Shown here: piece after piece, positions 1 to 64,000 of the stretch
Layout: every line of letters starts with the position of its first letter
How positions within the stretch are numbered: position 1 is the stretch's first letter
Origin: Armatimonadota bacterium
GTDB lineage: Bacteria > Armatimonadota > HRBIN16
Assembly: GCA_963677485.1 (NCBI GenBank)
Contig: OY781964.1
Coordinates: 3,680,001 to 3,744,000, forward strand
Direction of reading: 5' to 3'
Length of the DNA: 64,000 nt
Translations under genes and position numbers: made by a program
Notes under the pieces: model-generated
Database searches by the model: none
Told to the model about the DNA's origin: nothing
The model's input: the letters and a program-made list of their open reading frames with translations, nothing else

Positions 1-725
1 GGATAGCCATAATAGCTGATATCCATGGCAACCTGCCAGCCTTGCAAGCAGTCCTCAAGGATGTAGAGGAGGCAGGTGTGGAGCAGGTGTGGAACCTGGG
101 CGACAACGTGGGGTACGGTCCATATCCCAATGAGGTTGTTGAGCAATTGCAGCAGATCGGTGCGATTAATGTGCTGGGGAACTACGACAAGAAAGCATTT
201 ACCATGCAGGATCGTCCTAAGAGTTGGCGTGCCCGTAAAGACCCCATAAAACTGCGGCTTCTTGAACTCGCCGCAGAACAGACCTCACCCGAATACCAGC
301 AGTGGAGCCTCAGACAGCCCGAAATCATCACCCAGCAAATGGACCAGCGCTGGGTGTTGATGACACACTGCAGTCCTCGCTCCCAAAAACAGGCGATCAC
401 GCCTCAGACACCGAACGCGGAGTTGAAGGCAATATCCACAGGCATCGAAGCGGCCCTGATCGTGATGGGCCATTCTCACCAGACGATGTGGCGGCAATTA
501 GCCGGGATTAGCTGGGCCAACCCTGGCAGTGTGGGCCGACAACATGACGGCGACCCTCGGGCACGATACGCCTTGCTGGATATGGGGCCAAAGAGTCTTC
601 GCTTTTATCCGAAAATTGTGGAATATGATATTGATGCACTGTGCAAGCGGTGTAAGGAGCTGGGCTATCCCAAGCCTGTGCTTCAAGTATTTACTCTCGG
701 AAGAGGGTTGGAATGGATAGTGTAA
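1..725 (+). CDS. Metallophosphoesterase (calcineurin-like, YfcE/MJ0936 type); 5' end lies outside the window
   Basis: Frame is open from base 3 (IAIIADIHGNLPAL). Motifs DIHGN, GDNVGYG, GNYD, GHSH, NPGSVG. Confidence 0.9.
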   Translation, partial: IAIIADIHGNLPALQAVLKDVEEAGVEQVWNLGDNVGYGPYPNEVVEQLQQIGAINVLGNYDKKAFTMQDRPKSWRARKDPIKLRLLELAAEQTSPEYQQWSLRQPEIITQQMDQRWVLMTHCSPRSQKQAITPQTPNAELKAISTGIEAALIVMGHSHQTMWRQLAGISWANPGSVGRQHDGDPRARYALLDMGPKSLRFYPKIVEYDIDALCKRCKELGYPKPVLQVFTLGRGLEWIV

Positions 726-2108
726 ATGGCAACCAACATAAGGCAATTGAAGTTCGGAATATCCAGTGTTCGAGGTGTTGTGGGCGAGGCTTTAACCCCT
801 GAACTTGCTGTGAACCTGAGCTGCGCTCTGGGTGCCTGGGCTGATGGCGGAAAAGTCATCGTCGCCCGAGACACCAGGCGTAGTTCCCAAATGCTCTACA
901 ATGCAGTCACCTGCGGACTGATCTCCAGTGGCTGTGAAGTGATCGACATCGGCATCACCACTACTCCGCTGGCGAGTTGGAGTGTGCGTGACCAGAAAGC
1001 AGCGGCTGGCGTGTGTATCACCGGCAGCCACAATGACGCCCGTTGGAACGCGTTGAAGTTCCTGGACGCTGATGGCGCATTGATGAACTCCGCCAAGAGC
1101 GAAGAGCTGCTTGACATTTACCACGCGGCAGCGTTCTTAAACACCCGCTGGGACGGTCTGAAACCGGTCAGCACGTGCGAAGGCGTGCCCGATGGCTACA
1201 TCGATAACCTGCTGAGCCTGGTGGATGCAGAGGCGATATCCAAGCGAAAGTTCCGCGTCGCAGTGGATTTCTGCAACGGCGCGGCCATTGAGCCGTTCAA
1301 AAAGCTGTTCGAGAAGATCAACGCTACCTTACTTCCTCTCAATGACCAGCCAACGGGTGAATTTGCCCACATGCCCACACCGACTCCGGTGAACATGCGT
1401 CAGTTGGCCGCTTTGATGCCGCACCTCAACGCCGACTTGGGTGCTGTGGTGAACATCGATGGCGACCGATGTGCGTTTCTCACGGAATCTGGGCAGGCCC
1501 TCTCTGAGGAATACACGCTGCCGATGGCTGTGATGGGGCTGATCGGGAATCGGCCCGGCGGGGTGGTGACCAACCTGAGTTCCTCCAGCATGATCGATGC
1601 TGTGGTCAAACAGTCTGGTGGTCGCGTGGTGCGCACATCGGTGGGTGAGGCCTCGGTTATCAGCGCGGCCGTGACTCGCGGAATGCGCTTGGCAGGAGAG
1701 GGCAGCGGCACCATCGCAGCACCACCGGAAGTGAACAGTTTTGACGCCATACTGGCACTGCTGAGTGTTCTGGAGCAGTTAGCTTTGGGAAATGTGAGCA
1801 TGAGCCAACTGGCTTCATCGCTTCCCGTCTCGCATATGTGCAAGGGGCAGGTGGAGATGCCGCCCACCAGCAGCTACCAACTGCTGGACCTTCTGAGGAA
1901 ATACTACGAAGATGAGCAGCCAAGTATGCAGGATGGTATCCGGGTGGAGTGGCCAGATAAGTGGCTGCATATCCGGGCCAGCAACACTGAACCGCTGCTT
2001 AGAATGATCTGCGAGGCTGACACGCTCGAGAAAGCTCAACAGCTTTACTCTGAGACGATGAGCCTTGTGAACCGCTTCGCTGCCTCTGGAGGAGTAAGAC
2101 ATGCCTAA
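726..2108 (+). CDS. Alpha-D-phosphohexomutase (PGM/PMM/GlmM family), copy 1
   Basis: FGISSVRG, TGSHN phosphoserine loop, NIDGDR metal loop, GEGSG, RASNTEP. Confidence 0.9.
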   Translation: MATNIRQLKFGISSVRGVVGEALTPELAVNLSCALGAWADGGKVIVARDTRRSSQMLYNAVTCGLISSGCEVIDIGITTTPLASWSVRDQKAAAGVCITGSHNDARWNALKFLDADGALMNSAKSEELLDIYHAAAFLNTRWDGLKPVSTCEGVPDGYIDNLLSLVDAEAISKRKFRVAVDFCNGAAIEPFKKLFEKINATLLPLNDQPTGEFAHMPTPTPVNMRQLAALMPHLNADLGAVVNIDGDRCAFLTESGQALSEEYTLPMAVMGLIGNRPGGVVTNLSSSSMIDAVVKQSGGRVVRTSVGEASVISAAVTRGMRLAGEGSGTIAAPPEVNSFDAILALLSVLEQLALGNVSMSQLASSLPVSHMCKGQVEMPPTSSYQLLDLLRKYYEDEQPSMQDGIRVEWPDKWLHIRASNTEPLLRMICEADTLEKAQQLYSETMSLVNRFAASGGVRHA

Positions 2109-3462
2109 ACCATCATCTTTGAAAATCGGAGTATCGGGTGTCCGCGGAATTGTAGGTGAAAGCCTCTCTCCGCAACTGGTCACCACTTTTGCCGCTGCGT
2201 TCGGATGCCATACCGGCCGAGGACCCATCCTGGTAGGCACCGACAGCCGTCCCAGCCGTGAAATGGTGAAGCGCGGTGTCATCGCCGGACTGCTGAGTGT
2301 GGGCTGCCAGCCCATCGACCTTGGCGTATTGCCCGTACCGGCCCTGCAGCACCATATTCGCCAGGTGAAGGCGCTGGGGGGCATCTGTGTGACCGCCAGC
2401 CATAACCCTGTGGAGTGGAACGCGTTGAAGTTCTTTGCCGAGGACGGCATTCTGCTGAGGCCGAACCAGGCTGCAGAGCTGACCGACCTTTACCATCAGG
2501 GTGTGTTCCCCAGAGTGCCTGCGAACGAGATCGCGGAGCTGTTATACGACGACACCGCTATCCTGAAGCATTGCGAATCTGTGCTCAGCCATGTGGATGT
2601 GGAGGCGATACGGGCGAAACACTTCCGCGTGGTATGCGACTGCTGCAACGGAGCCGCCAGCATCGCCACCCCCATGTTCTTAAAAATGCTGGGCTGCGAT
2701 GTGGTAGCGATTAATGACAACATTGACCTGCCGTTCCCGCATAACCCGGAACCTGTGCCTGAGAACCTTGGGCAGATTTGCGATGCCGTGAAGAAATACG
2801 GTGGCGAGGTGGGCTTTGTTCAGGACGCCGATGCGGACCGATTGGCATTAGTCAATGAGTTCGGCAATCCGGTGGGCGAGGAGTATACGCTGGCGTTGGG
2901 CATTTTGCATATAGCCGGCCGATCACAAAATCCTGTGGTGGTGAACATCAGCAGCAGTCGCTTAAGCGAAGACGCCGCAGCACTCTGCGGAGTGCCGATG
3001 GTTTATGCCAAAGTGGGCGAAGTGAACGTGGTGCAGAAGATGCTGGAGCTGGGTGCCATCGTGGGTGGCGAAGGCAACGGTGGTCTGATCGTGCCCGCCA
3101 TCAACCCTTGCCGTGACTCCTTCGTGGGGATGGCATTGATGCTGGAGGCACTGGCCATGAGCGGTTTGAGCATGAGCGAATATGCCAACAAGCTGCCGCA
3201 TTACGCTCTGGCTCGCCGCAAGATCGGCATTCCTGCTCGGTTGATACAACCTGCTCTGGCGAAGCTTCAGGAACACTACGCTGGTCAGACGATGAATTTC
3301 ATCGATGGTCTGAAAATACTGTGGCCGGATGCTTGGCTGCAGGCCCGCGGCAGCAACACTGAGCCTATCATGAGGGTCATCGCGGAGGCTCCCACTCAAC
3401 AAAAGGCCGATGAGCTGGCTGACGGCGGTTTACGTGTGATTGCGGAGATGCAGAATGGCTGA
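2101..3462 (+). CDS. Alpha-D-phosphohexomutase (phosphoglucosamine mutase/PMM-like), copy 2
   Basis: GVSGVRG, TASHNP, DADADR, GEGNGG, RGSNTEP. GGAG RBS; 8-nt overlap with the upstream gene. Confidence 0.92.
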   Translation: MPKPSSLKIGVSGVRGIVGESLSPQLVTTFAAAFGCHTGRGPILVGTDSRPSREMVKRGVIAGLLSVGCQPIDLGVLPVPALQHHIRQVKALGGICVTASHNPVEWNALKFFAEDGILLRPNQAAELTDLYHQGVFPRVPANEIAELLYDDTAILKHCESVLSHVDVEAIRAKHFRVVCDCCNGAASIATPMFLKMLGCDVVAINDNIDLPFPHNPEPVPENLGQICDAVKKYGGEVGFVQDADADRLALVNEFGNPVGEEYTLALGILHIAGRSQNPVVVNISSSRLSEDAAALCGVPMVYAKVGEVNVVQKMLELGAIVGGEGNGGLIVPAINPCRDSFVGMALMLEALAMSGLSMSEYANKLPHYALARRKIGIPARLIQPALAKLQEHYAGQTMNFIDGLKILWPDAWLQARGSNTEPIMRVIAEAPTQQKADELADGGLRVIAEMQNG

Positions 3463-5050
3463 GAACTCGTCTCCGGACTTCGGCCGTGTAGTGAGCTTCA
3501 TGGATGTGGGCACCAACTCAGCCCGACTGCTGATGGTGCGCATCAATCCGAACCACTCCTATACCGTGCTGACCTCACAAAAGGAGGTTGTGCGGCTGGG
3601 TGAGGGGGAGTTCAGTGACGACGAAGTGTTACAACCGGAGGCGATGCAGCGCGCTTTGGATGTGCTTAGCCGATTCTCTGCTTTGGCTAAGCACTACCAG
3701 GCAACGGAAGTGATCGCAGTGGCGACATCCGCCACCCGTGAAGCGAATAACCAAGCGGACTTCCTGAAGATGCTGATGAAGGAGTGCAACCTTGAGCTTC
3801 GGGTCATCAGCGGAAAAGAGGAGGCTCGCCTGGTCTACCTGGGAGTCTCCAGCGGAGTCGATCTTGCAGATACCAAAGCGATGTTTATCGACATCGGAGG
3901 CGGTTCCACGGAGCTGGCGTATGGCGGCCAGCACCAATATGATTACCTTGACATGTTCAAGCTGGGTGCCATACGGCTGACGCAGCTCTATTTCCTGCCG
4001 GGTGAGCCGGAACCAGTGGCTCCATCGCGGTATGCGCTGATTAAGAACTATGTGCGTAACACGGCGATTCGTGCCATCAACCGGCTGAGGGAAGAAGACA
4101 CCAGCATCTGCTACGGTTCGTCCGGCACCATCATGAACATTGGCGAAATGATCATGCAACGGTCCGAGAAGCGCAGGCTGGTGCGGGATGATGTGGTCAG
4201 CCTGGAGCAGATCAAGGAGCTGGCGGCGCATCTCTGCTCACTTTCGCTGGAGGACCGGCGCAAGGTGCCGGGCATGAACCCGGAACGGGCGGATATCATC
4301 GTATCGGGCATCGCCGTGCTGGAAACATTGTTGACCGAAATCGGTGTGAAGCAGATATGCATCAGCGAACGCAGCCTGCGAGACGGCCTGCTGGTGGACT
4401 ACCTGGGCCGTATGGGCATCGGTGCTTACGCGGAGCAGATGAGCACCCGCGAACGCAGCGTGCTGCAGTTGGCTCGGAGTTGCCACTTTGATGAGCACCA
4501 TGCCAACACCGTGGCTGCGTTGTCGGATCAGATGTTTGAAGGGCTGCGGGAGTGCCGGCTTCTTACTCTTGGCGAGGAGGAGCGTGAGCTGCTTCATTAT
4601 GCCTGCCTGCTGCACGACATCGGCACCTTCCTGAGCTACACCAACCACGACCAGCATAGCTATTACCTCGTGAAGAACACCGATATGCTGGGCTTCGACC
4701 AAAAGGAGCTGGAGATGATGGCGGTGGTGTCGATGTTCCACCGAAAAAGCTGGCCCAAGAGGAGCTGCCCGGAGCTGGCTGAGTTTGATGATGAACGGCT
4801 GGCTTGCGTGCGCCAGTTAGCGGTGATTTTACGGATTGCGGAGAGCCTGGACCGCACCCATATGGACGTGGTGAAGCAGGTGCGCATTGAGCCGATTGAC
4901 AAGAAGCGGGTGGCTCTTATGGCCCGCGCTGAGGGCGATTGCCAACTGGAAGCCTGGGGCACCAGTAACCATGTGAACAGCTTCCGCAAGGCCTTCGGCC
5001 GCAGCGTGGAGCTTCGCATCGAGCAGGTGGACGCCCCCAGCGCATCGTAG
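3455..5050 (+). CDS. ppx: Exopolyphosphatase / pppGpp phosphohydrolase (Ppx/GppA) with C-terminal HD domain
   Basis: DVGTNS, ATSATREA, EEARL, DIGGGSTE, RADII, LRDG, LLHDIG. ATG at 3455. Confidence 0.93.
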   Translation: MAENSSPDFGRVVSFMDVGTNSARLLMVRINPNHSYTVLTSQKEVVRLGEGEFSDDEVLQPEAMQRALDVLSRFSALAKHYQATEVIAVATSATREANNQADFLKMLMKECNLELRVISGKEEARLVYLGVSSGVDLADTKAMFIDIGGGSTELAYGGQHQYDYLDMFKLGAIRLTQLYFLPGEPEPVAPSRYALIKNYVRNTAIRAINRLREEDTSICYGSSGTIMNIGEMIMQRSEKRRLVRDDVVSLEQIKELAAHLCSLSLEDRRKVPGMNPERADIIVSGIAVLETLLTEIGVKQICISERSLRDGLLVDYLGRMGIGAYAEQMSTRERSVLQLARSCHFDEHHANTVAALSDQMFEGLRECRLLTLGEEERELLHYACLLHDIGTFLSYTNHDQHSYYLVKNTDMLGFDQKELEMMAVVSMFHRKSWPKRSCPELAEFDDERLACVRQLAVILRIAESLDRTHMDVVKQVRIEPIDKKRVALMARAEGDCQLEAWGTSNHVNSFRKAFGRSVELRIEQVDAPSAS

Positions 5051-5220
5051 GTGCTTCGCGTACGGTGCCCTGACCGGATTCCTAGACGCGGATAGGGGAT
5101 TGTCTGAACCGAGGGTTACGCGGATAGAGCGGATGGGGGATTATCTGAACCACGGATTACACGGATTGAACGGATAGGTTCGGATGGGAGCGAGGCCAAT
5201 CGGGTGATTGGCGTGCAGGG
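5044..5220. repeat. Composite REP-like dispersed repeat, family A copy 1
   Basis: Colinear similarity to 11278-11493: GTAG head, CGGAT units at 9-10 nt spacing, and GCCAATC-GGGT-GATTGGC hairpin. Confidence 0.85.
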
Positions 5221-5228
5221 TCTGTCGT

Positions 5229-5254
5229 GTAAGGGCGGTTCGCGAACCGCCCTT
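5229..5254. repeat. GTAG-type REP hairpin
   Basis: GTAAGGGCGGTTCGCGAACCGCCCTT; palindromic, resembles the GTAGGGGC REP class. Confidence 0.75.
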
Positions 5255-5322
5255 CTTGCATGCGACATGGCCATTTGTGCCTCATTATGTCAACCGCTCC
5301 GAATCGTCATCAACTGTAACCT

Positions 5323-5425
5323 TCCGGGCACCCACGGAGTGGGTAAGATTCATTACAGCCAGGGGTGAGCGCAGCGATACCCCTGGAATACGTCGAAATA
5401 TCCTTACCCTCGAATGAGGGTCGTT
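5323..5425. repeat. About 100-bp three-hairpin REP/MITE unit, family D, solo copy
   Basis: Closely similar to 31903-32000 and to the reverse complement of 32030-32129. Confidence 0.85.
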
Positions 5426-5446
5426 TCATCCATAATCTCCCCAGCC

Positions 5447-5475
5447 TTGACTTGCCACGTTGGAAAGGGTATAAC
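5447..5475 (+). promoter_or_regulatory. Sigma70-type promoter
   Basis: TTGACT-17 nt-TATAAC upstream of the ORF at 5574. Confidence 0.6.
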
Positions 5476-5573
5476 CAAATCGGAGCGTCACACGACATAT
5501 GTGTCCGCTGCACATAATTACTGAAAGCAGCCAATGGAGCCTTCTGGGCAAATAACACACAAGGATACACCCG

Positions 5574-6317
5574 ATGAATCAACAAGAACCGCACACACCA
5601 GCGCGTTGGGAATCATGGCGATCACGCTTTGAAATCCTACTTGCCCACATACCAGAGCAGTTTTTTTTGAGAGTATGTGAAATCTGGAAAATGCAGTTCC
5701 GGGTCCATGACGAAGTGTTTGAGGCGGTTTGCGATGGCCACTTTAGAACCAATGAACCATTACTGAGTTTTTCGTTTTCGGGACATTGGTGTGTTGACGG
5801 TGATAACACTATGCTTGATGATGTTATCGACATTAACTGTATTCACAGTGAGTCGTTCACTAGCGACATTGATATTGCCACGATGGGGCCAAACTCGCTC
5901 AATCGCGAACACCGTTATGACTGTGTCTGGGGTTGGCGTAGAATGCGACTTGATGAAGTATGGCAGGATGAGGTTGATCAGATATGGGACCGATCGGCGC
6001 AGTTGTTGAGTCAGATGCCATATTTAGCCGTTCGGTCACTGAGCAGTCCACTCAGCTTTTGTTATGCTGATGTGGTGTCGCACAAAGTCGATCATCTGTA
6101 TGATGATGAATTGGCAAGCAAATTCAACTGTCCAACATTTCACGCTCAGTGGGAGCTCGTTGGCACAGATGCAGACCACGCGGTTGTGGTGAGAATCACC
6201 AGCTTTGCCCTTATAGGTGCGAACTGGGGTGATGATCCACTGTTAGTTCAGCGTAGTGCAGAGCTCCCATGCACTCGGGGAGTGCATGGGAAGACAAATA
6301 TTGTCAGTAGAGTGTAA
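5574..6317 (+). CDS. Hypothetical protein (ORFan-like, lower GC)
   Basis: 247-aa ORF with AAGGA RBS and an upstream promoter; no recognised motif. Confidence 0.6.
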   Translation: MNQQEPHTPARWESWRSRFEILLAHIPEQFFLRVCEIWKMQFRVHDEVFEAVCDGHFRTNEPLLSFSFSGHWCVDGDNTMLDDVIDINCIHSESFTSDIDIATMGPNSLNREHRYDCVWGWRRMRLDEVWQDEVDQIWDRSAQLLSQMPYLAVRSLSSPLSFCYADVVSHKVDHLYDDELASKFNCPTFHAQWELVGTDADHAVVVRITSFALIGANWGDDPLLVQRSAELPCTRGVHGKTNIVSRV

Positions 6318-6419
6318 GTGGCAGATATGCGGTCATGATGCACTGGAGTCCTCCTGACCAACTGTTATAAACGTCATTACAGCATCTTGGTCGGAACGAA
6401 TGGATGGGGTTAAATCATT

Positions 6420-6938
6420 TTGAAGCTAAACAAAGTCGTCATGCTGGCAGTGTTGGTTGTTGCTGCATCTGCGATATTCAACCCATTGATGGAGATGTTC
6501 CGGAATAAACATACTCACATCTATCTTCCTGGAGGCTATGAACTATATTCCCTTCATGGAATCAGAATGTCGTGGAGACCTTCTTCGGAAGAATTGAAGT
6601 TGGTGGCTAACAATTCGGACATAGAATTTCCAGATAAGAGAACGATAGGTCCAAATATCGATGGATATCGTGCTTACAAAAATGTCATAACCGGCCACAT
6701 CAGACCTTTTATCGGCGAACCAACCCAGGAGATCGAGTTTTCTCCTTCCGTAGAAAAACGGACAGGGTATTTTATCGTAGAAATCGACACCAAGAAGGTG
6801 TACGGTGGGTTGGGCAAGCGAGATTGGATCAGGATGCTCAAAACATATGGAATTGATAAGGAACCTGCATTACGCAGGTTTTCCTGGCGAGATCAGAACT
6901 CAAGGCTTACTATTCCTCAAGCTGAAGAACCAAAATAG
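6420..6938 (+). CDS. Hypothetical membrane-anchored or secreted protein (weak DUF3997-like pattern)
   Basis: N-terminal hydrophobic segment; LPGGYEL...GYFIV...GL pattern. Confidence 0.65.
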   Translation: MKLNKVVMLAVLVVAASAIFNPLMEMFRNKHTHIYLPGGYELYSLHGIRMSWRPSSEELKLVANNSDIEFPDKRTIGPNIDGYRAYKNVITGHIRPFIGEPTQEIEFSPSVEKRTGYFIVEIDTKKVYGGLGKRDWIRMLKTYGIDKEPALRRFSWRDQNSRLTIPQAEEPK

Positions 6939-7098
6939 TAGCTATCTGCTGAGCTGGACAGACGGCACTGACATGCTGATGACCCACTAATTTACAAAAC
7001 CCCTCTTTCATCACCACCTCTCAGTGCATCCTTCCGCTATCTGCGATACACTTAAATCTAGTGTCAATACTAACAGACGGACAGGAATACAACTCCCC

Positions 7099-8295
7099 AT
7101 GAAATTCGATTGGATAGATGGTGCTGTGACCGCTCCCAAGGGCTTTTCGGCCTGCGGAGTGCGCTGCGGCTTGAAACAGGCTGGTCCCGACCTGGCCCTT
7201 ATATATAGTGAACGAGCCGATACCACCGTGGCCGGCGTGTTCACGCAGAATCAAGCGTGCGCCGCCAGCGTGCGCTTCAGCCAACTGGTGGTGGAGGGCG
7301 GCAAAGCCCAGGCGATCGTGGCGAATGCAGGCAACGCGAACGCCTTGACCGGTGAGCAGGGCTTTGTGGCCAACGCGGCCATGGCGCAGCGAGCCGCAGA
7401 GCTCCTTGGGATTAGCCCTCGGGCGGTGATCACCGCCAGTACCGGCGTCACCGGACAGTTGCTGCCGCTGGAGAAAATCCAGGCGGGGCTTGCACTCGCC
7501 GTACCCGAGCTAAGTGAAGAAGGCGGAGCGGACGCGGCGGAAGCAATCCGCACCACAGACACTTACGCCAAGCGCGAAGCGATTGTGATGCATCTGCCCG
7601 AAGGTGATGTGCGACTGGGAGCGATCTGCAAGGGATCCGGGATGATCGCGCCGAATATGGCTACGATGCTTTGCTTCATCACCACAGATGCCATCATCAC
7701 GGCCTCGCGGCTGCAGCAGTGCCTGCGCGATGCGGTGGAGCGCAGCTTCAACTGCGTGACGGTGGACGCGGACACCAGCACGAACGACATGCTGGTGGTG
7801 TTGGCCAATGGCGCGAGCGGTGTGGACGTGAACCGCTACATGAACGAGTTCCAACTGGCGCTTGAGGCTCTCTGCGTGAAGCTGGCCCGGCAGATGGCTG
7901 CCGACGGTGAAGGCGCTACCAAGCTGGTGGAGATCGTGGTGCAGGGTGCCAGAACATACTCAGAGGCGCGTGTGGTGGGCAAGACCATCGGCGAGTCGAT
8001 GCTGGTGAAGACGGCACTGTTCGGCAACGATCCCAACTGGGGGCGAATCCTGGCGGCCGCGGGTCGCAGCGGAGTGGAGCTTGATATCGACCGGGTGGCG
8101 ATCTCCATGGCGGGTACGCCGGTGTGTGCTTACGGTCAGCCGGTGCCCTTTGATGCCCCTGCGGTGAGTGACGCCATGAAGGCCAAGGAGCTGCCCATCG
8201 TGGTAGAGCTTGGGCTGGGCACGGAGAGCTGCACCGTGTGGACATGTGACCTTAGCTACGAGTATGTTCGAATCAACGCGGAATACCATACCTAA
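7099..8295 (+). CDS. argJ: Bifunctional ornithine acetyltransferase / N-acetylglutamate synthase
   Basis: GNANA, ASTGV, TTDT, KGSGMIAPNMATML, DTSTND, DGEGATK, DPNWGRI, C-terminal INAEYHT. Confidence 0.97.
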   Translation: MKFDWIDGAVTAPKGFSACGVRCGLKQAGPDLALIYSERADTTVAGVFTQNQACAASVRFSQLVVEGGKAQAIVANAGNANALTGEQGFVANAAMAQRAAELLGISPRAVITASTGVTGQLLPLEKIQAGLALAVPELSEEGGADAAEAIRTTDTYAKREAIVMHLPEGDVRLGAICKGSGMIAPNMATMLCFITTDAIITASRLQQCLRDAVERSFNCVTVDADTSTNDMLVVLANGASGVDVNRYMNEFQLALEALCVKLARQMAADGEGATKLVEIVVQGARTYSEARVVGKTIGESMLVKTALFGNDPNWGRILAAAGRSGVELDIDRVAISMAGTPVCAYGQPVPFDAPAVSDAMKAKELPIVVELGLGTESCTVWTCDLSYEYVRINAEYHT

Positions 8296-8330
8296 AATTT
8301 CTGAGTAAACCCATAGGGAGGCTGTTATCT

Positions 8331-9245
8331 ATGAATGTAACCACAGTTGAGTATGCAGGCTGGAAAAACTGTCTGCGGGTTGAGAACGGCGAGGTCGAAC
8401 TGATCATCACCACGGATGTGGGCCCGCGAATCATCCACTTTGGCTTCATTGGCGGCGCCAATGAGTTTGTGGTATTCGAGGACTCGAAGGGCAAAACCGG
8501 CGGTGACGAGTGGCGTGGCTACGGCGGTCACCGTCTGTGGCATGCTCCGGAGGAGAACCCGCGAACCTACTCATCGGATAACTCGCCGGTGGAGTGGAAG
8601 CTGGAAGACAACATGCTGCACATCAAGCAGCCTGTGGAGGCCTCGACGGGCATTCGCAAAGAGATGCTGATCTCGCTGGACGAGAAGCAGAACAAGGTGG
8701 TGGTGGGGCATCTTCTCACGAACACCAATTTGTGGGCCATCGAGCTGGCCCCCTGGGCGCTGTCTATGATGGCTCCCGGCGGCACCTGCATCCTTCCTCA
8801 GGAAGAGTTCGCACCGCAGCCTGAGTCGCTGCTGCCCGCCCGTCCGTTGGTGATGTGGACATACACCAACTTCAGCGATCCGCGCTGGACGCTGGGACCG
8901 AAATACATGCGTCTACGCCAGGATGTGAACCGCAGTGACCCCCAAAAGGCTGGCATCTTGAACACCAAGGGCTGGGCAGGATATAACAACGGCGACCGGC
9001 TGTTCATCAAGAGCTTCCCCTATATCGCCGATGAGACTTATCCCGACTGGGGATGCAACTGCGAGACCTTCACCAACGAGGCCATGCTGGAAGTGGAGAG
9101 CGTGGGCGGTACGGTGAAACTTCAACCCGGCCAGACGGAATTCCACCCGGAGACATGGTGGCTGTTCAAGGGCTTCAAGGCGCCTGAGAGCGACGACCAG
9201 CTTGAGGCCGCGCTTAAACCGCTGCTGGAGAAGGTGCTCGGGTAG
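8331..9245 (+). CDS. Conserved hypothetical protein, galactose-mutarotase-like fold (DUF4380-like)
   Basis: DVGPRI, YGGHRLWHAPE, LEVES motifs; GGAGG RBS. Confidence 0.75.
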   Translation: MNVTTVEYAGWKNCLRVENGEVELIITTDVGPRIIHFGFIGGANEFVVFEDSKGKTGGDEWRGYGGHRLWHAPEENPRTYSSDNSPVEWKLEDNMLHIKQPVEASTGIRKEMLISLDEKQNKVVVGHLLTNTNLWAIELAPWALSMMAPGGTCILPQEEFAPQPESLLPARPLVMWTYTNFSDPRWTLGPKYMRLRQDVNRSDPQKAGILNTKGWAGYNNGDRLFIKSFPYIADETYPDWGCNCETFTNEAMLEVESVGGTVKLQPGQTEFHPETWWLFKGFKAPESDDQLEAALKPLLEKVLG

Positions 9246-9267
9246 ATCCGCGCCAAGCATGAAGAAG

Positions 9268-9292
9268 AGGGCATCCTTCGGGATGCCCTTTA
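9268..9292 (+). terminator. Rho-independent terminator
   Basis: AGGGCATCC-TTCG-GGATGCCCT followed by TT. Confidence 0.75.
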
Positions 9293-9341
9293 TCGCATAT
9301 ATTGTGGAACATCGTCGATGAATCGATCAGGAGGATACCGG

Positions 9342-11273
9342 ATGAGCGGATGGAGTATTGATATCGCGTGTGACGGGCGAATTACGCTGGCGCATTCCAA
9401 CGGAAGCAAGCTTACGGGCTTGTTACCAAGTGTGACGGTGGCAGGTCAGTGCCACCAACCGGACAGTTTATGGAGTTATGACATCTGGGAGGGCGGAGTC
9501 ACCTACACCCTGCCGGGAGTGATGACACTAAAAACTAGTATCGATATCATTTGTGAAGAATGGCTATCGATTGATACCACCGTAGCCAATACAAGTGCAG
9601 ACCCGCTGCCGCTTGACACCGTTACGGTGTTGTCAGGCCAGTTCCAGGCGCCTGTGCGCTGGGTGCTGCAGAACGGGAATGACATGTGCGGAGACAACGC
9701 GCTGGTGGCCATTCGTGACACGAACTACAGCCGCTCTATGATCGGCTTCACGGATGCCGAGGGCGATTGCGCGATGGTGTTGGGTTTCGTGGAGCTGGGT
9801 GAGGCGTTCAATGAACTCACAACCAAAGGTGTGGATGGACAGCTCTCTGCGATCACCTGCTCTGTGCTGCGGGAGGGCGTCGCGCTGGAACCATCGGAAA
9901 GCCTGACCGTCAGCCCATTGACAATCGGTGCGGGTGAGTCTCTGCGCGGGCTGCTTGCCGAATATACTGAAGCTGTCGCAGAGGGAATGGGTGCCCGAAT
10001 TCCTGACGATATCATGACGGGCTGGTGCAGTTGGTATTACTATTACGGTACCGAGTGCGAAACCGAAGTGATGGAGAACGCGAAGCTGCTGAGCGAGGCG
10101 CCATTTGCCGATGAACTGAAAGTCATTCAGATAGATGATGGCTGGACCTACCCCTCACCGGAGATCGGCCGCGACTGGGGTGACTGGCAGGCGGGATACA
10201 AGTTCCCCAACGGGATGAAGCACACCGCAGATGCTTTGAAGTCGCTGGGCCTGCAGCCGGGACTGTGGCTGGCTCCGTTCAGCGTGATGCCCACCAGTAA
10301 CTTCTACAAGGAACACCCAGACTGGCTGGTTCAAGACCCTGTCAAAGACGAACCCATCATGGCATGGGGCTGTTACGGGATGGACCTGACCAACCCTCGC
10401 ACGCTGGAGTACATCCGGGACACCTTTGTGCGGGTGTTCGACGAGTGGGGATTTGAGTATATCAAGATCGACTTCCTGGTGCATGGCATCATGCCTGGCA
10501 GACGCTATGACCCCAGCCAGACCACCGCACAGGCCTTCCGAACGGCCATGCAGGTGATCCGTGATGTGGCTGGCGACCGGTTCATCTTGAATTGCGGCAG
10601 TCCGATGGGCCCATCGGTGGGCATCGCGGACGCGATGCGGATCGGCTACGACGTGTCCAGCCGTTGGAGCATCCCCATGAATGTCGATGGCTGGCCGAAT
10701 GGCAACTGCGCGGTCAAACCGGCTGCTGTGGCTACCATCTGGCGGCACTGGATGCACAACGCGTGGTGGCAGAACGACCCCGACTGCCTGCAGGTGCGTA
10801 CGCATGGCAGCCCCGGCGAAATCGCCGTGTTCGCCAAGGAGTGGGAAGGTAAGTTCGATGGTAACCCTCCGTATGGCTTGAACGACGAGGAGGCTGGCTG
10901 CTGGCTGCGAATGATCTGGTTTACCGGCGGACTTGTGATGCTCAGCGAGCATCTGGCCGACCTTGAGCCAGAGCGATATGAGCTGCTGCAGAAGCTCTTC
11001 CCGTTGAACAAACGCCCCACCGGCTGGGCCGATTACTACCCCTGCCCGGATGTGGTGGTGATGAAGAGCCTGGACGATGACAATGTGATGGTGGGCGTGT
11101 TCAACATGGGTGACACCCCTGTGCAGTTGACCGTGCCAGCAGATAAACTGGGCCTGTCAGATGAGTGGCACCTCACGGAGTGGCTTGACAATGAGGAGAT
11201 CGCGGGATCGGGCGCGCAGGTTGTGTTCCCCGAGCTGCCCGCCCACGGCGGCCGCATCTGGTTTGCCGGATAA
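9342..11273 (+). CDS. Alpha-galactosidase-like glycoside hydrolase (GH36)
   Basis: GWCSWY, IQIDDGW, KFPNG, GLWLAPF, IKIDF, MRIGYD, NDPD. AGGAGG RBS. Confidence 0.88.
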   Translation: MSGWSIDIACDGRITLAHSNGSKLTGLLPSVTVAGQCHQPDSLWSYDIWEGGVTYTLPGVMTLKTSIDIICEEWLSIDTTVANTSADPLPLDTVTVLSGQFQAPVRWVLQNGNDMCGDNALVAIRDTNYSRSMIGFTDAEGDCAMVLGFVELGEAFNELTTKGVDGQLSAITCSVLREGVALEPSESLTVSPLTIGAGESLRGLLAEYTEAVAEGMGARIPDDIMTGWCSWYYYYGTECETEVMENAKLLSEAPFADELKVIQIDDGWTYPSPEIGRDWGDWQAGYKFPNGMKHTADALKSLGLQPGLWLAPFSVMPTSNFYKEHPDWLVQDPVKDEPIMAWGCYGMDLTNPRTLEYIRDTFVRVFDEWGFEYIKIDFLVHGIMPGRRYDPSQTTAQAFRTAMQVIRDVAGDRFILNCGSPMGPSVGIADAMRIGYDVSSRWSIPMNVDGWPNGNCAVKPAAVATIWRHWMHNAWWQNDPDCLQVRTHGSPGEIAVFAKEWEGKFDGNPPYGLNDEEAGCWLRMIWFTGGLVMLSEHLADLEPERYELLQKLFPLNKRPTGWADYYPCPDVVVMKSLDDDNVMVGVFNMGDTPVQLTVPADKLGLSDEWHLTEWLDNEEIAGSGAQVVFPELPAHGGRIWFAG

Positions 11274-11277
11274 CGCA

Positions 11278-11493
11278 ATCGTAGGGGCATAGCGTGCGGT
11301 GCCCTGCCCGGGTTCCTAACCGCGGATCGACGCGGATGAACACGGATGGGATGTGTCACGCGAAGGCGCAAGGGGGCATCCCGCTATTCGTGATCGGTCC
11401 GATGACCGGAATGTCTGAACCACGGATTACGCGGATGGCACGGATAGGCTCGGATATGGAGGGAGGCCAATCGGGAGATTGGCGTGCCCAGGG
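11278..11493. repeat. Composite REP-like dispersed repeat, family A copy 2
   Basis: GTAGGGGC...GTGCCCTG head, CGGAT units, GCCAATCGGGAGATTGGC hairpin; homologous to 5044-5220. Confidence 0.85.
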
Positions 11494-11530
11494 AGGCCGA
11501 AACGCCACAATTGATACAAACAAAGGCAGG

Positions 11531-14170
11531 ATGGAAATGACCAAATACAAAATGCACGTGATCTCGCACACTCACTGGGACAGGGAGTGGTATTACACCT
11601 TCCAGCAGTTTCGGCTGCGGCTGGTAGACCTGGTCGACCATCTGCTGGAAATACTAGACACCGACCCCGAGTTCAAGTATTTCAACTTGGACGGTCAGAC
11701 CATCGTGCTGGAGGACTACCTTGCGATCCGTCCGCAAAACGAGGGTAAGCTCAGAAAATACATTCAGGAAGGCCGGATCCTAGTCGGCCCTTGGTACCAG
11801 TTGAATGACGAAAATCTGGTGAGCGGGGAGTCGACCGTCCGTAGTCTACTGATAGGCCATCGGATCGCCGCCGACTTTGGTGGTGTGATGAAGCTGGGTT
11901 ACCTTCCGGACCAGTTTGGCAACATCTCGCAGATGCCGCAGATATTCCGGGGGTTTGGCATCGATGGAGTGATCTTCGGCCGTGGCCGGCAGATCGCATC
12001 GGCTGATGACAAGATGGAGGCGGTCTGGGTATCACCCGACGGCTCAGAGGTGATCTCATCGCTGATGGCTCACTGGTACAACAACGCCCAGAGGTTCCCA
12101 AACCCCACATTGGCCGCCCTAGCCTACACGGAGCGTATCCGTAACGCTATGGCGCCGATTGCCGCGACACCTTATCTGCTGCTGATGAACGGCGTGGACC
12201 ACCTGGAAGCGCAGCCCGACCTGGGCGATATCCTGCCGCGACTGTCGAAAGTGCTGAAAGATGACGAGATCATCCACTCCACCATGCCGGCCTACATGGA
12301 TGATGTCAAGCACTACATCAAGACACATAACATCGCCCTGCAGCGCGTCCAAGGTGAGCTGCGTGAAGACCGGGGCGGCAGCGTTCTGGCCGGCACACTT
12401 TCGAGCCGGATGTATCTCAAGCAGGCCAACAACCGCTCCGAAACCTGGCTGGAGCGGTATGCGGAGCCGCTGTCGGCATTCTCAATGGCGGTGGGTGGCG
12501 AGTACCATGCCGATATGCTGCGATATGCATGGAAGCTGCTGATGCAAAATCACCCTCATGACTCCATCTGCGGCTGCAGCCTGGATCAGGTTCATGATGA
12601 GATGATGCCGCGCTTTCTGCAGGTCGACCAGATCGCCGATGAGTTGAGCCAGAGGAGCCTGTCGTGTATCGCGTCGCAGATCAACACCGAAGCGGAAAGC
12701 CTGGTGGTGTTCAATACACTGGCTTGGACACGCACCGACAAAGTTGTGGCTCAGATCGACATCCGGCTTGGTGATTTGAGCCGAGGTACCCCGGAAATCG
12801 ACAAGTCACGTGATGTCCATGCCTTTGAGCTATTTGATAGTGATGGCCAGAGCGTGCCCTTCAAACTGCTGCGTAACCAGGTGACCGCCAGGCAGATCAC
12901 CGACCCGCATGAACTACCGATGGCTGTGATGGTGCGGGCGTTTGAGATCGAGTTTATAGCCGCTGAAGTGCCGTCCTGTGGATACAAGAGCTATTCAATC
13001 AAGCCGACACGCCGGTGGCCGGTGGCAAGCCAGAATGCATTCGCGTTCAGCTTTGAGGACAACAGCATCTCCAACGGGTTGTTGACCATCCGCCCCTCCC
13101 ATGGCGGCATCGCAATATACGATGAGAGCGCCTCTTCTGACGATGAGCTCTTCTTTGATGCGTTGGGGATGATTGAAGACGGCGGAGACGTGGGTGATGA
13201 GTATAATTATGTCAATCCGCTGAACGACCGTTTGGTGCTTGACAGCGGCGAGGGCACCATCTCGCTGGTAGACAACAGCCCCGCCTCTATGAGTATCGTG
13301 CGCGATTCCGTCTTGAAGCTGCCGAAGACATCCAATAGCCAGAAGCGAGCTTCGGAGACCGTCGATTGCGCGGTGCGGACCACCTACACGCTCGCCGCAG
13401 GGGCTACTCGGGTGGATGTGGTCACCACTATTGAGAACATGGCTGAGGATCATAGACTGCGTGTGGTGTTCCCGACCGGCGTGGCCAGCGACGTGGCCTA
13501 TGCTGAGATGCCATATGATGTGGTTGCCCGGTCTATCCATGTGCCGGAGGACTGGCATGGAGCATCGAGCTTCTTCCCTCAGCGTCACTGGGTTGACGTG
13601 AATGACGGCGTCCGCGGCTTGACGATCATCAACAAGGGGCTTCCAGAGTATGAAATCTATGACCTCGGCACCAACAGCATCGCTTTGACGCTGCTTCGAT
13701 GTGTTGGTAAGCTCAGCGGCACAGGGGACACCCCCACCGCCATCCCAACGCCAGGTGCGCAGTGCAAGGGCAACAATCGCTTCGAGTATGCGATCTACCC
13801 TCATGCCGGAACATGGCAGCAAGCGCAGGTTTGGCGGCAAGCCCATGCTCACAACGTGCCTATGGCGAGCGTCCAGACGGCTGCACACAGCGGAACACTG
13901 TCCGCATCGCTCAGCTTTATTGAGGTGAGTGAGACAGGGATGGTTGTCACCGCGATCAAGAAGGCGGAAGACAACGGGGCTACTGTGATCAGGCTGTTCA
14001 ACATCCTGGACGAACCGGTCAGCAATGCCAGAGTGCGGCTGCATGGCGCTTCAAAGGCCGCACTGGTAGACCTCAATGAGTGCCATTTGCATGAGCTGGC
14101 GGTCGATGATGGCGGCTGGGTGTCGGTTGATGCCGGTCCGAAGCAGATTGTGAGCATCGCGTTCGAATAG
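11531..14170 (+). CDS. Alpha-mannosidase (GH38)
   Basis: SHTHWDREW, LDGQ, PDQFG, HPHDSICGCS, LTLLRCVG. Real start about 11531/11537; the longer ORF prefix runs through a repeat. Confidence 0.93.
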   Translation: MEMTKYKMHVISHTHWDREWYYTFQQFRLRLVDLVDHLLEILDTDPEFKYFNLDGQTIVLEDYLAIRPQNEGKLRKYIQEGRILVGPWYQLNDENLVSGESTVRSLLIGHRIAADFGGVMKLGYLPDQFGNISQMPQIFRGFGIDGVIFGRGRQIASADDKMEAVWVSPDGSEVISSLMAHWYNNAQRFPNPTLAALAYTERIRNAMAPIAATPYLLLMNGVDHLEAQPDLGDILPRLSKVLKDDEIIHSTMPAYMDDVKHYIKTHNIALQRVQGELREDRGGSVLAGTLSSRMYLKQANNRSETWLERYAEPLSAFSMAVGGEYHADMLRYAWKLLMQNHPHDSICGCSLDQVHDEMMPRFLQVDQIADELSQRSLSCIASQINTEAESLVVFNTLAWTRTDKVVAQIDIRLGDLSRGTPEIDKSRDVHAFELFDSDGQSVPFKLLRNQVTARQITDPHELPMAVMVRAFEIEFIAAEVPSCGYKSYSIKPTRRWPVASQNAFAFSFEDNSISNGLLTIRPSHGGIAIYDESASSDDELFFDALGMIEDGGDVGDEYNYVNPLNDRLVLDSGEGTISLVDNSPASMSIVRDSVLKLPKTSNSQKRASETVDCAVRTTYTLAAGATRVDVVTTIENMAEDHRLRVVFPTGVASDVAYAEMPYDVVARSIHVPEDWHGASSFFPQRHWVDVNDGVRGLTIINKGLPEYEIYDLGTNSIALTLLRCVGKLSGTGDTPTAIPTPGAQCKGNNRFEYAIYPHAGTWQQAQVWRQAHAHNVPMASVQTAAHSGTLSASLSFIEVSETGMVVTAIKKAEDNGATVIRLFNILDEPVSNARVRLHGASKAALVDLNECHLHELAVDDGGWVSVDAGPKQIVSIAFE

Positions 14171-14175
14171 CTGGG

Positions 14176-14260
14176 AAGGAGTTAGGAGTGTAGGAGGGAA
14201 GGAGACAAGGTATTGGCATCCGACATGTCCTACTCGTCTTACTCGTCTGACATATCCTAC
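14176..14260. repeat. 9-nt periodic inverted repeat, family F copy 1
   Basis: AAGGAGTTAGGAG... then GTCCTACTC GTCTTACTC GTCTGACAT ATCCTAC; homologous to 53078-53164. Confidence 0.75.
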
Positions 14261-14383
14261 TGGTATGGGAGGGCAGCCAGCCCGCTCACACAGGACTGTC
14301 AAGGATAACATCACAGATTGGTTACTATCAGCCAGAAAATGAGGCGTAATGAGGTAATCTATAAGTGACCGAACCCGGTAAGA

Positions 14384-15397
14384 ATGGTGGTATCTCCCTT
14401 GGACAATGAAAATCTTGTGCCTGTAAATGGCCGGTTGCGACGGCTTCGCCGCAACGAAAATCTGCGGCGGATGGTTCGCGAGACCCACGTCAGGATTGAT
14501 GATCTGGTCTATCCTGTGTTTGTGGTGGAGGGCGAAAACCAGAAGCAGCCCATCGAATCAATGCCTGGGCAGTATCGTTGGAGCGTTGACCGCTTGCCAG
14601 AGCTGCTGTCACAAGTGACCAAGGCGGGCATACCCGCTGTATTGCTGTTCGGAATACCTATTCACACTACGCCCACCGGAAAAGGTTGTTTGGATGCGAA
14701 AGGCCCAGTGCCGATGGCGATACACGCTATCCAACAATGGCATCCAGATTTAGTTGTCATCACGGATGTGTGTGTTTGTGCCTACACGGATCATGGGCAT
14801 TGTGGCGTTCTTGATGGTAACCAGATAGACAACGACGCATCGGTCGAGTTGCTTGCGGAGATGGCGCTCATCCACGCGCAGGCGGGAGCTGATGTGGTGG
14901 CTCCCAGTGCCATGATGGATGGACAGATTGCGGCGATACGCCACCGTCTCGACAGTCATGACTTTTTGAACGTCAGCGTGATGGCGTATGCCGCGAAGTT
15001 TGCCAGTGCTTTTTATGGACCCTTCCGCGAGGCGGCGCATTCGGCACCGGCTTTTGGCGATCGTCGCAGTTACCAGATGGATCCCCCTAATGCGCGAGAA
15101 GCGGAGCTGGAGCTTCGTCAGGATGAGTCCGAAGGGGCTGACTGGCTGATGGTGAAACCTGGGCTGGCTTATCTTGATCTGGTGGCGATGGCACGCCGTG
15201 TCACGCAACACCCTGTTGTTGTCTACAACGTCAGCGGCGAATATGCCATGGTGAAGGCGGCTGCTCAGAATGGCTGGATTGATGAACGAAAAGTTGTGAT
15301 GGAGACGATGGTCGCTTTCAAGCGCGCTGGTGCCGATGTCATCATTACATACCATGCCCTGGATGTTGCCAGATGGCTGAAAGGTGAAGAAGAATGA
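14384..15397 (+). CDS. hemB: Porphobilinogen synthase (ALA dehydratase)
   Basis: RLRRLR, DVCVCAYTDHGHCG (Zn type), APSAMMDG, SAFYGPFREAA, MVKP, YNVSGEY. Confidence 0.97.
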   Translation: MVVSPLDNENLVPVNGRLRRLRRNENLRRMVRETHVRIDDLVYPVFVVEGENQKQPIESMPGQYRWSVDRLPELLSQVTKAGIPAVLLFGIPIHTTPTGKGCLDAKGPVPMAIHAIQQWHPDLVVITDVCVCAYTDHGHCGVLDGNQIDNDASVELLAEMALIHAQAGADVVAPSAMMDGQIAAIRHRLDSHDFLNVSVMAYAAKFASAFYGPFREAAHSAPAFGDRRSYQMDPPNAREAELELRQDESEGADWLMVKPGLAYLDLVAMARRVTQHPVVVYNVSGEYAMVKAAAQNGWIDERKVVMETMVAFKRAGADVIITYHALDVARWLKGEEE

Positions 15398-16455
15398 GAC
15401 CCCCACACGGAGCTTTTGACCCCACCGAACGGCCAATGATGCTGTATTGGGAATTGACTCGCGCCTGCGAGCTTTCGTGCCGGCACTGCCGCGCAGAGGC
15501 ACAGAAGTCACGGCATCCTGATGAGTTGAGCACCGAAGAGGGTCTGCAGCTCATCAAACAGATCGGGCAGTTTGGTGACCCCTTGCCGCACGTGGTCATC
15601 ACTGGCGGCGATCCGTTGAAGCGGCCCGATCTGTGGGTGTTCATCGACGCTCTGATAGAGCAGGGGATCAGCACCGCCATCACACCCAGCGGAACTTATG
15701 CCATCAACCCTGAGGTAGTGTCGCAGTTCAGGCAGCACGGCATCTGGATGGTCAGTATGAGTATTGATGGCAGCAACCCGGAGCGGCATGATGGCATCCG
15801 ACAGGTGCCTGGCAGCTTCGCACAGACGGTTCAGGCGTGTGAATGGTGCCGTGAGCAGGGACTGCCCATGCAGATGAACACCCTGGTTTGCCAGCAGACC
15901 CTGGATGACCTCCCCATGATCTATGAGCTCATGAAGCAGTTTGGTGCCGCTCGGTGGAGCCTGTTCTTCTTGATTCAAGTAGGGCGTGGTAAGGGTTTGG
16001 AAGAGATCACACCCGCGCAGGCGGAACAGCTCATGCACACTCTGTATGGATGGGCCAAGGAAGGTCCGATGGTCATCAAGACCACAGAGGCACCCTTCTA
16101 CCGGCGGGTGGCTTTGCAAAGTGACCTTCAGAACGAATCGGCTGCAGTGAAGGGCTCCATCAACCGAGGGATGGGCATTCGTGATGGCTGCGGTGTGATG
16201 TTCATTTCGCATCTGGGTGAAGTTTTCCCCAGTGGATTCGTGCCTGTGGTGGCGGGGAATGTGCGCGACAAGAGCCCTGTTGATATCTATCGCGAAGCCG
16301 ATCTGTTCCAAAGACTACGCGACATGAACAACCTGAAGGGTAAATGCGGCCGGTGCTCATATAAGCACCAATGCGGCGGCAGCCGTGCCCGGGCGTTGGC
16401 ATATACAGGCGACGTGCTTGAGAGTGATCCGCTTTGCCCCTATCAGCCGGAGTAA
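15394..16455 (+). CDS. Radical SAM/SPASM protein (NirJ/AhbD/TIGR04053-like)
   Basis: WELTRACELSCRHC, TGGDP, C-terminal CGRC...CGGSRARA...DPLC. ATGA overlap with hemB. Confidence 0.9.
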   Translation: MRPPHGAFDPTERPMMLYWELTRACELSCRHCRAEAQKSRHPDELSTEEGLQLIKQIGQFGDPLPHVVITGGDPLKRPDLWVFIDALIEQGISTAITPSGTYAINPEVVSQFRQHGIWMVSMSIDGSNPERHDGIRQVPGSFAQTVQACEWCREQGLPMQMNTLVCQQTLDDLPMIYELMKQFGAARWSLFFLIQVGRGKGLEEITPAQAEQLMHTLYGWAKEGPMVIKTTEAPFYRRVALQSDLQNESAAVKGSINRGMGIRDGCGVMFISHLGEVFPSGFVPVVAGNVRDKSPVDIYREADLFQRLRDMNNLKGKCGRCSYKHQCGGSRARALAYTGDVLESDPLCPYQPE

Positions 16456-16458
16456 ATC

Positions 16459-17136
16459 ATGTGCGGTAGATTCACCATGTACGTGAATGATGAGGTGCTG
16501 AAGAGCCTGTATGAACTGACAGACCTGCCCACCATCATGCCCAGGTATAACATCGCCCCAGTGCAGCCAGTAGGGGTCGTGCGAGCTAACCGCGACAGGC
16601 ATGTGCGCGAGTTCCTGTATACGGTCTGGGGACTGATACCCGCATTTGCCAAACAAGCCGACTTTCGGCACGCCTCCATTAATGCCCGAGCGGAGACGGT
16701 GATGGAAAAGGCCAGCTTCCGCAGCAGCTTCCGGCACCATCGCTGTCTGGTCCCCGCTAGTGGATTCTACGAATGGCAGGGGAAACAGCCATACCATTTC
16801 ACGATGGCCGATGGGTCCCCCATGAGCCTCGGAGGGATCACCGCCACATGGTGCAGTGATGATGGGAGTATCCTGGAGACCTGTGCAATCATCACCACAC
16901 AGGCCAATGAACTGATGGCTCCCATACATGACCGAATGCCGGTGATCATTCAGCCAGAACACTTCGAACGCTGGCTTGACCCTGAGATGCAACTACCGAG
17001 GCTGGTGAGCGACTTGCTGGCACCCGTGCCCGCGGAAATGCTTTGTAAACAAGCTGCGAACCCGCTAGTCAACAGTGTGAAGTATGAGGGTGCCGATTTA
17101 CTGGCTCCTGCCCCTATCCAAGGTAGCCTGTTTTAA
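16459..17136 (+). CDS. SOS response-associated peptidase (SRAP/YedK/HMCES)
   Basis: N-terminal MCGRF, RYNIAP, WGLIP, INARAET, GFYEW, HDRMPV. Confidence 0.95.
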   Translation: MCGRFTMYVNDEVLKSLYELTDLPTIMPRYNIAPVQPVGVVRANRDRHVREFLYTVWGLIPAFAKQADFRHASINARAETVMEKASFRSSFRHHRCLVPASGFYEWQGKQPYHFTMADGSPMSLGGITATWCSDDGSILETCAIITTQANELMAPIHDRMPVIIQPEHFERWLDPEMQLPRLVSDLLAPVPAEMLCKQAANPLVNSVKYEGADLLAPAPIQGSLF

Positions 17137-17262
17137 GCCGATTTCCGTCGATTTCACCGAATTCATGATAAAACGCTTATGAATCGTGACACGAGTGGGT
17201 ATGATTAAGCCATGGTGTCTGTTTTTTAGCGATTACCACACATGAATCGGAGGATCGTACCA

Positions 17263-18795
17263 ATGCTGGTGAAGGTGTTGTCCGGCACAGTACATGGCAT
17301 GGTGCCGTATACCATTGAGGTGGAAGTCAATCTGGGCGCAGGGGTGATCGATTGGTTGATCGTGGGATTGCCAGATCGTGCTGTTCAGGAATCCTGTACC
17401 CGCGTGATGCAAGCCATCCGTAATAGTCAGCTTCATATGCCCCCTCGGCGTGTCATCGTCAACCTCGCTCCTGCCGATCTCCGCAAAGAAGGCCCTGCTT
17501 TTGACCTGCCTATCGCACTTGGCGTGCTGGCTTCCTCTGGGCAGTTGCGCGTGGATATGCTGGAGGAGAGCATCATCATGGGTGAGCTCAGCCTGGACGG
17601 CAGTCTGCGCAGTGTCAGCGGAGTGCTGCCCGTAGCCATTCACGCCCGTGAGAAGGGGATGAAGCGGTTGATCGTTCCGCTGGCGAACGCTCAGGAAGCC
17701 GCGGTGGTGGGCAACATCCAGATTATCCCTGTAGAGCGCATCGAGCATGTGGTCGAATTCCTGAATGGTGGGAATAACATCGAGCCGATGCAGCTAGATC
17801 CCGAGGAAGTGCTGCAGATGGAGAGCCATGAGGAGCTCGATTTTGCAGATGTGAAGGGACAGATGCAGGTCAAGCGGGCTCTTGAGGTGGCTGCCGCCGG
17901 CGGGCATAATGTGCTGATGATCGGCCCTCCCGGCAGCGGTAAAACTATGCTGGCCCGACGCTTCCCCGGCATCCTGCCGCGCATGACCGTTCAAGAGGCG
18001 ATTGACACCACCAAGATATACAGCGTCGCGGGGCTGCTTCAAGCGCACAGTGGTCTGGTGTCACGCCGACCATTCCGATCACCGCACCATACCAGCTCCA
18101 ACGCCGCGCTTGTGGGGGGCGGCACCATCCCACGGCCAGGCGAGGTCAGCTTGGCCCACAACGGGGTACTATTCCTTGATGAGCTGCCGGAGTTTAAGCG
18201 TGATGTTCTTGAGGTGTTGCGGCAACCACTGGAAGACGGCATTGTGAGCATCGCCCGCGTCCAGGCCAGTCTGGAGTTCCCAGCCCGCTTTATGCTGGTG
18301 GCGGCGATGAATCCCTGCCCATGCGGCTATTTTGGTGACACGACGCGTGCGTGCAATTGTGGCGAATACGCGATACGGCGGTATCAACAGCGGATATCAG
18401 GACCCTTACTCGACCGGATTGACATTCATGTTGAGGTGCCACGGTTGACTCAGGATGACCTTCTGGGCGGCAAGCAGGGCGAATCATCTTCTGCCATCCG
18501 CAACCGTGTTTTGGCGGCGAGGGATAAGCAGCTGCAGCGGATGAGTGCGTCTGGAGTAACTTGCAATGCGCACATGAGTACCAAACAGACCAAGGAGTTC
18601 TGTGTGCTCAGCGATGATGTGAAGGCGATGCTGCGCCATATTGCGAACAGTATGGGCATCAGCGGTCGGGCCTTCGACCGCATCATACGGCTGGGGCGCA
18701 CCATCGCGGATTTGGCAGATTCCGATGACATCACCGTGGCACACATAGCGGAAGCGGTGCAATATCGAAGCCTGGATCGTAAAATTTGGTATTAA
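17263..18795 (+). CDS. comM: YifB/ComM family Mg-chelatase-like AAA+ ATPase
   Basis: VNLAPA, GPPGSGKTM, PHH, GEVSLAHNGVLFLDE, NPCPCG, SGPLLDRID. Confidence 0.95.
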   Translation: MLVKVLSGTVHGMVPYTIEVEVNLGAGVIDWLIVGLPDRAVQESCTRVMQAIRNSQLHMPPRRVIVNLAPADLRKEGPAFDLPIALGVLASSGQLRVDMLEESIIMGELSLDGSLRSVSGVLPVAIHAREKGMKRLIVPLANAQEAAVVGNIQIIPVERIEHVVEFLNGGNNIEPMQLDPEEVLQMESHEELDFADVKGQMQVKRALEVAAAGGHNVLMIGPPGSGKTMLARRFPGILPRMTVQEAIDTTKIYSVAGLLQAHSGLVSRRPFRSPHHTSSNAALVGGGTIPRPGEVSLAHNGVLFLDELPEFKRDVLEVLRQPLEDGIVSIARVQASLEFPARFMLVAAMNPCPCGYFGDTTRACNCGEYAIRRYQQRISGPLLDRIDIHVEVPRLTQDDLLGGKQGESSSAIRNRVLAARDKQLQRMSASGVTCNAHMSTKQTKEFCVLSDDVKAMLRHIANSMGISGRAFDRIIRLGRTIADLADSDDITVAHIAEAVQYRSLDRKIWY

Positions 18796-19158
18796 CAACC
18801 ACGCAGTTTGCACGAAATTACCAGTAAACACCATGAAAATTTTATCCGCATTGACGGCAATGCTTGAATTATTGTAACTATTGCGCTACATTGGTATTTG
18901 CGATCATCCCAGAATGTATATCTATAAGGCTGTATATCTGTATGTAAGATAGGAAGACCTTCATAGAAAACAATACATTTTAGGAAAGCAACCGGGAGTT
19001 CCGACTGTTCTAGCGTCAGGATTGCCCTGCGGCAGTAACGTGGACAAAATGTTTCTGCAGCATCTACAGTTTCTGTGTCGTTGATTTATAACTGACCACT
19101 GGTTTGCAGGCTGTGTGTCTGCTCATCAGTCTCATAGAATTACTTAGGAGGCTATCAT

Positions 19159-19764
19159 ATGCGCAACGCAAAATGGTCGGAAGACAGCATTATCACTACT
19201 TTGATCCAACTCAATAAAGAGGGTGTTGATCTGTCCTATTCCGGAGTGACCAAAACGCACCTGGCTCTTCTAAGGGCGGCGATGCGTCGTTTTGGTAGCT
19301 GGCGTGCTGCCGTAGAGGCTGCCCGTATCCCATATGGCGGTGTTCGGAAATATCGTGACTGGTCCAGAGAGCGTATCATCGCCAGAATTCAAGAACTGCA
19401 CGATCAAGGCGCCGACCTAAGCTGGGGCAATATCAGCGTGAATGTCGATCCTCAACTGGCCGCTGCCTCGACTAAACCGAAACACTTCGGCAGTTGGCGT
19501 GAAGCCGTAGAGGCTGCAGGAATTAACTATGATTCGGTCCGTCGTTACACAGAGTGGTCCGAAGAACTCATCATTGGCCGTTTGAAGAGGCTTCACGCGG
19601 ATGGACATCCGTTGAATGCCCGGGCGATCGAGCTGATTGATATGCCGCTGGTGACCGCCGCCCGCCGCCGGTTTGAGAGCTGGGAAAAAGCGCTGTATGC
19701 GGCTGGTATAGATGGCAAACGCTACATCCTGCGGCGCCCATCGCGAAAGCATCGTACCGAATAG
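19159..19764 (+). CDS. Basic protein made of three ~63-aa repeats (homing-endonuclease-associated-repeat-like), putative DNA-binding
   Basis: Three copies of WSxxxII...F(G/E)SWxxA(V/L)xAAx(I). AGGAGG RBS. Confidence 0.85.
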   Translation: MRNAKWSEDSIITTLIQLNKEGVDLSYSGVTKTHLALLRAAMRRFGSWRAAVEAARIPYGGVRKYRDWSRERIIARIQELHDQGADLSWGNISVNVDPQLAAASTKPKHFGSWREAVEAAGINYDSVRRYTEWSEELIIGRLKRLHADGHPLNARAIELIDMPLVTAARRRFESWEKALYAAGIDGKRYILRRPSRKHRTE

Positions 19765-19884
19765 CGGGAACCGGCTCTACCATGGGGTTGGTATATATAA
19801 TCGTAGACGGAAATATGATCCGCAGGTAAGCTGCGGCTGTGCGGTGATACGCGGGGTCTAGAACCCCCAAAAGGGAGGCCCCTC

Positions 19885-20163
19885 ATGCTTCGATACAATA
19901 ACCGAACAATCATCTACGCCGTTGTGGTGCTGCAGGTTGTGTTGATAATGTATGCCTACCAGTATGGGCTCAGCAGGAGCGTCAAGCCGGCGTCTGTGAA
20001 CATGATCGAACTCAGCCAGCCAGCCGATAAGTTAGGTTCCACAAGATGGCTCGCCATTGCAGATCCAAATCAGAAGACGGTGAGCATCGTGACGGTAGAA
20101 GTTGGGATACCATCCTCCGCTCGAGTAGAGGCGATCAAACCTTATGACAGGCTAGAAAAGTAG
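19885..20163 (+). CDS. Small hypothetical membrane-anchored protein
   Basis: 92 aa, one N-terminal transmembrane segment, GGGAGG RBS. Confidence 0.65.
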   Translation: MLRYNNRTIIYAVVVLQVVLIMYAYQYGLSRSVKPASVNMIELSQPADKLGSTRWLAIADPNQKTVSIVTVEVGIPSSARVEAIKPYDRLEK

Positions 20164-20201
20164 TCTCATTAGGTTAGTTTTAGATGATGCCGTTGGACAC
20201 C

Positions 20202-20230
20202 TTGACAGTTTCCCGAGGCTGAGATATAAT
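20202..20230 (+). promoter_or_regulatory. Consensus sigma70 promoter of the tRNA gene
   Basis: TTGACA-17 nt-TATAAT, ending 11 nt before the tRNA. Confidence 0.9.
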
Positions 20231-20241
20231 TCTTTTGGTGA

Positions 20242-20317
20242 TCCCCGATAGCTCAATTGGCAGAGCGGCTGGCTGTTAACCAGTAGGTTCCCGGTTCGAG
20301 TCCAGGTCGGGGAGCCA
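20242..20317 (+). tRNA. tRNA-Asn (GTT)
   Basis: 76 nt. Acceptor stem TCCCCGA/TCGGGGA, anticodon arm GCTGG-CTGTTAA-CCAGT, GTTCGAGTCC T-loop, encoded CCA. Confidence 0.97.
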
Positions 20318-20349
20318 ATTTATTCAAATACATCCGTTTATACCTCTCT

Positions 20350-20379
20350 AATCCCTCCAGCGATGCTGGCGGGATTTTT
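20350..20379 (+). terminator. Rho-independent terminator after the tRNA
   Basis: AATCCC-T-CCAGC-GAT-GCTGG-C-GGGATT followed by TTT. Confidence 0.7.
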
Positions 20380-20496
20380 GCTTTTTAGGATATATCAATG
20401 AGCGAGCAGTATAGACAGCACTCTGAGGCGAGAACAAGAGGGGCGGAATCTGCCCGTCCCTGGCGGAACGGGCAGCCGATCGTGGGGTATCCCTAT

Positions 20497-23082
20497 CTAG
20501 TCGTCGTCATCTTCAGCATCACCACTGAATGACAGGTTCAGCGCTTTCAGACCTTTACCGTGAGCTCCGGCATAACTAGTGGGGTATGCGGTATCTACGC
20601 CTTTCACGGAATGCCAGATGATGCGGTTGAGGGTGTCGTCATCTATTTTGTCCGGTAGATCCCATCGCATACTGAGTGTTTGTTTTGCCATTTGAAGCTG
20701 CGGACCAGACAACTGTGACAATTTGGGGTTCATTTGCTCCAGCGGAATGATGCTGGGCAGGCAGGTGTATGGCCGATTATCCGGCGTATTGGTGAAGCAC
20801 TCTTTCATTACTGGCGCACTGGCATCCAACTGATTCATTGGAGGTAGGCCCAACATCAGCTCCATGGTATGCAGCACCGATGTCTGGTTGTAGAATTCAC
20901 TTACCACGGCGTTTCGACGGGTGTAGGGGCTGGCGACCAGGCAAATGGAGCGATGACCGTCTACGTGGTCGAACCCGTTCTGCGGATCATCTTCTATGAC
21001 GAAGATGCATGTTGTCGACCAGAACTTGCTTTTGGAGATCGCCTCGACGATTTGGCCGAGAGCATAATCATTGGCCGCGAGATAACCCTCCGGAGAGGGG
21101 ACACCTGGAGCTGTACCGCTTGTATGGTCATTCGGGAGATAGATCGTCACGAAATCAGGCCAGGTGCCTTTCCTCTCATACTTTTTGAATTCACGCAGGA
21201 ACGATTCGGTACGCGCCATGTCAGGGATCGCCAGGTTCCAGCCTGGAAAGTCCGGGCAACTGTAACGCGACAGCTCGTTCACGTAGTATTTTGATCCCAG
21301 TTTTACGCTGCTTGCATTATGCATATAGACATTTTGAATGTCCGAATAAGATGCTGTTTTAGGTTCGACCGTCCCTACGCCCATTTCGCCATAGTTGCGG
21401 AAGGAGAGGTTGTGCAGTAACACGTTATCCCAGATGAAACCCGATGATGCGAACCCCATGGGATCATCACCAGAGTAGGGATAGCTGCGATGCCATCCGC
21501 CGGCCTCTTTTTCGATATAGTCGGTGGTATAGCCCTGAGTGACCCATTGGTGGCCATCTGCGGAGACCACACCGTTGCAGTAGAAGTTGTCGAGCAGCAC
21601 GAACTGATCAGCCAGGGCGTGATGGTTGGGTGTGACGTTGCTGCCAAATGTACACAGGCTGGGATCATTGTTCCCGCGAGGCATATCACCGAAAATCTGA
21701 TCATATGTGCGATTTTCCTTGATGATGTAGACGACATGCTCGATGGTCGAAGGTTCACCCACTCTGTCAGGCACCGGAACGGGCCTTTTGCCGATCTGCG
21801 CCTTTTCGAGGGCCCTTAGTGCCTGCGGAATCTGTGCATCTGACTTCACCTGGGCTGTGTATTTCTTCAGCATTTTGGCGTCGGGCAGTGCCGCCTTGTT
21901 GATTGAGCCCATGGTCCAGTAGACGGAGTAGCCATTGACGTCCGGTTTCTTATCGCGTGAACCGATGCCCTTCACATTGACGACAAACAGGTTCTTCCCG
22001 TCAGTGGCGACCGCGCCAGGATACCAGCCGGTTGGGATAAATCCGTTGATCTTAGCCTTCTTGTGGCGTGCGTCGGCAAGAGTGATGTCGGCGATGGCGT
22101 TATTCCCACCATTGGCGACGTAAAGCCTGCTTCCGTCTTTGCTGAGTACAAGCGCGTTGGGCGCACTGCCAAACGGGAGCGAAGCCACGGGACGAACCAG
22201 GATATCATCGGTCACCTTCAGGCTGAGAGTGTCAATCACACTGATGGTGTCTAAATTCGCATTGGTGACATAGAGCGTCTTGCCATCCAGTCCCAGAACA
22301 AGCCCAGATGGGTGAAGCCCCGTGACCACTTGCGAGCTCTCCTTCAGTTCCTTGATGTCGATGACAGAGACCGTGCCGCTATTGGCGATCCCGCGCTCAT
22401 CGACCAGCGTGTCTGTGCCAGAGGATACGGCGGTCCGTTCACCGCTTTTCGCCCGTCGGCCACCCCAGTTGGTCACATACGCGGTTTGGCCATCCCTGGA
22501 CAACACCACATCGTAGGGTGCCACACCGACGGGGATCTCGGCCAGCAGCTTGCCTTGGAGCAGGTCGACCACGGCGAGTGAATTGCTCCTCGACAGGCAG
22601 ACATACGCAAGCTTGTCATCGTCTGAAATGGCGATACCGCAGGCCACCGGCTCCCCCTTAATTGAGGGTTGAGGCAATACTATACCCCGCTTCCAGGATA
22701 TCTTTCCATTAGGCAAAACCGCCGCCTGTAGGATCTTGTTTTGAGTGGTGACATACAGCTTACGTCCATCTTTGCTCAGCGCGATACCGTGTAGAGACGC
22801 GGTGCCGCTTTCGTAAGCAAGGGTGGCCTGGCTCTTGAGGCTGGCAGCATCTATGACGGCCACAGCACTGGTGTTCTTCACGTAGATCAGCCGGCCATCA
22901 TGCGAGAGCACCATGTCGACAGGCCGCCCTGCGATCTCCAACACCTGGCCCGCAGGCCGGATCAGTTGCTTGGTAGGCACCACATAGCCTCCATCGGCCA
23001 CCTTGCCCAACAAAACAGGGGCTTTGGCGAAAGCGATGGCGGGTAACATTACGGTAACCAAGGTAACCCAACCGGATTTCAT
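20497..23082 (-). CDS. Secreted YVTN beta-propeller / phosphoesterase fusion protein
   Basis: Signal peptide, YVTN repeats, IIKENRTYD, SADGH, LPNDHT, EDDPQNGFDHVDGHRS. Confidence 0.9.
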   Translation of the reverse strand: MKSGWVTLVTVMLPAIAFAKAPVLLGKVADGGYVVPTKQLIRPAGQVLEIAGRPVDMVLSHDGRLIYVKNTSAVAVIDAASLKSQATLAYESGTASLHGIALSKDGRKLYVTTQNKILQAAVLPNGKISWKRGIVLPQPSIKGEPVACGIAISDDDKLAYVCLSRSNSLAVVDLLQGKLLAEIPVGVAPYDVVLSRDGQTAYVTNWGGRRAKSGERTAVSSGTDTLVDERGIANSGTVSVIDIKELKESSQVVTGLHPSGLVLGLDGKTLYVTNANLDTISVIDTLSLKVTDDILVRPVASLPFGSAPNALVLSKDGSRLYVANGGNNAIADITLADARHKKAKINGFIPTGWYPGAVATDGKNLFVVNVKGIGSRDKKPDVNGYSVYWTMGSINKAALPDAKMLKKYTAQVKSDAQIPQALRALEKAQIGKRPVPVPDRVGEPSTIEHVVYIIKENRTYDQIFGDMPRGNNDPSLCTFGSNVTPNHHALADQFVLLDNFYCNGVVSADGHQWVTQGYTTDYIEKEAGGWHRSYPYSGDDPMGFASSGFIWDNVLLHNLSFRNYGEMGVGTVEPKTASYSDIQNVYMHNASSVKLGSKYYVNELSRYSCPDFPGWNLAIPDMARTESFLREFKKYERKGTWPDFVTIYLPNDHTSGTAPGVPSPEGYLAANDYALGQIVEAISKSKFWSTTCIFVIEDDPQNGFDHVDGHRSICLVASPYTRRNAVVSEFYNQTSVLHTMELMLGLPPMNQLDASAPVMKECFTNTPDNRPYTCLPSIIPLEQMNPKLSQLSGPQLQMAKQTLSMRWDLPDKIDDDTLNRIIWHSVKGVDTAYPTSYAGAHGKGLKALNLSFSGDAEDDDD

Positions 23083-23397
23083 CAGTACACTCCATCTAAA
23101 CAGGCCTTTACATCAAGGCTATCAGTTTCGAATCGCGTCAGCATGACGCTGCCCGCAGAACTACTCGTATTTAACCCCCTATATGTACGGTGTCATGCAA
23201 ATGCACGTCATTTTAGAACGCAGCCATATTCAGGCATGGATCACAACCTGTATCTGTCCATGGACAGCTCCGTCGAAATGGGTTTGAACCCTGGATGATG
23301 AACTGGTATATTGTGCATAAGCTCAACAACACCGCATCGACAGCCGACCATGCGAGCGGCATCAACTGCTGTGGCGCGTGAGCAAGGAGGCGATAAA

Positions 23398-23844
23398 GTG
23401 ATAGAGTTTGATGCGACGATCGTCAGGCTGCCAGGTAAGATCGCGTGGCCGGTTTTCTACATCCCGGATTCCTTCGCGGAGGCCTTGGGCACCAAGAACC
23501 GCATCAATGTGCTGGCAGTGGTGGACGGCGCCGAGTTTCGCGGCACGCTGCTGCCCAGCAGTAACGGGCATTACCTGGTCTACAGCCAGGCCATACGCAA
23601 GCACTGCGGTAAAGAGATCGGTGAGAGCCTGTGCGTATCGCTGGAAGTCGATGACCAGCCACGCGAGCTGGAACTGCCCGAGGATGTGGTCGCGGCGTTA
23701 GATGGCACGGAAGCCGCGATGGAGAAGTTTGTGTTGCTTCCTTACTATATACGGCGTGATGAGATCAACAAGATCAACGACGCCAAGACGCAGCCTACGC
23801 GGGAGAAGCGCGTCAAGGCGTTGTTGGACAGACTGCTGGGGTAG
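23398..23844 (+). CDS. DUF1905 + YdeI/OmpD-associated (bacteriocin-protection-like) protein
   Basis: GTG start after AGGAGG. VDGAEFRGTLLP, ELPEDV, AKTQPTREKR. Confidence 0.8.
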   Translation: MIEFDATIVRLPGKIAWPVFYIPDSFAEALGTKNRINVLAVVDGAEFRGTLLPSSNGHYLVYSQAIRKHCGKEIGESLCVSLEVDDQPRELELPEDVVAALDGTEAAMEKFVLLPYYIRRDEINKINDAKTQPTREKRVKALLDRLLG

Positions 23845-23938
23845 GATGGGGAGTGACGCATAGTAGCGTATAGCTCAGAAAATCGTGTCATAATAACTGA
23901 TGAAAGAGAACGCAGCGAACCGATGAAAGGGAAACAAC

Positions 23939-24616
23939 ATGGAGCTCACTACAAAGCTTGAGAACGATGATGTACTGTTTGTGATCAGCGATTATCCACT
24001 CGAATATCAAGCTGTGTTTCAAGAAGCTTACTATGAACTGGTGGATGGTGCTTATGTCAAACGGTTCTCGAAGGATCTCCCAAATATGTCGAGGATCCGG
24101 CGGAATTGGGAAAGCAACGCCGAAGCGATGTTTGCACAAATGGGCCACTTCGCGGTGGTAGATTGGGAGGCGGTGTTAATGCAACTCATTCCCATTCTAG
24201 ATGACAACCGAATTGATTGGTGGCTGACAGGTAGTTGTGCCACATGCGTGTATGGTTTGCCCTTCAAGCCGCACGACATTGATCTGATGTTGACATCGAA
24301 GGACATCGATCTCGTGAACGAGCTGTTCGCAGATTATTTAATCGAACCGATCAGCAGCACCAATGGCTGGGTGGTTGACTATTTCGGCGTGTTATACATG
24401 GGAGCGAGAGTAGACTTAGCGTTTGATCCGGTAAGCATTGTGGACGACCCAGAACCAGCCGATTTTGGGCCATATGCCATGGCGAACCTTCAAGAGGTTT
24501 GCTGGAATGGGCACAATGTCAAAGTCCCGCCGCTAGAGCTGCAGCTTCAGGTGAACAAGAGGCGTGACCGTTTAGACAGAGCTGAAGCGATTTCGCAGTT
24601 CATCGACAGTCGGTGA
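23939..24616 (+). CDS. Nucleotidyltransferase-fold protein
   Basis: WWLTGS...PHDIDL (hG-S...DxD Pol-beta NTase signature). Confidence 0.7.
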   Translation: MELTTKLENDDVLFVISDYPLEYQAVFQEAYYELVDGAYVKRFSKDLPNMSRIRRNWESNAEAMFAQMGHFAVVDWEAVLMQLIPILDDNRIDWWLTGSCATCVYGLPFKPHDIDLMLTSKDIDLVNELFADYLIEPISSTNGWVVDYFGVLYMGARVDLAFDPVSIVDDPEPADFGPYAMANLQEVCWNGHNVKVPPLELQLQVNKRRDRLDRAEAISQFIDSR

Positions 24617-24624
24617 TTGGCTTA

Positions 24625-25302
24625 CTACAACCGCAGCCAGGGTGAACGGTTGGGGTCGCTGCGCCAGACGGTATACGAGTAGACCGACAGGAAGAGCACC
24701 AGAGCCACACCCCCGATAAGGATCAGCCTGAGCAGCACGGTGGATTCCAGCAGAATGGCTCCCAACAGCATCACCAGACCGTAGATAATGGTCAGCTGAC
24801 CGCCCAGCCGGTGGGTTTTGCTCCACGAGAGCTCGCTGGCGAGGGTCCAGGGCGTCCGGATGCCCGAGACGCGATTCATGCGCAGCTTAGGGAAGTAGTT
24901 GCCAATCACGATGAGCAGCAATCCAAAAGTGCCCCACATCACCACACCGACATCGATCTTCCGACCAAGCGCATTGCCAATCCCCACAGCCTGCAGCACG
25001 ACCATCGGCGTGAGCGCGGCAATCCACATGATGGTCTTGACCGATGTGAGGTTCTGAAGTTTGGCCAAAATCATGAAGACCCCAATCATGATGAGTGTGC
25101 CGATTGGAAGCCCCAGCAGCGCGGTCGCCTTGTCTGAATAGGCGTCGGGTTGCCCCTGAAGGTTCGTGTGGGTGACCATCTGCTGCCCATCGGGGATCAT
25201 GACCCATCCCACTGCGGTGATGATCAGCATAATGGCTAGAATACAACCGCTTGCGATTAGCAGTGGCCGGATACTGGATGCCGAGTTCTCTTCCATTGCC
25301 AT
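24625..25302 (-). CDS. sdpI: SdpI family immunity protein (DUF1648 + SdpI)
   Basis: Multiple transmembrane helices; GNYFPK, GIRTPWTL, WSKTHRLGG. Confidence 0.88.
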   Translation of the reverse strand: MAMEENSASSIRPLLIASGCILAIMLIITAVGWVMIPDGQQMVTHTNLQGQPDAYSDKATALLGLPIGTLIMIGVFMILAKLQNLTSVKTIMWIAALTPMVVLQAVGIGNALGRKIDVGVVMWGTFGLLLIVIGNYFPKLRMNRVSGIRTPWTLASELSWSKTHRLGGQLTIIYGLVMLLGAILLESTVLLRLILIGGVALVLFLSVYSYTVWRSDPNRSPWLRL

Positions 25303-25325
25303 GTCCTCCAAGACTGGGTAACCGA

Positions 25326-25664
25326 TTATGACGGCTCTGAACGGGGGTTCATCACGCTTTTACCTGATGCCATCCGTTTGATCGCTTTGTTGAGGCCATC
25401 TTCTTTCAAGAGGCCGAAGCTGTCCAGCAGACTCACCATTGCATCCTCCAGCACGGAGGCATTCAGATGGTAGGTGATGGTAGTTTGAACCTTGTCACCG
25501 TAGATCAAGTCGGCCTCTTTCAAGATCGCGAAATGCCGAGAGAGGGTGGGCTTGGTGATCTCGAAATGCTCGGATATCTCACCCGCTGTCATGTCGCGTT
25601 CGCGCAGCATCTGCAGGATTTTGCGCCTGGTGGGGTCTGAAAGGGCCTTATACACATTAGCCAT
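25326..25664 (-). CDS. sdpR: ArsR-family repressor (SdpR-like)
   Basis: KALSDPTRRKIL, MTAGEI, TLSRHFAILKEADL; lies directly upstream of sdpI. Confidence 0.88.
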   Translation of the reverse strand: MANVYKALSDPTRRKILQMLRERDMTAGEISEHFEITKPTLSRHFAILKEADLIYGDKVQTTITYHLNASVLEDAMVSLLDSFGLLKEDGLNKAIKRMASGKSVMNPRSEPS

Positions 25665-25679
25665 GACTCACCTGTTTGC

Positions 25680-25727
25680 TATTTCGTCTAACATCTAAAT
25701 ATACCTGTGGCGATTTTGGTTTGTCAA
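25680..25727 (-). promoter_or_regulatory. sdpR promoter with probable ArsR-type operator
   Basis: Minus strand TTGACA-18 nt-TATATT, overlapping the imperfect palindrome TATTTAG-N8-CGAAATA. Confidence 0.6.
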
Positions 25728-25861
25728 GTGGTTTTGAGGAGTTGGTGAATATTCCTATATGTGATCCAGCAGGCGACGGTAAATAATCTGAAGCGAAAGC
25801 GTCGGAGCACAGGGTTTGAGGGTGATAGGCGCGAAAAACGCGCCTATCGGTATGGTTCTAG

Positions 25862-27627
<1,766 letters not shown>

Positions 27628-27763
27628 CTATGCCAGCATTTAGTTTCTTGAGTGGTTATGAACACCCAGGCTCCACCCACTCTCCGAGCTTGGGGATGCT
27701 GTCAACTAACCGACAGCATCTATTTCGTTCTTGCTCATTACTGCATGCGGTATGCCATTCTAA

Positions 27764-28285
27764 TCACACATCGAGCCAGTAGGCGATGTCGTTCTCGGCA
27801 CTTTTCACGCTACCACCAACGATGGCCAGTCCTTCTTTGACAATCGCGTCGTGACAGGCCTTTTTGATGTCACTCACACTATGCCCCAATCCACTGCCTT
27901 CGTGGGTGCATAACGGATAGATAGCTTTGCCGGAAAAACTGAACTTTTCAAGGAATGTCCAAACCGGCATCGGCATGGTACCCCACCAGTTGGGATAACA
28001 TAAAATGATATGATCATAGGCTTCGATGCTGTCTGGAAGGCTACGCAACTCCGGCCTTGCGTGTACACGTAACTCCTCCTTTACCTCCTTGGTGCAGGCG
28101 GTGTAGTCATCGGAATACGTCCTGACAGGGATGATCTGGTATAACTCTCCGCCGGTCAGTTTTTCAACCATACCTGCCGCGACTTCCGTGTTTCCTACCT
28201 CTAGGTTGACGATTCGGCCATCGACATAGTTATTACCACGCCTGGAGAAAAAGACGATCAGGGTTCTACCCTTCATTGGAGTCAT
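27764..28285 (-). CDS. Flavodoxin (flavodoxin_4 type)
   Basis: FFSR, GNT, YPNWWGTMP, CTHEGSG. Confidence 0.92.
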   Translation of the reverse strand: MTPMKGRTLIVFFSRRGNNYVDGRIVNLEVGNTEVAAGMVEKLTGGELYQIIPVRTYSDDYTACTKEVKEELRVHARPELRSLPDSIEAYDHIILCYPNWWGTMPMPVWTFLEKFSFSGKAIYPLCTHEGSGLGHSVSDIKKACHDAIVKEGLAIVGGSVKSAENDIAYWLDV

Positions 28286-28289
28286 CTGC

Positions 28290-29270
28290 TTATATCCTGA
28301 CCAGTTGGTAGTCTGGGCTGCCCATCTTCAACTCTTTCATATACGTAAGTTGACGCAGGCCGCTTCTTGTCTCAATACGTTCTTTAAGGTCGTGAAGTTC
28401 CGCTTCGGGCAGACTGTATACCATGTCGATGGAAGCCTGCTCCACCGCCAGGATGTCTGTCGATGCTAGAATACCCAGGTTACGGGCTTTGACGGGAGCG
28501 GCTGAGATTCCTGCACAGTCGCAGTCCACAGACATATTTCGCAACACATTGATGTACACGATCTTCTTACCGAAATGATCTATGGTCGCTTTTGCCGACT
28601 CGACCATGTTTTCTTGAACGCCTTCGCCCTGCAGCCAGTTCTCGTAGTGCTCATCATCCTGCGCAGCGTGAACCATCTTCTTGCCAACTGGCCCGTCAAC
28701 ACAGCCGATAGCGATGTTCTTCATTGATCCGCCATATCCACCCATGGCGTGTCCTTTAAAGTGTGTGAGTACTACCATCGAATCATACTTGAGCATGTTT
28801 ACTCCCACCGACATCTTCGTAAAGTGCTTGCCGTTAATCACGGGGATCATCACCGCGCCGTGTTCGTCCATGATGTCCACCGGGCAGAAATCCCAACCGT
28901 TGGTTTTAAGAGTTACGCGATGGTCCGTAGTATTCTGCCTCTTGCCTTTATACAAGGTGTTTGTTTCAACAAGGTTGCTGTTGGGTATCTGCTGCTGCAG
29001 GGCCATCACCATGTTGCGCGGTAGAATGTTGGGGCCGTGGGGTTCTCCTGTGTGTATCTTGATGGCCGTCTTGCCTGTTATTCCACGGCTGACTTTGGCA
29101 TATATTCGTAGTAATCCATGTTCGCCGATGTCGTTGGTGAAATAGACCTGCGGCCTCTTTGACATCGCGTATGGGGGGGCGTCGAGAGCTTTGGTTCCGG
29201 AAGTGGCTATCGCCGCCAACAATGTTGCAGATGCTTTTAGAAAGTCGCCCCGAGAGATATTTTGATCCAT
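28290..29270 (-). CDS. DUF362 domain protein with a degenerate Tat-like leader
   Basis: KIHTGE, THFKGH, GGSMKNIAIG, VDCDC. N-terminus SRGDFLK. Confidence 0.85.
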   Translation of the reverse strand: MDQNISRGDFLKASATLLAAIATSGTKALDAPPYAMSKRPQVYFTNDIGEHGLLRIYAKVSRGITGKTAIKIHTGEPHGPNILPRNMVMALQQQIPNSNLVETNTLYKGKRQNTTDHRVTLKTNGWDFCPVDIMDEHGAVMIPVINGKHFTKMSVGVNMLKYDSMVVLTHFKGHAMGGYGGSMKNIAIGCVDGPVGKKMVHAAQDDEHYENWLQGEGVQENMVESAKATIDHFGKKIVYINVLRNMSVDCDCAGISAAPVKARNLGILASTDILAVEQASIDMVYSLPEAELHDLKERIETRSGLRQLTYMKELKMGSPDYQLVRI

Positions 29271-29426
29271 GTATTCTATCCTTTCATTACGAATTATGTC
29301 TGCATTTGGTGGGCCTTCGTAGTGATCTATATATATGTTAAGACAGCACCATGCCACTTACAATACACAATACTCCTAATTTCTTGCCTAAAACTACATG
29401 AAGTAACATTAATAGGCGATATGCTG

Positions 29427-29455
29427 TTGACAACACCTCTAGAGGTTAGTACCAT
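29427..29455 (+). promoter_or_regulatory. Sigma70 promoter of the AraC gene with a palindrome in the spacer
   Basis: TTGACA-17 nt-TACCAT; ACCTCTAGAGGT at 29435-29446. Confidence 0.6.
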
Positions 29456-29491
29456 ACAATTGTCACGTTATTAGGTGACCTAGTAGGAGGA

Positions 29492-30424
29492 ATGCACTTG
29501 GATCATGACCTTGTCGATAGTAAAGACCGTCGGCTGGCAGAGCTCATAGAGCCGCTCACAACAAATGACGGGTATACCGAATCCTCGCTGAAGGGCGTCA
29601 GATTTCTGCGGTCGACCGTGACCATTCCCAGGCATCCCGTCGTATATGAACCGAGTATTGTGATCATCGCTCAGGGGCACAAGACGGGCTACCTTGGGGA
29701 AAAGGTCTACAGATATGACGCGCGTAACTACCTGGTGTTGTCTGTACCGCTGCCATTCGATTGCGAGACTGTTGGCACCCCAGAGGAGCCGCTGCTGGGC
29801 GTTTCGATCAGTGTGGACGTGGCCACCGTGAGTGAGCTGCTGCTGGATATGGATGACAGTAACTCGATGTCGAGTTCCATACCGCGTGGAATCTACTCCT
29901 CGCACCTCACCGATGAACTGATGGATGCGTTGATACGGCTGCTGGAGTCGTTGGGCAATCCTCTTGATGCGCGCATCCTGGGGCCGCAGATCGTCAGGGA
30001 GATCGTCTACAGGGTGCTGTGTGGCGAACAAGGCGAATCGCTGCGGTCGTTGGCACTCCGGCACAGCCGCTTTAGCCAAATCGCGAAGGTGCTGAAGCGT
30101 ATGGATAGCGAGTATGATTCCGAGTTTGATATCAGCACCCTGGCCAATGAAGCCAATATGAGCGTGTCGTCCTTCCATAGCAACTTCAAAGCGGTCACGG
30201 CTGTGTCACCGCTGCAGTATCTGAAGAGCATCCGGCTGCACAAAGCCAGGATGATGATGGTTCAAGACGGTATCGGGGCCAGCAGCGCCGCTTTCAAGGT
30301 GGGGTATGAAAGTGCGTCGCAGTTCAGCCGCGAGTTCAAACGCTACTTTGGGTGTAACCCGAAGGAAGCCACCGGGAAGATGCTGGCAATTGCGGGAGCT
30401 GCTGGTCAGTCTGCGATAAGCTAG
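29492..30424 (+). CDS. AraC family regulator (YqhC-like)
   Basis: AraC_N pattern (YEP...QG.K), SPLQYLKSIRL, VGYESASQFSREFKR; divergent from the AKR cluster. Confidence 0.93.
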   Translation: MHLDHDLVDSKDRRLAELIEPLTTNDGYTESSLKGVRFLRSTVTIPRHPVVYEPSIVIIAQGHKTGYLGEKVYRYDARNYLVLSVPLPFDCETVGTPEEPLLGVSISVDVATVSELLLDMDDSNSMSSSIPRGIYSSHLTDELMDALIRLLESLGNPLDARILGPQIVREIVYRVLCGEQGESLRSLALRHSRFSQIAKVLKRMDSEYDSEFDISTLANEANMSVSSFHSNFKAVTAVSPLQYLKSIRLHKARMMMVQDGIGASSAAFKVGYESASQFSREFKRYFGCNPKEATGKMLAIAGAAGQSAIS

Positions 30425-30533
30425 GTCCGTTCACTGGTGGGAATGATCCATTTGATAAGCTCATCCCATTACCGCATAATGGAATCACGATAACGAGCCG
30501 TTCTGGCGATCGCAACGGAGGATCACAGCAGAT

Positions 30534-31823
30534 ATGGAGATTGAAATGCTACTTCGGACACTCACCATTCTTGTTTGCCTAATGACATTCGCCTGTACCG
30601 CAATAAGGCCTGCGGCCGCTAAACCCGCCGCCAAGTGGAAACTAGGCACGCCGATTGTGACCTACTGGGCCGGGCCGAGTGACTTTATGGAGCTCAACGA
30701 CCGGACCGCTGAACAGCTCAGAGCTGGCGGTTGGAATGTGGGCTGGGCAAAGACACCCGAGGAATTGGATGTGTATCATCGCCACGGTCTACGCGTCATG
30801 CTGAAGGTGGGTACCCCCAATGTGGATGACCCGGCACAAGCAAAAGCGCTTGAAGATATTGTCGTCAAAGTGCGCAACCACCCGGCGCTGTATGCCTATT
30901 ACATCGTAGATGAACCAGGTGCTGGCGCGTTCCCCGCACTGGGTAAATTGGTGGCCTTCCTGCGCAAGTTGGACCCCGCACACCTCGCGTTCATTAATCT
31001 GCTGCCGACCTACGCATCCCCTGAACAGCTTAACGTCACCGATGATGCCGCGGCGAAGGCCAAAGTGGGCATACCATCGAATTTCTCAGGCATCGATACC
31101 GGCAATGGCACGGTACTGCGTTACCAGGAGCACCTGCGGCAGTTCATCACCACCGTCAAGCCTGAGCTGATCAGTTACGACCACTACCACTTCATGAAGA
31201 ACAGCGATGGTCCGCAGTATTTCCTGAACCTGGGGTTGGTCCGGCTCGCGGCGATGAAGGCTGGCATCCCGTTCATGAACATCATCCAGACCTGCGACTC
31301 GCCCGCTGAAGGCTGGCGCGAGCCGGTGGCGAACGAGCTGCGCTGGCTGACTTACACCTCGGTGGCATATGGTGCTCAAGCGATAGCACACTTCCGTTAT
31401 GACCTCGGGTGCTGGAAAGACCCAAAGGAAGCCACGGTACCGCTGCCGCTCTACTGGGCGTTGTCGCAGATCAACCGTGAGTTTGTGGCGATCGCCACGG
31501 AGCTGCAGCCCCTCAAGTCGCTGGGTGCTTTCCATATCGGCAAGATGCCCATCGGTGGAGTTGCCTTGCCCGCTAATGCGGTGTTTGCACCCGATCGGCG
31601 GTCACAGGACTTGGTGCTGGGCACTTTCGGCAAGAGTGCAGATATGCCCACCCATGTGGTAGTGGTGAACCTGGACTACAAGAAGGCGGTCAGCACCACG
31701 CTGCTCGGCCCTGGTGCGATGGAGGTGTTCCATCCCGCTACGAAGGTCTGGACGAAGGGCAGCTCGCGGCTGAAGCTCGACCTTCCGCCCTGCGGCGGAA
31801 TGCTCGTTCGGCTGGCGCGGTAG
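30534..31823 (+). CDS. Secreted hypothetical glycoside-hydrolase-like (TIM barrel) protein
   Basis: Signal peptide; HPALYAYYIVDEP, INLLP, ISYDHY. Confidence 0.65.
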   Translation: MEIEMLLRTLTILVCLMTFACTAIRPAAAKPAAKWKLGTPIVTYWAGPSDFMELNDRTAEQLRAGGWNVGWAKTPEELDVYHRHGLRVMLKVGTPNVDDPAQAKALEDIVVKVRNHPALYAYYIVDEPGAGAFPALGKLVAFLRKLDPAHLAFINLLPTYASPEQLNVTDDAAAKAKVGIPSNFSGIDTGNGTVLRYQEHLRQFITTVKPELISYDHYHFMKNSDGPQYFLNLGLVRLAAMKAGIPFMNIIQTCDSPAEGWREPVANELRWLTYTSVAYGAQAIAHFRYDLGCWKDPKEATVPLPLYWALSQINREFVAIATELQPLKSLGAFHIGKMPIGGVALPANAVFAPDRRSQDLVLGTFGKSADMPTHVVVVNLDYKKAVSTTLLGPGAMEVFHPATKVWTKGSSRLKLDLPPCGGMLVRLAR

Positions 31824-31902
31824 GGGGCGAGGGCGGTGTATGGTTGACCGCAACCTGTAAATGGTGATGGCATCAACCCATCGAATTACGCGCTGTGGAA
31901 AA

Positions 31903-32129
31903 TCCAGCACCCACGGAGTGGGTAGCAGTCCTTACAGCCAGAGGTGAGCGAAGCGATACCCCTGGAAAGCGGTGCATCACATTACCCCGAAGTGGGTCGA
32001 ATCCCTGATCCCATCTTCATTGTCTGAATAGACCCACTTCGGGGTAGGTGCCTTATGGGCGCCAACCACGGGTATCGCTGATGCTCACCCGTGGCTATAA
32101 GAATCATACCCACTTCGTGGGTGCCCGGA
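31903..32129. repeat. Inverted pair of family D ~100-bp units (REPIN/MITE-like)
   Basis: 31903-32000 and 32030-32129 are inverted homologues of each other and of 5323-5425. Confidence 0.85.
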
Positions 32130-32164
32130 CTAGCCATTACCGGTGGCTAGGCTGAATTCTATTT

Positions 32165-32301
32165 CCGCGACATAAATGTCTCGGCTATTGATCAGCAAGC
32201 CCGTTCAAACGGGCTGCGGCCCTTCGTGCCGACGGTGGTAACGACTTCATAGACTGCTTCAGCAGTCTTGTTGTTCAATAGCCGAGACATTTATGTCGCG
32301 G
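32165..32301. repeat. 137-bp element with perfect 27-bp terminal inverted repeats (family E)
   Basis: CCGCGACATAAATGTCTCGGCTATTGA at 32165-32191 and its exact reverse complement at 32275-32301. Confidence 0.9.
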
Positions 32302-32424
32302 CCTATGGGGAATACAACTCCGGTACGCATTTGTTCAGGTCTTTGATTGTGCATGTGTAAGCAGGTCTGCCCAGGCGTGCTGGTGAACATATCCATAACC
32401 AACCACACAATGAGGAAACCCGTG

Positions 32425-35400
32425 ATGCTCTACCGTCTGCTCGCACTATTCGCCATGCTTACCATGCTCTCCACCAGCGCCCTCGCGGCGCCGGATTACC
32501 TGTGGCGTGAGGCGGAGACCGCCGACACGGCCAACTTCGCTGTTCAAGCGACGCCTGGATCGCCCGAGTTTAGCGGGGGACAGTGGCTGAAGGAGGGCAT
32601 CCCCGATGGGGGCACACTGAGCTATAGGCTCAACGTGCAAATACCAGGTGATTACCACCTGTGGCTGCGCATCGGCATGGAGTTCATCCGCGCCAGCATG
32701 CAGTGGCGGATCGACGGTGGCGAGTGGAAGACCATCGGCCCCAACGACCTGACCACGAACCTGACGGGCATCTGGTACTGGGCGGAGCTCTCATGGATGA
32801 ATGCTGGCACGGTAAACCTCAAAGCTGGTGCGCACGAGCTGGAAGTGAAGTTCGGGCCGAAAACGGGCGATAACATGGTGGCGGCGTTTGACTGCTTCTG
32901 TCTGGTTCAGGGTGACTGGCAGCCCGATGGCGCGTTGAAACCGGGTGAGCAGCCGAGTAGCGAACTCGACAAGCAAGCCGCAGCGCAGATATTCAGCTTC
33001 CCCAATACCGCAGTATCCACCCCAGGCGAACGGCAAAGCCTCTCGTTGAACGGCGTGTGGCAGGTTGCGCGGCACGATGACCTCGATATGAACAAAAACC
33101 GCTATGAACCGGTGCGCGACTTCCCAGCGGAGCCGCGGTGGCGCGGCATCAACATCCCCAGCGACTACGCCAGCCAGGTTTCGGCTCTCAAGCTGGGACA
33201 CCGCGTCTGGTTCCGCACCAAAGTCGACATCCCTGCCAGCATGTCTGGACGCAGCTTCATGCTGGACTTCGCGGGCACGAACTGGATCGCCTCGGTAGTG
33301 GTGAACGGCCAGTTCATGGGATGGCGGAAGTCCACCCGTGTGCCGTGGCAGTGCGACATCACGAAGGGCATCAAGCCCGGGCAGGTGAATGAGGTTTGGA
33401 TCGGCATCAAAGGCTTCTATTACACCATCGACAACGACAACCTGAACAAATCGCGCAACATCCCGCTGGACGCCATCCGCCAATGGCCTCCGCATTTCGT
33501 GGCGCCCATCATGCCCTCCACCAAGGGTGACGCGGATGGAGTGATGTGCGGCATCACCGACCCCGTGAGCCTGGTCGTAGCCGGAGCATCGGCGTATGTG
33601 TCGGATGTATTCGTAAAGACGACGGTCACTGACGCGCAGTTCAAGCCCACTAACAAAAAGATCAACGCTGAGATCACGCTGACCAACCCCACGGATCAGG
33701 ACGCGACGGTGAGTGTGAGCGCGGAGGCGGTGTTCGCGGGGAGCCGGAACAGCGAAAAGGCTCTGGCACCTGTCAGCGTGACTGTGCCTGCCGGTAAGTC
33801 ACAGATGGTGACCCTCACCGCTCCCTGGCCCGAGGCGAAGCTCTGGTGGCCGCAGCAGAATCCGGCCAATATGTATACCCTGCGCACATCCGTTGCGGTG
33901 GACGGTAAAGTGGTGGATATCCACGAGCAGCCGTTTGGCTTCCGCGAAGTGAAGATCGATGGTAAGTATATCCGCATCAACGGTCTGAGGCGGAACTTCT
34001 GGAACCTGCTGGGCGGATTATCTGGCTCCACCGATGCCCAAAGGCTCAGCAACTTCTACCTGGGCAACAACCGCTTCGAGCGGTTTAGTGCCGACATCAA
34101 TGGGCAGATCCCTTCATCAAGCAGGTGTGAGCAACTCGAGTGGGCCGACAAACACGGCATTCCCGGACGGCTCTCCACCATGATCGACGGCATGGCTATC
34201 ACGTACACATTGGAGAACCAGACCACATGGGAGAATTTTAAGGAACACATCGACCAGGTGGTGCGGAACTATAGAAACCATCCTTCGGTCATCGTGTATA
34301 GCCTGGAGAATGAGCTGCTGTTCATCAACGGCGCGCTCACGCGGGATGCGAAAGGGATGGACCTGGTCGAAGAGAACGCGCAGAAATACCTGGTGGACAC
34401 CGCGCATCAGCTTGATCCCACACGGCCGGTGATGTTTGACGGCGGCGGTGCCTTCAAGAACAACACGGTGGACATCTGCTGCACCCACTACGCCGAAGAT
34501 GGGTTCCACCCGGATAACGCCTTTCCGATGGACAAGATCATCAGCCAGAACCGCTGGAGCTGGGACATGAAGCGGCCCTATAGTGCGGGCGAGGTCGCCT
34601 ACTTCTCGGGAAATAACTCCGACCACGCCTGGATCGGCGGAGAACTGGCCTCCACCGGAAAAGTGGGCGCGATCAAGTCGTATGCCAAGTATATGAAGTA
34701 TCTATTTGAACGATACCGCTGGAACGATGTGGCGATGATCTGCCCGTGGACCGGCATGGCTGATGCCGAAGAGACCTGGAATGCCATGAACGAGATCGCT
34801 GCCTTCACGCGGGAGTACAACAGCAGCTTCTTCGGCGGGGAGAAGATGACGCGCACGGTGAAGGTGTTCAACGACACCTTCTCAACTGACCCACTCAACT
34901 TCACCTGGAAATTGATGGCCAACGGCAAGATGGTCGGCAGCGGGACACAACAGCTCAGCATCGAGCCGGGATTCGCGAAGCAAGTGTCGATTAGCTGTGT
35001 CTCGCCGAAAGTGACCGCGCGGGTCAACGGCCAGCTCATTCTTCAAGTCACCCAGAAGGGCGCGAAGCCCTTCAAGGATGTGAAGCCGGTGGCCTTCTAC
35101 CCGCGAGTGCAGGGTGTGAAGCTGCGCCGCAGCTTGTATGTGATTGAGAGCAAGGGCGTGACCAGCAAGTCACTAGCCAGCTTGGGCATCATCGCCAAGC
35201 CGGTCAAGAGCGTGGCGGGTATCAAACCCGGTGGCATCGTGCTGGTAGGTGATAATGCTGTGGCTGAGAAACAACCCGTCAACGATCTGATGGGATATGC
35301 CCAGAGCGGTGGTCGTGTGGTGATTCTGGAGCAGGATCAGCCGATCCTGGGTGACCGTTTTGGCTCCCCGCTGAACATCGGGAAGGGACTCGACAAGAAC

Positions 35401-36873
35401 CCCTACAACGCCAATTTCGCGTTTGCACAGCAGGGCACCAAACTGCTGGACGGTCTCGATAGCCTGACGCTCTCCAACTGGGCAGGGTTTGGCTCCACCA
35501 GCAAGACGGTCTGGGAGAAGAGCTCTGGAGCCGCTCGTTCTTGGATCACCTGTGGACCGGCACTGAACGGCTCCACGCTGATCGAGATGCCGAAGGGTAA
35601 AGGCGAGGTGATCGCCACGCAGATGCGGGTGGGTGAACTGCTCATGGTGGAGCCGGCGGCGCAGTTGCTTCTGGCCAACATGCTCAAGCGGGCTGATACC
35701 TACACAAGGCCGTCGGCCACGGTGGGGGTCTACGCTCCTGACAGTACAGAGGTAGGCGAGTTCATCGCAGGCCTGGGCTGCCAGCAGAAGAAGCTGGCTA
35801 AGCTGACCGATGGGTTGAATCTGAAAGGGACACCGGTTTTGGTTGTTCATGCGTCGATAGCCGGTCTTGAAGCGCTCAGTGCGGCTAATGCGCAGCTCAA
35901 TGCGTATACACAGGCGGGTGGATACGTCATGATGATGGGCTTGCAGCCAGATGGTCTGGCACTATACAACAAGCTGCTGGGTACTCAGCATGTGATGCGC
36001 GAGTTCCGGCGGGAGTCTGTGCAGCTTATCGACGATCCGCTGATGGCTGGGGTCAGCAGCTCCGACTTGTCGCAGTTCACCGATCAGGTCATCGCGCCAT
36101 GGTCTGGGCAGCGCAACGTCTCGCGGGATCTATTCAGCTATTGCCTGGACGGTGAGGATATCGCCCCGTTCTGCTTCGGAGCACCCAACCCGGACTACCC
36201 TGAGGCGAACGGCAACGGAGCCTATAACCTGGTGAACGGGCTGTTCAACGCCGACATGTGGTGGTATATTGACCAGATCAGCTACGACCCGACCAAACCC
36301 GAGAATGAACTGGTCAGCTTCAAGCTGCCCGTGAGCAGCAAGCTAAAGTCCATCACCATCTGGAACAACAAGAATTATGACACGGTGAAGGAGTGCGATA
36401 TCCGCCTGAACGGCAAATCCGTCAAGAGGGTAGAGTTGCCGGATTCCTTTGACGCTGTGGAGGTGCCTTTAGGCGGAGCCTCCGCTAGCAGCCTCATGTT
36501 GACATCGCTGAGCACACGCGTTCATGGCACATCCAAGCTGGTGGGTCTGGATGAAGTGAAGATAATCCGTGAGGTGCCGGAGTGGTATAAGGGGCGGGTC
36601 TATCCGTTGGTCAACAGCGGGGGACTGATCCGCTACCCGCGTGGCAAAGGTGGGTTCGTGTTGAACAATCTGAAGCTGGATACACCGGCTCGCAAGGACT
36701 TCCCCGAGAACCTTGCCAAGAAGCGGCGCGTCACCTCCGTGCTATTGCAGAACCTGGGCGTGGCCTTCAATAGCGAGGATGCGGTGAGCCAGGAGGGCCA
36801 GCAGCTTGGTCCTAACGGGCTGCCGATCTACATCCCGCCCACCGGCAGAGCCAATCTTGGCGAGAAGGAGTAA
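32425..36873 (+). CDS. Large secreted GH2 glycoside hydrolase with accessory domains
   Basis: Signal peptide; LNGVW, FGFREV, RNHPSVIVYSLENE, DPTRP, GE nucleophile region. Confidence 0.85.
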   Translation: MLYRLLALFAMLTMLSTSALAAPDYLWREAETADTANFAVQATPGSPEFSGGQWLKEGIPDGGTLSYRLNVQIPGDYHLWLRIGMEFIRASMQWRIDGGEWKTIGPNDLTTNLTGIWYWAELSWMNAGTVNLKAGAHELEVKFGPKTGDNMVAAFDCFCLVQGDWQPDGALKPGEQPSSELDKQAAAQIFSFPNTAVSTPGERQSLSLNGVWQVARHDDLDMNKNRYEPVRDFPAEPRWRGINIPSDYASQVSALKLGHRVWFRTKVDIPASMSGRSFMLDFAGTNWIASVVVNGQFMGWRKSTRVPWQCDITKGIKPGQVNEVWIGIKGFYYTIDNDNLNKSRNIPLDAIRQWPPHFVAPIMPSTKGDADGVMCGITDPVSLVVAGASAYVSDVFVKTTVTDAQFKPTNKKINAEITLTNPTDQDATVSVSAEAVFAGSRNSEKALAPVSVTVPAGKSQMVTLTAPWPEAKLWWPQQNPANMYTLRTSVAVDGKVVDIHEQPFGFREVKIDGKYIRINGLRRNFWNLLGGLSGSTDAQRLSNFYLGNNRFERFSADINGQIPSSSRCEQLEWADKHGIPGRLSTMIDGMAITYTLENQTTWENFKEHIDQVVRNYRNHPSVIVYSLENELLFINGALTRDAKGMDLVEENAQKYLVDTAHQLDPTRPVMFDGGGAFKNNTVDICCTHYAEDGFHPDNAFPMDKIISQNRWSWDMKRPYSAGEVAYFSGNNSDHAWIGGELASTGKVGAIKSYAKYMKYLFERYRWNDVAMICPWTGMADAEETWNAMNEIAAFTREYNSSFFGGEKMTRTVKVFNDTFSTDPLNFTWKLMANGKMVGSGTQQLSIEPGFAKQVSISCVSPKVTARVNGQLILQVTQKGAKPFKDVKPVAFYPRVQGVKLRRSLYVIESKGVTSKSLASLGIIAKPVKSVAGIKPGGIVLVGDNAVAEKQPVNDLMGYAQSGGRVVILEQDQPILGDRFGSPLNIGKGLDKNPYNANFAFAQQGTKLLDGLDSLTLSNWAGFGSTSKTVWEKSSGAARSWITCGPALNGSTLIEMPKGKGEVIATQMRVGELLMVEPAAQLLLANMLKRADTYTRPSATVGVYAPDSTEVGEFIAGLGCQQKKLAKLTDGLNLKGTPVLVVHASIAGLEALSAANAQLNAYTQAGGYVMMMGLQPDGLALYNKLLGTQHVMREFRRESVQLIDDPLMAGVSSSDLSQFTDQVIAPWSGQRNVSRDLFSYCLDGEDIAPFCFGAPNPDYPEANGNGAYNLVNGLFNADMWWYIDQISYDPTKPENELVSFKLPVSSKLKSITIWNNKNYDTVKECDIRLNGKSVKRVELPDSFDAVEVPLGGASASSLMLTSLSTRVHGTSKLVGLDEVKIIREVPEWYKGRVYPLVNSGGLIRYPRGKGGFVLNNLKLDTPARKDFPENLAKKRRVTSVLLQNLGVAFNSEDAVSQEGQQLGPNGLPIYIPPTGRANLGEKE

Positions 36874-36877
36874 GGGA

Positions 36878-37669
36878 ATGGCAAAGCGCGTGCGGAAAAG
36901 CCGTATCATGACCACCAGCGATTATATACAGCAGCTCACACAGCTCTTTGACGACAAGTTTCGTCGGCCAGCGTCGTTTTACAACAATGGCTGCTGCGTC
37001 GGCGACGATGAAGCACGGCTGCTGATCGAAACACCAAGGGCAAAACTTACCGAAGAAGAGTTGAGTAGTCCGATCGATCACGCTTGCGGTTGTTTTGGCA
37101 CATTCGAGCAGATGGCATATTACGTGCCCAGGTTGATGGAGATTCTGAATGAATCGGAAGATGGATTTACACATGGGTGCCTCAACTTCAGCTTTTTTCG
37201 GCTGCTGGTCGACCATGAGCAGCAATATCGCGTTTTGGGGCTGTGGGACAGTATCGAAAACACAATGTATAGCATATTTGCCGATCGAACATCCACTTTT
37301 GTTTTAGTAGGCAGCGACTACACTGTGTGTTCGGATCTGTTGAATGAGTTGCTTGAAGGTTTCTTCCAACCTGTGCTACACAACAGAGCAGGCGTAAGCA
37401 GTCCCTGTATGACCCAGTGGGATGAATTCATCGCGAAGTGGGCTGATGAAGGGGATCCTCACATGATAGCTCATCTCTTATCGTTCGTCCGATGGCAGGC
37501 TATCGATGATGACTGCATTTTGCCGGAGAGCTTCATGACGCGACTGAAAGATCAGGCGTATTCATCATCCCTACTCAAGCGTGCAGAACCTGCGTTAGTC
37601 TCAATGCCGTCAGAGTATTGGTTGTACGTTGTGCGAGAGTGTCTTGAGGAATTCGCGAAGCGTGATTAA
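36878..37669 (+). CDS. Hypothetical protein
   Basis: About 260-aa ORF directly after the GH2 gene; lower GC; CC...YYVPRLMEI pattern. Confidence 0.6.
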   Translation: MAKRVRKSRIMTTSDYIQQLTQLFDDKFRRPASFYNNGCCVGDDEARLLIETPRAKLTEEELSSPIDHACGCFGTFEQMAYYVPRLMEILNESEDGFTHGCLNFSFFRLLVDHEQQYRVLGLWDSIENTMYSIFADRTSTFVLVGSDYTVCSDLLNELLEGFFQPVLHNRAGVSSPCMTQWDEFIAKWADEGDPHMIAHLLSFVRWQAIDDDCILPESFMTRLKDQAYSSSLLKRAEPALVSMPSEYWLYVVRECLEEFAKRD

Positions 37670-37671
37670 CA

Positions 37672-38883
37672 CTAGATACTCCACGCCGGTATGGACGCCG
37701 TGGAAGCCGTGATTGGCAGCGATTGTTGCGCCAGGCAGATCACGCCTCCGGGACCTATGGGTAACCCAAGCTTCTCGAGTGTTGAGAAGGCCCGCACATC
37801 GGCGACGGAAGGCGAAGCCGACTTCTTAATCTCAAGCGGGTAGATGGTGCCATCTTGAACGATCAGTAGGTCAATCTCCTTCTGGTCTCGATCGCGGTAG
37901 TAGTAGAAGGGCGGTTGTTTGCCGTTGTGCAGGTAACCCTTAAGAAGCTCCGAAAGGACCCATGTCTCCAGAATGGCACCAGACATCGCCCCCGCCTCTA
38001 GTGTCTCAGGGCTAGACCATTCGGTCAGATATGAGCATAGGCCTGTGTCGAGGAAGTAGAGTTTGGGTGCCTTGACCAGTCTTTTTCCGAGATTGTGGTG
38101 ATATGGCTCCAACAGATAGACTACGCCCGATGCTTGCAGAATCGACAGCCAGCTTTTGGCTGTGTTTACGGTGATGTCTGCGTCACGTGCCAGATCGCTC
38201 AGGTTCAAAAGCTGTGCCGATCGCGCCGCCGCGATCCTCAAGAATCGCAGGAACGCGAGTTCGTCACCCACTTTGGCTAGGTCGCGTATGTCCCTTTGCA
38301 GGTAGGTTTGGACGTAGGAACTGTAAAACAGGCCTTTGTCCATCCCATCTGACAAGGCGATGGCAGGGTACGACCCACGCCAGATCATATGATATAGCTG
38401 CTGTAGGGTCAAGCTATGCCCGACTGGAGGCTGAACTGCTGATGGTAGAAAAGGACGATGCACTGAACCTTGGCCGACCATCTCCCAATGGCTGAGACCC
38501 AGCAATTGGACCACTGCCACTCTGCCAGCCAGTGATTCTGAAACACCTTTCATCAGGTGAAACTGTTGTGAGCCGGTCAGCCAGAAAAGGCCGGGTTGAT
38601 GTGTGTTGTCAACCTCCATCTTGATGTATGGCAGCAGCTCAGGTGCATATTGGATTTCGTCGATGAGCAGAGGCGGCCTGTATCGTTGGAAGAAGAGAGC
38701 AGGGTCACGCTTCGCGAGCTCCAACACCAGCGGGTCATCTAGCGAGACATATGTGCGGTCAGAATAACTCAGGTGGCGCAGGAAGGTCGTTTTGCCGACT
38801 TGCCGTGCTCCGGTGACCATCAGCACCGGAAACTGCATCCCAGCCGACCTGGCGAAACTCTCAAGCGTGCGTGGTAGATACAT
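37672..38883 (-). CDS. AAA+ ATPase (AAA_14) with DUF4143 domain
   Basis: GARQVGKTT, LIDEIQ, LTGS, ESLAGR, TYLQRD, KLYFLDTGL, EID...EIK. Confidence 0.92.
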   Translation of the reverse strand: MYLPRTLESFARSAGMQFPVLMVTGARQVGKTTFLRHLSYSDRTYVSLDDPLVLELAKRDPALFFQRYRPPLLIDEIQYAPELLPYIKMEVDNTHQPGLFWLTGSQQFHLMKGVSESLAGRVAVVQLLGLSHWEMVGQGSVHRPFLPSAVQPPVGHSLTLQQLYHMIWRGSYPAIALSDGMDKGLFYSSYVQTYLQRDIRDLAKVGDELAFLRFLRIAAARSAQLLNLSDLARDADITVNTAKSWLSILQASGVVYLLEPYHHNLGKRLVKAPKLYFLDTGLCSYLTEWSSPETLEAGAMSGAILETWVLSELLKGYLHNGKQPPFYYYRDRDQKEIDLLIVQDGTIYPLEIKKSASPSVADVRAFSTLEKLGLPIGPGGVICLAQQSLPITASTASIPAWSI

Positions 38884-38894
38884 GGCACGTAATC

Positions 38895-38948
38895 TCCGTC
38901 TATATTGCAATCCAATTGCAATATAGACGGATTATTTTGTATTGTCAA
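38895..38948 (-). promoter_or_regulatory. Promoter overlapped by an inverted repeat with 17-bp arms
   Basis: Minus strand TTGACA-17 nt-TATATT; TCCGTCTATATTGCAAT-CCA-ATTGCAATATAGACGGA at 38895-38931. Confidence 0.75.
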
Positions 38949-39034
38949 GCGTGTGGTTGGCGATGTGTTGATATATTGCTATACTCAACACATATCGGTG
39001 TGTGGTCATCTTGCTGATTGAAGAGGTGCTGTCT

Positions 39035-39586
39035 GTGTTTGCCCTGAAACTCTCCGGTGATACCGAGCTCAAACTGCTTCAGCATTCGAATGCAGATGAG
39101 CTCTTCTCGCTGGTGGAAACAAACCGCGAGCATCTGCGGGCCTGGCTGCCCTGGGTAGACAAAACACTGTCTGTGAGCGACATAGAGACCTTTATAAACC
39201 GATCACTACGTCAGTATGCGGGAGATGGTTCGATCACGGCCGGGATATTCGATCGTGGCTCTGTGGTGGGGGTGATTTCACTCACTGTTCGGGATCCGGG
39301 GCGGCACGAAATCGGCTACTGGCTCGACAAAGACCACCAGGGCAGCGGCATCATGACCATTGCCTGCAAAGCATTGATCGAGTTCGCATTCCACCACACG
39401 ACGGCTCAACGGATCGACATCCGCGTGGAGCCTGCCAACGATCGAAGCAGGGCGATCCCCGAACGGCTCGGATTCACATGGGAATCCGTATACAGAGAAC
39501 CCGTTCTGCACACCAATGACCCCGGTCGCGAGCTGGTGACCTATGTCATGCCTAAGGAAGCATGGCTGAGATCACGAGCTACCTGA
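39035..39586 (+). CDS. GNAT acetyltransferase, RimJ/RimL family
   Basis: NREHLRAWLPW, EIGYWL, QGSGIMT, NDRSRAIPERLGF. Confidence 0.92.
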   Translation: MFALKLSGDTELKLLQHSNADELFSLVETNREHLRAWLPWVDKTLSVSDIETFINRSLRQYAGDGSITAGIFDRGSVVGVISLTVRDPGRHEIGYWLDKDHQGSGIMTIACKALIEFAFHHTTAQRIDIRVEPANDRSRAIPERLGFTWESVYREPVLHTNDPGRELVTYVMPKEAWLRSRAT

Positions 39587-40276
39587 GTTGATGCCTACCC
39601 CTGACGCCAAAACAGGCCGGTGGTCGGATGCCTGGCTGTTGACCACCGTCACACTCGATGCCGTAAGCTCAGGGCTCGCCAGCATGTAGTCGATCCTGCA
39701 ATCCGGCGTGTCTGCCGGGAAGGTGAATTCTACATCACCGTCCTTGACCGCTAGATCACGCTGCCCCGTGAGGCTGATCAACGTGCTGACGGCCGCGTGG
39801 TCGGCGGTTTCGTTGAGGTCACCACAGATTATTTTGGGCCCAGTGGTGGCGTTGATCGCGGCAGCAGTTTCACCAGCCTGCTTGATGCGCTCTTCGCCGT
39901 TCAAGCCCCAGTGAGTGCAGAACACGCTCAAATCGCCCTGTTCTGTCGATATCTGCACGCGGATCATGCCCCGCTGTTCGCCCACGCTGGGCAGCAGGTA
40001 TCTATCGGATTGGACCACAGGGTAGCGCGTCAATATCGCGATGCCGTAGCGGTAGTGCGGGAGGGTCAGAATGCCATGGAACTCCACATGCATCGCCAAC
40101 AATCGAGCTAAATCTGCGGGTTGATTCCCGAAACCCACCCCGGGCTCCCATTGCTCCACCTCTTGCAGACAGACGATGTCGGCTTGCGAGGAACGGATGG
40201 TGTCGACGATTCTCTCCACAGAGCGTATATCATCGATGCCTCGGGTGCCTCGGACATTGTAGGTCAGGATGTTCAT
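39572..40276 (-). CDS. Endonuclease/exonuclease/phosphatase family protein
   Basis: TYNV, CLQEV, TH, GDLN, RIDY, SDH. Confidence 0.92.
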   Translation of the reverse strand: MNILTYNVRGTRGIDDIRSVERIVDTIRSSQADIVCLQEVEQWEPGVGFGNQPADLARLLAMHVEFHGILTLPHYRYGIAILTRYPVVQSDRYLLPSVGEQRGMIRVQISTEQGDLSVFCTHWGLNGEERIKQAGETAAAINATTGPKIICGDLNETADHAAVSTLISLTGQRDLAVKDGDVEFTFPADTPDCRIDYMLASPELTASSVTVVNSQASDHRPVLASGVGINSGSS

Positions 40277-40374
40277 TCAAGCCTCCCATCGCTCTATCGG
40301 AAAATCCGTGTTTGTCGACAGTTCACAATTGCAATACAATGAACTGAACTTCACTTATTCAGGAGCATTATCAC

Positions 40375-42432
40375 ATGCATGATACAGATATTCCGACAGG
40401 TTTCCCCAATGATCCCATCATGGCTGGGCCGGACGAGGTGACTCGTGTCGTGAGCTGGGCGAAAGCGGCATTCGCCGGGGCACCTCTCGAGACGTGGGAC
40501 GCGTTACTCATCAAGCCGACATCTCTGCCATTCACCTTCAAACTCAACGGGGTGGCATCTACGGAGTTCCTCGACCGCTGGCATCACAGCAGTGTCAGCA
40601 CGGAACTAGAAGACAAGCTGCTGATCGACGCAGAGTGGTCGGAACCCGCTACCGGGTTGACCATTACCGTTGAGGTCAAGGTGTTCAAGAAGTTTGCGGC
40701 CATCGACTGGCTGCTACGATTTGAAAACAAGGGTAGCGCAGAGACACCCATTATCGAAGATATCAAGACCGTGGACATCACGTTGGATACGAATAGCCGA
40801 GAGTGCGCTCCGGTGCTGCACCAACTGCACGGTGATTCGTGTGGAGGGCAGAGTTTTGCGCCTTTCGACACGGAGCTGTTCTGGTCTGGGCAGGTTCTCA
40901 CCATGGCTCCCAGCGGCGGACGGCCGTCAAACGCCACGGCTTTCCCGTTCTTTGACTTTGAGTATGAGGGGCAAGGTGTCATCACCGCAATCGGTTGGTC
41001 TGGGCAGTGGTCCGCGAGTTACCATCGGTCTGATGATAAGCTGCAAACGGCCTTTTGTGCAGGGCAGGAGCTGACGCATCTGCAGCTCCAACCCGGGGAG
41101 TCCATCCGCACACCTCGAGTGCTGCTGGTGCCCTGGGCAGGTGATCGCGCACAGGCGCATAACCGCTTCCGCCGCTTGATGATGGACGAATATCTACCAA
41201 GGCCAAATGGCCACTTGATCAACATGCCTGTGGTGTTGCAGACATTTGACCTGTACCACAACTTCTGCACCGACCATGTCGATTTTGCCGACTGGGCGAC
41301 CGAAGCAGGCCAGATTGAGGCGGTAGAGGCTGCACACAAACTGGGTTGCGACACCTACTGGTTTGACGCCGGCTGGTTTGTGGGTGACTTCCCAGCAGGA
41401 GCCGGAAACTGGTTCTGCAAACCCAAAGAGTTCCCGAATGGTCTGAAGCCGGTTAGCGATCGCTGCCATGAGTTGGGCATGAAGTTTGTGCTCTGGTTTG
41501 AACCCTGCCGTGTGGCTCCCAATACTCAGATTGCGAATGAGCATCCAGAGTGGCTGTTGGGCGATTCATCCGCGGATAGGCTGTTCAACCTGGGTATCCC
41601 TGAGGCCAGACGCTGGATGACAGATATGCTCTCAAGCCGGATCACGGAGTTCGGCGTGGATGTCTATCGCGAAGACTACAACATCGACCCACTGGGTTTC
41701 TGGCGATCTTGTGACGCCTCCAACCGGCAAGGCATGGCGGAGATACGGTTTATTGAGGGCCATTACGCCATGTGGGATGAGCTACTGGAGCGGCACCCGG
41801 GTCTGTGGATCGACAACTGCGCCAGCGGCGGCCGGCGGATCGACCTGGAGACCATCTCACGATCCGTGCCGCTGTGGAGAAGCGACACCGGCTGCTTCAG
41901 CGGTCACCCAGAGTGGAACCAACTGCAGTCGGCGGCGCTCAGCCAATACCTGCCCTTGCACACCGCGTGCGGATGGAGCCATGATGCTTATACGCTGCGC
42001 AGCTCTGCCACGTCTGGCGTGATCGTGCAGTTACCTTATCATGACGAGGAATTCCCGTACGAGGAGGCACGGCAGGCCATCGCGGAGGTGGAGCAGTGCC
42101 GTCAATACTGGTATGGCGACTTCTACAACCTGACTGGCATCACCTCTACGGTCGATGACATGATCGCCTACCAGTTCCATCGCACCGACCTGGACGCAGG
42201 TGTGGTTTATGTGTTCCGCAGGCAGCTCTGCCTCTACAGTGGGCTGGTGTTGGCATTTCAGGGGCTCGATCCTGAAGCGGGCTATCAGCTAGAGGTAATC
42301 GATGACCACCGCCACATCGTGCAGTCTGTTGAGTTTACTGGTGTGCAGCTTCAGGAAGAGGGTTTCGAAGTGCGGCTGCCGAGGAAGTCTAGCGTGATCA
42401 TTCGGTACCAGCGACTGACCTCTGGGGGGTAG
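40375..42432 (+). CDS. Alpha-galactosidase-like glycoside hydrolase (GH36)
   Basis: DAGW, FPNGL, LWFEP, DYN, IDNCASGGRRIDL, WRSD. Confidence 0.88.
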   Translation: MHDTDIPTGFPNDPIMAGPDEVTRVVSWAKAAFAGAPLETWDALLIKPTSLPFTFKLNGVASTEFLDRWHHSSVSTELEDKLLIDAEWSEPATGLTITVEVKVFKKFAAIDWLLRFENKGSAETPIIEDIKTVDITLDTNSRECAPVLHQLHGDSCGGQSFAPFDTELFWSGQVLTMAPSGGRPSNATAFPFFDFEYEGQGVITAIGWSGQWSASYHRSDDKLQTAFCAGQELTHLQLQPGESIRTPRVLLVPWAGDRAQAHNRFRRLMMDEYLPRPNGHLINMPVVLQTFDLYHNFCTDHVDFADWATEAGQIEAVEAAHKLGCDTYWFDAGWFVGDFPAGAGNWFCKPKEFPNGLKPVSDRCHELGMKFVLWFEPCRVAPNTQIANEHPEWLLGDSSADRLFNLGIPEARRWMTDMLSSRITEFGVDVYREDYNIDPLGFWRSCDASNRQGMAEIRFIEGHYAMWDELLERHPGLWIDNCASGGRRIDLETISRSVPLWRSDTGCFSGHPEWNQLQSAALSQYLPLHTACGWSHDAYTLRSSATSGVIVQLPYHDEEFPYEEARQAIAEVEQCRQYWYGDFYNLTGITSTVDDMIAYQFHRTDLDAGVVYVFRRQLCLYSGLVLAFQGLDPEAGYQLEVIDDHRHIVQSVEFTGVQLQEEGFEVRLPRKSSVIIRYQRLTSGG

Positions 42433-42474
42433 ATATCAGGTAAAATCAAGCTGAATGGTAAAGGAGTCAAACCG

Positions 42475-42858
42475 ATGACTGACAAAGTTCTTTACTGGCT
42501 CGAAATAGCTGATTACGATCTCGACACCGCACGTGACATGCTTAAGGCCAAGCGTTACGTGTACGTAGGGTTCATGTGCCACCAGGCTGTTGAGAAGGCG
42601 ATGAAAGCGGTGGTCGCATCAACTGGTGTGTTTCCGCCGAAGATACACAATTTAAAGGCACTTGCTGAAAAGGCCGGATGTCTTGCTAAAATGAGTCCTG
42701 AGCAGATAGCCTTCCTGGTGGACCTGACACCGATGAACCTGGAAACGAGGTGTCCTGAGGAGAAAAAGAAAATCTATGACTTGCTGACGGCCAGTTATAG
42801 CAAGGAAATACTCAGGAAAACGGAGGAGTTCTTATGTTGGATAAAAGCTATGTTGTAG
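42475..42858 (+). CDS. HEPN domain protein
   Basis: WLEIADYDL, CHQAVEKAMKA, PKIHNL, ETRCP. Confidence 0.9.
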   Translation: MTDKVLYWLEIADYDLDTARDMLKAKRYVYVGFMCHQAVEKAMKAVVASTGVFPPKIHNLKALAEKAGCLAKMSPEQIAFLVDLTPMNLETRCPEEKKKIYDLLTASYSKEILRKTEEFLCWIKAML

Positions 42859-43151
42859 AGTGCGTGCGCCGATTAGCTGATCTGGTACGACACGATGCAG
42901 ATATCCAGCAGGTGATATTGTTCGGCTCATACAGCCACGGAACTGCCAATGATGAAAGTGACATTGATGTTGCCGTGGTGACTGATACCGAAGATAACTG
43001 GTGGCCCAGGGTGACTGATCTGTGGCGGATGTGCAGTGATGTTGACTCAATGATCGAACCGCACCTGATGTATTCCGGCTCAGACCGCAGCGGCTTCCTT
43101 GAGGAAATCCGCCGCACGGGCGTGTTGATCTACGAACGCCAGAGTGCGTGA
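42834..43151 (+). CDS. Minimal nucleotidyltransferase (MNT)
   Basis: LFGSYSHG...SDIDVAV (GS-x10-DxD), IEPH, EIRRTG; overlaps the HEPN gene. Confidence 0.9.
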   Translation: MLDKSYVVECVRRLADLVRHDADIQQVILFGSYSHGTANDESDIDVAVVTDTEDNWWPRVTDLWRMCSDVDSMIEPHLMYSGSDRSGFLEEIRRTGVLIYERQSA

Positions 43152-43163
43152 TACCCCCAAGTG

Positions 43164-43207
43164 TGAAGAAGCCCATCCGACATGCTTATGTCGGATGGGC
43201 TTCTTCA
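43164..43207. terminator. Probable bidirectional terminator
   Basis: Perfect 20-bp stem TGAAGAAGCCCATCCGACAT-GCTT-reverse complement, between convergent genes. Confidence 0.8.
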
Positions 43208-43220
43208 TGGTGATGTAACC

Positions 43221-45560
43221 CTACTTGGTAGTTTTGACCTCATACACACTACCCGACTTCAGCTTCACGCTGCCGGCACCGGGCAGATGGAGCTTCAGGC
43301 TTTGCACGATCTCACCCTGTTTCCATGGCATCATGAAGCAAAGCCTCTTCTGTGCATCCGGGAAGCGAATCTGCCGAGACACGATCCCTGCGTCTTCCTT
43401 ACCCGGTAGTGACCAGCTTACCCGCAGGTCCCTGGTGGGCTTCTCTACTTGTATCTCCAGTTTGAGCAGGTTCAAACCATCGGAGTTGACTTCGAAATCT
43501 GACATAGGCAGCACGATGTAAGGATCATTACCCATGACCGTGAAGCTGGCAACACCCTTGGAAGTGCCCTCATACTTGATGTCATGCAAGGTGGCTGAAG
43601 GCAGACCCAGAGTGCTGATATCTAGTTTCCACTTTCGCACGGAGGTGGCTTGGTGGTCACCTGATGTCAGCTCATTCACCACTTTTTGCAGTGGGGCGAG
43701 GTGCTGCTGCAGGTAGCTATGTTCGGATATGCTCATGCGCTGCAACATGTTGGCGATCTTCTTCATTGGAGCTTGCTTGGAGTTGCCATTGGCGGTGCTG
43801 GCCTGAAGCACGCTGTCAGCCAGGTCATCCCAGGTTGACAGTGGCAGCGGCTCACCCAGGGTTTCCAGAATCTGCTTGCGAGGCATCACCTTAAGCTTGC
43901 CGGCTTCTTTCGCCTTTTCGACTATCGCCAGCAAATCCGATATCTTGGCGCTGGCGTAACCGGAGCCGCTGTATTCGCAGCCCTCGCCTGAATACCAGAT
44001 TTTGACTTCGTCACCAGCGATCACGGCTGAACAAGCGCGCACACCCAGGTGACCCCATGTTCCCCAGTCCGACCAGGTGACGATCGGGTCACTGCTCTGG
44101 AAGGGCGGTTCTGTGGTAGCGATGTCGTCATACTTCACCCAGTTGACTCCATCCAGCGAGAACGCCCATCCCAGCCGCTTCACCCCAGCCACAAACTCAT
44201 CATTGGTGATGTGTCCGTGGTAGAAGCAATGGTAGCTGGCGCCGGATTTACCTTTATATATACGTGTTTGTGTCTCTTCATCGCCCAGCTTCAGCATTGC
44301 GGCGGCCGACAGCCAGCCGCTGTCCCATTCGCCTGGTTCGCCCTGGGTGATCACAGGACTGAGGGATGACTTCTTCCAATGGATACAATCACTGCTTTCA
44401 GCGTATCCGAACTCGTTACGGTAACCTCGCTCAGCGAAGTTGATACCCGTATACCACATCTTCCAGATGTTGCCATCCTTGATGAACGAGTGGTCGCCAA
44501 TCACGTTCTCGTCCCAGGCACCCGTCGGGCCCATGTAAAATAGGGGATTGCCGGGTTCGGATGTCCAGTGGATGCCGTCCTTAGAGCGGTGCAGACCCAT
44601 GCCATCCCACCAGTTGGCGTTGATGGTGCTGCCGGCTGGGTGCCACATGAGATACTCGTCTCCGTACTTCAGACCGTCGGCATCGGCCTCATTGAAGTCA
44701 CCCCAAGTTCCTGGGGCTCCCAGAGGTTTCACCGCCTTGGTGCCGGCTGGCTGCGTCCAGGTGATGCCATCCTTGGATTCCGCATACGCCTGGCCATCAC
44801 CGCTGCTGTACCACATCTTATAGGTGTCGCCGTCCAGGATCACGGTTGGCGAATAGGCGTCGATGTTCAGCGGGTTCCCGGCGTAGACGGTGAACGGGCT
44901 TTTCGATCGCAAAGCTGGCTTCACCGATATATCGCTGAAGGAACCGGTCGCCGCCGCGGCGTAGAATCCAACCATTCCGCTGGGATGCTGTGATACCTTG
45001 TTTTCGACCGCGTGCCCTACATACTGACCGTCGATATAACAGTAGATGCCAGCCCGGTCCGTCACCACTTTCATTCGATACGGATGGTCAAACTTAGCCT
45101 GAAACGGGAAGGTGCCCAGCGTGGTGAACTGCAGATTTCTGACAACCTCGATGGTGACCACTTTCCGTGGCGCATTGAACCGCACGTTGATGAAATCATC
45201 TGTCGCATCGTTACCACGCAGGATCAGGCCGAGGCCTGCCCAGGATTCCCCGTTGTTCGATTGCATGTTGATGGTCGCCTCGAACACACAGTCTATCCAT
45301 TCATATCCATTCACGAATGTGCGTGCTCTGACGGCATCGACATCTGTGGATTGGAGGGAAGTTCCGTCTAGATTCCATGTGCCTTCCTTGGTGATCAGGT
45401 TGCCAGCGAGCTGGGCGCTTGTGATCGCTGCGGTTGTTTTGTCTACTGCCGTCAGGTCGGCAGCCGTCGATACCGCTGCTGTCGTCATCGCCATGAATAA
45501 TACCCCCATGATTTGGCTAATATTGGTTCTGTGCATCAATGTCGTCTCCATTCGTTGCAT
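43221..45560 (-). CDS. Secreted beta-propeller glycosidase (GH43/GH130-like) with N-terminal DUF1080/LamG-like and C-terminal CBM-like domains
   Basis: Repeated KMWY...YAESxDGxxW blades; signal-peptide-like N-terminus. Confidence 0.7.
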   Translation of the reverse strand: MQRMETTLMHRTNISQIMGVLFMAMTTAAVSTAADLTAVDKTTAAITSAQLAGNLITKEGTWNLDGTSLQSTDVDAVRARTFVNGYEWIDCVFEATINMQSNNGESWAGLGLILRGNDATDDFINVRFNAPRKVVTIEVVRNLQFTTLGTFPFQAKFDHPYRMKVVTDRAGIYCYIDGQYVGHAVENKVSQHPSGMVGFYAAAATGSFSDISVKPALRSKSPFTVYAGNPLNIDAYSPTVILDGDTYKMWYSSGDGQAYAESKDGITWTQPAGTKAVKPLGAPGTWGDFNEADADGLKYGDEYLMWHPAGSTINANWWDGMGLHRSKDGIHWTSEPGNPLFYMGPTGAWDENVIGDHSFIKDGNIWKMWYTGINFAERGYRNEFGYAESSDCIHWKKSSLSPVITQGEPGEWDSGWLSAAAMLKLGDEETQTRIYKGKSGASYHCFYHGHITNDEFVAGVKRLGWAFSLDGVNWVKYDDIATTEPPFQSSDPIVTWSDWGTWGHLGVRACSAVIAGDEVKIWYSGEGCEYSGSGYASAKISDLLAIVEKAKEAGKLKVMPRKQILETLGEPLPLSTWDDLADSVLQASTANGNSKQAPMKKIANMLQRMSISEHSYLQQHLAPLQKVVNELTSGDHQATSVRKWKLDISTLGLPSATLHDIKYEGTSKGVASFTVMGNDPYIVLPMSDFEVNSDGLNLLKLEIQVEKPTRDLRVSWSLPGKEDAGIVSRQIRFPDAQKRLCFMMPWKQGEIVQSLKLHLPGAGSVKLKSGSVYEVKTTK

Positions 45561-45702
45561 TACAGTATGAATATAGTCCTATGTGAAGTGAGAGTCGATA
45601 GCATTGATATCGAATGTTTGGCAATTCTTGTTATTATACAGTGACCATATAGAGCATCAATAGGCGTGACATTCTATCCGGTGGCCTTGAGGGGGTAGTC
45701 AA

Positions 45703-46509
45703 TTGGATTCATCAAGTATATTACACTTACCAAAAATTACGCACGCCAGAGAACATCAGGGCGGGGTTCTGGCGGCATACATTGACCGCGAATACGTATT
45801 CCAGCACTGCGTGAGCGGCGAGGCGAAGTTCCGGCTGCGGGACAGCTTGTACCGGGTGACACCAGGCACCACCTTTCTGATGCCTCCGCAGTTGCCCCAT
45901 GCGCTGCACTTTATGACTGAGGTGAGGGACTACCGGTATCTGGTGGTGCATTTCTCTTTGCCGGAGGATTCCACCCTGCTGAAGCCGTTCCCTATGGTGG
46001 TATCACTGACCGGTGATGATGCCGATGCGGTATCCAACTCCCTGAAGGAGATAGTCTCAGAATGGCAGGCCGGGCAGCCAGGATATCGGCTAGTCACCTC
46101 AGGTCTGCTGGTGAAGGCACTGGGCATTTTCTGGCGTCACCGCGGCGCCGATGTTCTTTCGGATGTGGTCGTGTCCAGTGCCTGGCAGGATGTCGAACGC
46201 GCCATCAGTTGGATGCATCAACACTACATGGAACCATTGAGCGTGGATCGTATGGGGCAAGTGGCTGGTCTATCACCTGCCTACTTCTGTAAGGCGTTCA
46301 AGGAGTACACCGGCTGCAGCCCACACCGCTACCTCACCAACATCAGGGTCAGCAAGGCCACCCAGCTATTAACGACCACCGAGTTGAGCTGTACGCAGGT
46401 CGCCGAGCGTGTTGGGATCCCGACGGTGGCCGCCTTCAGCCGAGTATTCCATCGCGTGATGGGGGTTTCGCCAACCCAGTGGGTTCAGGACAACTATCCC
46501 AATAGTTGA
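45703..46509 (+). CDS. AraC family regulator (cupin + HTH)
   Basis: LSPAYFCKAFKEYTG, FSRVFHRVMGVSP. Confidence 0.92.
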   Translation: MDSSSILHLPKITHAREHQGGVLAAYIDREYVFQHCVSGEAKFRLRDSLYRVTPGTTFLMPPQLPHALHFMTEVRDYRYLVVHFSLPEDSTLLKPFPMVVSLTGDDADAVSNSLKEIVSEWQAGQPGYRLVTSGLLVKALGIFWRHRGADVLSDVVVSSAWQDVERAISWMHQHYMEPLSVDRMGQVAGLSPAYFCKAFKEYTGCSPHRYLTNIRVSKATQLLTTTELSCTQVAERVGIPTVAAFSRVFHRVMGVSPTQWVQDNYPNS

Positions 46510-46616
46510 GAAGCGGACCTTGATGGGATCGTATCGAACTCAGAAGGAACAGAGCCATGGGTTGACGTATATATAACCTATAGCGATACCCAACAAAAGC
46601 TGTATGGAGACATGGG

Positions 46617-49600
46617 ATGAAAGCATCTTCCGATACCGCAACCACTCAGATTGAGACCAAGGACGTGACCGTCGGGCTTCGGCAGGGAGCGGTGGTGGCG
46701 ATCACCAACCGGTTGACCTCAGAAAGCTATCTGATGGCTAATAGTTCTGAGGTATATGCCCGTGTCCACAGCACCGCGAACAAGCTGCCCTCGAGCCAGG
46801 CTCCTGGTGAATGCAGCGTGAACCGCCAGGGGAGCGTAGCCACGCTGAGATCGATCTGGAGCGATGGAAGCAAAGCCAGTACGGTATGCGAAGTTGATCC
46901 CAAATCTGGCGAGGTGATGATTACCCAGCAGGCCAGCACCCCATCGGGTGGTGTTTATGGGGTGTCCTGGGAGCTGGGGGATGTGCCTGACAGCATGTCG
47001 ATACTCGTACCCGGTGACAGCGGCCAGTGTCTGGGTGCCGAATCGGCCTTCGAAACACGCAGCTTTGACTATCCTATGCAATGGGAAGCCCCATATGTGG
47101 TGATCCTGGGATCGAAGGGTGGGGTGGTCATCCGCGCGGAAGACACGAAATACCAGTTCAAAACTCTGCATGTGGAGCACCGTCCGGGCTTTTTCCGTTT
47201 GCGGTTTGAAAGCCGAAACCAGGCACCATTTGACAAGCTGAACTCTGTGAAGTCCGTCAACTGGAAGATCACCGCATTCCGTGGACCGTGGCAAGTCGGC
47301 GCGGCGATTTATAACAACTGGGCAGCCAAGGCCTACAAGATGGTGTCTCTCGAGCGTAAGTCGGCCGCCTGGGCCAAGGATATCCAGTTCATCGTCACCA
47401 TGGATACCAATGTGGACCTGCTGCAGCCTCTGGCAAAACAGGTGAACCCCAGGCAGACCATCCTCTATCTGCCGGGCTGGCGTAAAGACGGTTATGACCG
47501 CAACTATCCAACCTACGAGGCGATAGATGGCTTCGAGCTGTTCGTGCAGGCCGCCCACAAGTTCGGTTTTCGCGTGATGCCGCACTGCAACTACTTTGGC
47601 TGCGACCCTTTGAACCCGCTATTCGCGCAGTTTGAAAAATACCAGATCCGCGATGCCTTCACCAAGGAACCGCAATGGTGGATTTGGAAAGCCGAACCGA
47701 TCATCAAATTCGCCTACATAAATCCCGCTAGCAAGGCCTGGCGAAAGCTGCTGGTGTCCCGCTTGGTGGAGCTGGTGAAGCGGTATAAAGTCGACGCACT
47801 CTACATTGACCAAACGCTGTGTATATATAATGATGGCGCTGGACTGGTCGACGGGATGAACTGCATTCAGGGCAACATCGCGCTGATCCGAGAGCTGACC
47901 CAAGCACTGCCCAATGTGCCTGTGGGCGGTGAGGGGTTGAACGAAGTGACCTGTCTATACGAGAGCTTCGCCCAGCGGCATGAGCTCTCCATCGACTTTA
48001 CTGCCGGTACTTGGGATACCAAGAAACTCGATCAAGCCCATCCCATCAGCTCCTCGCTGTTACTTCAGTACACCCGGATGTATGGCTACCTTGGTATGCC
48101 AAACCCCAACAACAATCCGGGGCTGTTTACCGCCTGGCGGACCGGATATGAGCGGTATGGGATCATACCGACGCTGCCATGGCCCAGCATCGACCAACTG
48201 GAAAAGCCAAGCGGGTTAGTCGCACAGGTATTTGACGAGGCCCGATTCTACCAGAAATACAAACCGACGGCAGACTTCAGCCCCACCTGGGGAAAGAGTG
48301 ACCGCTTTGTATACAAGCTGTCAGATGGCCGGCGGGCTGCATATCGGCAGGACACCGGCAGCAGCTTTCAGGTTGATGCTCCAGGCGGTAGCCAAACGCT
48401 CTGGCGGCGAATCACGGGCGTGTCTGAGCTGCCCACCACCGGCTCCATCCCCAGTTGGTATGCTTATGATGAGAAGAAGATCATCGGCCTGGACCCGGTG
48501 CAGACATACTACTGGAGCCCAAAGCCGCGCGACATGAAGGCACTCCACATCGCATCCTTACCAAGCCAGGAATTGACCTTAGCTGGGATCGGGGTACACG
48601 AGCAGTTCGCTAGGTTCCAGATGAAGTATGCGAAAGAGACGATCAGGCTGATGGACTGCGCGAGGCAGGCCCAGTCCGGTGTGAAGCTGTATAACGGGCT
48701 GGTGAAGCACTACCCAGGTGTTGGTTTTAGCGACGAATGCGGCGGGGCGATGATACAATCAGGCTCAGCGCTCTACATGCATCCGCCGTGGAAGCCATCC
48801 AAGGGAGGGCCTCAAACAACGAAGGCTGGGACTGGCTACGGCGATACTTTCGTGACCTACAACCTTGAGCTGCCTGCCGCGAAAAGCATCATTATCGAGG
48901 CGATGGTGAACCTTAGGGCCGGGCAGGACCCAGGTTCTGATGGGGTGCTGTTCCGCATAGAGGCATCGGCGGGCGGGAAACGGCTCTCCGCTGAGACGTT
49001 CGATGACACCACGGTGCCAAAGCCCCTGCGTCTCGATATTTCCTCGCTGAGTGGCCAGAAGGTAGAGCTGACACTCACGCTCAACCCAGGACCGGCCGGC
49101 AACTTTACCTGTGATGGCGCCATGGTCAACGACCCGGTGATCAAAGTCACCGCTGAGATGGCGGGTGCGGTTGAGGTGGTCTGTCCGCAGGCAGTCAAGC
49201 ATCTTCTCAGCGCATCGGGGCAGTCGAAACTCACCAGGGTTTCGGTTGATCGGTACCGCATCGAGAGCACCTTTCCCAACACCATCACGATGGTGTATTC
49301 CGATCCGTTGGCAATCACAGGGGATACAAACCTGCTGACCACGCCATACATGGCGTGCCAACGATCGAGCACAGGGATGGAGAGCCCTCCCGGTGGATGG
49401 TCATCAGTGGGCGTCGGTGAGGTGAGTTGCCTGAATGTACCTAAGCAGTCGTTATCGGCGCATCCGCCGGCCGATGGCAAGACCATCGTGGACTACTGGT
49501 TGAATGTGCCTTCTGGCAAAGCGAGGGTGATCGGGTATGTCGGCCTGCGGGATGGCTCCAAGTCGACGGGTGTGGCGTTCGAGGTGTGGGTGAATGGACA

Positions 49601-49775
49601 GCCTGTGGTCAGGAAAGTCGCAGTGCCTGACGATGGCTGGCTGCCGATTGAGGTAGATATTTCCCGTTATTCAGGCGCCCCTGTGATGCTGAGCCTGGTG
49701 ACCGACCCCAACGGGTTCGCGGACTACGACTGGGCAGTGTGGGGTGACATACGGCTGCAGACAGTTTGGAAATAA
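46617..49775 (+). CDS. DUF6259-like glycoside hydrolase with two NPCBM-like modules
   Basis: GWRKDGYDRNYP, GFRVMPH, ALYIDQ; two HPP...(D/T)GVxF modules; C-terminal YDWAVW. Confidence 0.7.
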   Translation: MKASSDTATTQIETKDVTVGLRQGAVVAITNRLTSESYLMANSSEVYARVHSTANKLPSSQAPGECSVNRQGSVATLRSIWSDGSKASTVCEVDPKSGEVMITQQASTPSGGVYGVSWELGDVPDSMSILVPGDSGQCLGAESAFETRSFDYPMQWEAPYVVILGSKGGVVIRAEDTKYQFKTLHVEHRPGFFRLRFESRNQAPFDKLNSVKSVNWKITAFRGPWQVGAAIYNNWAAKAYKMVSLERKSAAWAKDIQFIVTMDTNVDLLQPLAKQVNPRQTILYLPGWRKDGYDRNYPTYEAIDGFELFVQAAHKFGFRVMPHCNYFGCDPLNPLFAQFEKYQIRDAFTKEPQWWIWKAEPIIKFAYINPASKAWRKLLVSRLVELVKRYKVDALYIDQTLCIYNDGAGLVDGMNCIQGNIALIRELTQALPNVPVGGEGLNEVTCLYESFAQRHELSIDFTAGTWDTKKLDQAHPISSSLLLQYTRMYGYLGMPNPNNNPGLFTAWRTGYERYGIIPTLPWPSIDQLEKPSGLVAQVFDEARFYQKYKPTADFSPTWGKSDRFVYKLSDGRRAAYRQDTGSSFQVDAPGGSQTLWRRITGVSELPTTGSIPSWYAYDEKKIIGLDPVQTYYWSPKPRDMKALHIASLPSQELTLAGIGVHEQFARFQMKYAKETIRLMDCARQAQSGVKLYNGLVKHYPGVGFSDECGGAMIQSGSALYMHPPWKPSKGGPQTTKAGTGYGDTFVTYNLELPAAKSIIIEAMVNLRAGQDPGSDGVLFRIEASAGGKRLSAETFDDTTVPKPLRLDISSLSGQKVELTLTLNPGPAGNFTCDGAMVNDPVIKVTAEMAGAVEVVCPQAVKHLLSASGQSKLTRVSVDRYRIESTFPNTITMVYSDPLAITGDTNLLTTPYMACQRSSTGMESPPGGWSSVGVGEVSCLNVPKQSLSAHPPADGKTIVDYWLNVPSGKARVIGYVGLRDGSKSTGVAFEVWVNGQPVVRKVAVPDDGWLPIEVDISRYSGAPVMLSLVTDPNGFADYDWAVWGDIRLQTVWK

Positions 49776-49814
49776 AGCACCGATCCTGAATAAAAACCCT
49801 ACCGGATTTATCCG

Positions 49815-49903
49815 GTCGTCGGGGCGTCCCTTGTGGGCGCCCTACTCGATTGTTCATTCGATAATTCATGTTTTAGGGCGCCCACAAGGGACGCCCCTAC
49901 GAC
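49815..49903. repeat. GTAG-class REP doublet (REPIN)
   Basis: 30-bp inverted arms GTCGT(C/A)GGGGCGTCCCTTGTGGGCGCCCTA with one mismatch and a 29-bp spacer. Confidence 0.9.
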
Positions 49904-49949
49904 TAGTTGCTTACAAGGAGACATCACACATCGAAGGCGTGACTGGTTC

Positions 49950-51890
49950 ATGAGTATCCAAGAGCCAAAACATAGCGGCGCATCCTGGCGGTCGATCATC
50001 ATCGGTCTGCTTCTACTGCCGCTCAACGCGCTGTGGATGGCGTTGATGGAAGTGAAGACGAACTCGCTGGACACCACGGCGGTCAGCTTGTTCTTTCATG
50101 TGATCTTCATGCTCTTGCTGATCACCGCCCTCAACGCGCTGGTTCGCCGTATGAAACCAGGTTGGGGGTTGTGTCAGGGGGAGCTGCTGACCATCTATTC
50201 AATGGTCAGCGTGGGCAGTGCGATGGGCGGACGGGATATGCTGACCAATCTGCTGCCGAACCTGACCCATCCTTTCTGGTATGACACCACGGCCAACGGG
50301 TATGCACAGCTCATGAAGCACATCCCCGACTGGATGGCTGTGCGTGATAAGGACATCCTGCATGGTTATTTCTACGGCGACACGGTGTTGAGCCGCCGAA
50401 TCCTTCTAGCCTGGCTGCCTGTGATGCTGTTCTGGGTGGGCATGTTGACGGTGCTGAGTTACATGATGCTCTGCCTCAATGCCGTGGTGCGAAAACACTG
50501 GGTTGAAGATGAGAAGCTGAGCTTCCCGCTGATGAACATCCCACTCGCCATCACAGCCAGCCCATCGCCGTTTCGCAGTAAGGTGTTCCTGCTGGGTTTC
50601 ATCATACCCGTGCTCATACAGTCACTGAATTACCTGGCTTACTGGTTCCCTAGTCTGCCGACCTGCCATCTGAAGCTGCAGAATATCGGGCAATATTTCA
50701 CCACACCTCCCTGGAATGGGCTGGGCTGGTTTCCCATCGCGTTCTTTCCGTTTGCCATCGGGATCGCCTACTTTCTGCCGGTCGACCTGCTGTTTGGCTG
50801 CTGGTTCTTCTATCTGCTGCGGAAGCTGATCGATGTGGGCTGCGTGGCCTGGGGGCTGCATGACCCTGGTGCTTCGGCTGCTACGCTGGCGTTGCCATAT
50901 GTGAAGGAGCAGGGGACGGGTGCATGGCTGGGACTGGTGCTGACGATGTTATGGTTGTCACGAACCACCTGGCTGGCGGTGCTCAAGCAGGCGATACATC
51001 CCCAGACAGGCGGTGACGACCCCCAGGCTGGTATGAGCTATCGAGCGGCTTTGCTGGGTATGTTAGTGGGTAGTGTGGTCTTGACGCTGATGTTTGTGAA
51101 GGCCGGCATGAGCTGGTGGCTGCCCCCGCTCTATTTTGCGTTCTATTTCATCCTCAGCATCGGGGTCACCAGGGTTCGTGCTGAGCTTGGACCGCCCGCA
51201 CATGAGCTGAACTGGGTCAACCCCGAAAACTTCCTGGTCACCTTCTTCGGTACGACCGCTCTGGGCACACAGAACCTCACGCTGCTTTCGATGCTGTTTT
51301 GGTTCAACCGAGGATACAGATGCCACCAGATGCCGCACATGCTGGAAGCCTCGTATATGGGCGGCAAGCAGAACTGGAACATGCGCCGGCTGCTGGTCGC
51401 GATGATGCTGGCGGCTGTAGTGGGCAGTATCTGCTGTATACTGGCTTTTCTATGGGTATTCTACAGTAACGGCGAAGCCACCCCGCGCATTCAGTGCTAT
51501 TCGTATGGCATAGGGCTGGAGGCCTATTCGCGGTTGTCGGACTGGAACGCCAACCCGCGAGGTCCCAGCGGAATACGCATTGTGTTCATTGGTATCGGCG
51601 CGGCGATCACGCTGCTGCTGGGTATGGCGCGGGGGATGCTCTCCTGGTGGCCGTTCCCTCCGCTGGCGTATGCACTGGCGAACAGTTACGCGCTGGAGTA
51701 TTTCTGGACCACCATGCTGATCGGTTGGGTGATCAAGCTGGTGACGTTGAAGGTGGGCGGAAACAAGCTCTACAAGCAGTTTCAGCCGTTCTTCCTGGGG
51801 CTGATCATCGGCGACTATGTGGTCGCCAGTGCCTGGGGGCTACTGGGTGCCATCACCGGCCTGCCCACCTACCGGACGTTTATATTTTGA
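49950..51890 (+). CDS. Polytopic membrane protein, DUF6785/DUF6784 (OPT-like putative transporter)
   Basis: GELLTIYSM, WVEDEKLSFPL, RVRAELG, WWPFPP, PFFLGLIIG; many transmembrane helices. Confidence 0.8.
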   Translation: MSIQEPKHSGASWRSIIIGLLLLPLNALWMALMEVKTNSLDTTAVSLFFHVIFMLLLITALNALVRRMKPGWGLCQGELLTIYSMVSVGSAMGGRDMLTNLLPNLTHPFWYDTTANGYAQLMKHIPDWMAVRDKDILHGYFYGDTVLSRRILLAWLPVMLFWVGMLTVLSYMMLCLNAVVRKHWVEDEKLSFPLMNIPLAITASPSPFRSKVFLLGFIIPVLIQSLNYLAYWFPSLPTCHLKLQNIGQYFTTPPWNGLGWFPIAFFPFAIGIAYFLPVDLLFGCWFFYLLRKLIDVGCVAWGLHDPGASAATLALPYVKEQGTGAWLGLVLTMLWLSRTTWLAVLKQAIHPQTGGDDPQAGMSYRAALLGMLVGSVVLTLMFVKAGMSWWLPPLYFAFYFILSIGVTRVRAELGPPAHELNWVNPENFLVTFFGTTALGTQNLTLLSMLFWFNRGYRCHQMPHMLEASYMGGKQNWNMRRLLVAMMLAAVVGSICCILAFLWVFYSNGEATPRIQCYSYGIGLEAYSRLSDWNANPRGPSGIRIVFIGIGAAITLLLGMARGMLSWWPFPPLAYALANSYALEYFWTTMLIGWVIKLVTLKVGGNKLYKQFQPFFLGLIIGDYVVASAWGLLGAITGLPTYRTFIF

Positions 51891-51923
51891 CCGCGCATTA
51901 TCTCATATTGACAGGAGACAGAG

Positions 51924-53087
51924 TTGGTTGATCTCATCATCGCTAATGGAACCTTAGTCATGCCTGATCGTGAACCTTGCTCAGGTGATGTTGGTATTCA
52001 ACACGGCTTGATACACTTTTTGGTTGATGTTGAAAGCCAGGGCAAGACGACCATCGACGCAACCGGCTGTTACGTGCTGCCAGGCATTATCGACATCCAC
52101 ACCCACGGCATCGGCTATGAATCGTCCGCGTCGGAGAGTTTGCATGAGTATGCCAAACTGGAGGCATCGCACGGCTGCACCACTTTTTACCCCACGCTGT
52201 TTGGCCCACCTGAAGAGAGCGCTGAGCATATGCGCCGGCACCGGCGCAACACGAACGAACTGGCTGAGCTTCCGCAGGTCGGAGGGTTCCGGCTGGAGTC
52301 ACCCTATCTGGGATTCACCGGAGCAGGAATCTCGCGCGACCTGGCTCCTATCAGCAAGGCAGTTACCAATGAGCTTCTTGACGCAGGTGGGGGACACATC
52401 AAGATATGGGACATTTCGCCAGAACTTGAGGGTGCCGCGGGATTGATATCGGAGCTTTCCTCGATGGGGATCATCTGCAGCCTGGCGCACATGCGCGCCA
52501 CGATCGACCAGGCGAGGGCCGCCATCGACGCGGGAGCGCAACTGGTGACGCATCTGTTCTGCACCTTTGAAGTGCCGGAAATGATCGATCCGGGTGTCTA
52601 CCCGGCCGGGGTCACCGATCTGTTTCTGGTGGACGACAGGGTGGCCTGTGAGATCATCGCCGATGGCACGCACGTGAACCCCATGCTGATTGAGATGACG
52701 CTGCGATGCAAGCCAGATGATATGACGGTGTTTGTAACCGACAGTAACTATGGGGCGGGTCTGCCATCGGGCCGATACGACCTGCCTGGCGGCTGGGGGC
52801 TGGCGGCCATCGATGGTCCCAACAACGGTGTCCGGCTGGTGGAACGCGAGATGGGTCTTGCCGGGAGTGCCTTAACACCGATCGATTCGCTTCGGAACTG
52901 CGTGCAAATGCTGGGTAAGGATTTAGGCATGGCCTCCCGCCTGTGTTCGGCTAATCCCGCCCGACTGCTGGGCTTGAACAAAGGTCGTTTGGCCGTGGGC
53001 TGGGATGCCGATTTGATTGTGCTGGATGAGCAACTGGAGCTGATGTATACCATTGTGCGGGGGAAGGTGGCTTTTTCAAGGAGTTAG
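51924..53087 (+). CDS. NagA-like amidohydrolase (divergent N-acetylhexosamine deacetylase family)
   Basis: PGIIDIHTHG, GCTTFYPT, LESPY, THLF, IIADGTH, VTDS, LAGS, SANPA, GWDAD. Confidence 0.88.
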   Translation: MVDLIIANGTLVMPDREPCSGDVGIQHGLIHFLVDVESQGKTTIDATGCYVLPGIIDIHTHGIGYESSASESLHEYAKLEASHGCTTFYPTLFGPPEESAEHMRRHRRNTNELAELPQVGGFRLESPYLGFTGAGISRDLAPISKAVTNELLDAGGGHIKIWDISPELEGAAGLISELSSMGIICSLAHMRATIDQARAAIDAGAQLVTHLFCTFEVPEMIDPGVYPAGVTDLFLVDDRVACEIIADGTHVNPMLIEMTLRCKPDDMTVFVTDSNYGAGLPSGRYDLPGGWGLAAIDGPNNGVRLVEREMGLAGSALTPIDSLRNCVQMLGKDLGMASRLCSANPARLLGLNKGRLAVGWDADLIVLDEQLELMYTIVRGKVAFSRS

Positions 53088-53164
53088 GAGAAGAGGAGAA
53101 TAGGAAAAGGCGACCAGTATCTGCAACCGCGTCCTACTCGTCCTACTCATCATACCTGTCCTAC
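53078..53164. repeat. 9-nt periodic inverted repeat, family F copy 2
   Basis: AAGGAGTTAGGAG...GTCCTACTC GTCCTACTC ATCATACCT GTCCTAC. Confidence 0.75.
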
Positions 53165-53196
53165 GGCGTCACCCGCGAAATGCCGCTCCGTTGCCC

Positions 53197-53246
53197 TTGA
53201 CACCACTTAATCATATATGTATACTCATTATAATGAGTATACATAT
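53197..53246 (+). promoter_or_regulatory. gntR operon promoter with a perfect 32-bp palindromic operator candidate
   Basis: TTGACA-17 nt-TATACT; ATATGTATACTCATTA|TAATGAGTATACATAT at 53215-53246. Confidence 0.85.
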
Positions 53247-53263
53247 TCGGCAAGGACGGCAGA

Positions 53264-54022
53264 ATGAGCGTAGGTTCCAGTTCCCCGTTATATAACGAAA
53301 TATACGAATCCTTGAAGGGCAAGATACTCTCAGGCCACTACACGCCTGGGGATTCGCTGCCCTCTGAACCAAAGCTGAAACTGGAATATGGTGTCAGCAC
53401 GATCACAATCCGCAGGGCGATTCGCGAGCTCTGCCTGGATGGGCTGGTGGAATCGCGGCAGGGGATGGGCAATTTCGTGCGGGACAGCAGCACGGGCTCG
53501 GTCGTGGTCGGGATGTCCAGCTTTACGTCTGATGTTGTTGGTGGACGGCTGCGCCTGATCCGATCTCTTCTGACAGACGAGATGACCACTGCGCCTGTGG
53601 ATATCGCCAATCAGTTGAATGTGCCGGTCGGATCCATGCTGCGTCGTCTGGTGCGGTTGGACTATGAGGGCAACACACCGCTATCTCTCGATGAGGTGTA
53701 TATCCCACCTGATATCGGCTCGTGTATTAACCACGAGATTGCCGGATCGCCGGTGTTCATGCATCTGTGGCAGAAGGAATCTGGCCTGGAGCTGGTGAGC
53801 ACACAATACCAAATCTGGACCGAAACCGCTTCGGAAATGGACATTCAATATCTGAAGATGCAGCCAGAGTGCCCAGTGTTGATCACCACCGAGTTGGTAT
53901 ATGATATCAACAGCCGAGCCTGTGCCTGGATCATCAGCCGGTATCGAGGAGACAGAGGCCGCCTGTCTGGCACGGTGATGTTAGTTCAAAATCGATCCGA
54001 TATAAAAGTGATTGGTGAATAA
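53264..54022 (+). CDS. GntR family regulator (HutC/UTRA subfamily)
   Basis: PLY...LPSE...YGVSTITIRRA...QGMGNFV plus a UTRA-like C-terminus. Confidence 0.92.
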   Translation: MSVGSSSPLYNEIYESLKGKILSGHYTPGDSLPSEPKLKLEYGVSTITIRRAIRELCLDGLVESRQGMGNFVRDSSTGSVVVGMSSFTSDVVGGRLRLIRSLLTDEMTTAPVDIANQLNVPVGSMLRRLVRLDYEGNTPLSLDEVYIPPDIGSCINHEIAGSPVFMHLWQKESGLELVSTQYQIWTETASEMDIQYLKMQPECPVLITTELVYDINSRACAWIISRYRGDRGRLSGTVMLVQNRSDIKVIGE

Positions 54023-54023
54023 G

Positions 54024-55307
54024 ATGCTTGCAGGAACCGCAAAACAAGATATCACACCCAAAGATGCTGTTTGGATGGAGGGCATGATCCGTGCTCATCG
54101 CTCAGATGGCGTTCATGATGCGCTCACCGCCCGCGCACTGTATGTGGCCGACGGTGAAATGCAGACCGCCATTATCACGCTTGATGTGTGCGCCATCCAA
54201 GATAGTGACGCCTCTGCCATCCGTCATGAGATCGAAGCGCAGCTAGGGATACCATCAGCCAACATCATCATCGCTGCCAGCCACACCCATTCCGGACCAG
54301 CGACCATCGGGTTTTTCAGTGATGGTGAACCCGAATACGTGCAGTGGCTGGGTAAGCAAGTCGTGCTGGCGGTCGCGGAGGCCAAGGCGAGTGCGGTGCC
54401 TGCCCTGACCGGATGTGCCAGCGGAAGTGAGACCACCATCAGCCACTACCGCCGCTTCCGCTCCGATGCCGGCCAGATCGTGATGATCTGGGAGCAGGAC
54501 CCCTCCCTGGGTGGCATGACGGTCATGGGAGAAGCGGACACGGAGGTGGGTGTACTCAAATTCGTGAAGGCATCCAATCCGGAGAAAACCATCGGATTGT
54601 TATTCAACTATGCAGGGCACCCGAATGTGATGAGCGGGGATAACTACAGCATCAGCGCCGACTACGCGGGTGCAGCCTCCCGCATACTCGAAGAGAAGCT
54701 AAGCTGCATCTCGATGTTTACCAACGGCGCCCAGGGTTCCGTCGACATCGACAACTGGGCCTGGCGAGACTGGCAAGGTGTCGAGGTTCTGGGATCGGCA
54801 CTGGCGCAGGTGGTCTCGGATGTCTCATGTGGTGTTGAAGTCTCATCACAGGAACTGCGCATCTCGCGGGTGGCTTATTCACTGCCTCGCCGCACGATCT
54901 CTGAAGAACAACTCAGGTGGGCTGAGGATATCCTGGCCCAAACCGGTGGCAAGCTGCAGGCCGTGGCCGATGGCGTGGGTGATGACTTCAAGGCATTGCT
55001 ATACAAGCAGACATATGATTTGAGAGATAAAACGGTGGATATCGAGCAGGTATGCATCGTGGTAGGCGACTGCGCGTTTCTCAGCTTCCCCGGCGAGCTC
55101 TTCACTGAAATCGGGCTGGAGATCAAACGCCGAAGCCCGTTCAACAAGACCTACATCATCGACCTGGCCAATGGATATACCGGTTATGTGCCCACCAGCG
55201 CGGCTATTGCGCAGGGTGGTTATGAAGTGGATACCCGTCCCATCAATGCAGATGCAGAGCAGGCCATCATAGACCACTCGCTGTATCTTCTCAACCAACT
55301 GAAATAG
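54024..55307 (+). CDS. Neutral/alkaline ceramidase-like amidohydrolase
   Basis: DITP, HDALTARAL, ASHTHSGP, NYAGHP, ISADY, GAQG, PGELF, ANGYTGYVPT, GGYE. Confidence 0.85.
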   Translation: MLAGTAKQDITPKDAVWMEGMIRAHRSDGVHDALTARALYVADGEMQTAIITLDVCAIQDSDASAIRHEIEAQLGIPSANIIIAASHTHSGPATIGFFSDGEPEYVQWLGKQVVLAVAEAKASAVPALTGCASGSETTISHYRRFRSDAGQIVMIWEQDPSLGGMTVMGEADTEVGVLKFVKASNPEKTIGLLFNYAGHPNVMSGDNYSISADYAGAASRILEEKLSCISMFTNGAQGSVDIDNWAWRDWQGVEVLGSALAQVVSDVSCGVEVSSQELRISRVAYSLPRRTISEEQLRWAEDILAQTGGKLQAVADGVGDDFKALLYKQTYDLRDKTVDIEQVCIVVGDCAFLSFPGELFTEIGLEIKRRSPFNKTYIIDLANGYTGYVPTSAAIAQGGYEVDTRPINADAEQAIIDHSLYLLNQLK

Positions 55308-55317
55308 GGAGAACACC

Positions 55318-56649
55318 ATGTCCGAAAGACTAGCTATCGACGGCGGGACACCAATCCTGCAGAGAAGTGACTTCAAAAACTGGCCGGTCATCACAGATGA
55401 TGACCGCCGGTTCATCAACCAGGTGCTCGATTCCGGGATATTGGCCGGTGGAACGGCCCCTCAGGTATCCAACCTGGAGAAGGAGTGGGCGGCATACATC
55501 GGCTCAAACCACTGCCTGACCACCTGCAGCGGTACCGCCGCACTGCATATGGCTCTGGCGGCACTGGGTGTTGGTCCGGGCGATGAGGTGATCACCTCGG
55601 CATTCACATTCCTGGCCTCCGCGTCTTGCGCGCTGCATCAGAACGCCATCCCTGTGTTTGTGGATATCGACCCCAAGACCTATTGTATGGACCCCGCCAA
55701 GCTGGAGGCCGCGATCACCGAACGCACGAAAGTGATCATCCCAGTGCATATCCAGGGCTGTCCTGCCGACATGGACCCCATTCTAGCGATCGCGAAGAAA
55801 TATGGCATCCATGTGATCGAAGATGCCTGCCAGGCGCACGGTGCCATGTATAAAGGCAAGATGGTCGGCAACATCGGCGATGTGGGATGCTTCAGCCTGA
55901 ATAACTTCAAGAACCTGTGCGGCGGAGAAGGTGGCCTGTTCAATACTAACGATGAGGACATACTGAACAAGGCGGCGCTCGTGCGTTGCTTTGGTGATGA
56001 AGTGGACGAAGTGAGTCGCAGGCGAAAATACAACGCCTCCATACTTGGCTATATGTATCGCAACCAGGAGCTGCCCGCGGCCCTCACCCGAGGCCAACTG
56101 CTGCACCTGGATGATTCCAATGCGGTGCGTATTCAGAATGCGGAGTATCTGACGCAAGCGCTGAGCAAGATCCCTGGTGTGATCCCGCCTTATTGCCCGG
56201 ATGACTGCAAGCATGTGTATTTCATGTATAACGTGCGGTTCGACCCCAAAGCGGCAGGTGTGGATTGTGAACCCCGGAAGTTCAGGGACGCAGTGGAGAA
56301 GGCCCTCTACAAAGAGGGGCTGTTGCTCGGACAGTGGCAGACCATGCCGGTGCCCGCTCAAGACCTGTTCCAGAGCAAACTCGGGTATGGCGGTTCCGGG
56401 TATCCCTGGAGCATCAACGAGACCAAAGGAATCACATACGACTACAACCCGGACGCCTATCCGGTAGCGCAGAACCTCTGCGATACCTACACCATCGTGC
56501 ATGGCATCCACACCCCCAATGGGCTGGAGCTGATGCAACGGTTTGTGGCCGGCTTCAAGAAGGTGTTTGCTGATCTTGATACGGCTATCGCCCACGCAGA
56601 TGATGCCATCTATCCGGGAGCTGACGGAAAGCTCTACGGAGCGGGCTAA
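55318..56649 (+). CDS. DegT/DnrJ/EryC1/StrS family PLP aminotransferase
   Basis: LAIDGG, SGTAAL, PVFVDID, IEDACQAHGA, FSLNNFKNL, GEGG. Confidence 0.95.
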   Translation: MSERLAIDGGTPILQRSDFKNWPVITDDDRRFINQVLDSGILAGGTAPQVSNLEKEWAAYIGSNHCLTTCSGTAALHMALAALGVGPGDEVITSAFTFLASASCALHQNAIPVFVDIDPKTYCMDPAKLEAAITERTKVIIPVHIQGCPADMDPILAIAKKYGIHVIEDACQAHGAMYKGKMVGNIGDVGCFSLNNFKNLCGGEGGLFNTNDEDILNKAALVRCFGDEVDEVSRRRKYNASILGYMYRNQELPAALTRGQLLHLDDSNAVRIQNAEYLTQALSKIPGVIPPYCPDDCKHVYFMYNVRFDPKAAGVDCEPRKFRDAVEKALYKEGLLLGQWQTMPVPAQDLFQSKLGYGGSGYPWSINETKGITYDYNPDAYPVAQNLCDTYTIVHGIHTPNGLELMQRFVAGFKKVFADLDTAIAHADDAIYPGADGKLYGAG

Positions 56650-56656
56650 CAGATGG

Positions 56657-56690
56657 GCTGTCGAAGGGGCAGTGTTGCCCCTTCGATGGC
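56657..56690. other. Intercistronic stem-loop
   Basis: TCGAAGGGGCA-GTGT-TGCCCCTTCGA with no U tract. Confidence 0.65.
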
Positions 56691-56709
56691 CGTCACATAG
56701 GAGATTTGT

Positions 56710-57738
56710 ATGATAAGCAAGGGACTGTTCGGCAAGAAGTATCTGGATATCCAGCAGCGCACTCAGGAAATCGGGCCGCTTGATGAAGACCATGTGCTGT
56801 TGAAGATCATGGCCTGCGGGGTTTGCGGTACGGATATCAACTTCGTGCGCGACTGGGACGATGATCCGATGGCCCTGGGGCACGAGATATCGGCGGAAGT
56901 GCTGGAGGTCGGCAAGAACGTCACGAGTGTGAAGCCTGGTGACAGCGTGATCGTAGAGGACTGCACGATGTGCGGTGTGTGCGATAACTGCAAGAGTGGG
57001 CACCCCGAATTCTGCCGCAATATGTATGACATGGAGGGGCAGCCCGGCATGGGCGAATATATGTCGGTGCGGTATAACTGCCTCAACAAATATGAGGGGC
57101 TGGACCATGTCTCCGCCTGTTTGACTGAACCCTTGGCGGTCTCCCTCACATCGGTGCTGCATGCCGACATCCCTCTTGGGGGAAGTGTGGTGGTGCTGGG
57201 TAACGGTCCGTTGGGGCTGATGGCCGCTAAACTGGCCAAGCTTAAAGGTGCAGGCTATGTAGCCATCACCGGGCTGACGGCAGATAACGAGCGGGAACTG
57301 GCCAGATTCGCGGTCGCAGACAAATTCGGCTGCGACAAGAACATCCAGGTTGGCAAACAGAGCGTGGAAGATGAGATACTGTCTCGATTCCCAGATGGCG
57401 TGGACAGGGTGATCGTCAGCTCACCGCCTGAAAGCATGTATGACGCCTTCAAGATCATCCACTTCGGTGGGATCATCACCTTCTTTGGCTTGCACTTTGG
57501 TGGTAAGAACATGGTCAATGTGGACATCAACGACATGATCTTCCGAAAGATCACTCTCAAACCGGCATTTGCGGAACCTGCGATCAACTTCCCAATCGCG
57601 AACAGACTGCTAAAGGAGGGGCTGATCGATGCCCGTGATCTAGTCACGACCACCTTCCAAATGGCCGATGCCAAGATTGTGATGGCCGCGATTGTGGATG
57701 GCAGCCAACCTGTCATCAAGGCCGTGATGGTGCCGTGA
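56710..57738 (+). CDS. Zn-dependent medium-chain (polyol/threonine-type) dehydrogenase
   Basis: GVCGTD, GHE, CGVCDNC...C, EP, GNGPLG. Confidence 0.93.
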   Translation: MISKGLFGKKYLDIQQRTQEIGPLDEDHVLLKIMACGVCGTDINFVRDWDDDPMALGHEISAEVLEVGKNVTSVKPGDSVIVEDCTMCGVCDNCKSGHPEFCRNMYDMEGQPGMGEYMSVRYNCLNKYEGLDHVSACLTEPLAVSLTSVLHADIPLGGSVVVLGNGPLGLMAAKLAKLKGAGYVAITGLTADNERELARFAVADKFGCDKNIQVGKQSVEDEILSRFPDGVDRVIVSSPPESMYDAFKIIHFGGIITFFGLHFGGKNMVNVDINDMIFRKITLKPAFAEPAINFPIANRLLKEGLIDARDLVTTTFQMADAKIVMAAIVDGSQPVIKAVMVP

Positions 57739-60590
57739 GAGGCGGCATGACTGTGCTTCGTTTGGTGAATAGAGCCCTTCTATCGGTGATGATCATGTGT
57801 GCCGCGGCATTCCCTGCTGTGGCACAGGCCGTGCTGAACGGCAGCTTCGAGAACGGCACGCCTGGGTATGGTGTGGCGGCTGGATGGAGCAGTTCCTATC
57901 ACTTCCATGCGGGTATCGCCACGCCGGATGGCAAGTCCTGGTTCGATAACGGAGCCACCCCTGATGGCAAGCAGGTCGCATTTATTCAGAGCAACAGTCA
58001 GGCGTCACTCAGCCAGCAGATCACCGGTCTGAAGGCCGGCAGGGTGTACTGGCTGCAGTATAGCGAAAACTCTCGGCAGTCCAGTGCTGTACCGCTGCTC
58101 TTGGTGAGTGTCGGTGAGGTGGTGGTCGACCCCGCCCATGCGGTGCCGTCGATGGGGAAAGCCGGGGTCTTCACCAAGCCATTTGTGAAGCGAGTAGTCA
58201 GTTTTTCGGTACCCTCAGATGGTGACTATGCGCTCACTTTTCAGTCAACCAGCATGTCAGGCGATTCGACGCTGCTGCTGGACAACATCAGCATCGGCGA
58301 AAAACCGGGTGCTGCACCGTCAACGAACCGTCCACCTGCAATGGTACCCGCAACCACGGTGAGGGCTAAGCCAATGAAAGCCTCGAAACCCAGCACTAAG
58401 CAGACTTCGCTTCAGACCCAATTCCACCGGGGACGGCAGTGCCTGGTGTTCTCAAACGGGCTGACCGCGCTATACCTCGACGCCCATGAGTTTACACTGG
58501 TGGACATCATCGATCTGCAGCAGGGCATCAGTTACGTGGTGAAGCCGGGCGGAACCCTGTTCTCCGCGAACTTTAAGTCGGCAGGGCGAACCCTGGTTGC
58601 GAATGGGTCAGGTGCGAAAAAGTATCGCACTGAGTTGGTGAAGAACAAAGCATCCACTGTGCTGCGCTTGAAGTTCACCGGGTGTCCAATTGGCCCAGGC
58701 GGTCTGAGCACTGATGCGGTGATCTCCATTACCCTCCGCACGAATGACCCTCTGCTGAGGTTTGGTCTGGAGTTGAAGAACTTCAAGAAGGCCATGGTCA
58801 GGGAGACTGCGTTCCCCACACTGAGCGGTCTTGGAAGCTCGGTTCCCGGTTCGGATGCCACCGACTACATGGTCGCGCCCGGGTATCCCACCTTCCATCA
58901 TCCCAGGTCAACGTATGATTCTGCTGTGCCGAAGCTAGGGATCGATGCCAGCTCTACGGAGTATCCCGGCGGTATGAGCATGCAGATGCTAAGCTACAGT
59001 GACGGGTTGGGACACGGTGGGCTGTATCTGGCGGCTGAGGATGCCTCCTATTCACGCAAATACTTCGAGAGTAGCGCGACGCCAAAACGGGGATCGTTCA
59101 TGATGAAGGTAGTTCACTACCCCGATGGTAAGCCCTCTCAGACGAAGCGTGTGCTGCCCTACCAGGTCGCCTTTGGGCCTATTCAAGGTGACTGGTATGA
59201 TGCGGGCAAGATATACCGCAAGCAGCTTCTGGCCCAGGGCAAGATCAAGCCGATAGCCCAGCGACACGACATCCCCGACTGGTTCTTGAACACGCACGTT
59301 TGGTACCAGGGGCAGGACTCACTGAATGGGTCGGATCATATGGCGACCCTATCAAAGAGACTTACCGATATCCGCACGGCTCTGGGGATGCCCTACGGCT
59401 TCCATCTCTATCTGTGGTGGAAGGGCAGCACCATGGCGACAGGCTTTCCTGACTACTTCCCGGCCATACCGGGATTCGGCGAAGCCGTCACAGGGTTACG
59501 GGCGAAGGGCGTAGAGTTGATGCCCTACATCGATATGGAGATGTTCGACACCACCATACCGATGTGGAAAGCCGAAAACGCCCAGAAATGGGCCTCACGC
59601 AGTGCCGATGGCAAGCTGAACCCGGTCTATACCGAGATGCGGCCAAATGTGAATATGTGCGAATCGACCGCGTACTGGCAGGACAAGATGGTCTCCTGCA
59701 TGAAGCAGCTTGTCCAGACCTATGGTGTGCGCTCGATCTACCTCGATGAGCTGTACTATCACCCGCCGTTCTGTTTCTCTAAGAACCATCTGCACGAGGA
59801 CATCGGCGGGAGCTACTTGGCTGACGGCTTCCGTAAGATTATCAAACGCGCCAAAGCCGAATGCGGAATCAAGCAGCTTGTGCTGACAGGCGAACACTCC
59901 GGTGAGACTTACGCCGATCTAGTGGCAGGCGGCCTCACCTGGGCCAGCGTGTTTACGGATGTGAAGCCGATCCATGAAGCGATACTGAAGGACTGCTCGA
60001 TCCCATTTGGGCAGATGATGATGAGCACTGACTTGGCGAATATGGACACCTTTGCCGCGAAAATCGGGTGGCAACTGGTGGGTGGACGTCAGTTAGGGTG
60101 GATCAATCTCGACCAAGGCGACCTGCTGGGAGAGCAATTTCAACGGCAGATGGCATTCTTGAAGTCGGCTGCCCAGTGCCGGGCGGCTGCCAAGGACTTC
60201 GTGTTGTTCGGGGAATACCTGCGTCCACCTGATACCTCCTCCAGCGGCATGCACACCGTGGGCTGGAGCCTGGCGCCTATCAACGTGGTCAACCCTGAGA
60301 CAAACCAAGTGGTTGGCTTGCAGACACTTCCCAAAATCATGGGGTCGGCTTACCGGGCAGTGAACGGCGATATCGGCATCGTGCTGGTGAATGTGACCAC
60401 CACGGCGATATCCGCCTCGGTGCCCGTGAATGAGAAGGACTGGGGGCTGCGGGTGGGCAAGCTGTATGAGAGCTCACGATGGGCCAACGGATCGTGGAGT
60501 CTCGCGGGTCAGAAACGGCTGGAGGCCACATTACATGAGAAAATTCCCGCCTATTCGGTGTTGGTGATCCGGCTTCACCGCACGAAGTAG
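57735..60590 (+). CDS. Secreted DUF6259-like glycoside hydrolase with an N-terminal CBM-like domain
   Basis: Signal peptide; NGSFE, GDWYDAGKIYR, FPDYFP, IYLDE, TGE. Confidence 0.75.
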   Translation: MRGGMTVLRLVNRALLSVMIMCAAAFPAVAQAVLNGSFENGTPGYGVAAGWSSSYHFHAGIATPDGKSWFDNGATPDGKQVAFIQSNSQASLSQQITGLKAGRVYWLQYSENSRQSSAVPLLLVSVGEVVVDPAHAVPSMGKAGVFTKPFVKRVVSFSVPSDGDYALTFQSTSMSGDSTLLLDNISIGEKPGAAPSTNRPPAMVPATTVRAKPMKASKPSTKQTSLQTQFHRGRQCLVFSNGLTALYLDAHEFTLVDIIDLQQGISYVVKPGGTLFSANFKSAGRTLVANGSGAKKYRTELVKNKASTVLRLKFTGCPIGPGGLSTDAVISITLRTNDPLLRFGLELKNFKKAMVRETAFPTLSGLGSSVPGSDATDYMVAPGYPTFHHPRSTYDSAVPKLGIDASSTEYPGGMSMQMLSYSDGLGHGGLYLAAEDASYSRKYFESSATPKRGSFMMKVVHYPDGKPSQTKRVLPYQVAFGPIQGDWYDAGKIYRKQLLAQGKIKPIAQRHDIPDWFLNTHVWYQGQDSLNGSDHMATLSKRLTDIRTALGMPYGFHLYLWWKGSTMATGFPDYFPAIPGFGEAVTGLRAKGVELMPYIDMEMFDTTIPMWKAENAQKWASRSADGKLNPVYTEMRPNVNMCESTAYWQDKMVSCMKQLVQTYGVRSIYLDELYYHPPFCFSKNHLHEDIGGSYLADGFRKIIKRAKAECGIKQLVLTGEHSGETYADLVAGGLTWASVFTDVKPIHEAILKDCSIPFGQMMMSTDLANMDTFAAKIGWQLVGGRQLGWINLDQGDLLGEQFQRQMAFLKSAAQCRAAAKDFVLFGEYLRPPDTSSSGMHTVGWSLAPINVVNPETNQVVGLQTLPKIMGSAYRAVNGDIGIVLVNVTTTAISASVPVNEKDWGLRVGKLYESSRWANGSWSLAGQKRLEATLHEKIPAYSVLVIRLHRTK

Positions 60591-60708
60591 CGACGAGGTA
60601 GGCCCCTAACCGCGAGGTGCGATACAATGACCGATAGTAATACACGATGTTCGGCATGTGCTGACCGATCAGTGCCATGCATGTTATGAGTAAACAAGGT
60701 GAACTGAC

Positions 60709-63444
60709 ATGAAAATCTGGCCTTCGATTCTGCTGGCAGCCATAGTGGTTGCGATGCCCCTCTCGGTGTGCCGCGCGGATTCGCCACGAGTGGTGAAGTC
60801 GTTTGTGTTCAACCAGACGAAATCAGCTGAGTGGATACCTGGCGGGGTGGTGAAATGCTCGGTGACTGGTGACATGTTGAAAGTCAGCACGGTTGCTGAA
60901 GACAACGTGGTGATGGGGCCGTTGATTGATATCAAAGCCGATGCCCGCCAATATATCGAGATCACGATGCAGAGCAGTGTGGATGCCACACACCAGATTT
61001 TCTACACCAACACCACGGAAGAGCCGTATGGCGGGATGCGTGGCGACTGGCGTGCGCAGTTCCAGATCAAAAAGGGTGGGATGAGGGTCTACACGCTGTT
61101 CCCTCATTGGAGTAGCCTTGGGAAGATCATCAGGCTGCGGTTGAGCCCACCGGCAGGGACTTTCAGCTATAAAAGCATCCGCATTATGCAGGCCCCTGAC
61201 GGGCAGGCTACCAACGGTGTGTGGAAGGCATCCAAACCGTCAACCTGGAGTGTGCTTGGTACTTACAAATCAAACCCCAATGGGATACTGGCCACTGGCG
61301 AGCTGAAAATGATGTCGCCAATGCTCACGACCCCTACGGCGAAGCTGCCCTGGATGTCGCTGATGGTGAAGTCCACCGGTGCTCAGCAGGCGATCGCCCA
61401 GTGGACGACCAGTGAATGGAAAGAGCCCCGCACTTGTGTGTTCCCGTTAAAATCGGACGGGTTATGGCACTCATACAACGTCTCAGTTGAGCCACTCGCC
61501 GACTGGACGGGCGTGTTGAACATGCTGACGCTGAACATCACCTCGCCGGACGGCAAACCCACCGAAGTGCGGCTTTTCGGTGCGAGTGCGGTGCCTCTGG
61601 GAGATGCAGAGTTGAGCGCTCCCCAGTTCATCGTGCAGCAGAACTTCGTGAGGATTGGGCAGACGGCAGATATCGCCGCCAATGTGATTAACTTGGGGGG
61701 CACTCCCAGCAAGGCTCAGAAACTGAGCATCCGCATGAGCGCTCACCTTCCCAAGGAGCTGGTGCCTGGTACCGTCAAGCTGAAGGACGCCGCGGTGATG
61801 AATCTGCCCAGCATCAAACCTGGTCAGACCATCAAGGTGAACTGGGCATTGACCCCTCTAAAGGCGGGTTCAGTCAAATTCGAGTTGATGACGGCGGGCC
61901 ATAGCGCACCGATTGCCACCAGCCTGTTGCAGATCAACCCCGCAAGACCCACCCTTCCGCAAGGCCAAATTCCGCCAGTGGTGGCCCCAAAAAGTGATTA
62001 TGATGTGGGCGTATACTACTTCCCTGGCTGGTTTAACTACAGCCGATGGAGCGTGCTAAACGATTACCCTGAGCGGAGCCCAGTGCTGGGTTATTACCGT
62101 GAAGGGGAACCTGAAGTGGCTGACTGGCACATCAAATGGATGGCGGAGCACGGCATCAACTTCATCATATACGACTGGTACTGGAACAACGGAAGCCGGT
62201 CTCTTGAGCACGCTCTGCATAATGGCTTATTCAACGCCGATCTCCGTAACCAGATGAAGTTCTGTCTGCTGTGGGCCAACCATAATCCTGAGGGGACCAG
62301 CAGCGAGGACGATCTGATCAAAGTGACTCAGTATTGGCTTGATAACTACTTCCTGCGTCCAGAGTATTACAAGATTGACGGAAAGCCGGTGATGGTGATT
62401 TTTGCACCACGACGCTTCACGGACGACATAGGAGTCGAGGCAGTCAAGAGATCATTTGAGAAGATGCGCCGTATGTGTCAGGAGAAGGGGCTTCCTGGTC
62501 TTTACCTAGTGGCCTGCTCCGGACCGAGCCCGAATGACATCAAGTTGATCGATGATGCCGGCTACGATGCCATCAGCGGCTACAACTACCCGTCGGCAGG
62601 GACGAATGGCGAACTGCGCGCACCTTATGATGTGAACATCAAGGGATACGAGGGAATCTGGAAGTCGATCGCAAAGAGCAGCACGCTGCGCTACATCCCT
62701 GTGACCGACCCGGGCTGGGACAGCCGCCCCTGGCACGGCGCGAACGCGATGGTGCGCACCGACAAGGCACCCTATAAGTTCGAAAAGATGCTGGATCTGG
62801 CCAAGCAGTTTGTGGACACCGAACATGCCAAAGAGCAGCGCAAGGTGGTGTTTGTGGAGGCCTGGAATGAGCTGGGTGAAGGCGACGCGATTGAGCCCAC
62901 ACGGGATTGGGGCTTCGGCTACCTAGATGCCATCCGCCGCGTGTTTACGCCCAATGCGGGGCCGCATATCGACGTGGTGCCGGAGGATGTGGGCATGGGC
63001 CCATATAACATTAAGAAACCTGTGTCAGCTACGAGCTGGGATTTCAACGATCCGAAGAATCCCGGTTGGGAAGTGCTTTTCAGTGTGTCTGACTTCAAAG
63101 TGCAAAAAGGCATGATATCGGGCCTGTCAGAGAATTACGATCCGAGCTTCGCCAGTCAGGTGATTGATGTTGAAGCCAGCAAAGTCAAGGCGATCGTCAT
63201 TAAGATGCACGTCAGTGCAGGTAAAGAAGCGCAACTTTACTGGACTGCACCCGGAGGAAGTGTTTCCGAGGCAGCCAGCGTGCGATTCAACTTGAAGCCG
63301 GGCAGCGAAACACAGACATATCGGCTTGATATGAAGGCCAATCCCCGTTGGAAAGGCAATATCGCCGGGTTCCGTTTTGACCCGACGGATGCCAGCCAGG
63401 CCAAGATCGACATCTACTCAATCAACCTGGAGCTTGCGAAGTGA
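60709..63444 (+). CDS. Secreted GH99-like/WbsX-family glycosidase with CARDB-like and repeated CBM-like modules
   Basis: YYFPGW, PVLGYY, YDWYW, FCLLWANH, IDGKP, GWDSRPW, AWNELGEG. Confidence 0.85.
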   Translation: MKIWPSILLAAIVVAMPLSVCRADSPRVVKSFVFNQTKSAEWIPGGVVKCSVTGDMLKVSTVAEDNVVMGPLIDIKADARQYIEITMQSSVDATHQIFYTNTTEEPYGGMRGDWRAQFQIKKGGMRVYTLFPHWSSLGKIIRLRLSPPAGTFSYKSIRIMQAPDGQATNGVWKASKPSTWSVLGTYKSNPNGILATGELKMMSPMLTTPTAKLPWMSLMVKSTGAQQAIAQWTTSEWKEPRTCVFPLKSDGLWHSYNVSVEPLADWTGVLNMLTLNITSPDGKPTEVRLFGASAVPLGDAELSAPQFIVQQNFVRIGQTADIAANVINLGGTPSKAQKLSIRMSAHLPKELVPGTVKLKDAAVMNLPSIKPGQTIKVNWALTPLKAGSVKFELMTAGHSAPIATSLLQINPARPTLPQGQIPPVVAPKSDYDVGVYYFPGWFNYSRWSVLNDYPERSPVLGYYREGEPEVADWHIKWMAEHGINFIIYDWYWNNGSRSLEHALHNGLFNADLRNQMKFCLLWANHNPEGTSSEDDLIKVTQYWLDNYFLRPEYYKIDGKPVMVIFAPRRFTDDIGVEAVKRSFEKMRRMCQEKGLPGLYLVACSGPSPNDIKLIDDAGYDAISGYNYPSAGTNGELRAPYDVNIKGYEGIWKSIAKSSTLRYIPVTDPGWDSRPWHGANAMVRTDKAPYKFEKMLDLAKQFVDTEHAKEQRKVVFVEAWNELGEGDAIEPTRDWGFGYLDAIRRVFTPNAGPHIDVVPEDVGMGPYNIKKPVSATSWDFNDPKNPGWEVLFSVSDFKVQKGMISGLSENYDPSFASQVIDVEASKVKAIVIKMHVSAGKEAQLYWTAPGGSVSEAASVRFNLKPGSETQTYRLDMKANPRWKGNIAGFRFDPTDASQAKIDIYSINLELAK

Positions 63445-64000
63445 TGAGTTTAACAATAAACGAAAGACCATCTGGCGCGGGATTAGATATCGCTGGCGTG
63501 CAGCTGACGATGGTACGGTATCCGGCAGGAGCGACGGAGACCGAACGGTTTGCCGCCTCCGAGCTGGCCCGCTATCTGCAGAAGGCCTGCGGGGTCGAGT
63601 TCCGTCTATCGGAGGGCTTACCCGGCGCCGGGGTGCTGTTCGTGAGTGCTTCGATCCCGCCCGGGGTCAGCACCAGGTTCCGCAGAGATGGTTATGACAA
63701 GGCTTTTGTCACCGCAAAGGGTGGCTGCGTCTACCTGGTCGGCGAAAACAAACGGTCTGCGCTGTATGCCGTCTACGACTTCCTGCAGCAATACATCAAG
63801 ATCGAGTTTTTCGGGCCGGACGAATCACATGAGCACATCCCGCCGGTGAGTCACATCACGCTGCCGGATTCACTGAACGCCAAATACGGCTCTGATATGG
63901 AGCTGCGGGATTACTTTACCAGCGTGCCTGAATCGATCGACTTCATGGCGAAGAACCGCGTCAACATCATCACCGTCGGGCAGGACATCGGTGCCGGGCT
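63444..64000 (+). CDS. Partial glycosidase-associated protein (GH20b/GH67-N-like N-terminus, DUF4838-like); runs off the window
   Basis: ATG overlaps the upstream TGA. MSLTINER...FAASELARYLQK...DGY...LYAVYDFL; open to the window end. Confidence 0.75.
   Translation, partial: MSLTINERPSGAGLDIAGVQLTMVRYPAGATETERFAASELARYLQKACGVEFRLSEGLPGAGVLFVSASIPPGVSTRFRRDGYDKAFVTAKGGCVYLVGENKRSALYAVYDFLQQYIKIEFFGPDESHEHIPPVSHITLPDSLNAKYGSDMELRDYFTSVPESIDFMAKNRVNIITVGQDIGAG

Follow-up and report, generated by a model that had tools for sequence, protein, structure and literature searches.

What compound might be processed by two amidases, a DegT aminotransferase and a Zn dehydrogenase that are encoded side by side with a GntR-family regulator? 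This gene set lies at 51924-57738 of a 64,000-nucleotide stretch of an Armatimonadota genome (contig OY781964.1; hereafter, the window), where a preliminary description had proposed a catabolic pathway for an N-acylated amino sugar or aminocyclitol.

Organization of the locus

The open reading frames and domains that we called agree with the coordinates claimed for the set and bear out its gene content, its co-orientation and its flanking DUF6785 and glycosidase-like genes in this genome. The gaps between the five core genes, all on the + strand, range from -11 to 176 nt. An AraC-family regulator gene heads the co-oriented locus, 107 nt upstream of the first glycosidase-like gene. The features are as follows:

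45703-46509, + strand, AraC-family regulator (HTH_18, HTH_AraC and AraC_binding domains)
46617-49775, + strand, glycosidase-like DUF6259 and NPCBM protein (PF19773, 50 bits; NPCBM; weak GHL10)
49833-51890, + strand, DUF6785/DUF6784 membrane protein (PF20581, 494 bits; PF20580, 101 bits)
51924-53087, + strand, NagA-like amidohydrolase (TIGR00221, 186.1 bits)
53197-53225, + strand, sigma-70-like promoter candidate (TTGACA-17-TATACT, 11/12 positions)
53215-53246, no strand assigned, perfect 32-bp palindrome, candidate GntR operator (overlaps the -10 hexamer)
53264-54022, + strand, GntR/HutC-type regulator (PF00392, 69 bits; PF07702 (UTRA), 72 bits)
54012-55307, + strand, ceramidase-fold amidase, CerLike (PF04734 N-terminal domain, 431 aa)
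55318-56649, + strand, DegT aminotransferase (PF01041, 315 bits)
56710-57738, + strand, Zn dehydrogenase, ZnDH (ADH_N and ADH_zinc_N)
57735-60590, + strand, secreted glycosidase-like DUF6259 protein (PF19773, 180 bits; signal-peptide-like N-terminus)
60709-63444, + strand, secreted WbsX/GH99-like protein (PF14307, 127 bits; PF16317, 36 bits; signal peptide)
63441-64000, + strand, 5' part of a DUF4838 glycosidase-like protein (extends beyond the window; 614 codons in the genome)

We found no domain of a nucleotidyltransferase, dehydratase, kinase or NagB in any open reading frame between 45703 and the end of the window, nor in the 16 kb past its 3' end. The lack of NDP-sugar, kinase and nagB genes noted earlier therefore extends beyond the window, and the biosynthetic partners that might have lain just past it are absent from those 16 kb. 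No PTS is linked to the NagA-like gene.

Conservation across genomes

We collected 52 loci using CerLike as bait, so the co-occurrence figures that follow are conditional on CerLike, and related genomes among them are not independent. Conservation of the gene neighborhood, by which the earlier proposal was to be judged, was evident: a DegT orthologue (at least 60% identity, just downstream of CerLike) was present in 30 of the 52 loci, and CerLike, DegT and ZnDH were adjacent and in the same order in 28 of the 52. Because the same gene order is found in 28/52 loci of other genomes, its recurrence far exceeds chance. The loci come from six named phyla (Armatimonadota, Chloroflexota, Verrucomicrobiota, Kiritimatiellota, Latescibacterota and Spirochaetota), between which DegT orthologues are 65-85% identical; median orthologue identities across phyla are 78% for DegT and 72% for ZnDH. 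The distribution is patchy, with a DegT orthologue in only 2 of 41 sampled genomes of the phylum. The NagA-like gene was present in 15 of the 30 DegT-holding loci and a gntR orthologue (at least 40% identity) in 12, while all four enzyme genes occurred together in 14. The cassette and its own repressor are common, almost unchanged, to uncultured glycan-eating bacteria of six phyla. Among the 22 loci that lack a DegT orthologue are CerLike paralogues and short contigs, and in one locus (L059) the NagA-like, GntR and CerLike genes are present without DegT.

No kinase, transporter or NDP-sugar gene was conserved with the core across the baited loci, and in other phyla the core adjoins unrelated genes (TPR protein, PurN-like formyltransferase, sigma-54). 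In five Chloroflexota loci ZnDH is followed by a divergent NagB-like gene; GlcN6P deaminases are the only PDB entries that its profile matches (best E-value 2e-13). Extended loci in other phyla carry DHDPS-family and HpcH aldolases, an SSF transporter, and Gfo/Idh/MocA and SDR oxidoreductases. Three CerLike-DegT pairs exist in this genome, where three of the four PF04734 genes adjoin a DegT paralogue in glycosidase-rich surroundings; across 41 genomes of the phylum, a listed DegT match adjoins at least 13 of the 82 PF04734 genes. Trees of CerLike and DegT from 16 pairs contain the same subfamilies, indicating that the two have diversified together.

The placement between DUF6785 and three glycosidase-like genes, which holds in this genome, was not general: elsewhere the complete context was found only within this genus, in a sister species (L023). 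A distant locus (L045) has a weak WbsX/GH99-like match ~10 kb upstream, and in locus L027 DUF6785 homologues flank a CerLike paralogue without DegT. The glycan-to-monomer part of the scheme proposed below therefore rests on this genus. DUF4838 also adjoins this genome's second DegT-CerLike pair.

The DUF6785/DUF6784 protein, a candidate importer, is polytopic, with about 10-12 hydrophobic segments; the protein atlas points only weakly to OPT-like peptide transporters (score 0.77-0.79). The DUF6259-NPCBM protein has no signal peptide and is probably cytoplasmic. Atlas leads for the secreted DUF6259 protein were to GH129 and GH101 clusters (score 0.89-0.91), with no PDB sequence match, and the WbsX/GH99-like protein weakly matched GH99 endo-alpha-mannosidases in the PDB. 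PF14307, which the latter protein matches, bears the name "Glycosyltransferase WbsX", although the same protein has a GH99 match and a signal peptide as well.

A candidate operator upstream of gntR

HutC-type GntR regulators typically control catabolic operons. The palindrome, which ends 18 nt upstream of gntR, is unique in the window, and none of 100 shuffles gave a match. Its core is also found upstream of gntR in locus L030, and a 38-bp version occupies this position in the sister species, suggesting that it may serve as the operator for the GntR protein, which itself attained no NCBIfam equivalog cut-off. The TTGACA-17-TATACT sequence is the best sigma-70-like match of the region; since promoter-like sites in the region are in total no more numerous than expected from shuffled sequence, we regard it only as a promoter candidate.

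Predicted activities of the enzymes

Similarity to NagA extends over the full length of the NagA-like protein, the sole NagA homologue of this genome, but the protein's TIGR00221 score is below the cut-off of 225.65. Its family preserves the metal ligands and the catalytic Asp, retaining H59, H61, E131, H195, H216, H251 and D273 (E. coli numbering here and below). Asn219 is replaced by D or C in all 16 family members and Arg227 by T, I, V, A or P in 15 of the 16, whereas E. coli NagA and six same-phylum NagAs that score above the cut-off retain Asn and Arg at these positions. According to PMC6016474, this Asn and an invariant Arg hold the 6-phosphate of the substrate in NagA, mutation of the Arg abolishes activity, and unphosphorylated GlcNAc is not a substrate; the two positions were carried over from the mycobacterial enzyme by inference from the conserved NAM...R-x-PG spacing. 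The missing phosphate-binding residues fit a kinase-free route, and we consider the protein a putative deacetylase of an unphosphorylated substrate. In the family to which this genome belongs, the 16 remaining genomes contain no NagA match, and the gene therefore appears to have been acquired along with the cassette.

CerLike covers only the N-terminal catalytic domain of PF04734 (Ceramidase_alk), and its TTG start at 54012 is backed by a conserved N-terminus. The best Foldseek matches of its AF2 model (pLDDT 82, pTM 0.87) are the neutral ceramidases 2zws, 4wgk and 2zxc (TM 0.69-0.70). Residues H91, H93, R147, H203, E362, Y392 and Y404, invariant in the CerLike alignment, line up with the neutral-ceramidase HTHSGP, HP and PGE motifs. 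Neither a signal peptide nor a C-terminal ceramidase domain is present. We take CerLike for a short cytoplasmic Zn amidase with this fold and a putative N-deacylase.

By sequence, DegT is a PLP aminotransferase of a Fic25-like clade, with Lys198 invariant in 26/26. Fic25 (8gyh) is its nearest solved relative (325.6 bits over residues 4-424), the next PDB match scoring 217.8 bits and every other at most 218; no NCBIfam equivalog cut-off was attained. According to PMC11726168, Fic25 aminates a non-nucleotide 5,7-dihydroxy-6-oxo substrate, which supports the earlier suggestion that this DegT enzyme acts on a non-NDP substrate. Sequence likewise places ZnDH among the medium-chain dehydrogenases/reductases of the polyol/threonine-dehydrogenase type, and C39, H58, E59 and E140 are invariant in 21/21.

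Proposed pathway and alternatives

We judge the chances slightly better than even that the cassette is a cytoplasmic, non-phosphorylative route for an N-acetyl amino sugar, which it would deacetylate, transaminate and reduce, with a GntR repressor acting at the 32-bp palindrome as its operator. Most likely, the substrate is an amino sugar that carries no phosphate and loses its N-acetyl and amino groups in a hitherto undescribed way. In this genome, a glycan would be cut outside the cell by the secreted DUF6259 and WbsX/GH99-like proteins, its fragments would be imported via the DUF6785 membrane protein, and the monomer would be freed by the cytoplasmic glycosidase-like proteins (DUF6259-NPCBM and DUF4838). 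CerLike, the NagA-like enzyme without its phosphate site, or both would then take off N-acetyl groups; DegT would pass the amino group thus exposed to a 2-oxo acid, giving a keto sugar, and ZnDH would use NAD(P)H to turn the ketone into an ordinary hydroxyl. Overall, R-NHAc would become R-OH, with the nitrogen retained as an amino acid. The HutC-type GntR protein would sit on the palindrome over its own promoter until released by the sugar or an intermediate. The full-length NagA resemblance, the NagB-like gene, the aldolases and the flanking glycosidase-like genes all point to a sugar, and the presence of two amidases mildly favors a diamino sugar. Why one cassette should hold two amidases is not accounted for by this reading.

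Instead of a pyranose, the substrate could be an N-acyl amine of acyclic or cyclitol type, either an N-acyl 2-amino-1,3-diol (sphingoid-base/ceramide-like or an N-acetyl amino-alditol) or an inosamine, which we consider unlikely. CerLike would deacylate, DegT would convert the 2-amino-1,3-diol to a 1,3-dihydroxy ketone and ZnDH would act on the product. Consistent with this, neutral ceramidases are the sole structural relatives of the CerLike model, Fic25 (PMC11726168) interconverts an acyclic dihydroxy-ketone and a 2-amino-1,3-diol, and ZnDH is nearest to dehydrogenases of acyclic substrates: its top PDB matches are ketose reductase (1e3j), threonine dehydrogenases and arabinitol dehydrogenase, with xylitol and sorbitol dehydrogenases also close. 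However, CerLike lacks the secretion signal and C-terminal domain of a ceramidase, no iol or lipid-handling genes were found in the loci, and the NagA-like and NagB-like genes, HutC regulator, sugar-acid aldolases and glycosidase neighbors would be left unexplained. For a cyclitol, scyllo-inosose-type aminotransferases are the next-best PDB matches of DegT and IolM is the third-best NCBIfam match of ZnDH, but the former reach about 205-218 bits versus 326 for Fic25 and the latter 129 bits against a cut-off of 450, and the aminocyclitol, 2-deoxystreptamine or aminoglycoside-core substrate put forward earlier gains no particular support.

Ectoine catabolism employs a ring-opening hydrolase, an N-acetyl-diaminobutyrate deacetylase, a transaminase, a dehydrogenase and a GntR-type regulator. 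By analogy, our two hydrolases, transaminase, dehydrogenase and GntR-family regulator might degrade a compound other than a carbohydrate, be it an N-acetylated diamine, an N-acetylated amino acid or a cyclic amidine; the core is self-contained in varied genomic contexts, and models for allantoinase, dihydropyrimidinase and hydantoinase also match the NagA-like protein within its first ~90 residues. We find this improbable: the NagA alignment runs the whole length of the protein with the sugar-contacting His251 retained, DegT belongs to a sugar/secondary-metabolite family rather than the diamine-using class III aminotransferases, and the aldolases, NagB-like gene and glycosidases indicate sugars.

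Pairs of a dehydrogenase and a DegT enzyme make 2-deoxystreptamine, kanosamine and Kdo8N. DegT and ZnDH might similarly oxidize and then aminate a free sugar or cyclitol for an envelope component or secondary metabolite, in biosynthesis or salvage, with the amidases as accessories. Most characterized DegT enzymes, including Fic25, are biosynthetic, and the Kdo8N transaminase (5k8b) and NtdA are among the PDB matches of DegT. Even so, this is very doubtful, as the conserved partners are two deacylases and include no acetyltransferase, nucleotidyltransferase, glycosyltransferase cluster, cyclase or exporter, the regulator type is typical of catabolic operons, and so patchy a spread at such identities across six phyla ill suits an envelope function.

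That the NagA-like protein is simply the organism's NagA in an ordinary GlcNAc-6-phosphate pathway, with CerLike, DegT and ZnDH as unrelated neighbors, would agree with its being the only homologue and adjoining a HutC-type regulator like NagR in Bacillus (PMC4333415), but is hardly credible given the subthreshold score, the replaced Asn and Arg that canonical same-phylum NagAs keep, the lack of a linked kinase, PTS or NagB, the 14 loci in several phyla with all four enzymes, and the 16 NagA-free genomes of the same family.

Comparison with known systems

In true NagA an Asn and an Arg hold the 6-phosphate; the NagA-like family has lost both but keeps its catalytic residues. Neutral ceramidases have a C-terminal domain, whereas CerLike corresponds to their catalytic domain alone and has no signal peptide. 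Speaking against the proposed route, Fic25, the closest characterized relative of DegT, is a biosynthetic enzyme whose substrate is acyclic and bound to a carrier protein (PMC11726168), whereas the DegT enzyme of the cassette would act on a free sugar.

Layout of the locus

The genome under study (G000) is a single contig of 5.22 Mb, in which the cassette lies within a run of co-oriented genes separated by gaps of −11 to 176 nt. ORF listing combined with Pfam and NCBIfam scans recovered every gene that a preliminary description of this DNA had named, each in the place assigned to it.

Genes of the co-oriented run (window coordinates)
45703-46509, + strand: AraC regulator, head of the run
46617-49775, + strand: DUF6259-NPCBM protein, cytoplasmic, glycosidase-like
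49833-51890, + strand: DUF6785/DUF6784 membrane protein, candidate importer
51924-53087, + strand: NagA-like amidohydrolase (TIGR00221, 186.1 bits; cut-off 225.65)
53264-54022, + strand: GntR + UTRA regulator of HutC type (PF00392, 69 bits; PF07702, 72 bits)
54012-55307, + strand: CerLike, 431 aa, match to neutral/alkaline ceramidase PF04734 confined to its N-terminal catalytic part
55318-56649, + strand: DegT aminotransferase (PF01041, 315 bits; cut-off 19.8)
56710-57738, + strand: ZnDH, Zn medium-chain dehydrogenase (ADH_N + ADH_zinc_N)
57735-60590, + strand: DUF6259 protein, secreted, glycosidase-like
60709-63444, + strand: WbsX/GH99-like protein, secreted (PF14307 and GH99 matches, signal peptide)
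63441 to 1.3 kb past the window, + strand: DUF4838 protein, cytoplasmic, glycosidase-like

In this genus, the cassette is embedded in a glycan-utilization locus that comprises secreted glycosidase-like proteins (the DUF6259 protein at 57735 and the WbsX-like protein), cytoplasmic ones (the DUF6259-NPCBM and DUF4838 proteins) and a candidate importer. By protein-language-model features, the DUF6259 proteins resembled clusters of the GH129 and GH101 alpha-N-acetylgalactosaminidases (0.89-0.91), which we treat as a lead. The DUF6259 protein matched no PDB sequence, and the WbsX-like protein gave only weak GH99 matches. For DUF6785, an atlas look-up returned only OPT-like leads at 0.77-0.79, below a usable score.

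Domain scans also bore out the earlier claim that the cluster has no nucleotidyltransferase, dehydratase, kinase or nagB gene: kinase, NagB, nucleotidyltransferase, 4,6-dehydratase and acetyltransferase domains were absent from the run, from the other scanned window ORFs and from the 16 kb on the 3' side, and no linked sugar kinase, PTS or NagB was detected at the locus. The reported absence of a glycosyltransferase carries one caveat, the name "Glycosyltransferase WbsX" borne by PF14307; the matching protein is also GH99-like and has a signal peptide.

Several other features of the region were recorded. Divergent from the AraC gene is a 779-aa ORF (43221-45560, - strand) that is hydrophobic at its N-terminus and matches no Pfam family. 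Two melibiase-like proteins, a GH38 alpha-mannosidase and a 1508-aa GH2-like protein are encoded at 9318-14170, 32347-36873 and 40375-42432, and the richness of the remaining window in glycoside hydrolases is consistent with a glycan-degrading lifestyle. A separate cluster directly past the window (L079, G000:C1:3744001-3760000, positions 1499-12878) encodes a RuBisCO-like protein (MtnW-like, below cut-off), an FGGY kinase (rhamnulokinase-like, below cut-off), a xylose-isomerase-like TIM barrel, 2-oxo acid dehydrogenase E1 alpha, E1 beta and E2 subunits, a DeoC aldolase, an SDR, a HAD hydrolase, an RpiR regulator and a ribulose-phosphate-epimerase-family protein, and is followed by a GH106 rhamnosidase gene. 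An antisense ORF of 459 codons (55783-57162, - strand) crosses the DegT/ZnDH junction, and similar antisense ORFs overlie ZnDH in seven other loci; in our judgment, these are by-products of strongly conserved sense genes.

Conservation and spread of the cassette

CerLike was aligned with 19 homologues, and this alignment (A2) was used as bait, with one genome per species, to gather 52 loci from other genomes, in which tblastn searches with the window proteins identified orthologues. In 30 of the 52, CerLike was directly followed by a DegT orthologue sharing at least 60% identity. ZnDH was also present in 28 of these 30, so that the gene neighborhood earlier proposed as one pathway is conserved as CerLike-DegT-ZnDH in 28 of the 52 baited loci; NagA-like was present in 15 of the 30 and all four enzymes in 14. 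In 12 baited loci, GntR had an orthologue with 40% identity or more, and another GntR type (~28% identity) occurred in four Verrucomicrobiota/Kiritimatiellota loci. The positive loci carried the phylum labels Armatimonadota, Chloroflexota, Verrucomicrobiota, Kiritimatiellota, Latescibacterota and Spirochaetota, and median identity to the window proteins was 78% for DegT, 72% for ZnDH, 58% for NagA-like, 51% for GntR and 50% for CerLike. De novo clustering of all 633 ORFs of the 52 loci revealed no additional gene common to most of them, so that the core is self-contained. Of the 22 loci in which a DegT orthologue was missing, some held CerLike paralogues, others were short contigs and the rest were variants; one of these, L059, has NagA-like, GntR and CerLike but not DegT.

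Within the own-phylum sample, the DegT orthologue was present, among the matches listed, only in G000 and its sister genome G001, the next best match being 51% identical. The same two genomes were the only ones of 18 in the family, G000 included, to have any NagA match. This rarity in its own phylum and family, together with 65-85% identity across phyla, points to horizontal spread of the cassette. The DegT family is large: the best 120 listed DegT clusters (90% identity) were all 77-85% identical to the query; the listed clusters came from metagenomes and MAGs only and bore generic names. In one Chloroflexi MAG (L053, 14001-16337), the cassette is directly followed by a gene for a 778-aa fusion of Amidohydro_2 and class-III aminotransferase domains, a further hydrolase-plus-transaminase combination.

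A NagA paralogue with an altered phosphate pocket

The NagA-like protein is the sole NagA homologue in G000, and it falls short of the TIGR00221 equivalog cut-off. An alignment set 16 members of its family beside E. coli NagA and six NagAs from the phylum whose scores exceed the cut-off. None of the 16 has lost a metal ligand, His251 or the catalytic Asp273 (H59, H61, E131, H195, H216, H251 and D273, E. coli numbering). Position 219, an Asn in E. coli NagA, was Asp in 14 members and Cys in two, and position 227 was Thr, Ile, Val, Ala or Pro in 15 of the 16, with loss of the invariant Arg of the R-x-P-G motif and a five-residue insertion after it; Asn219 and Arg227 were kept in all seven canonical NagAs. 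PMC6016474 describes contacts of this Asn and the invariant Arg with the 6-phosphate of the substrate, abolition of activity when the Arg is mutated and inactivity of NagA on unphosphorylated GlcNAc. Since the catalytic residues are retained and the 6-phosphate-binding Asn/Arg pair is lost, the family is of deacetylase type but is without a feature that defines NagA, and its substrate probably lacks a 6-phosphate.

CerLike belongs to a large short-form ceramidase-fold family and pairs with DegT

The AlphaFold model of CerLike (pLDDT 82, pTM 0.87) had the neutral ceramidases 2zws, 4wgk and 2zxc as its only meaningful Foldseek matches (TM 0.69-0.70, 15-18% identity). The invariant residues H91, H93, R147, H203, E362, Y392 and Y404 aligned with the HTHSGP, HP and PGE motifs of the ceramidases, and we take the Zn ligands to be among these positions. 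CerLike is without the C-terminal beta-sandwich domain: its 431 aa match Pfam profile positions 3-231 of 509, and the model corresponds to the catalytic domain. No signal peptide was detected in the protein. The public version (407 aa) starts 24 codons late. A TTG codon at 54012, giving an overlap of 11 nt with the gntR stop, opens a segment (54012-54083) encoding the N-terminal motif AG-AK-DITP; this motif is common to all homologues and lies upstream of the 407-aa version, indicating that the TTG start is correct and the public protein truncated. A profile search of 1.84 billion representatives identified 3369 clusters (50% identity) of the short form at an E-value of 1e-30 or better, mostly of 420-460 aa; the short ceramidase-fold family is large as well as uncharacterized.

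Three of the four PF04734 genes in G000 adjoin a DegT paralogue; the fourth, at G000:C1:1208075, has no DegT neighbor. The two pairs outside the window lie at the following positions.

DegT-CerLike pairs elsewhere in G000
L075 (G000:C1:458000-477999), 9956-12636: pair 2, neighbors GH4, DUF4434 and DUF4838 genes
L076 (G000:C1:1706000-1725999), 8445-11151: pair 3, neighbors DUF2961 and DUF3604 genes

Compared with the window pair, these are 36-39% (DegT) and 23-24% (CerLike) identical. Across the phylum, 33 of 41 genomes have PF04734 genes (82 in total), and at least 13 of the 82 have a co-oriented DegT match within ~2 kb among the matches listed (150 of 312). Trees of 16 CerLike-DegT pairs resolved matching subfamilies for both proteins, and their pairwise identities correlated with r = 0.92 (16 pairs, data that are not independent), indicating that CerLike and DegT diversified together.

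DegT and ZnDH are related to enzymes of non-nucleotide substrates and polyols

The PLP lysine of DegT, K198, aligns with the Fic25 lysine and was invariant in 26 of 26 sequences. DegT stayed below the cut-offs of the NDP-sugar aminotransferase equivalogs PseC, ArnB, WecE, LegC and DesI, with a best score of 225 bits for PseC (cut-off 423.5). We gauged its kinship to BtrR, StsC and NtdA by PDB bit scores as a proxy for phylogeny. The best PDB match was Fic25 (8gyh-8gyj) at 325.6 bits over residues 4-424, a full-length alignment that includes the C-terminal extension, with ~45-50% identity by eye; the next matches, at 217.8 bits or less, were scyllo-inositol and 2-deoxy-scyllo-inosose aminotransferases and perosamine synthases, with NtdA at 140. 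According to PMC11726168, Fic25 aminates carrier-protein-bound 2-amino-5,7-dihydroxy-6-oxoheptanoate, a non-nucleotide ketone with flanking hydroxyls. A literature search on the PDB codes 8GYH, 8GYI and 8GYJ returned only a paper on Serratia SerTA.

For ZnDH, residues C39, H58, E59 and E140 were invariant in 21 of 21 sequences, and the C85/C88/C91 structural cluster is present, so that both the catalytic and the structural zinc site are intact. Its nearest relatives are ketose reductase and the threonine, arabinitol, xylitol and sorbitol dehydrogenases. Among the named equivalogs Tdh, IolM, IdnD and GatD, none was reached (Tdh 140 vs. 380, IolM 129 vs. 450, the rest lower).

Links to sugar metabolism and a divergent NagB-like family

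The gene after ZnDH in five Chloroflexota loci encodes a protein of 310 aa without a Pfam match. Against the PDB, its profile picked out GlcN6P deaminases alone (best E-value 2e-13), marking it as a divergent NagB-like protein. Its G000 orthologue (69% identity) lies 3.4 Mb from the cassette.

NagB-like gene of G000
L087 10424-12141 (G000:C1:359124-360841), - strand: NagB-like protein, profile match to GlcN6P deaminases

This gene overlaps the stop codon of a PIG-L/BshB1-like deacetylase gene and sits beside a GH78-like gene. The divergent family was found in 44 of 44 baited genomes and 27 of 41 relatives, with or without the cassette; canonical NagB was rare in the phylum sample (4 of 41), and the sole PF01182 protein of G000 is Pgl, encoded next to zwf, so that canonical NagB is absent there. 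These phyla may rely on the divergent NagB-like protein for hexosamine deamination.

A role for DegT and ZnDH as substitutes for a missing NagB was tested and dropped, as NagB above the cut-off occurred in 10 of 29 cassette genomes and 10 of 15 CerLike-only genomes; the ubiquity of the divergent family and the low NagB count in the phylum also speak against it.

Extra genes accompany the cassette in Kiritimatiellota, Latescibacterota, Spirochaetota and some Armatimonadota loci. They encode a DHDPS/NanA-family aldolase, an HpcH aldolase, an SSF transporter, Gfo/Idh/MocA and SDR oxidoreductases and a fucose-isomerase-like protein, as well as a pair of small Cys-rich proteins, of no assigned family, next to NagA-like. 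The latter were seen in L039 (19573-20486) as two adjacent proteins of ~155 and ~149 aa with invariant Cys and His. The pair also occurs in L030, L031, L033, L043, L053 and L074, and it stands beside NagA-like in five to seven loci of other phyla. These small proteins had no Pfam, NCBIfam or PDB match (a profile of one of them, c5, searched against the PDB gave nothing meaningful) and no homologue in G000.

A candidate operator upstream of gntR

The only sizeable gap of the locus, 176 nt, separates the NagA-like gene from gntR. It contains the best promoter-like site of the region (53197-53225, 11 of 12 positions matching), with the reservation that the total of promoter-like sites across the region did not exceed the shuffled expectation. 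A perfect 32-bp palindrome at 53215-53246 overlaps the -10 hexamer of this site; it is unique in the window and was matched in none of 100 shuffles. Its core, ACTCATTATAATGAGT, recurs upstream of gntR in another baited locus (L030), and a 38-bp version precedes gntR in a sister species of the same genus (L023), while the Verrucomicrobiota/Kiritimatiellota regulator type has a palindrome of its own. The arrangement fits a candidate operator for an autoregulated HutC-type repressor.

Predicted pathway and alternative explanations

We think it somewhat probable that the genes form a cytoplasmic, kinase-free catabolic cassette for an N-acetyl amino sugar, acting by deacetylation, transamination and reduction. 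An N-acetyl amino sugar would be deacetylated, the freed amine would be transferred to an oxo acid by DegT and the resulting ketone would be reduced by ZnDH. The fullest loci, with two deacylases, DegT and NagB-like amine removers and a NagA paralogue without the phosphate pocket, hint that the substrate could be a di-N-acetylated diamino sugar or a 6-deoxy amino sugar.

A more far-reaching version, which we hold only tentatively and regard as rather unlikely, would make the cassette the core of a horizontally spread pathway that consumes rare N-acetylated amino-deoxy sugars of bacterial cell surfaces. Candidate substrates would be bacillosamine-type 2,4-diacetamido-2,4,6-trideoxyhexoses, including those that the NanA-like aldolase of some loci could free from pseudaminic or legionaminic acids, and 3- and 4-acetamido-6-deoxy sugars. 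CerLike would take off the first acetyl group, DegT and ZnDH would convert that amine to a hydroxyl, the NagA paralogue would take off the second acetyl group and the divergent NagB-like enzyme would finish; the missing phosphate site of the paralogue would suit a substrate without a 6-phosphate and perhaps without a 6-hydroxyl. CerLike-DegT pairs would then be a modular toolkit of at least four subfamilies, with three pairs in G000, each serving one amino sugar. If so, this would be the first catabolic role for the DegT family and a carbohydrate-metabolism function for the large short ceramidase-fold family.

Among the rivals, the one that survives best, although we judge it unlikely, is that the cassette acts on an acyclic or cyclitol N-acyl amine; the ceramidase fold, the kinship to Fic25 and the polyol-dehydrogenase affinities of ZnDH favor it. 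On the cyclitol side, the preliminary description had likened the DegT-dehydrogenase pair to 2-deoxystreptamine synthesis and named aminocyclitols as possible substrates. That link lost ground: an inosose synthase, inositol dehydrogenase, glycosyltransferases and a resistance/export gene were missing from the scanned window ORFs and the 16 kb beyond, and aminocyclitol-pathway genes were absent among the conserved neighbors of the 52 loci.

Action on a non-sugar N-acetyl diamine or cyclic amidine is decidedly improbable in our estimate. It is suggested by ectoine catabolism (doeABDC with EnuR), in which a hydrolase, an N-deacetylase, a transaminase and a dehydrogenase stand under a GntR-superfamily regulator; the pathway logic is shared, but the enzyme families differ at every step and ectoine is no sugar, so the likeness is one of analogy. 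Slightly less credible again is a biosynthetic cassette: the preliminary description had allowed that biosynthetic partner genes might lie just beyond the window, and a domain scan found none in the 16 kb past its 3' end. An ordinary NagA with unrelated neighbors is the weakest explanation and merits very little credence, set beside the lost phosphate-binding pair and the neighbors' recurrence in other phyla.

Returning to the catabolic reading for an N-acetyl amino sugar, none of the enzymes falls outside the known superfamilies, and operons for amino-sugar catabolism under a HutC regulator have precedents. To our knowledge, the well-known routes of amino-sugar catabolism all involve phosphorylation of the sugar and deamination by NagB or AgaS, and we know of no catabolic route for the 3-, 4- or di-amino deoxy sugars of bacterial surfaces. 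A search of the main text of openly available papers returned no route for these sugars; in the same literature, we found no description of the DegT-ceramidase-like cassette, DUF6785, DUF6259 or transaminative amino-sugar catabolism. If correct, the reading would account for the recycling of such sugars by uncultured glycan degraders, with the nitrogen kept as amino acid, and would give functions to three large unannotated groups: the short ceramidase-fold family, the DegT clade and the NagA clade without a phosphate site. Being widespread, highly conserved and unannotated, the cassette merits attention, and the prediction lends itself to a direct test with its four soluble enzymes, putative repressor and candidate operator.

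Comparison with known systems

The closest solved relatives of DegT are Fic25/Vzb9-type enzymes of amino-group-carrier-protein pathways (8gyh-8gyj). Carrier-protein, LysX/LysZ/LysY-type and transketolase-type C2-extension genes were absent from 45703 to the window end and from the other scanned window ORFs; the E1 alpha/beta genes ~10 kb past the window end do carry transketolase-type domains, which is usual for E1 components, and belong to a separate cluster with an E2 gene. The context of the cassette is catabolic, whereas that of Fic25 is secondary-metabolite biosynthesis.

Dehydrogenase-DegT pairs that interconvert alcohol, ketone and amine on non-NDP substrates offer a second parallel. 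The BtrR/NeoA (2-deoxystreptamine), NtdC/NtdA (kanosamine), KdnB/KdnA (Kdo8N) and IdhA/MosB (rhizopine) pairs are biosynthetic, and we know of none that is accompanied by two deacylases or known as a cross-phylum catabolic cassette. BtrR-type, NtdA and KdnA structures were among the PDB matches of DegT at 140-208 bits, far under Fic25.

CerLike shares its catalytic-domain fold and aligned His, His, Glu, Tyr and Arg residues with neutral/alkaline ceramidase (PF04734; 2zws, 4wgk). It differs in length (~430 vs. ~650-690 aa), in its 15-18% identity, in having neither C-terminal domain nor signal peptide and in its sugar-metabolism setting.

The nearest operon-level counterparts are the nag and aga operons, with their NagA deacetylase, NagB or AgaS deaminase and NagC or NagR regulator, which are likewise catabolic amino-sugar operons with a NagA-related deacetylase and a HutC-type GntR regulator, and in which the acetyl group leaves first and the amino group second, the order predicted for the cassette. 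Unlike them, the cassette lacks a kinase, a PTS and a linked NagB, and its NagA paralogue is without the 6-phosphate-binding Asn/Arg. In addition, it has a second amidase, of ceramidase fold, and its predicted PLP-dependent transamination followed by reduction would take the place of the isomerizing deamination of nag/aga.
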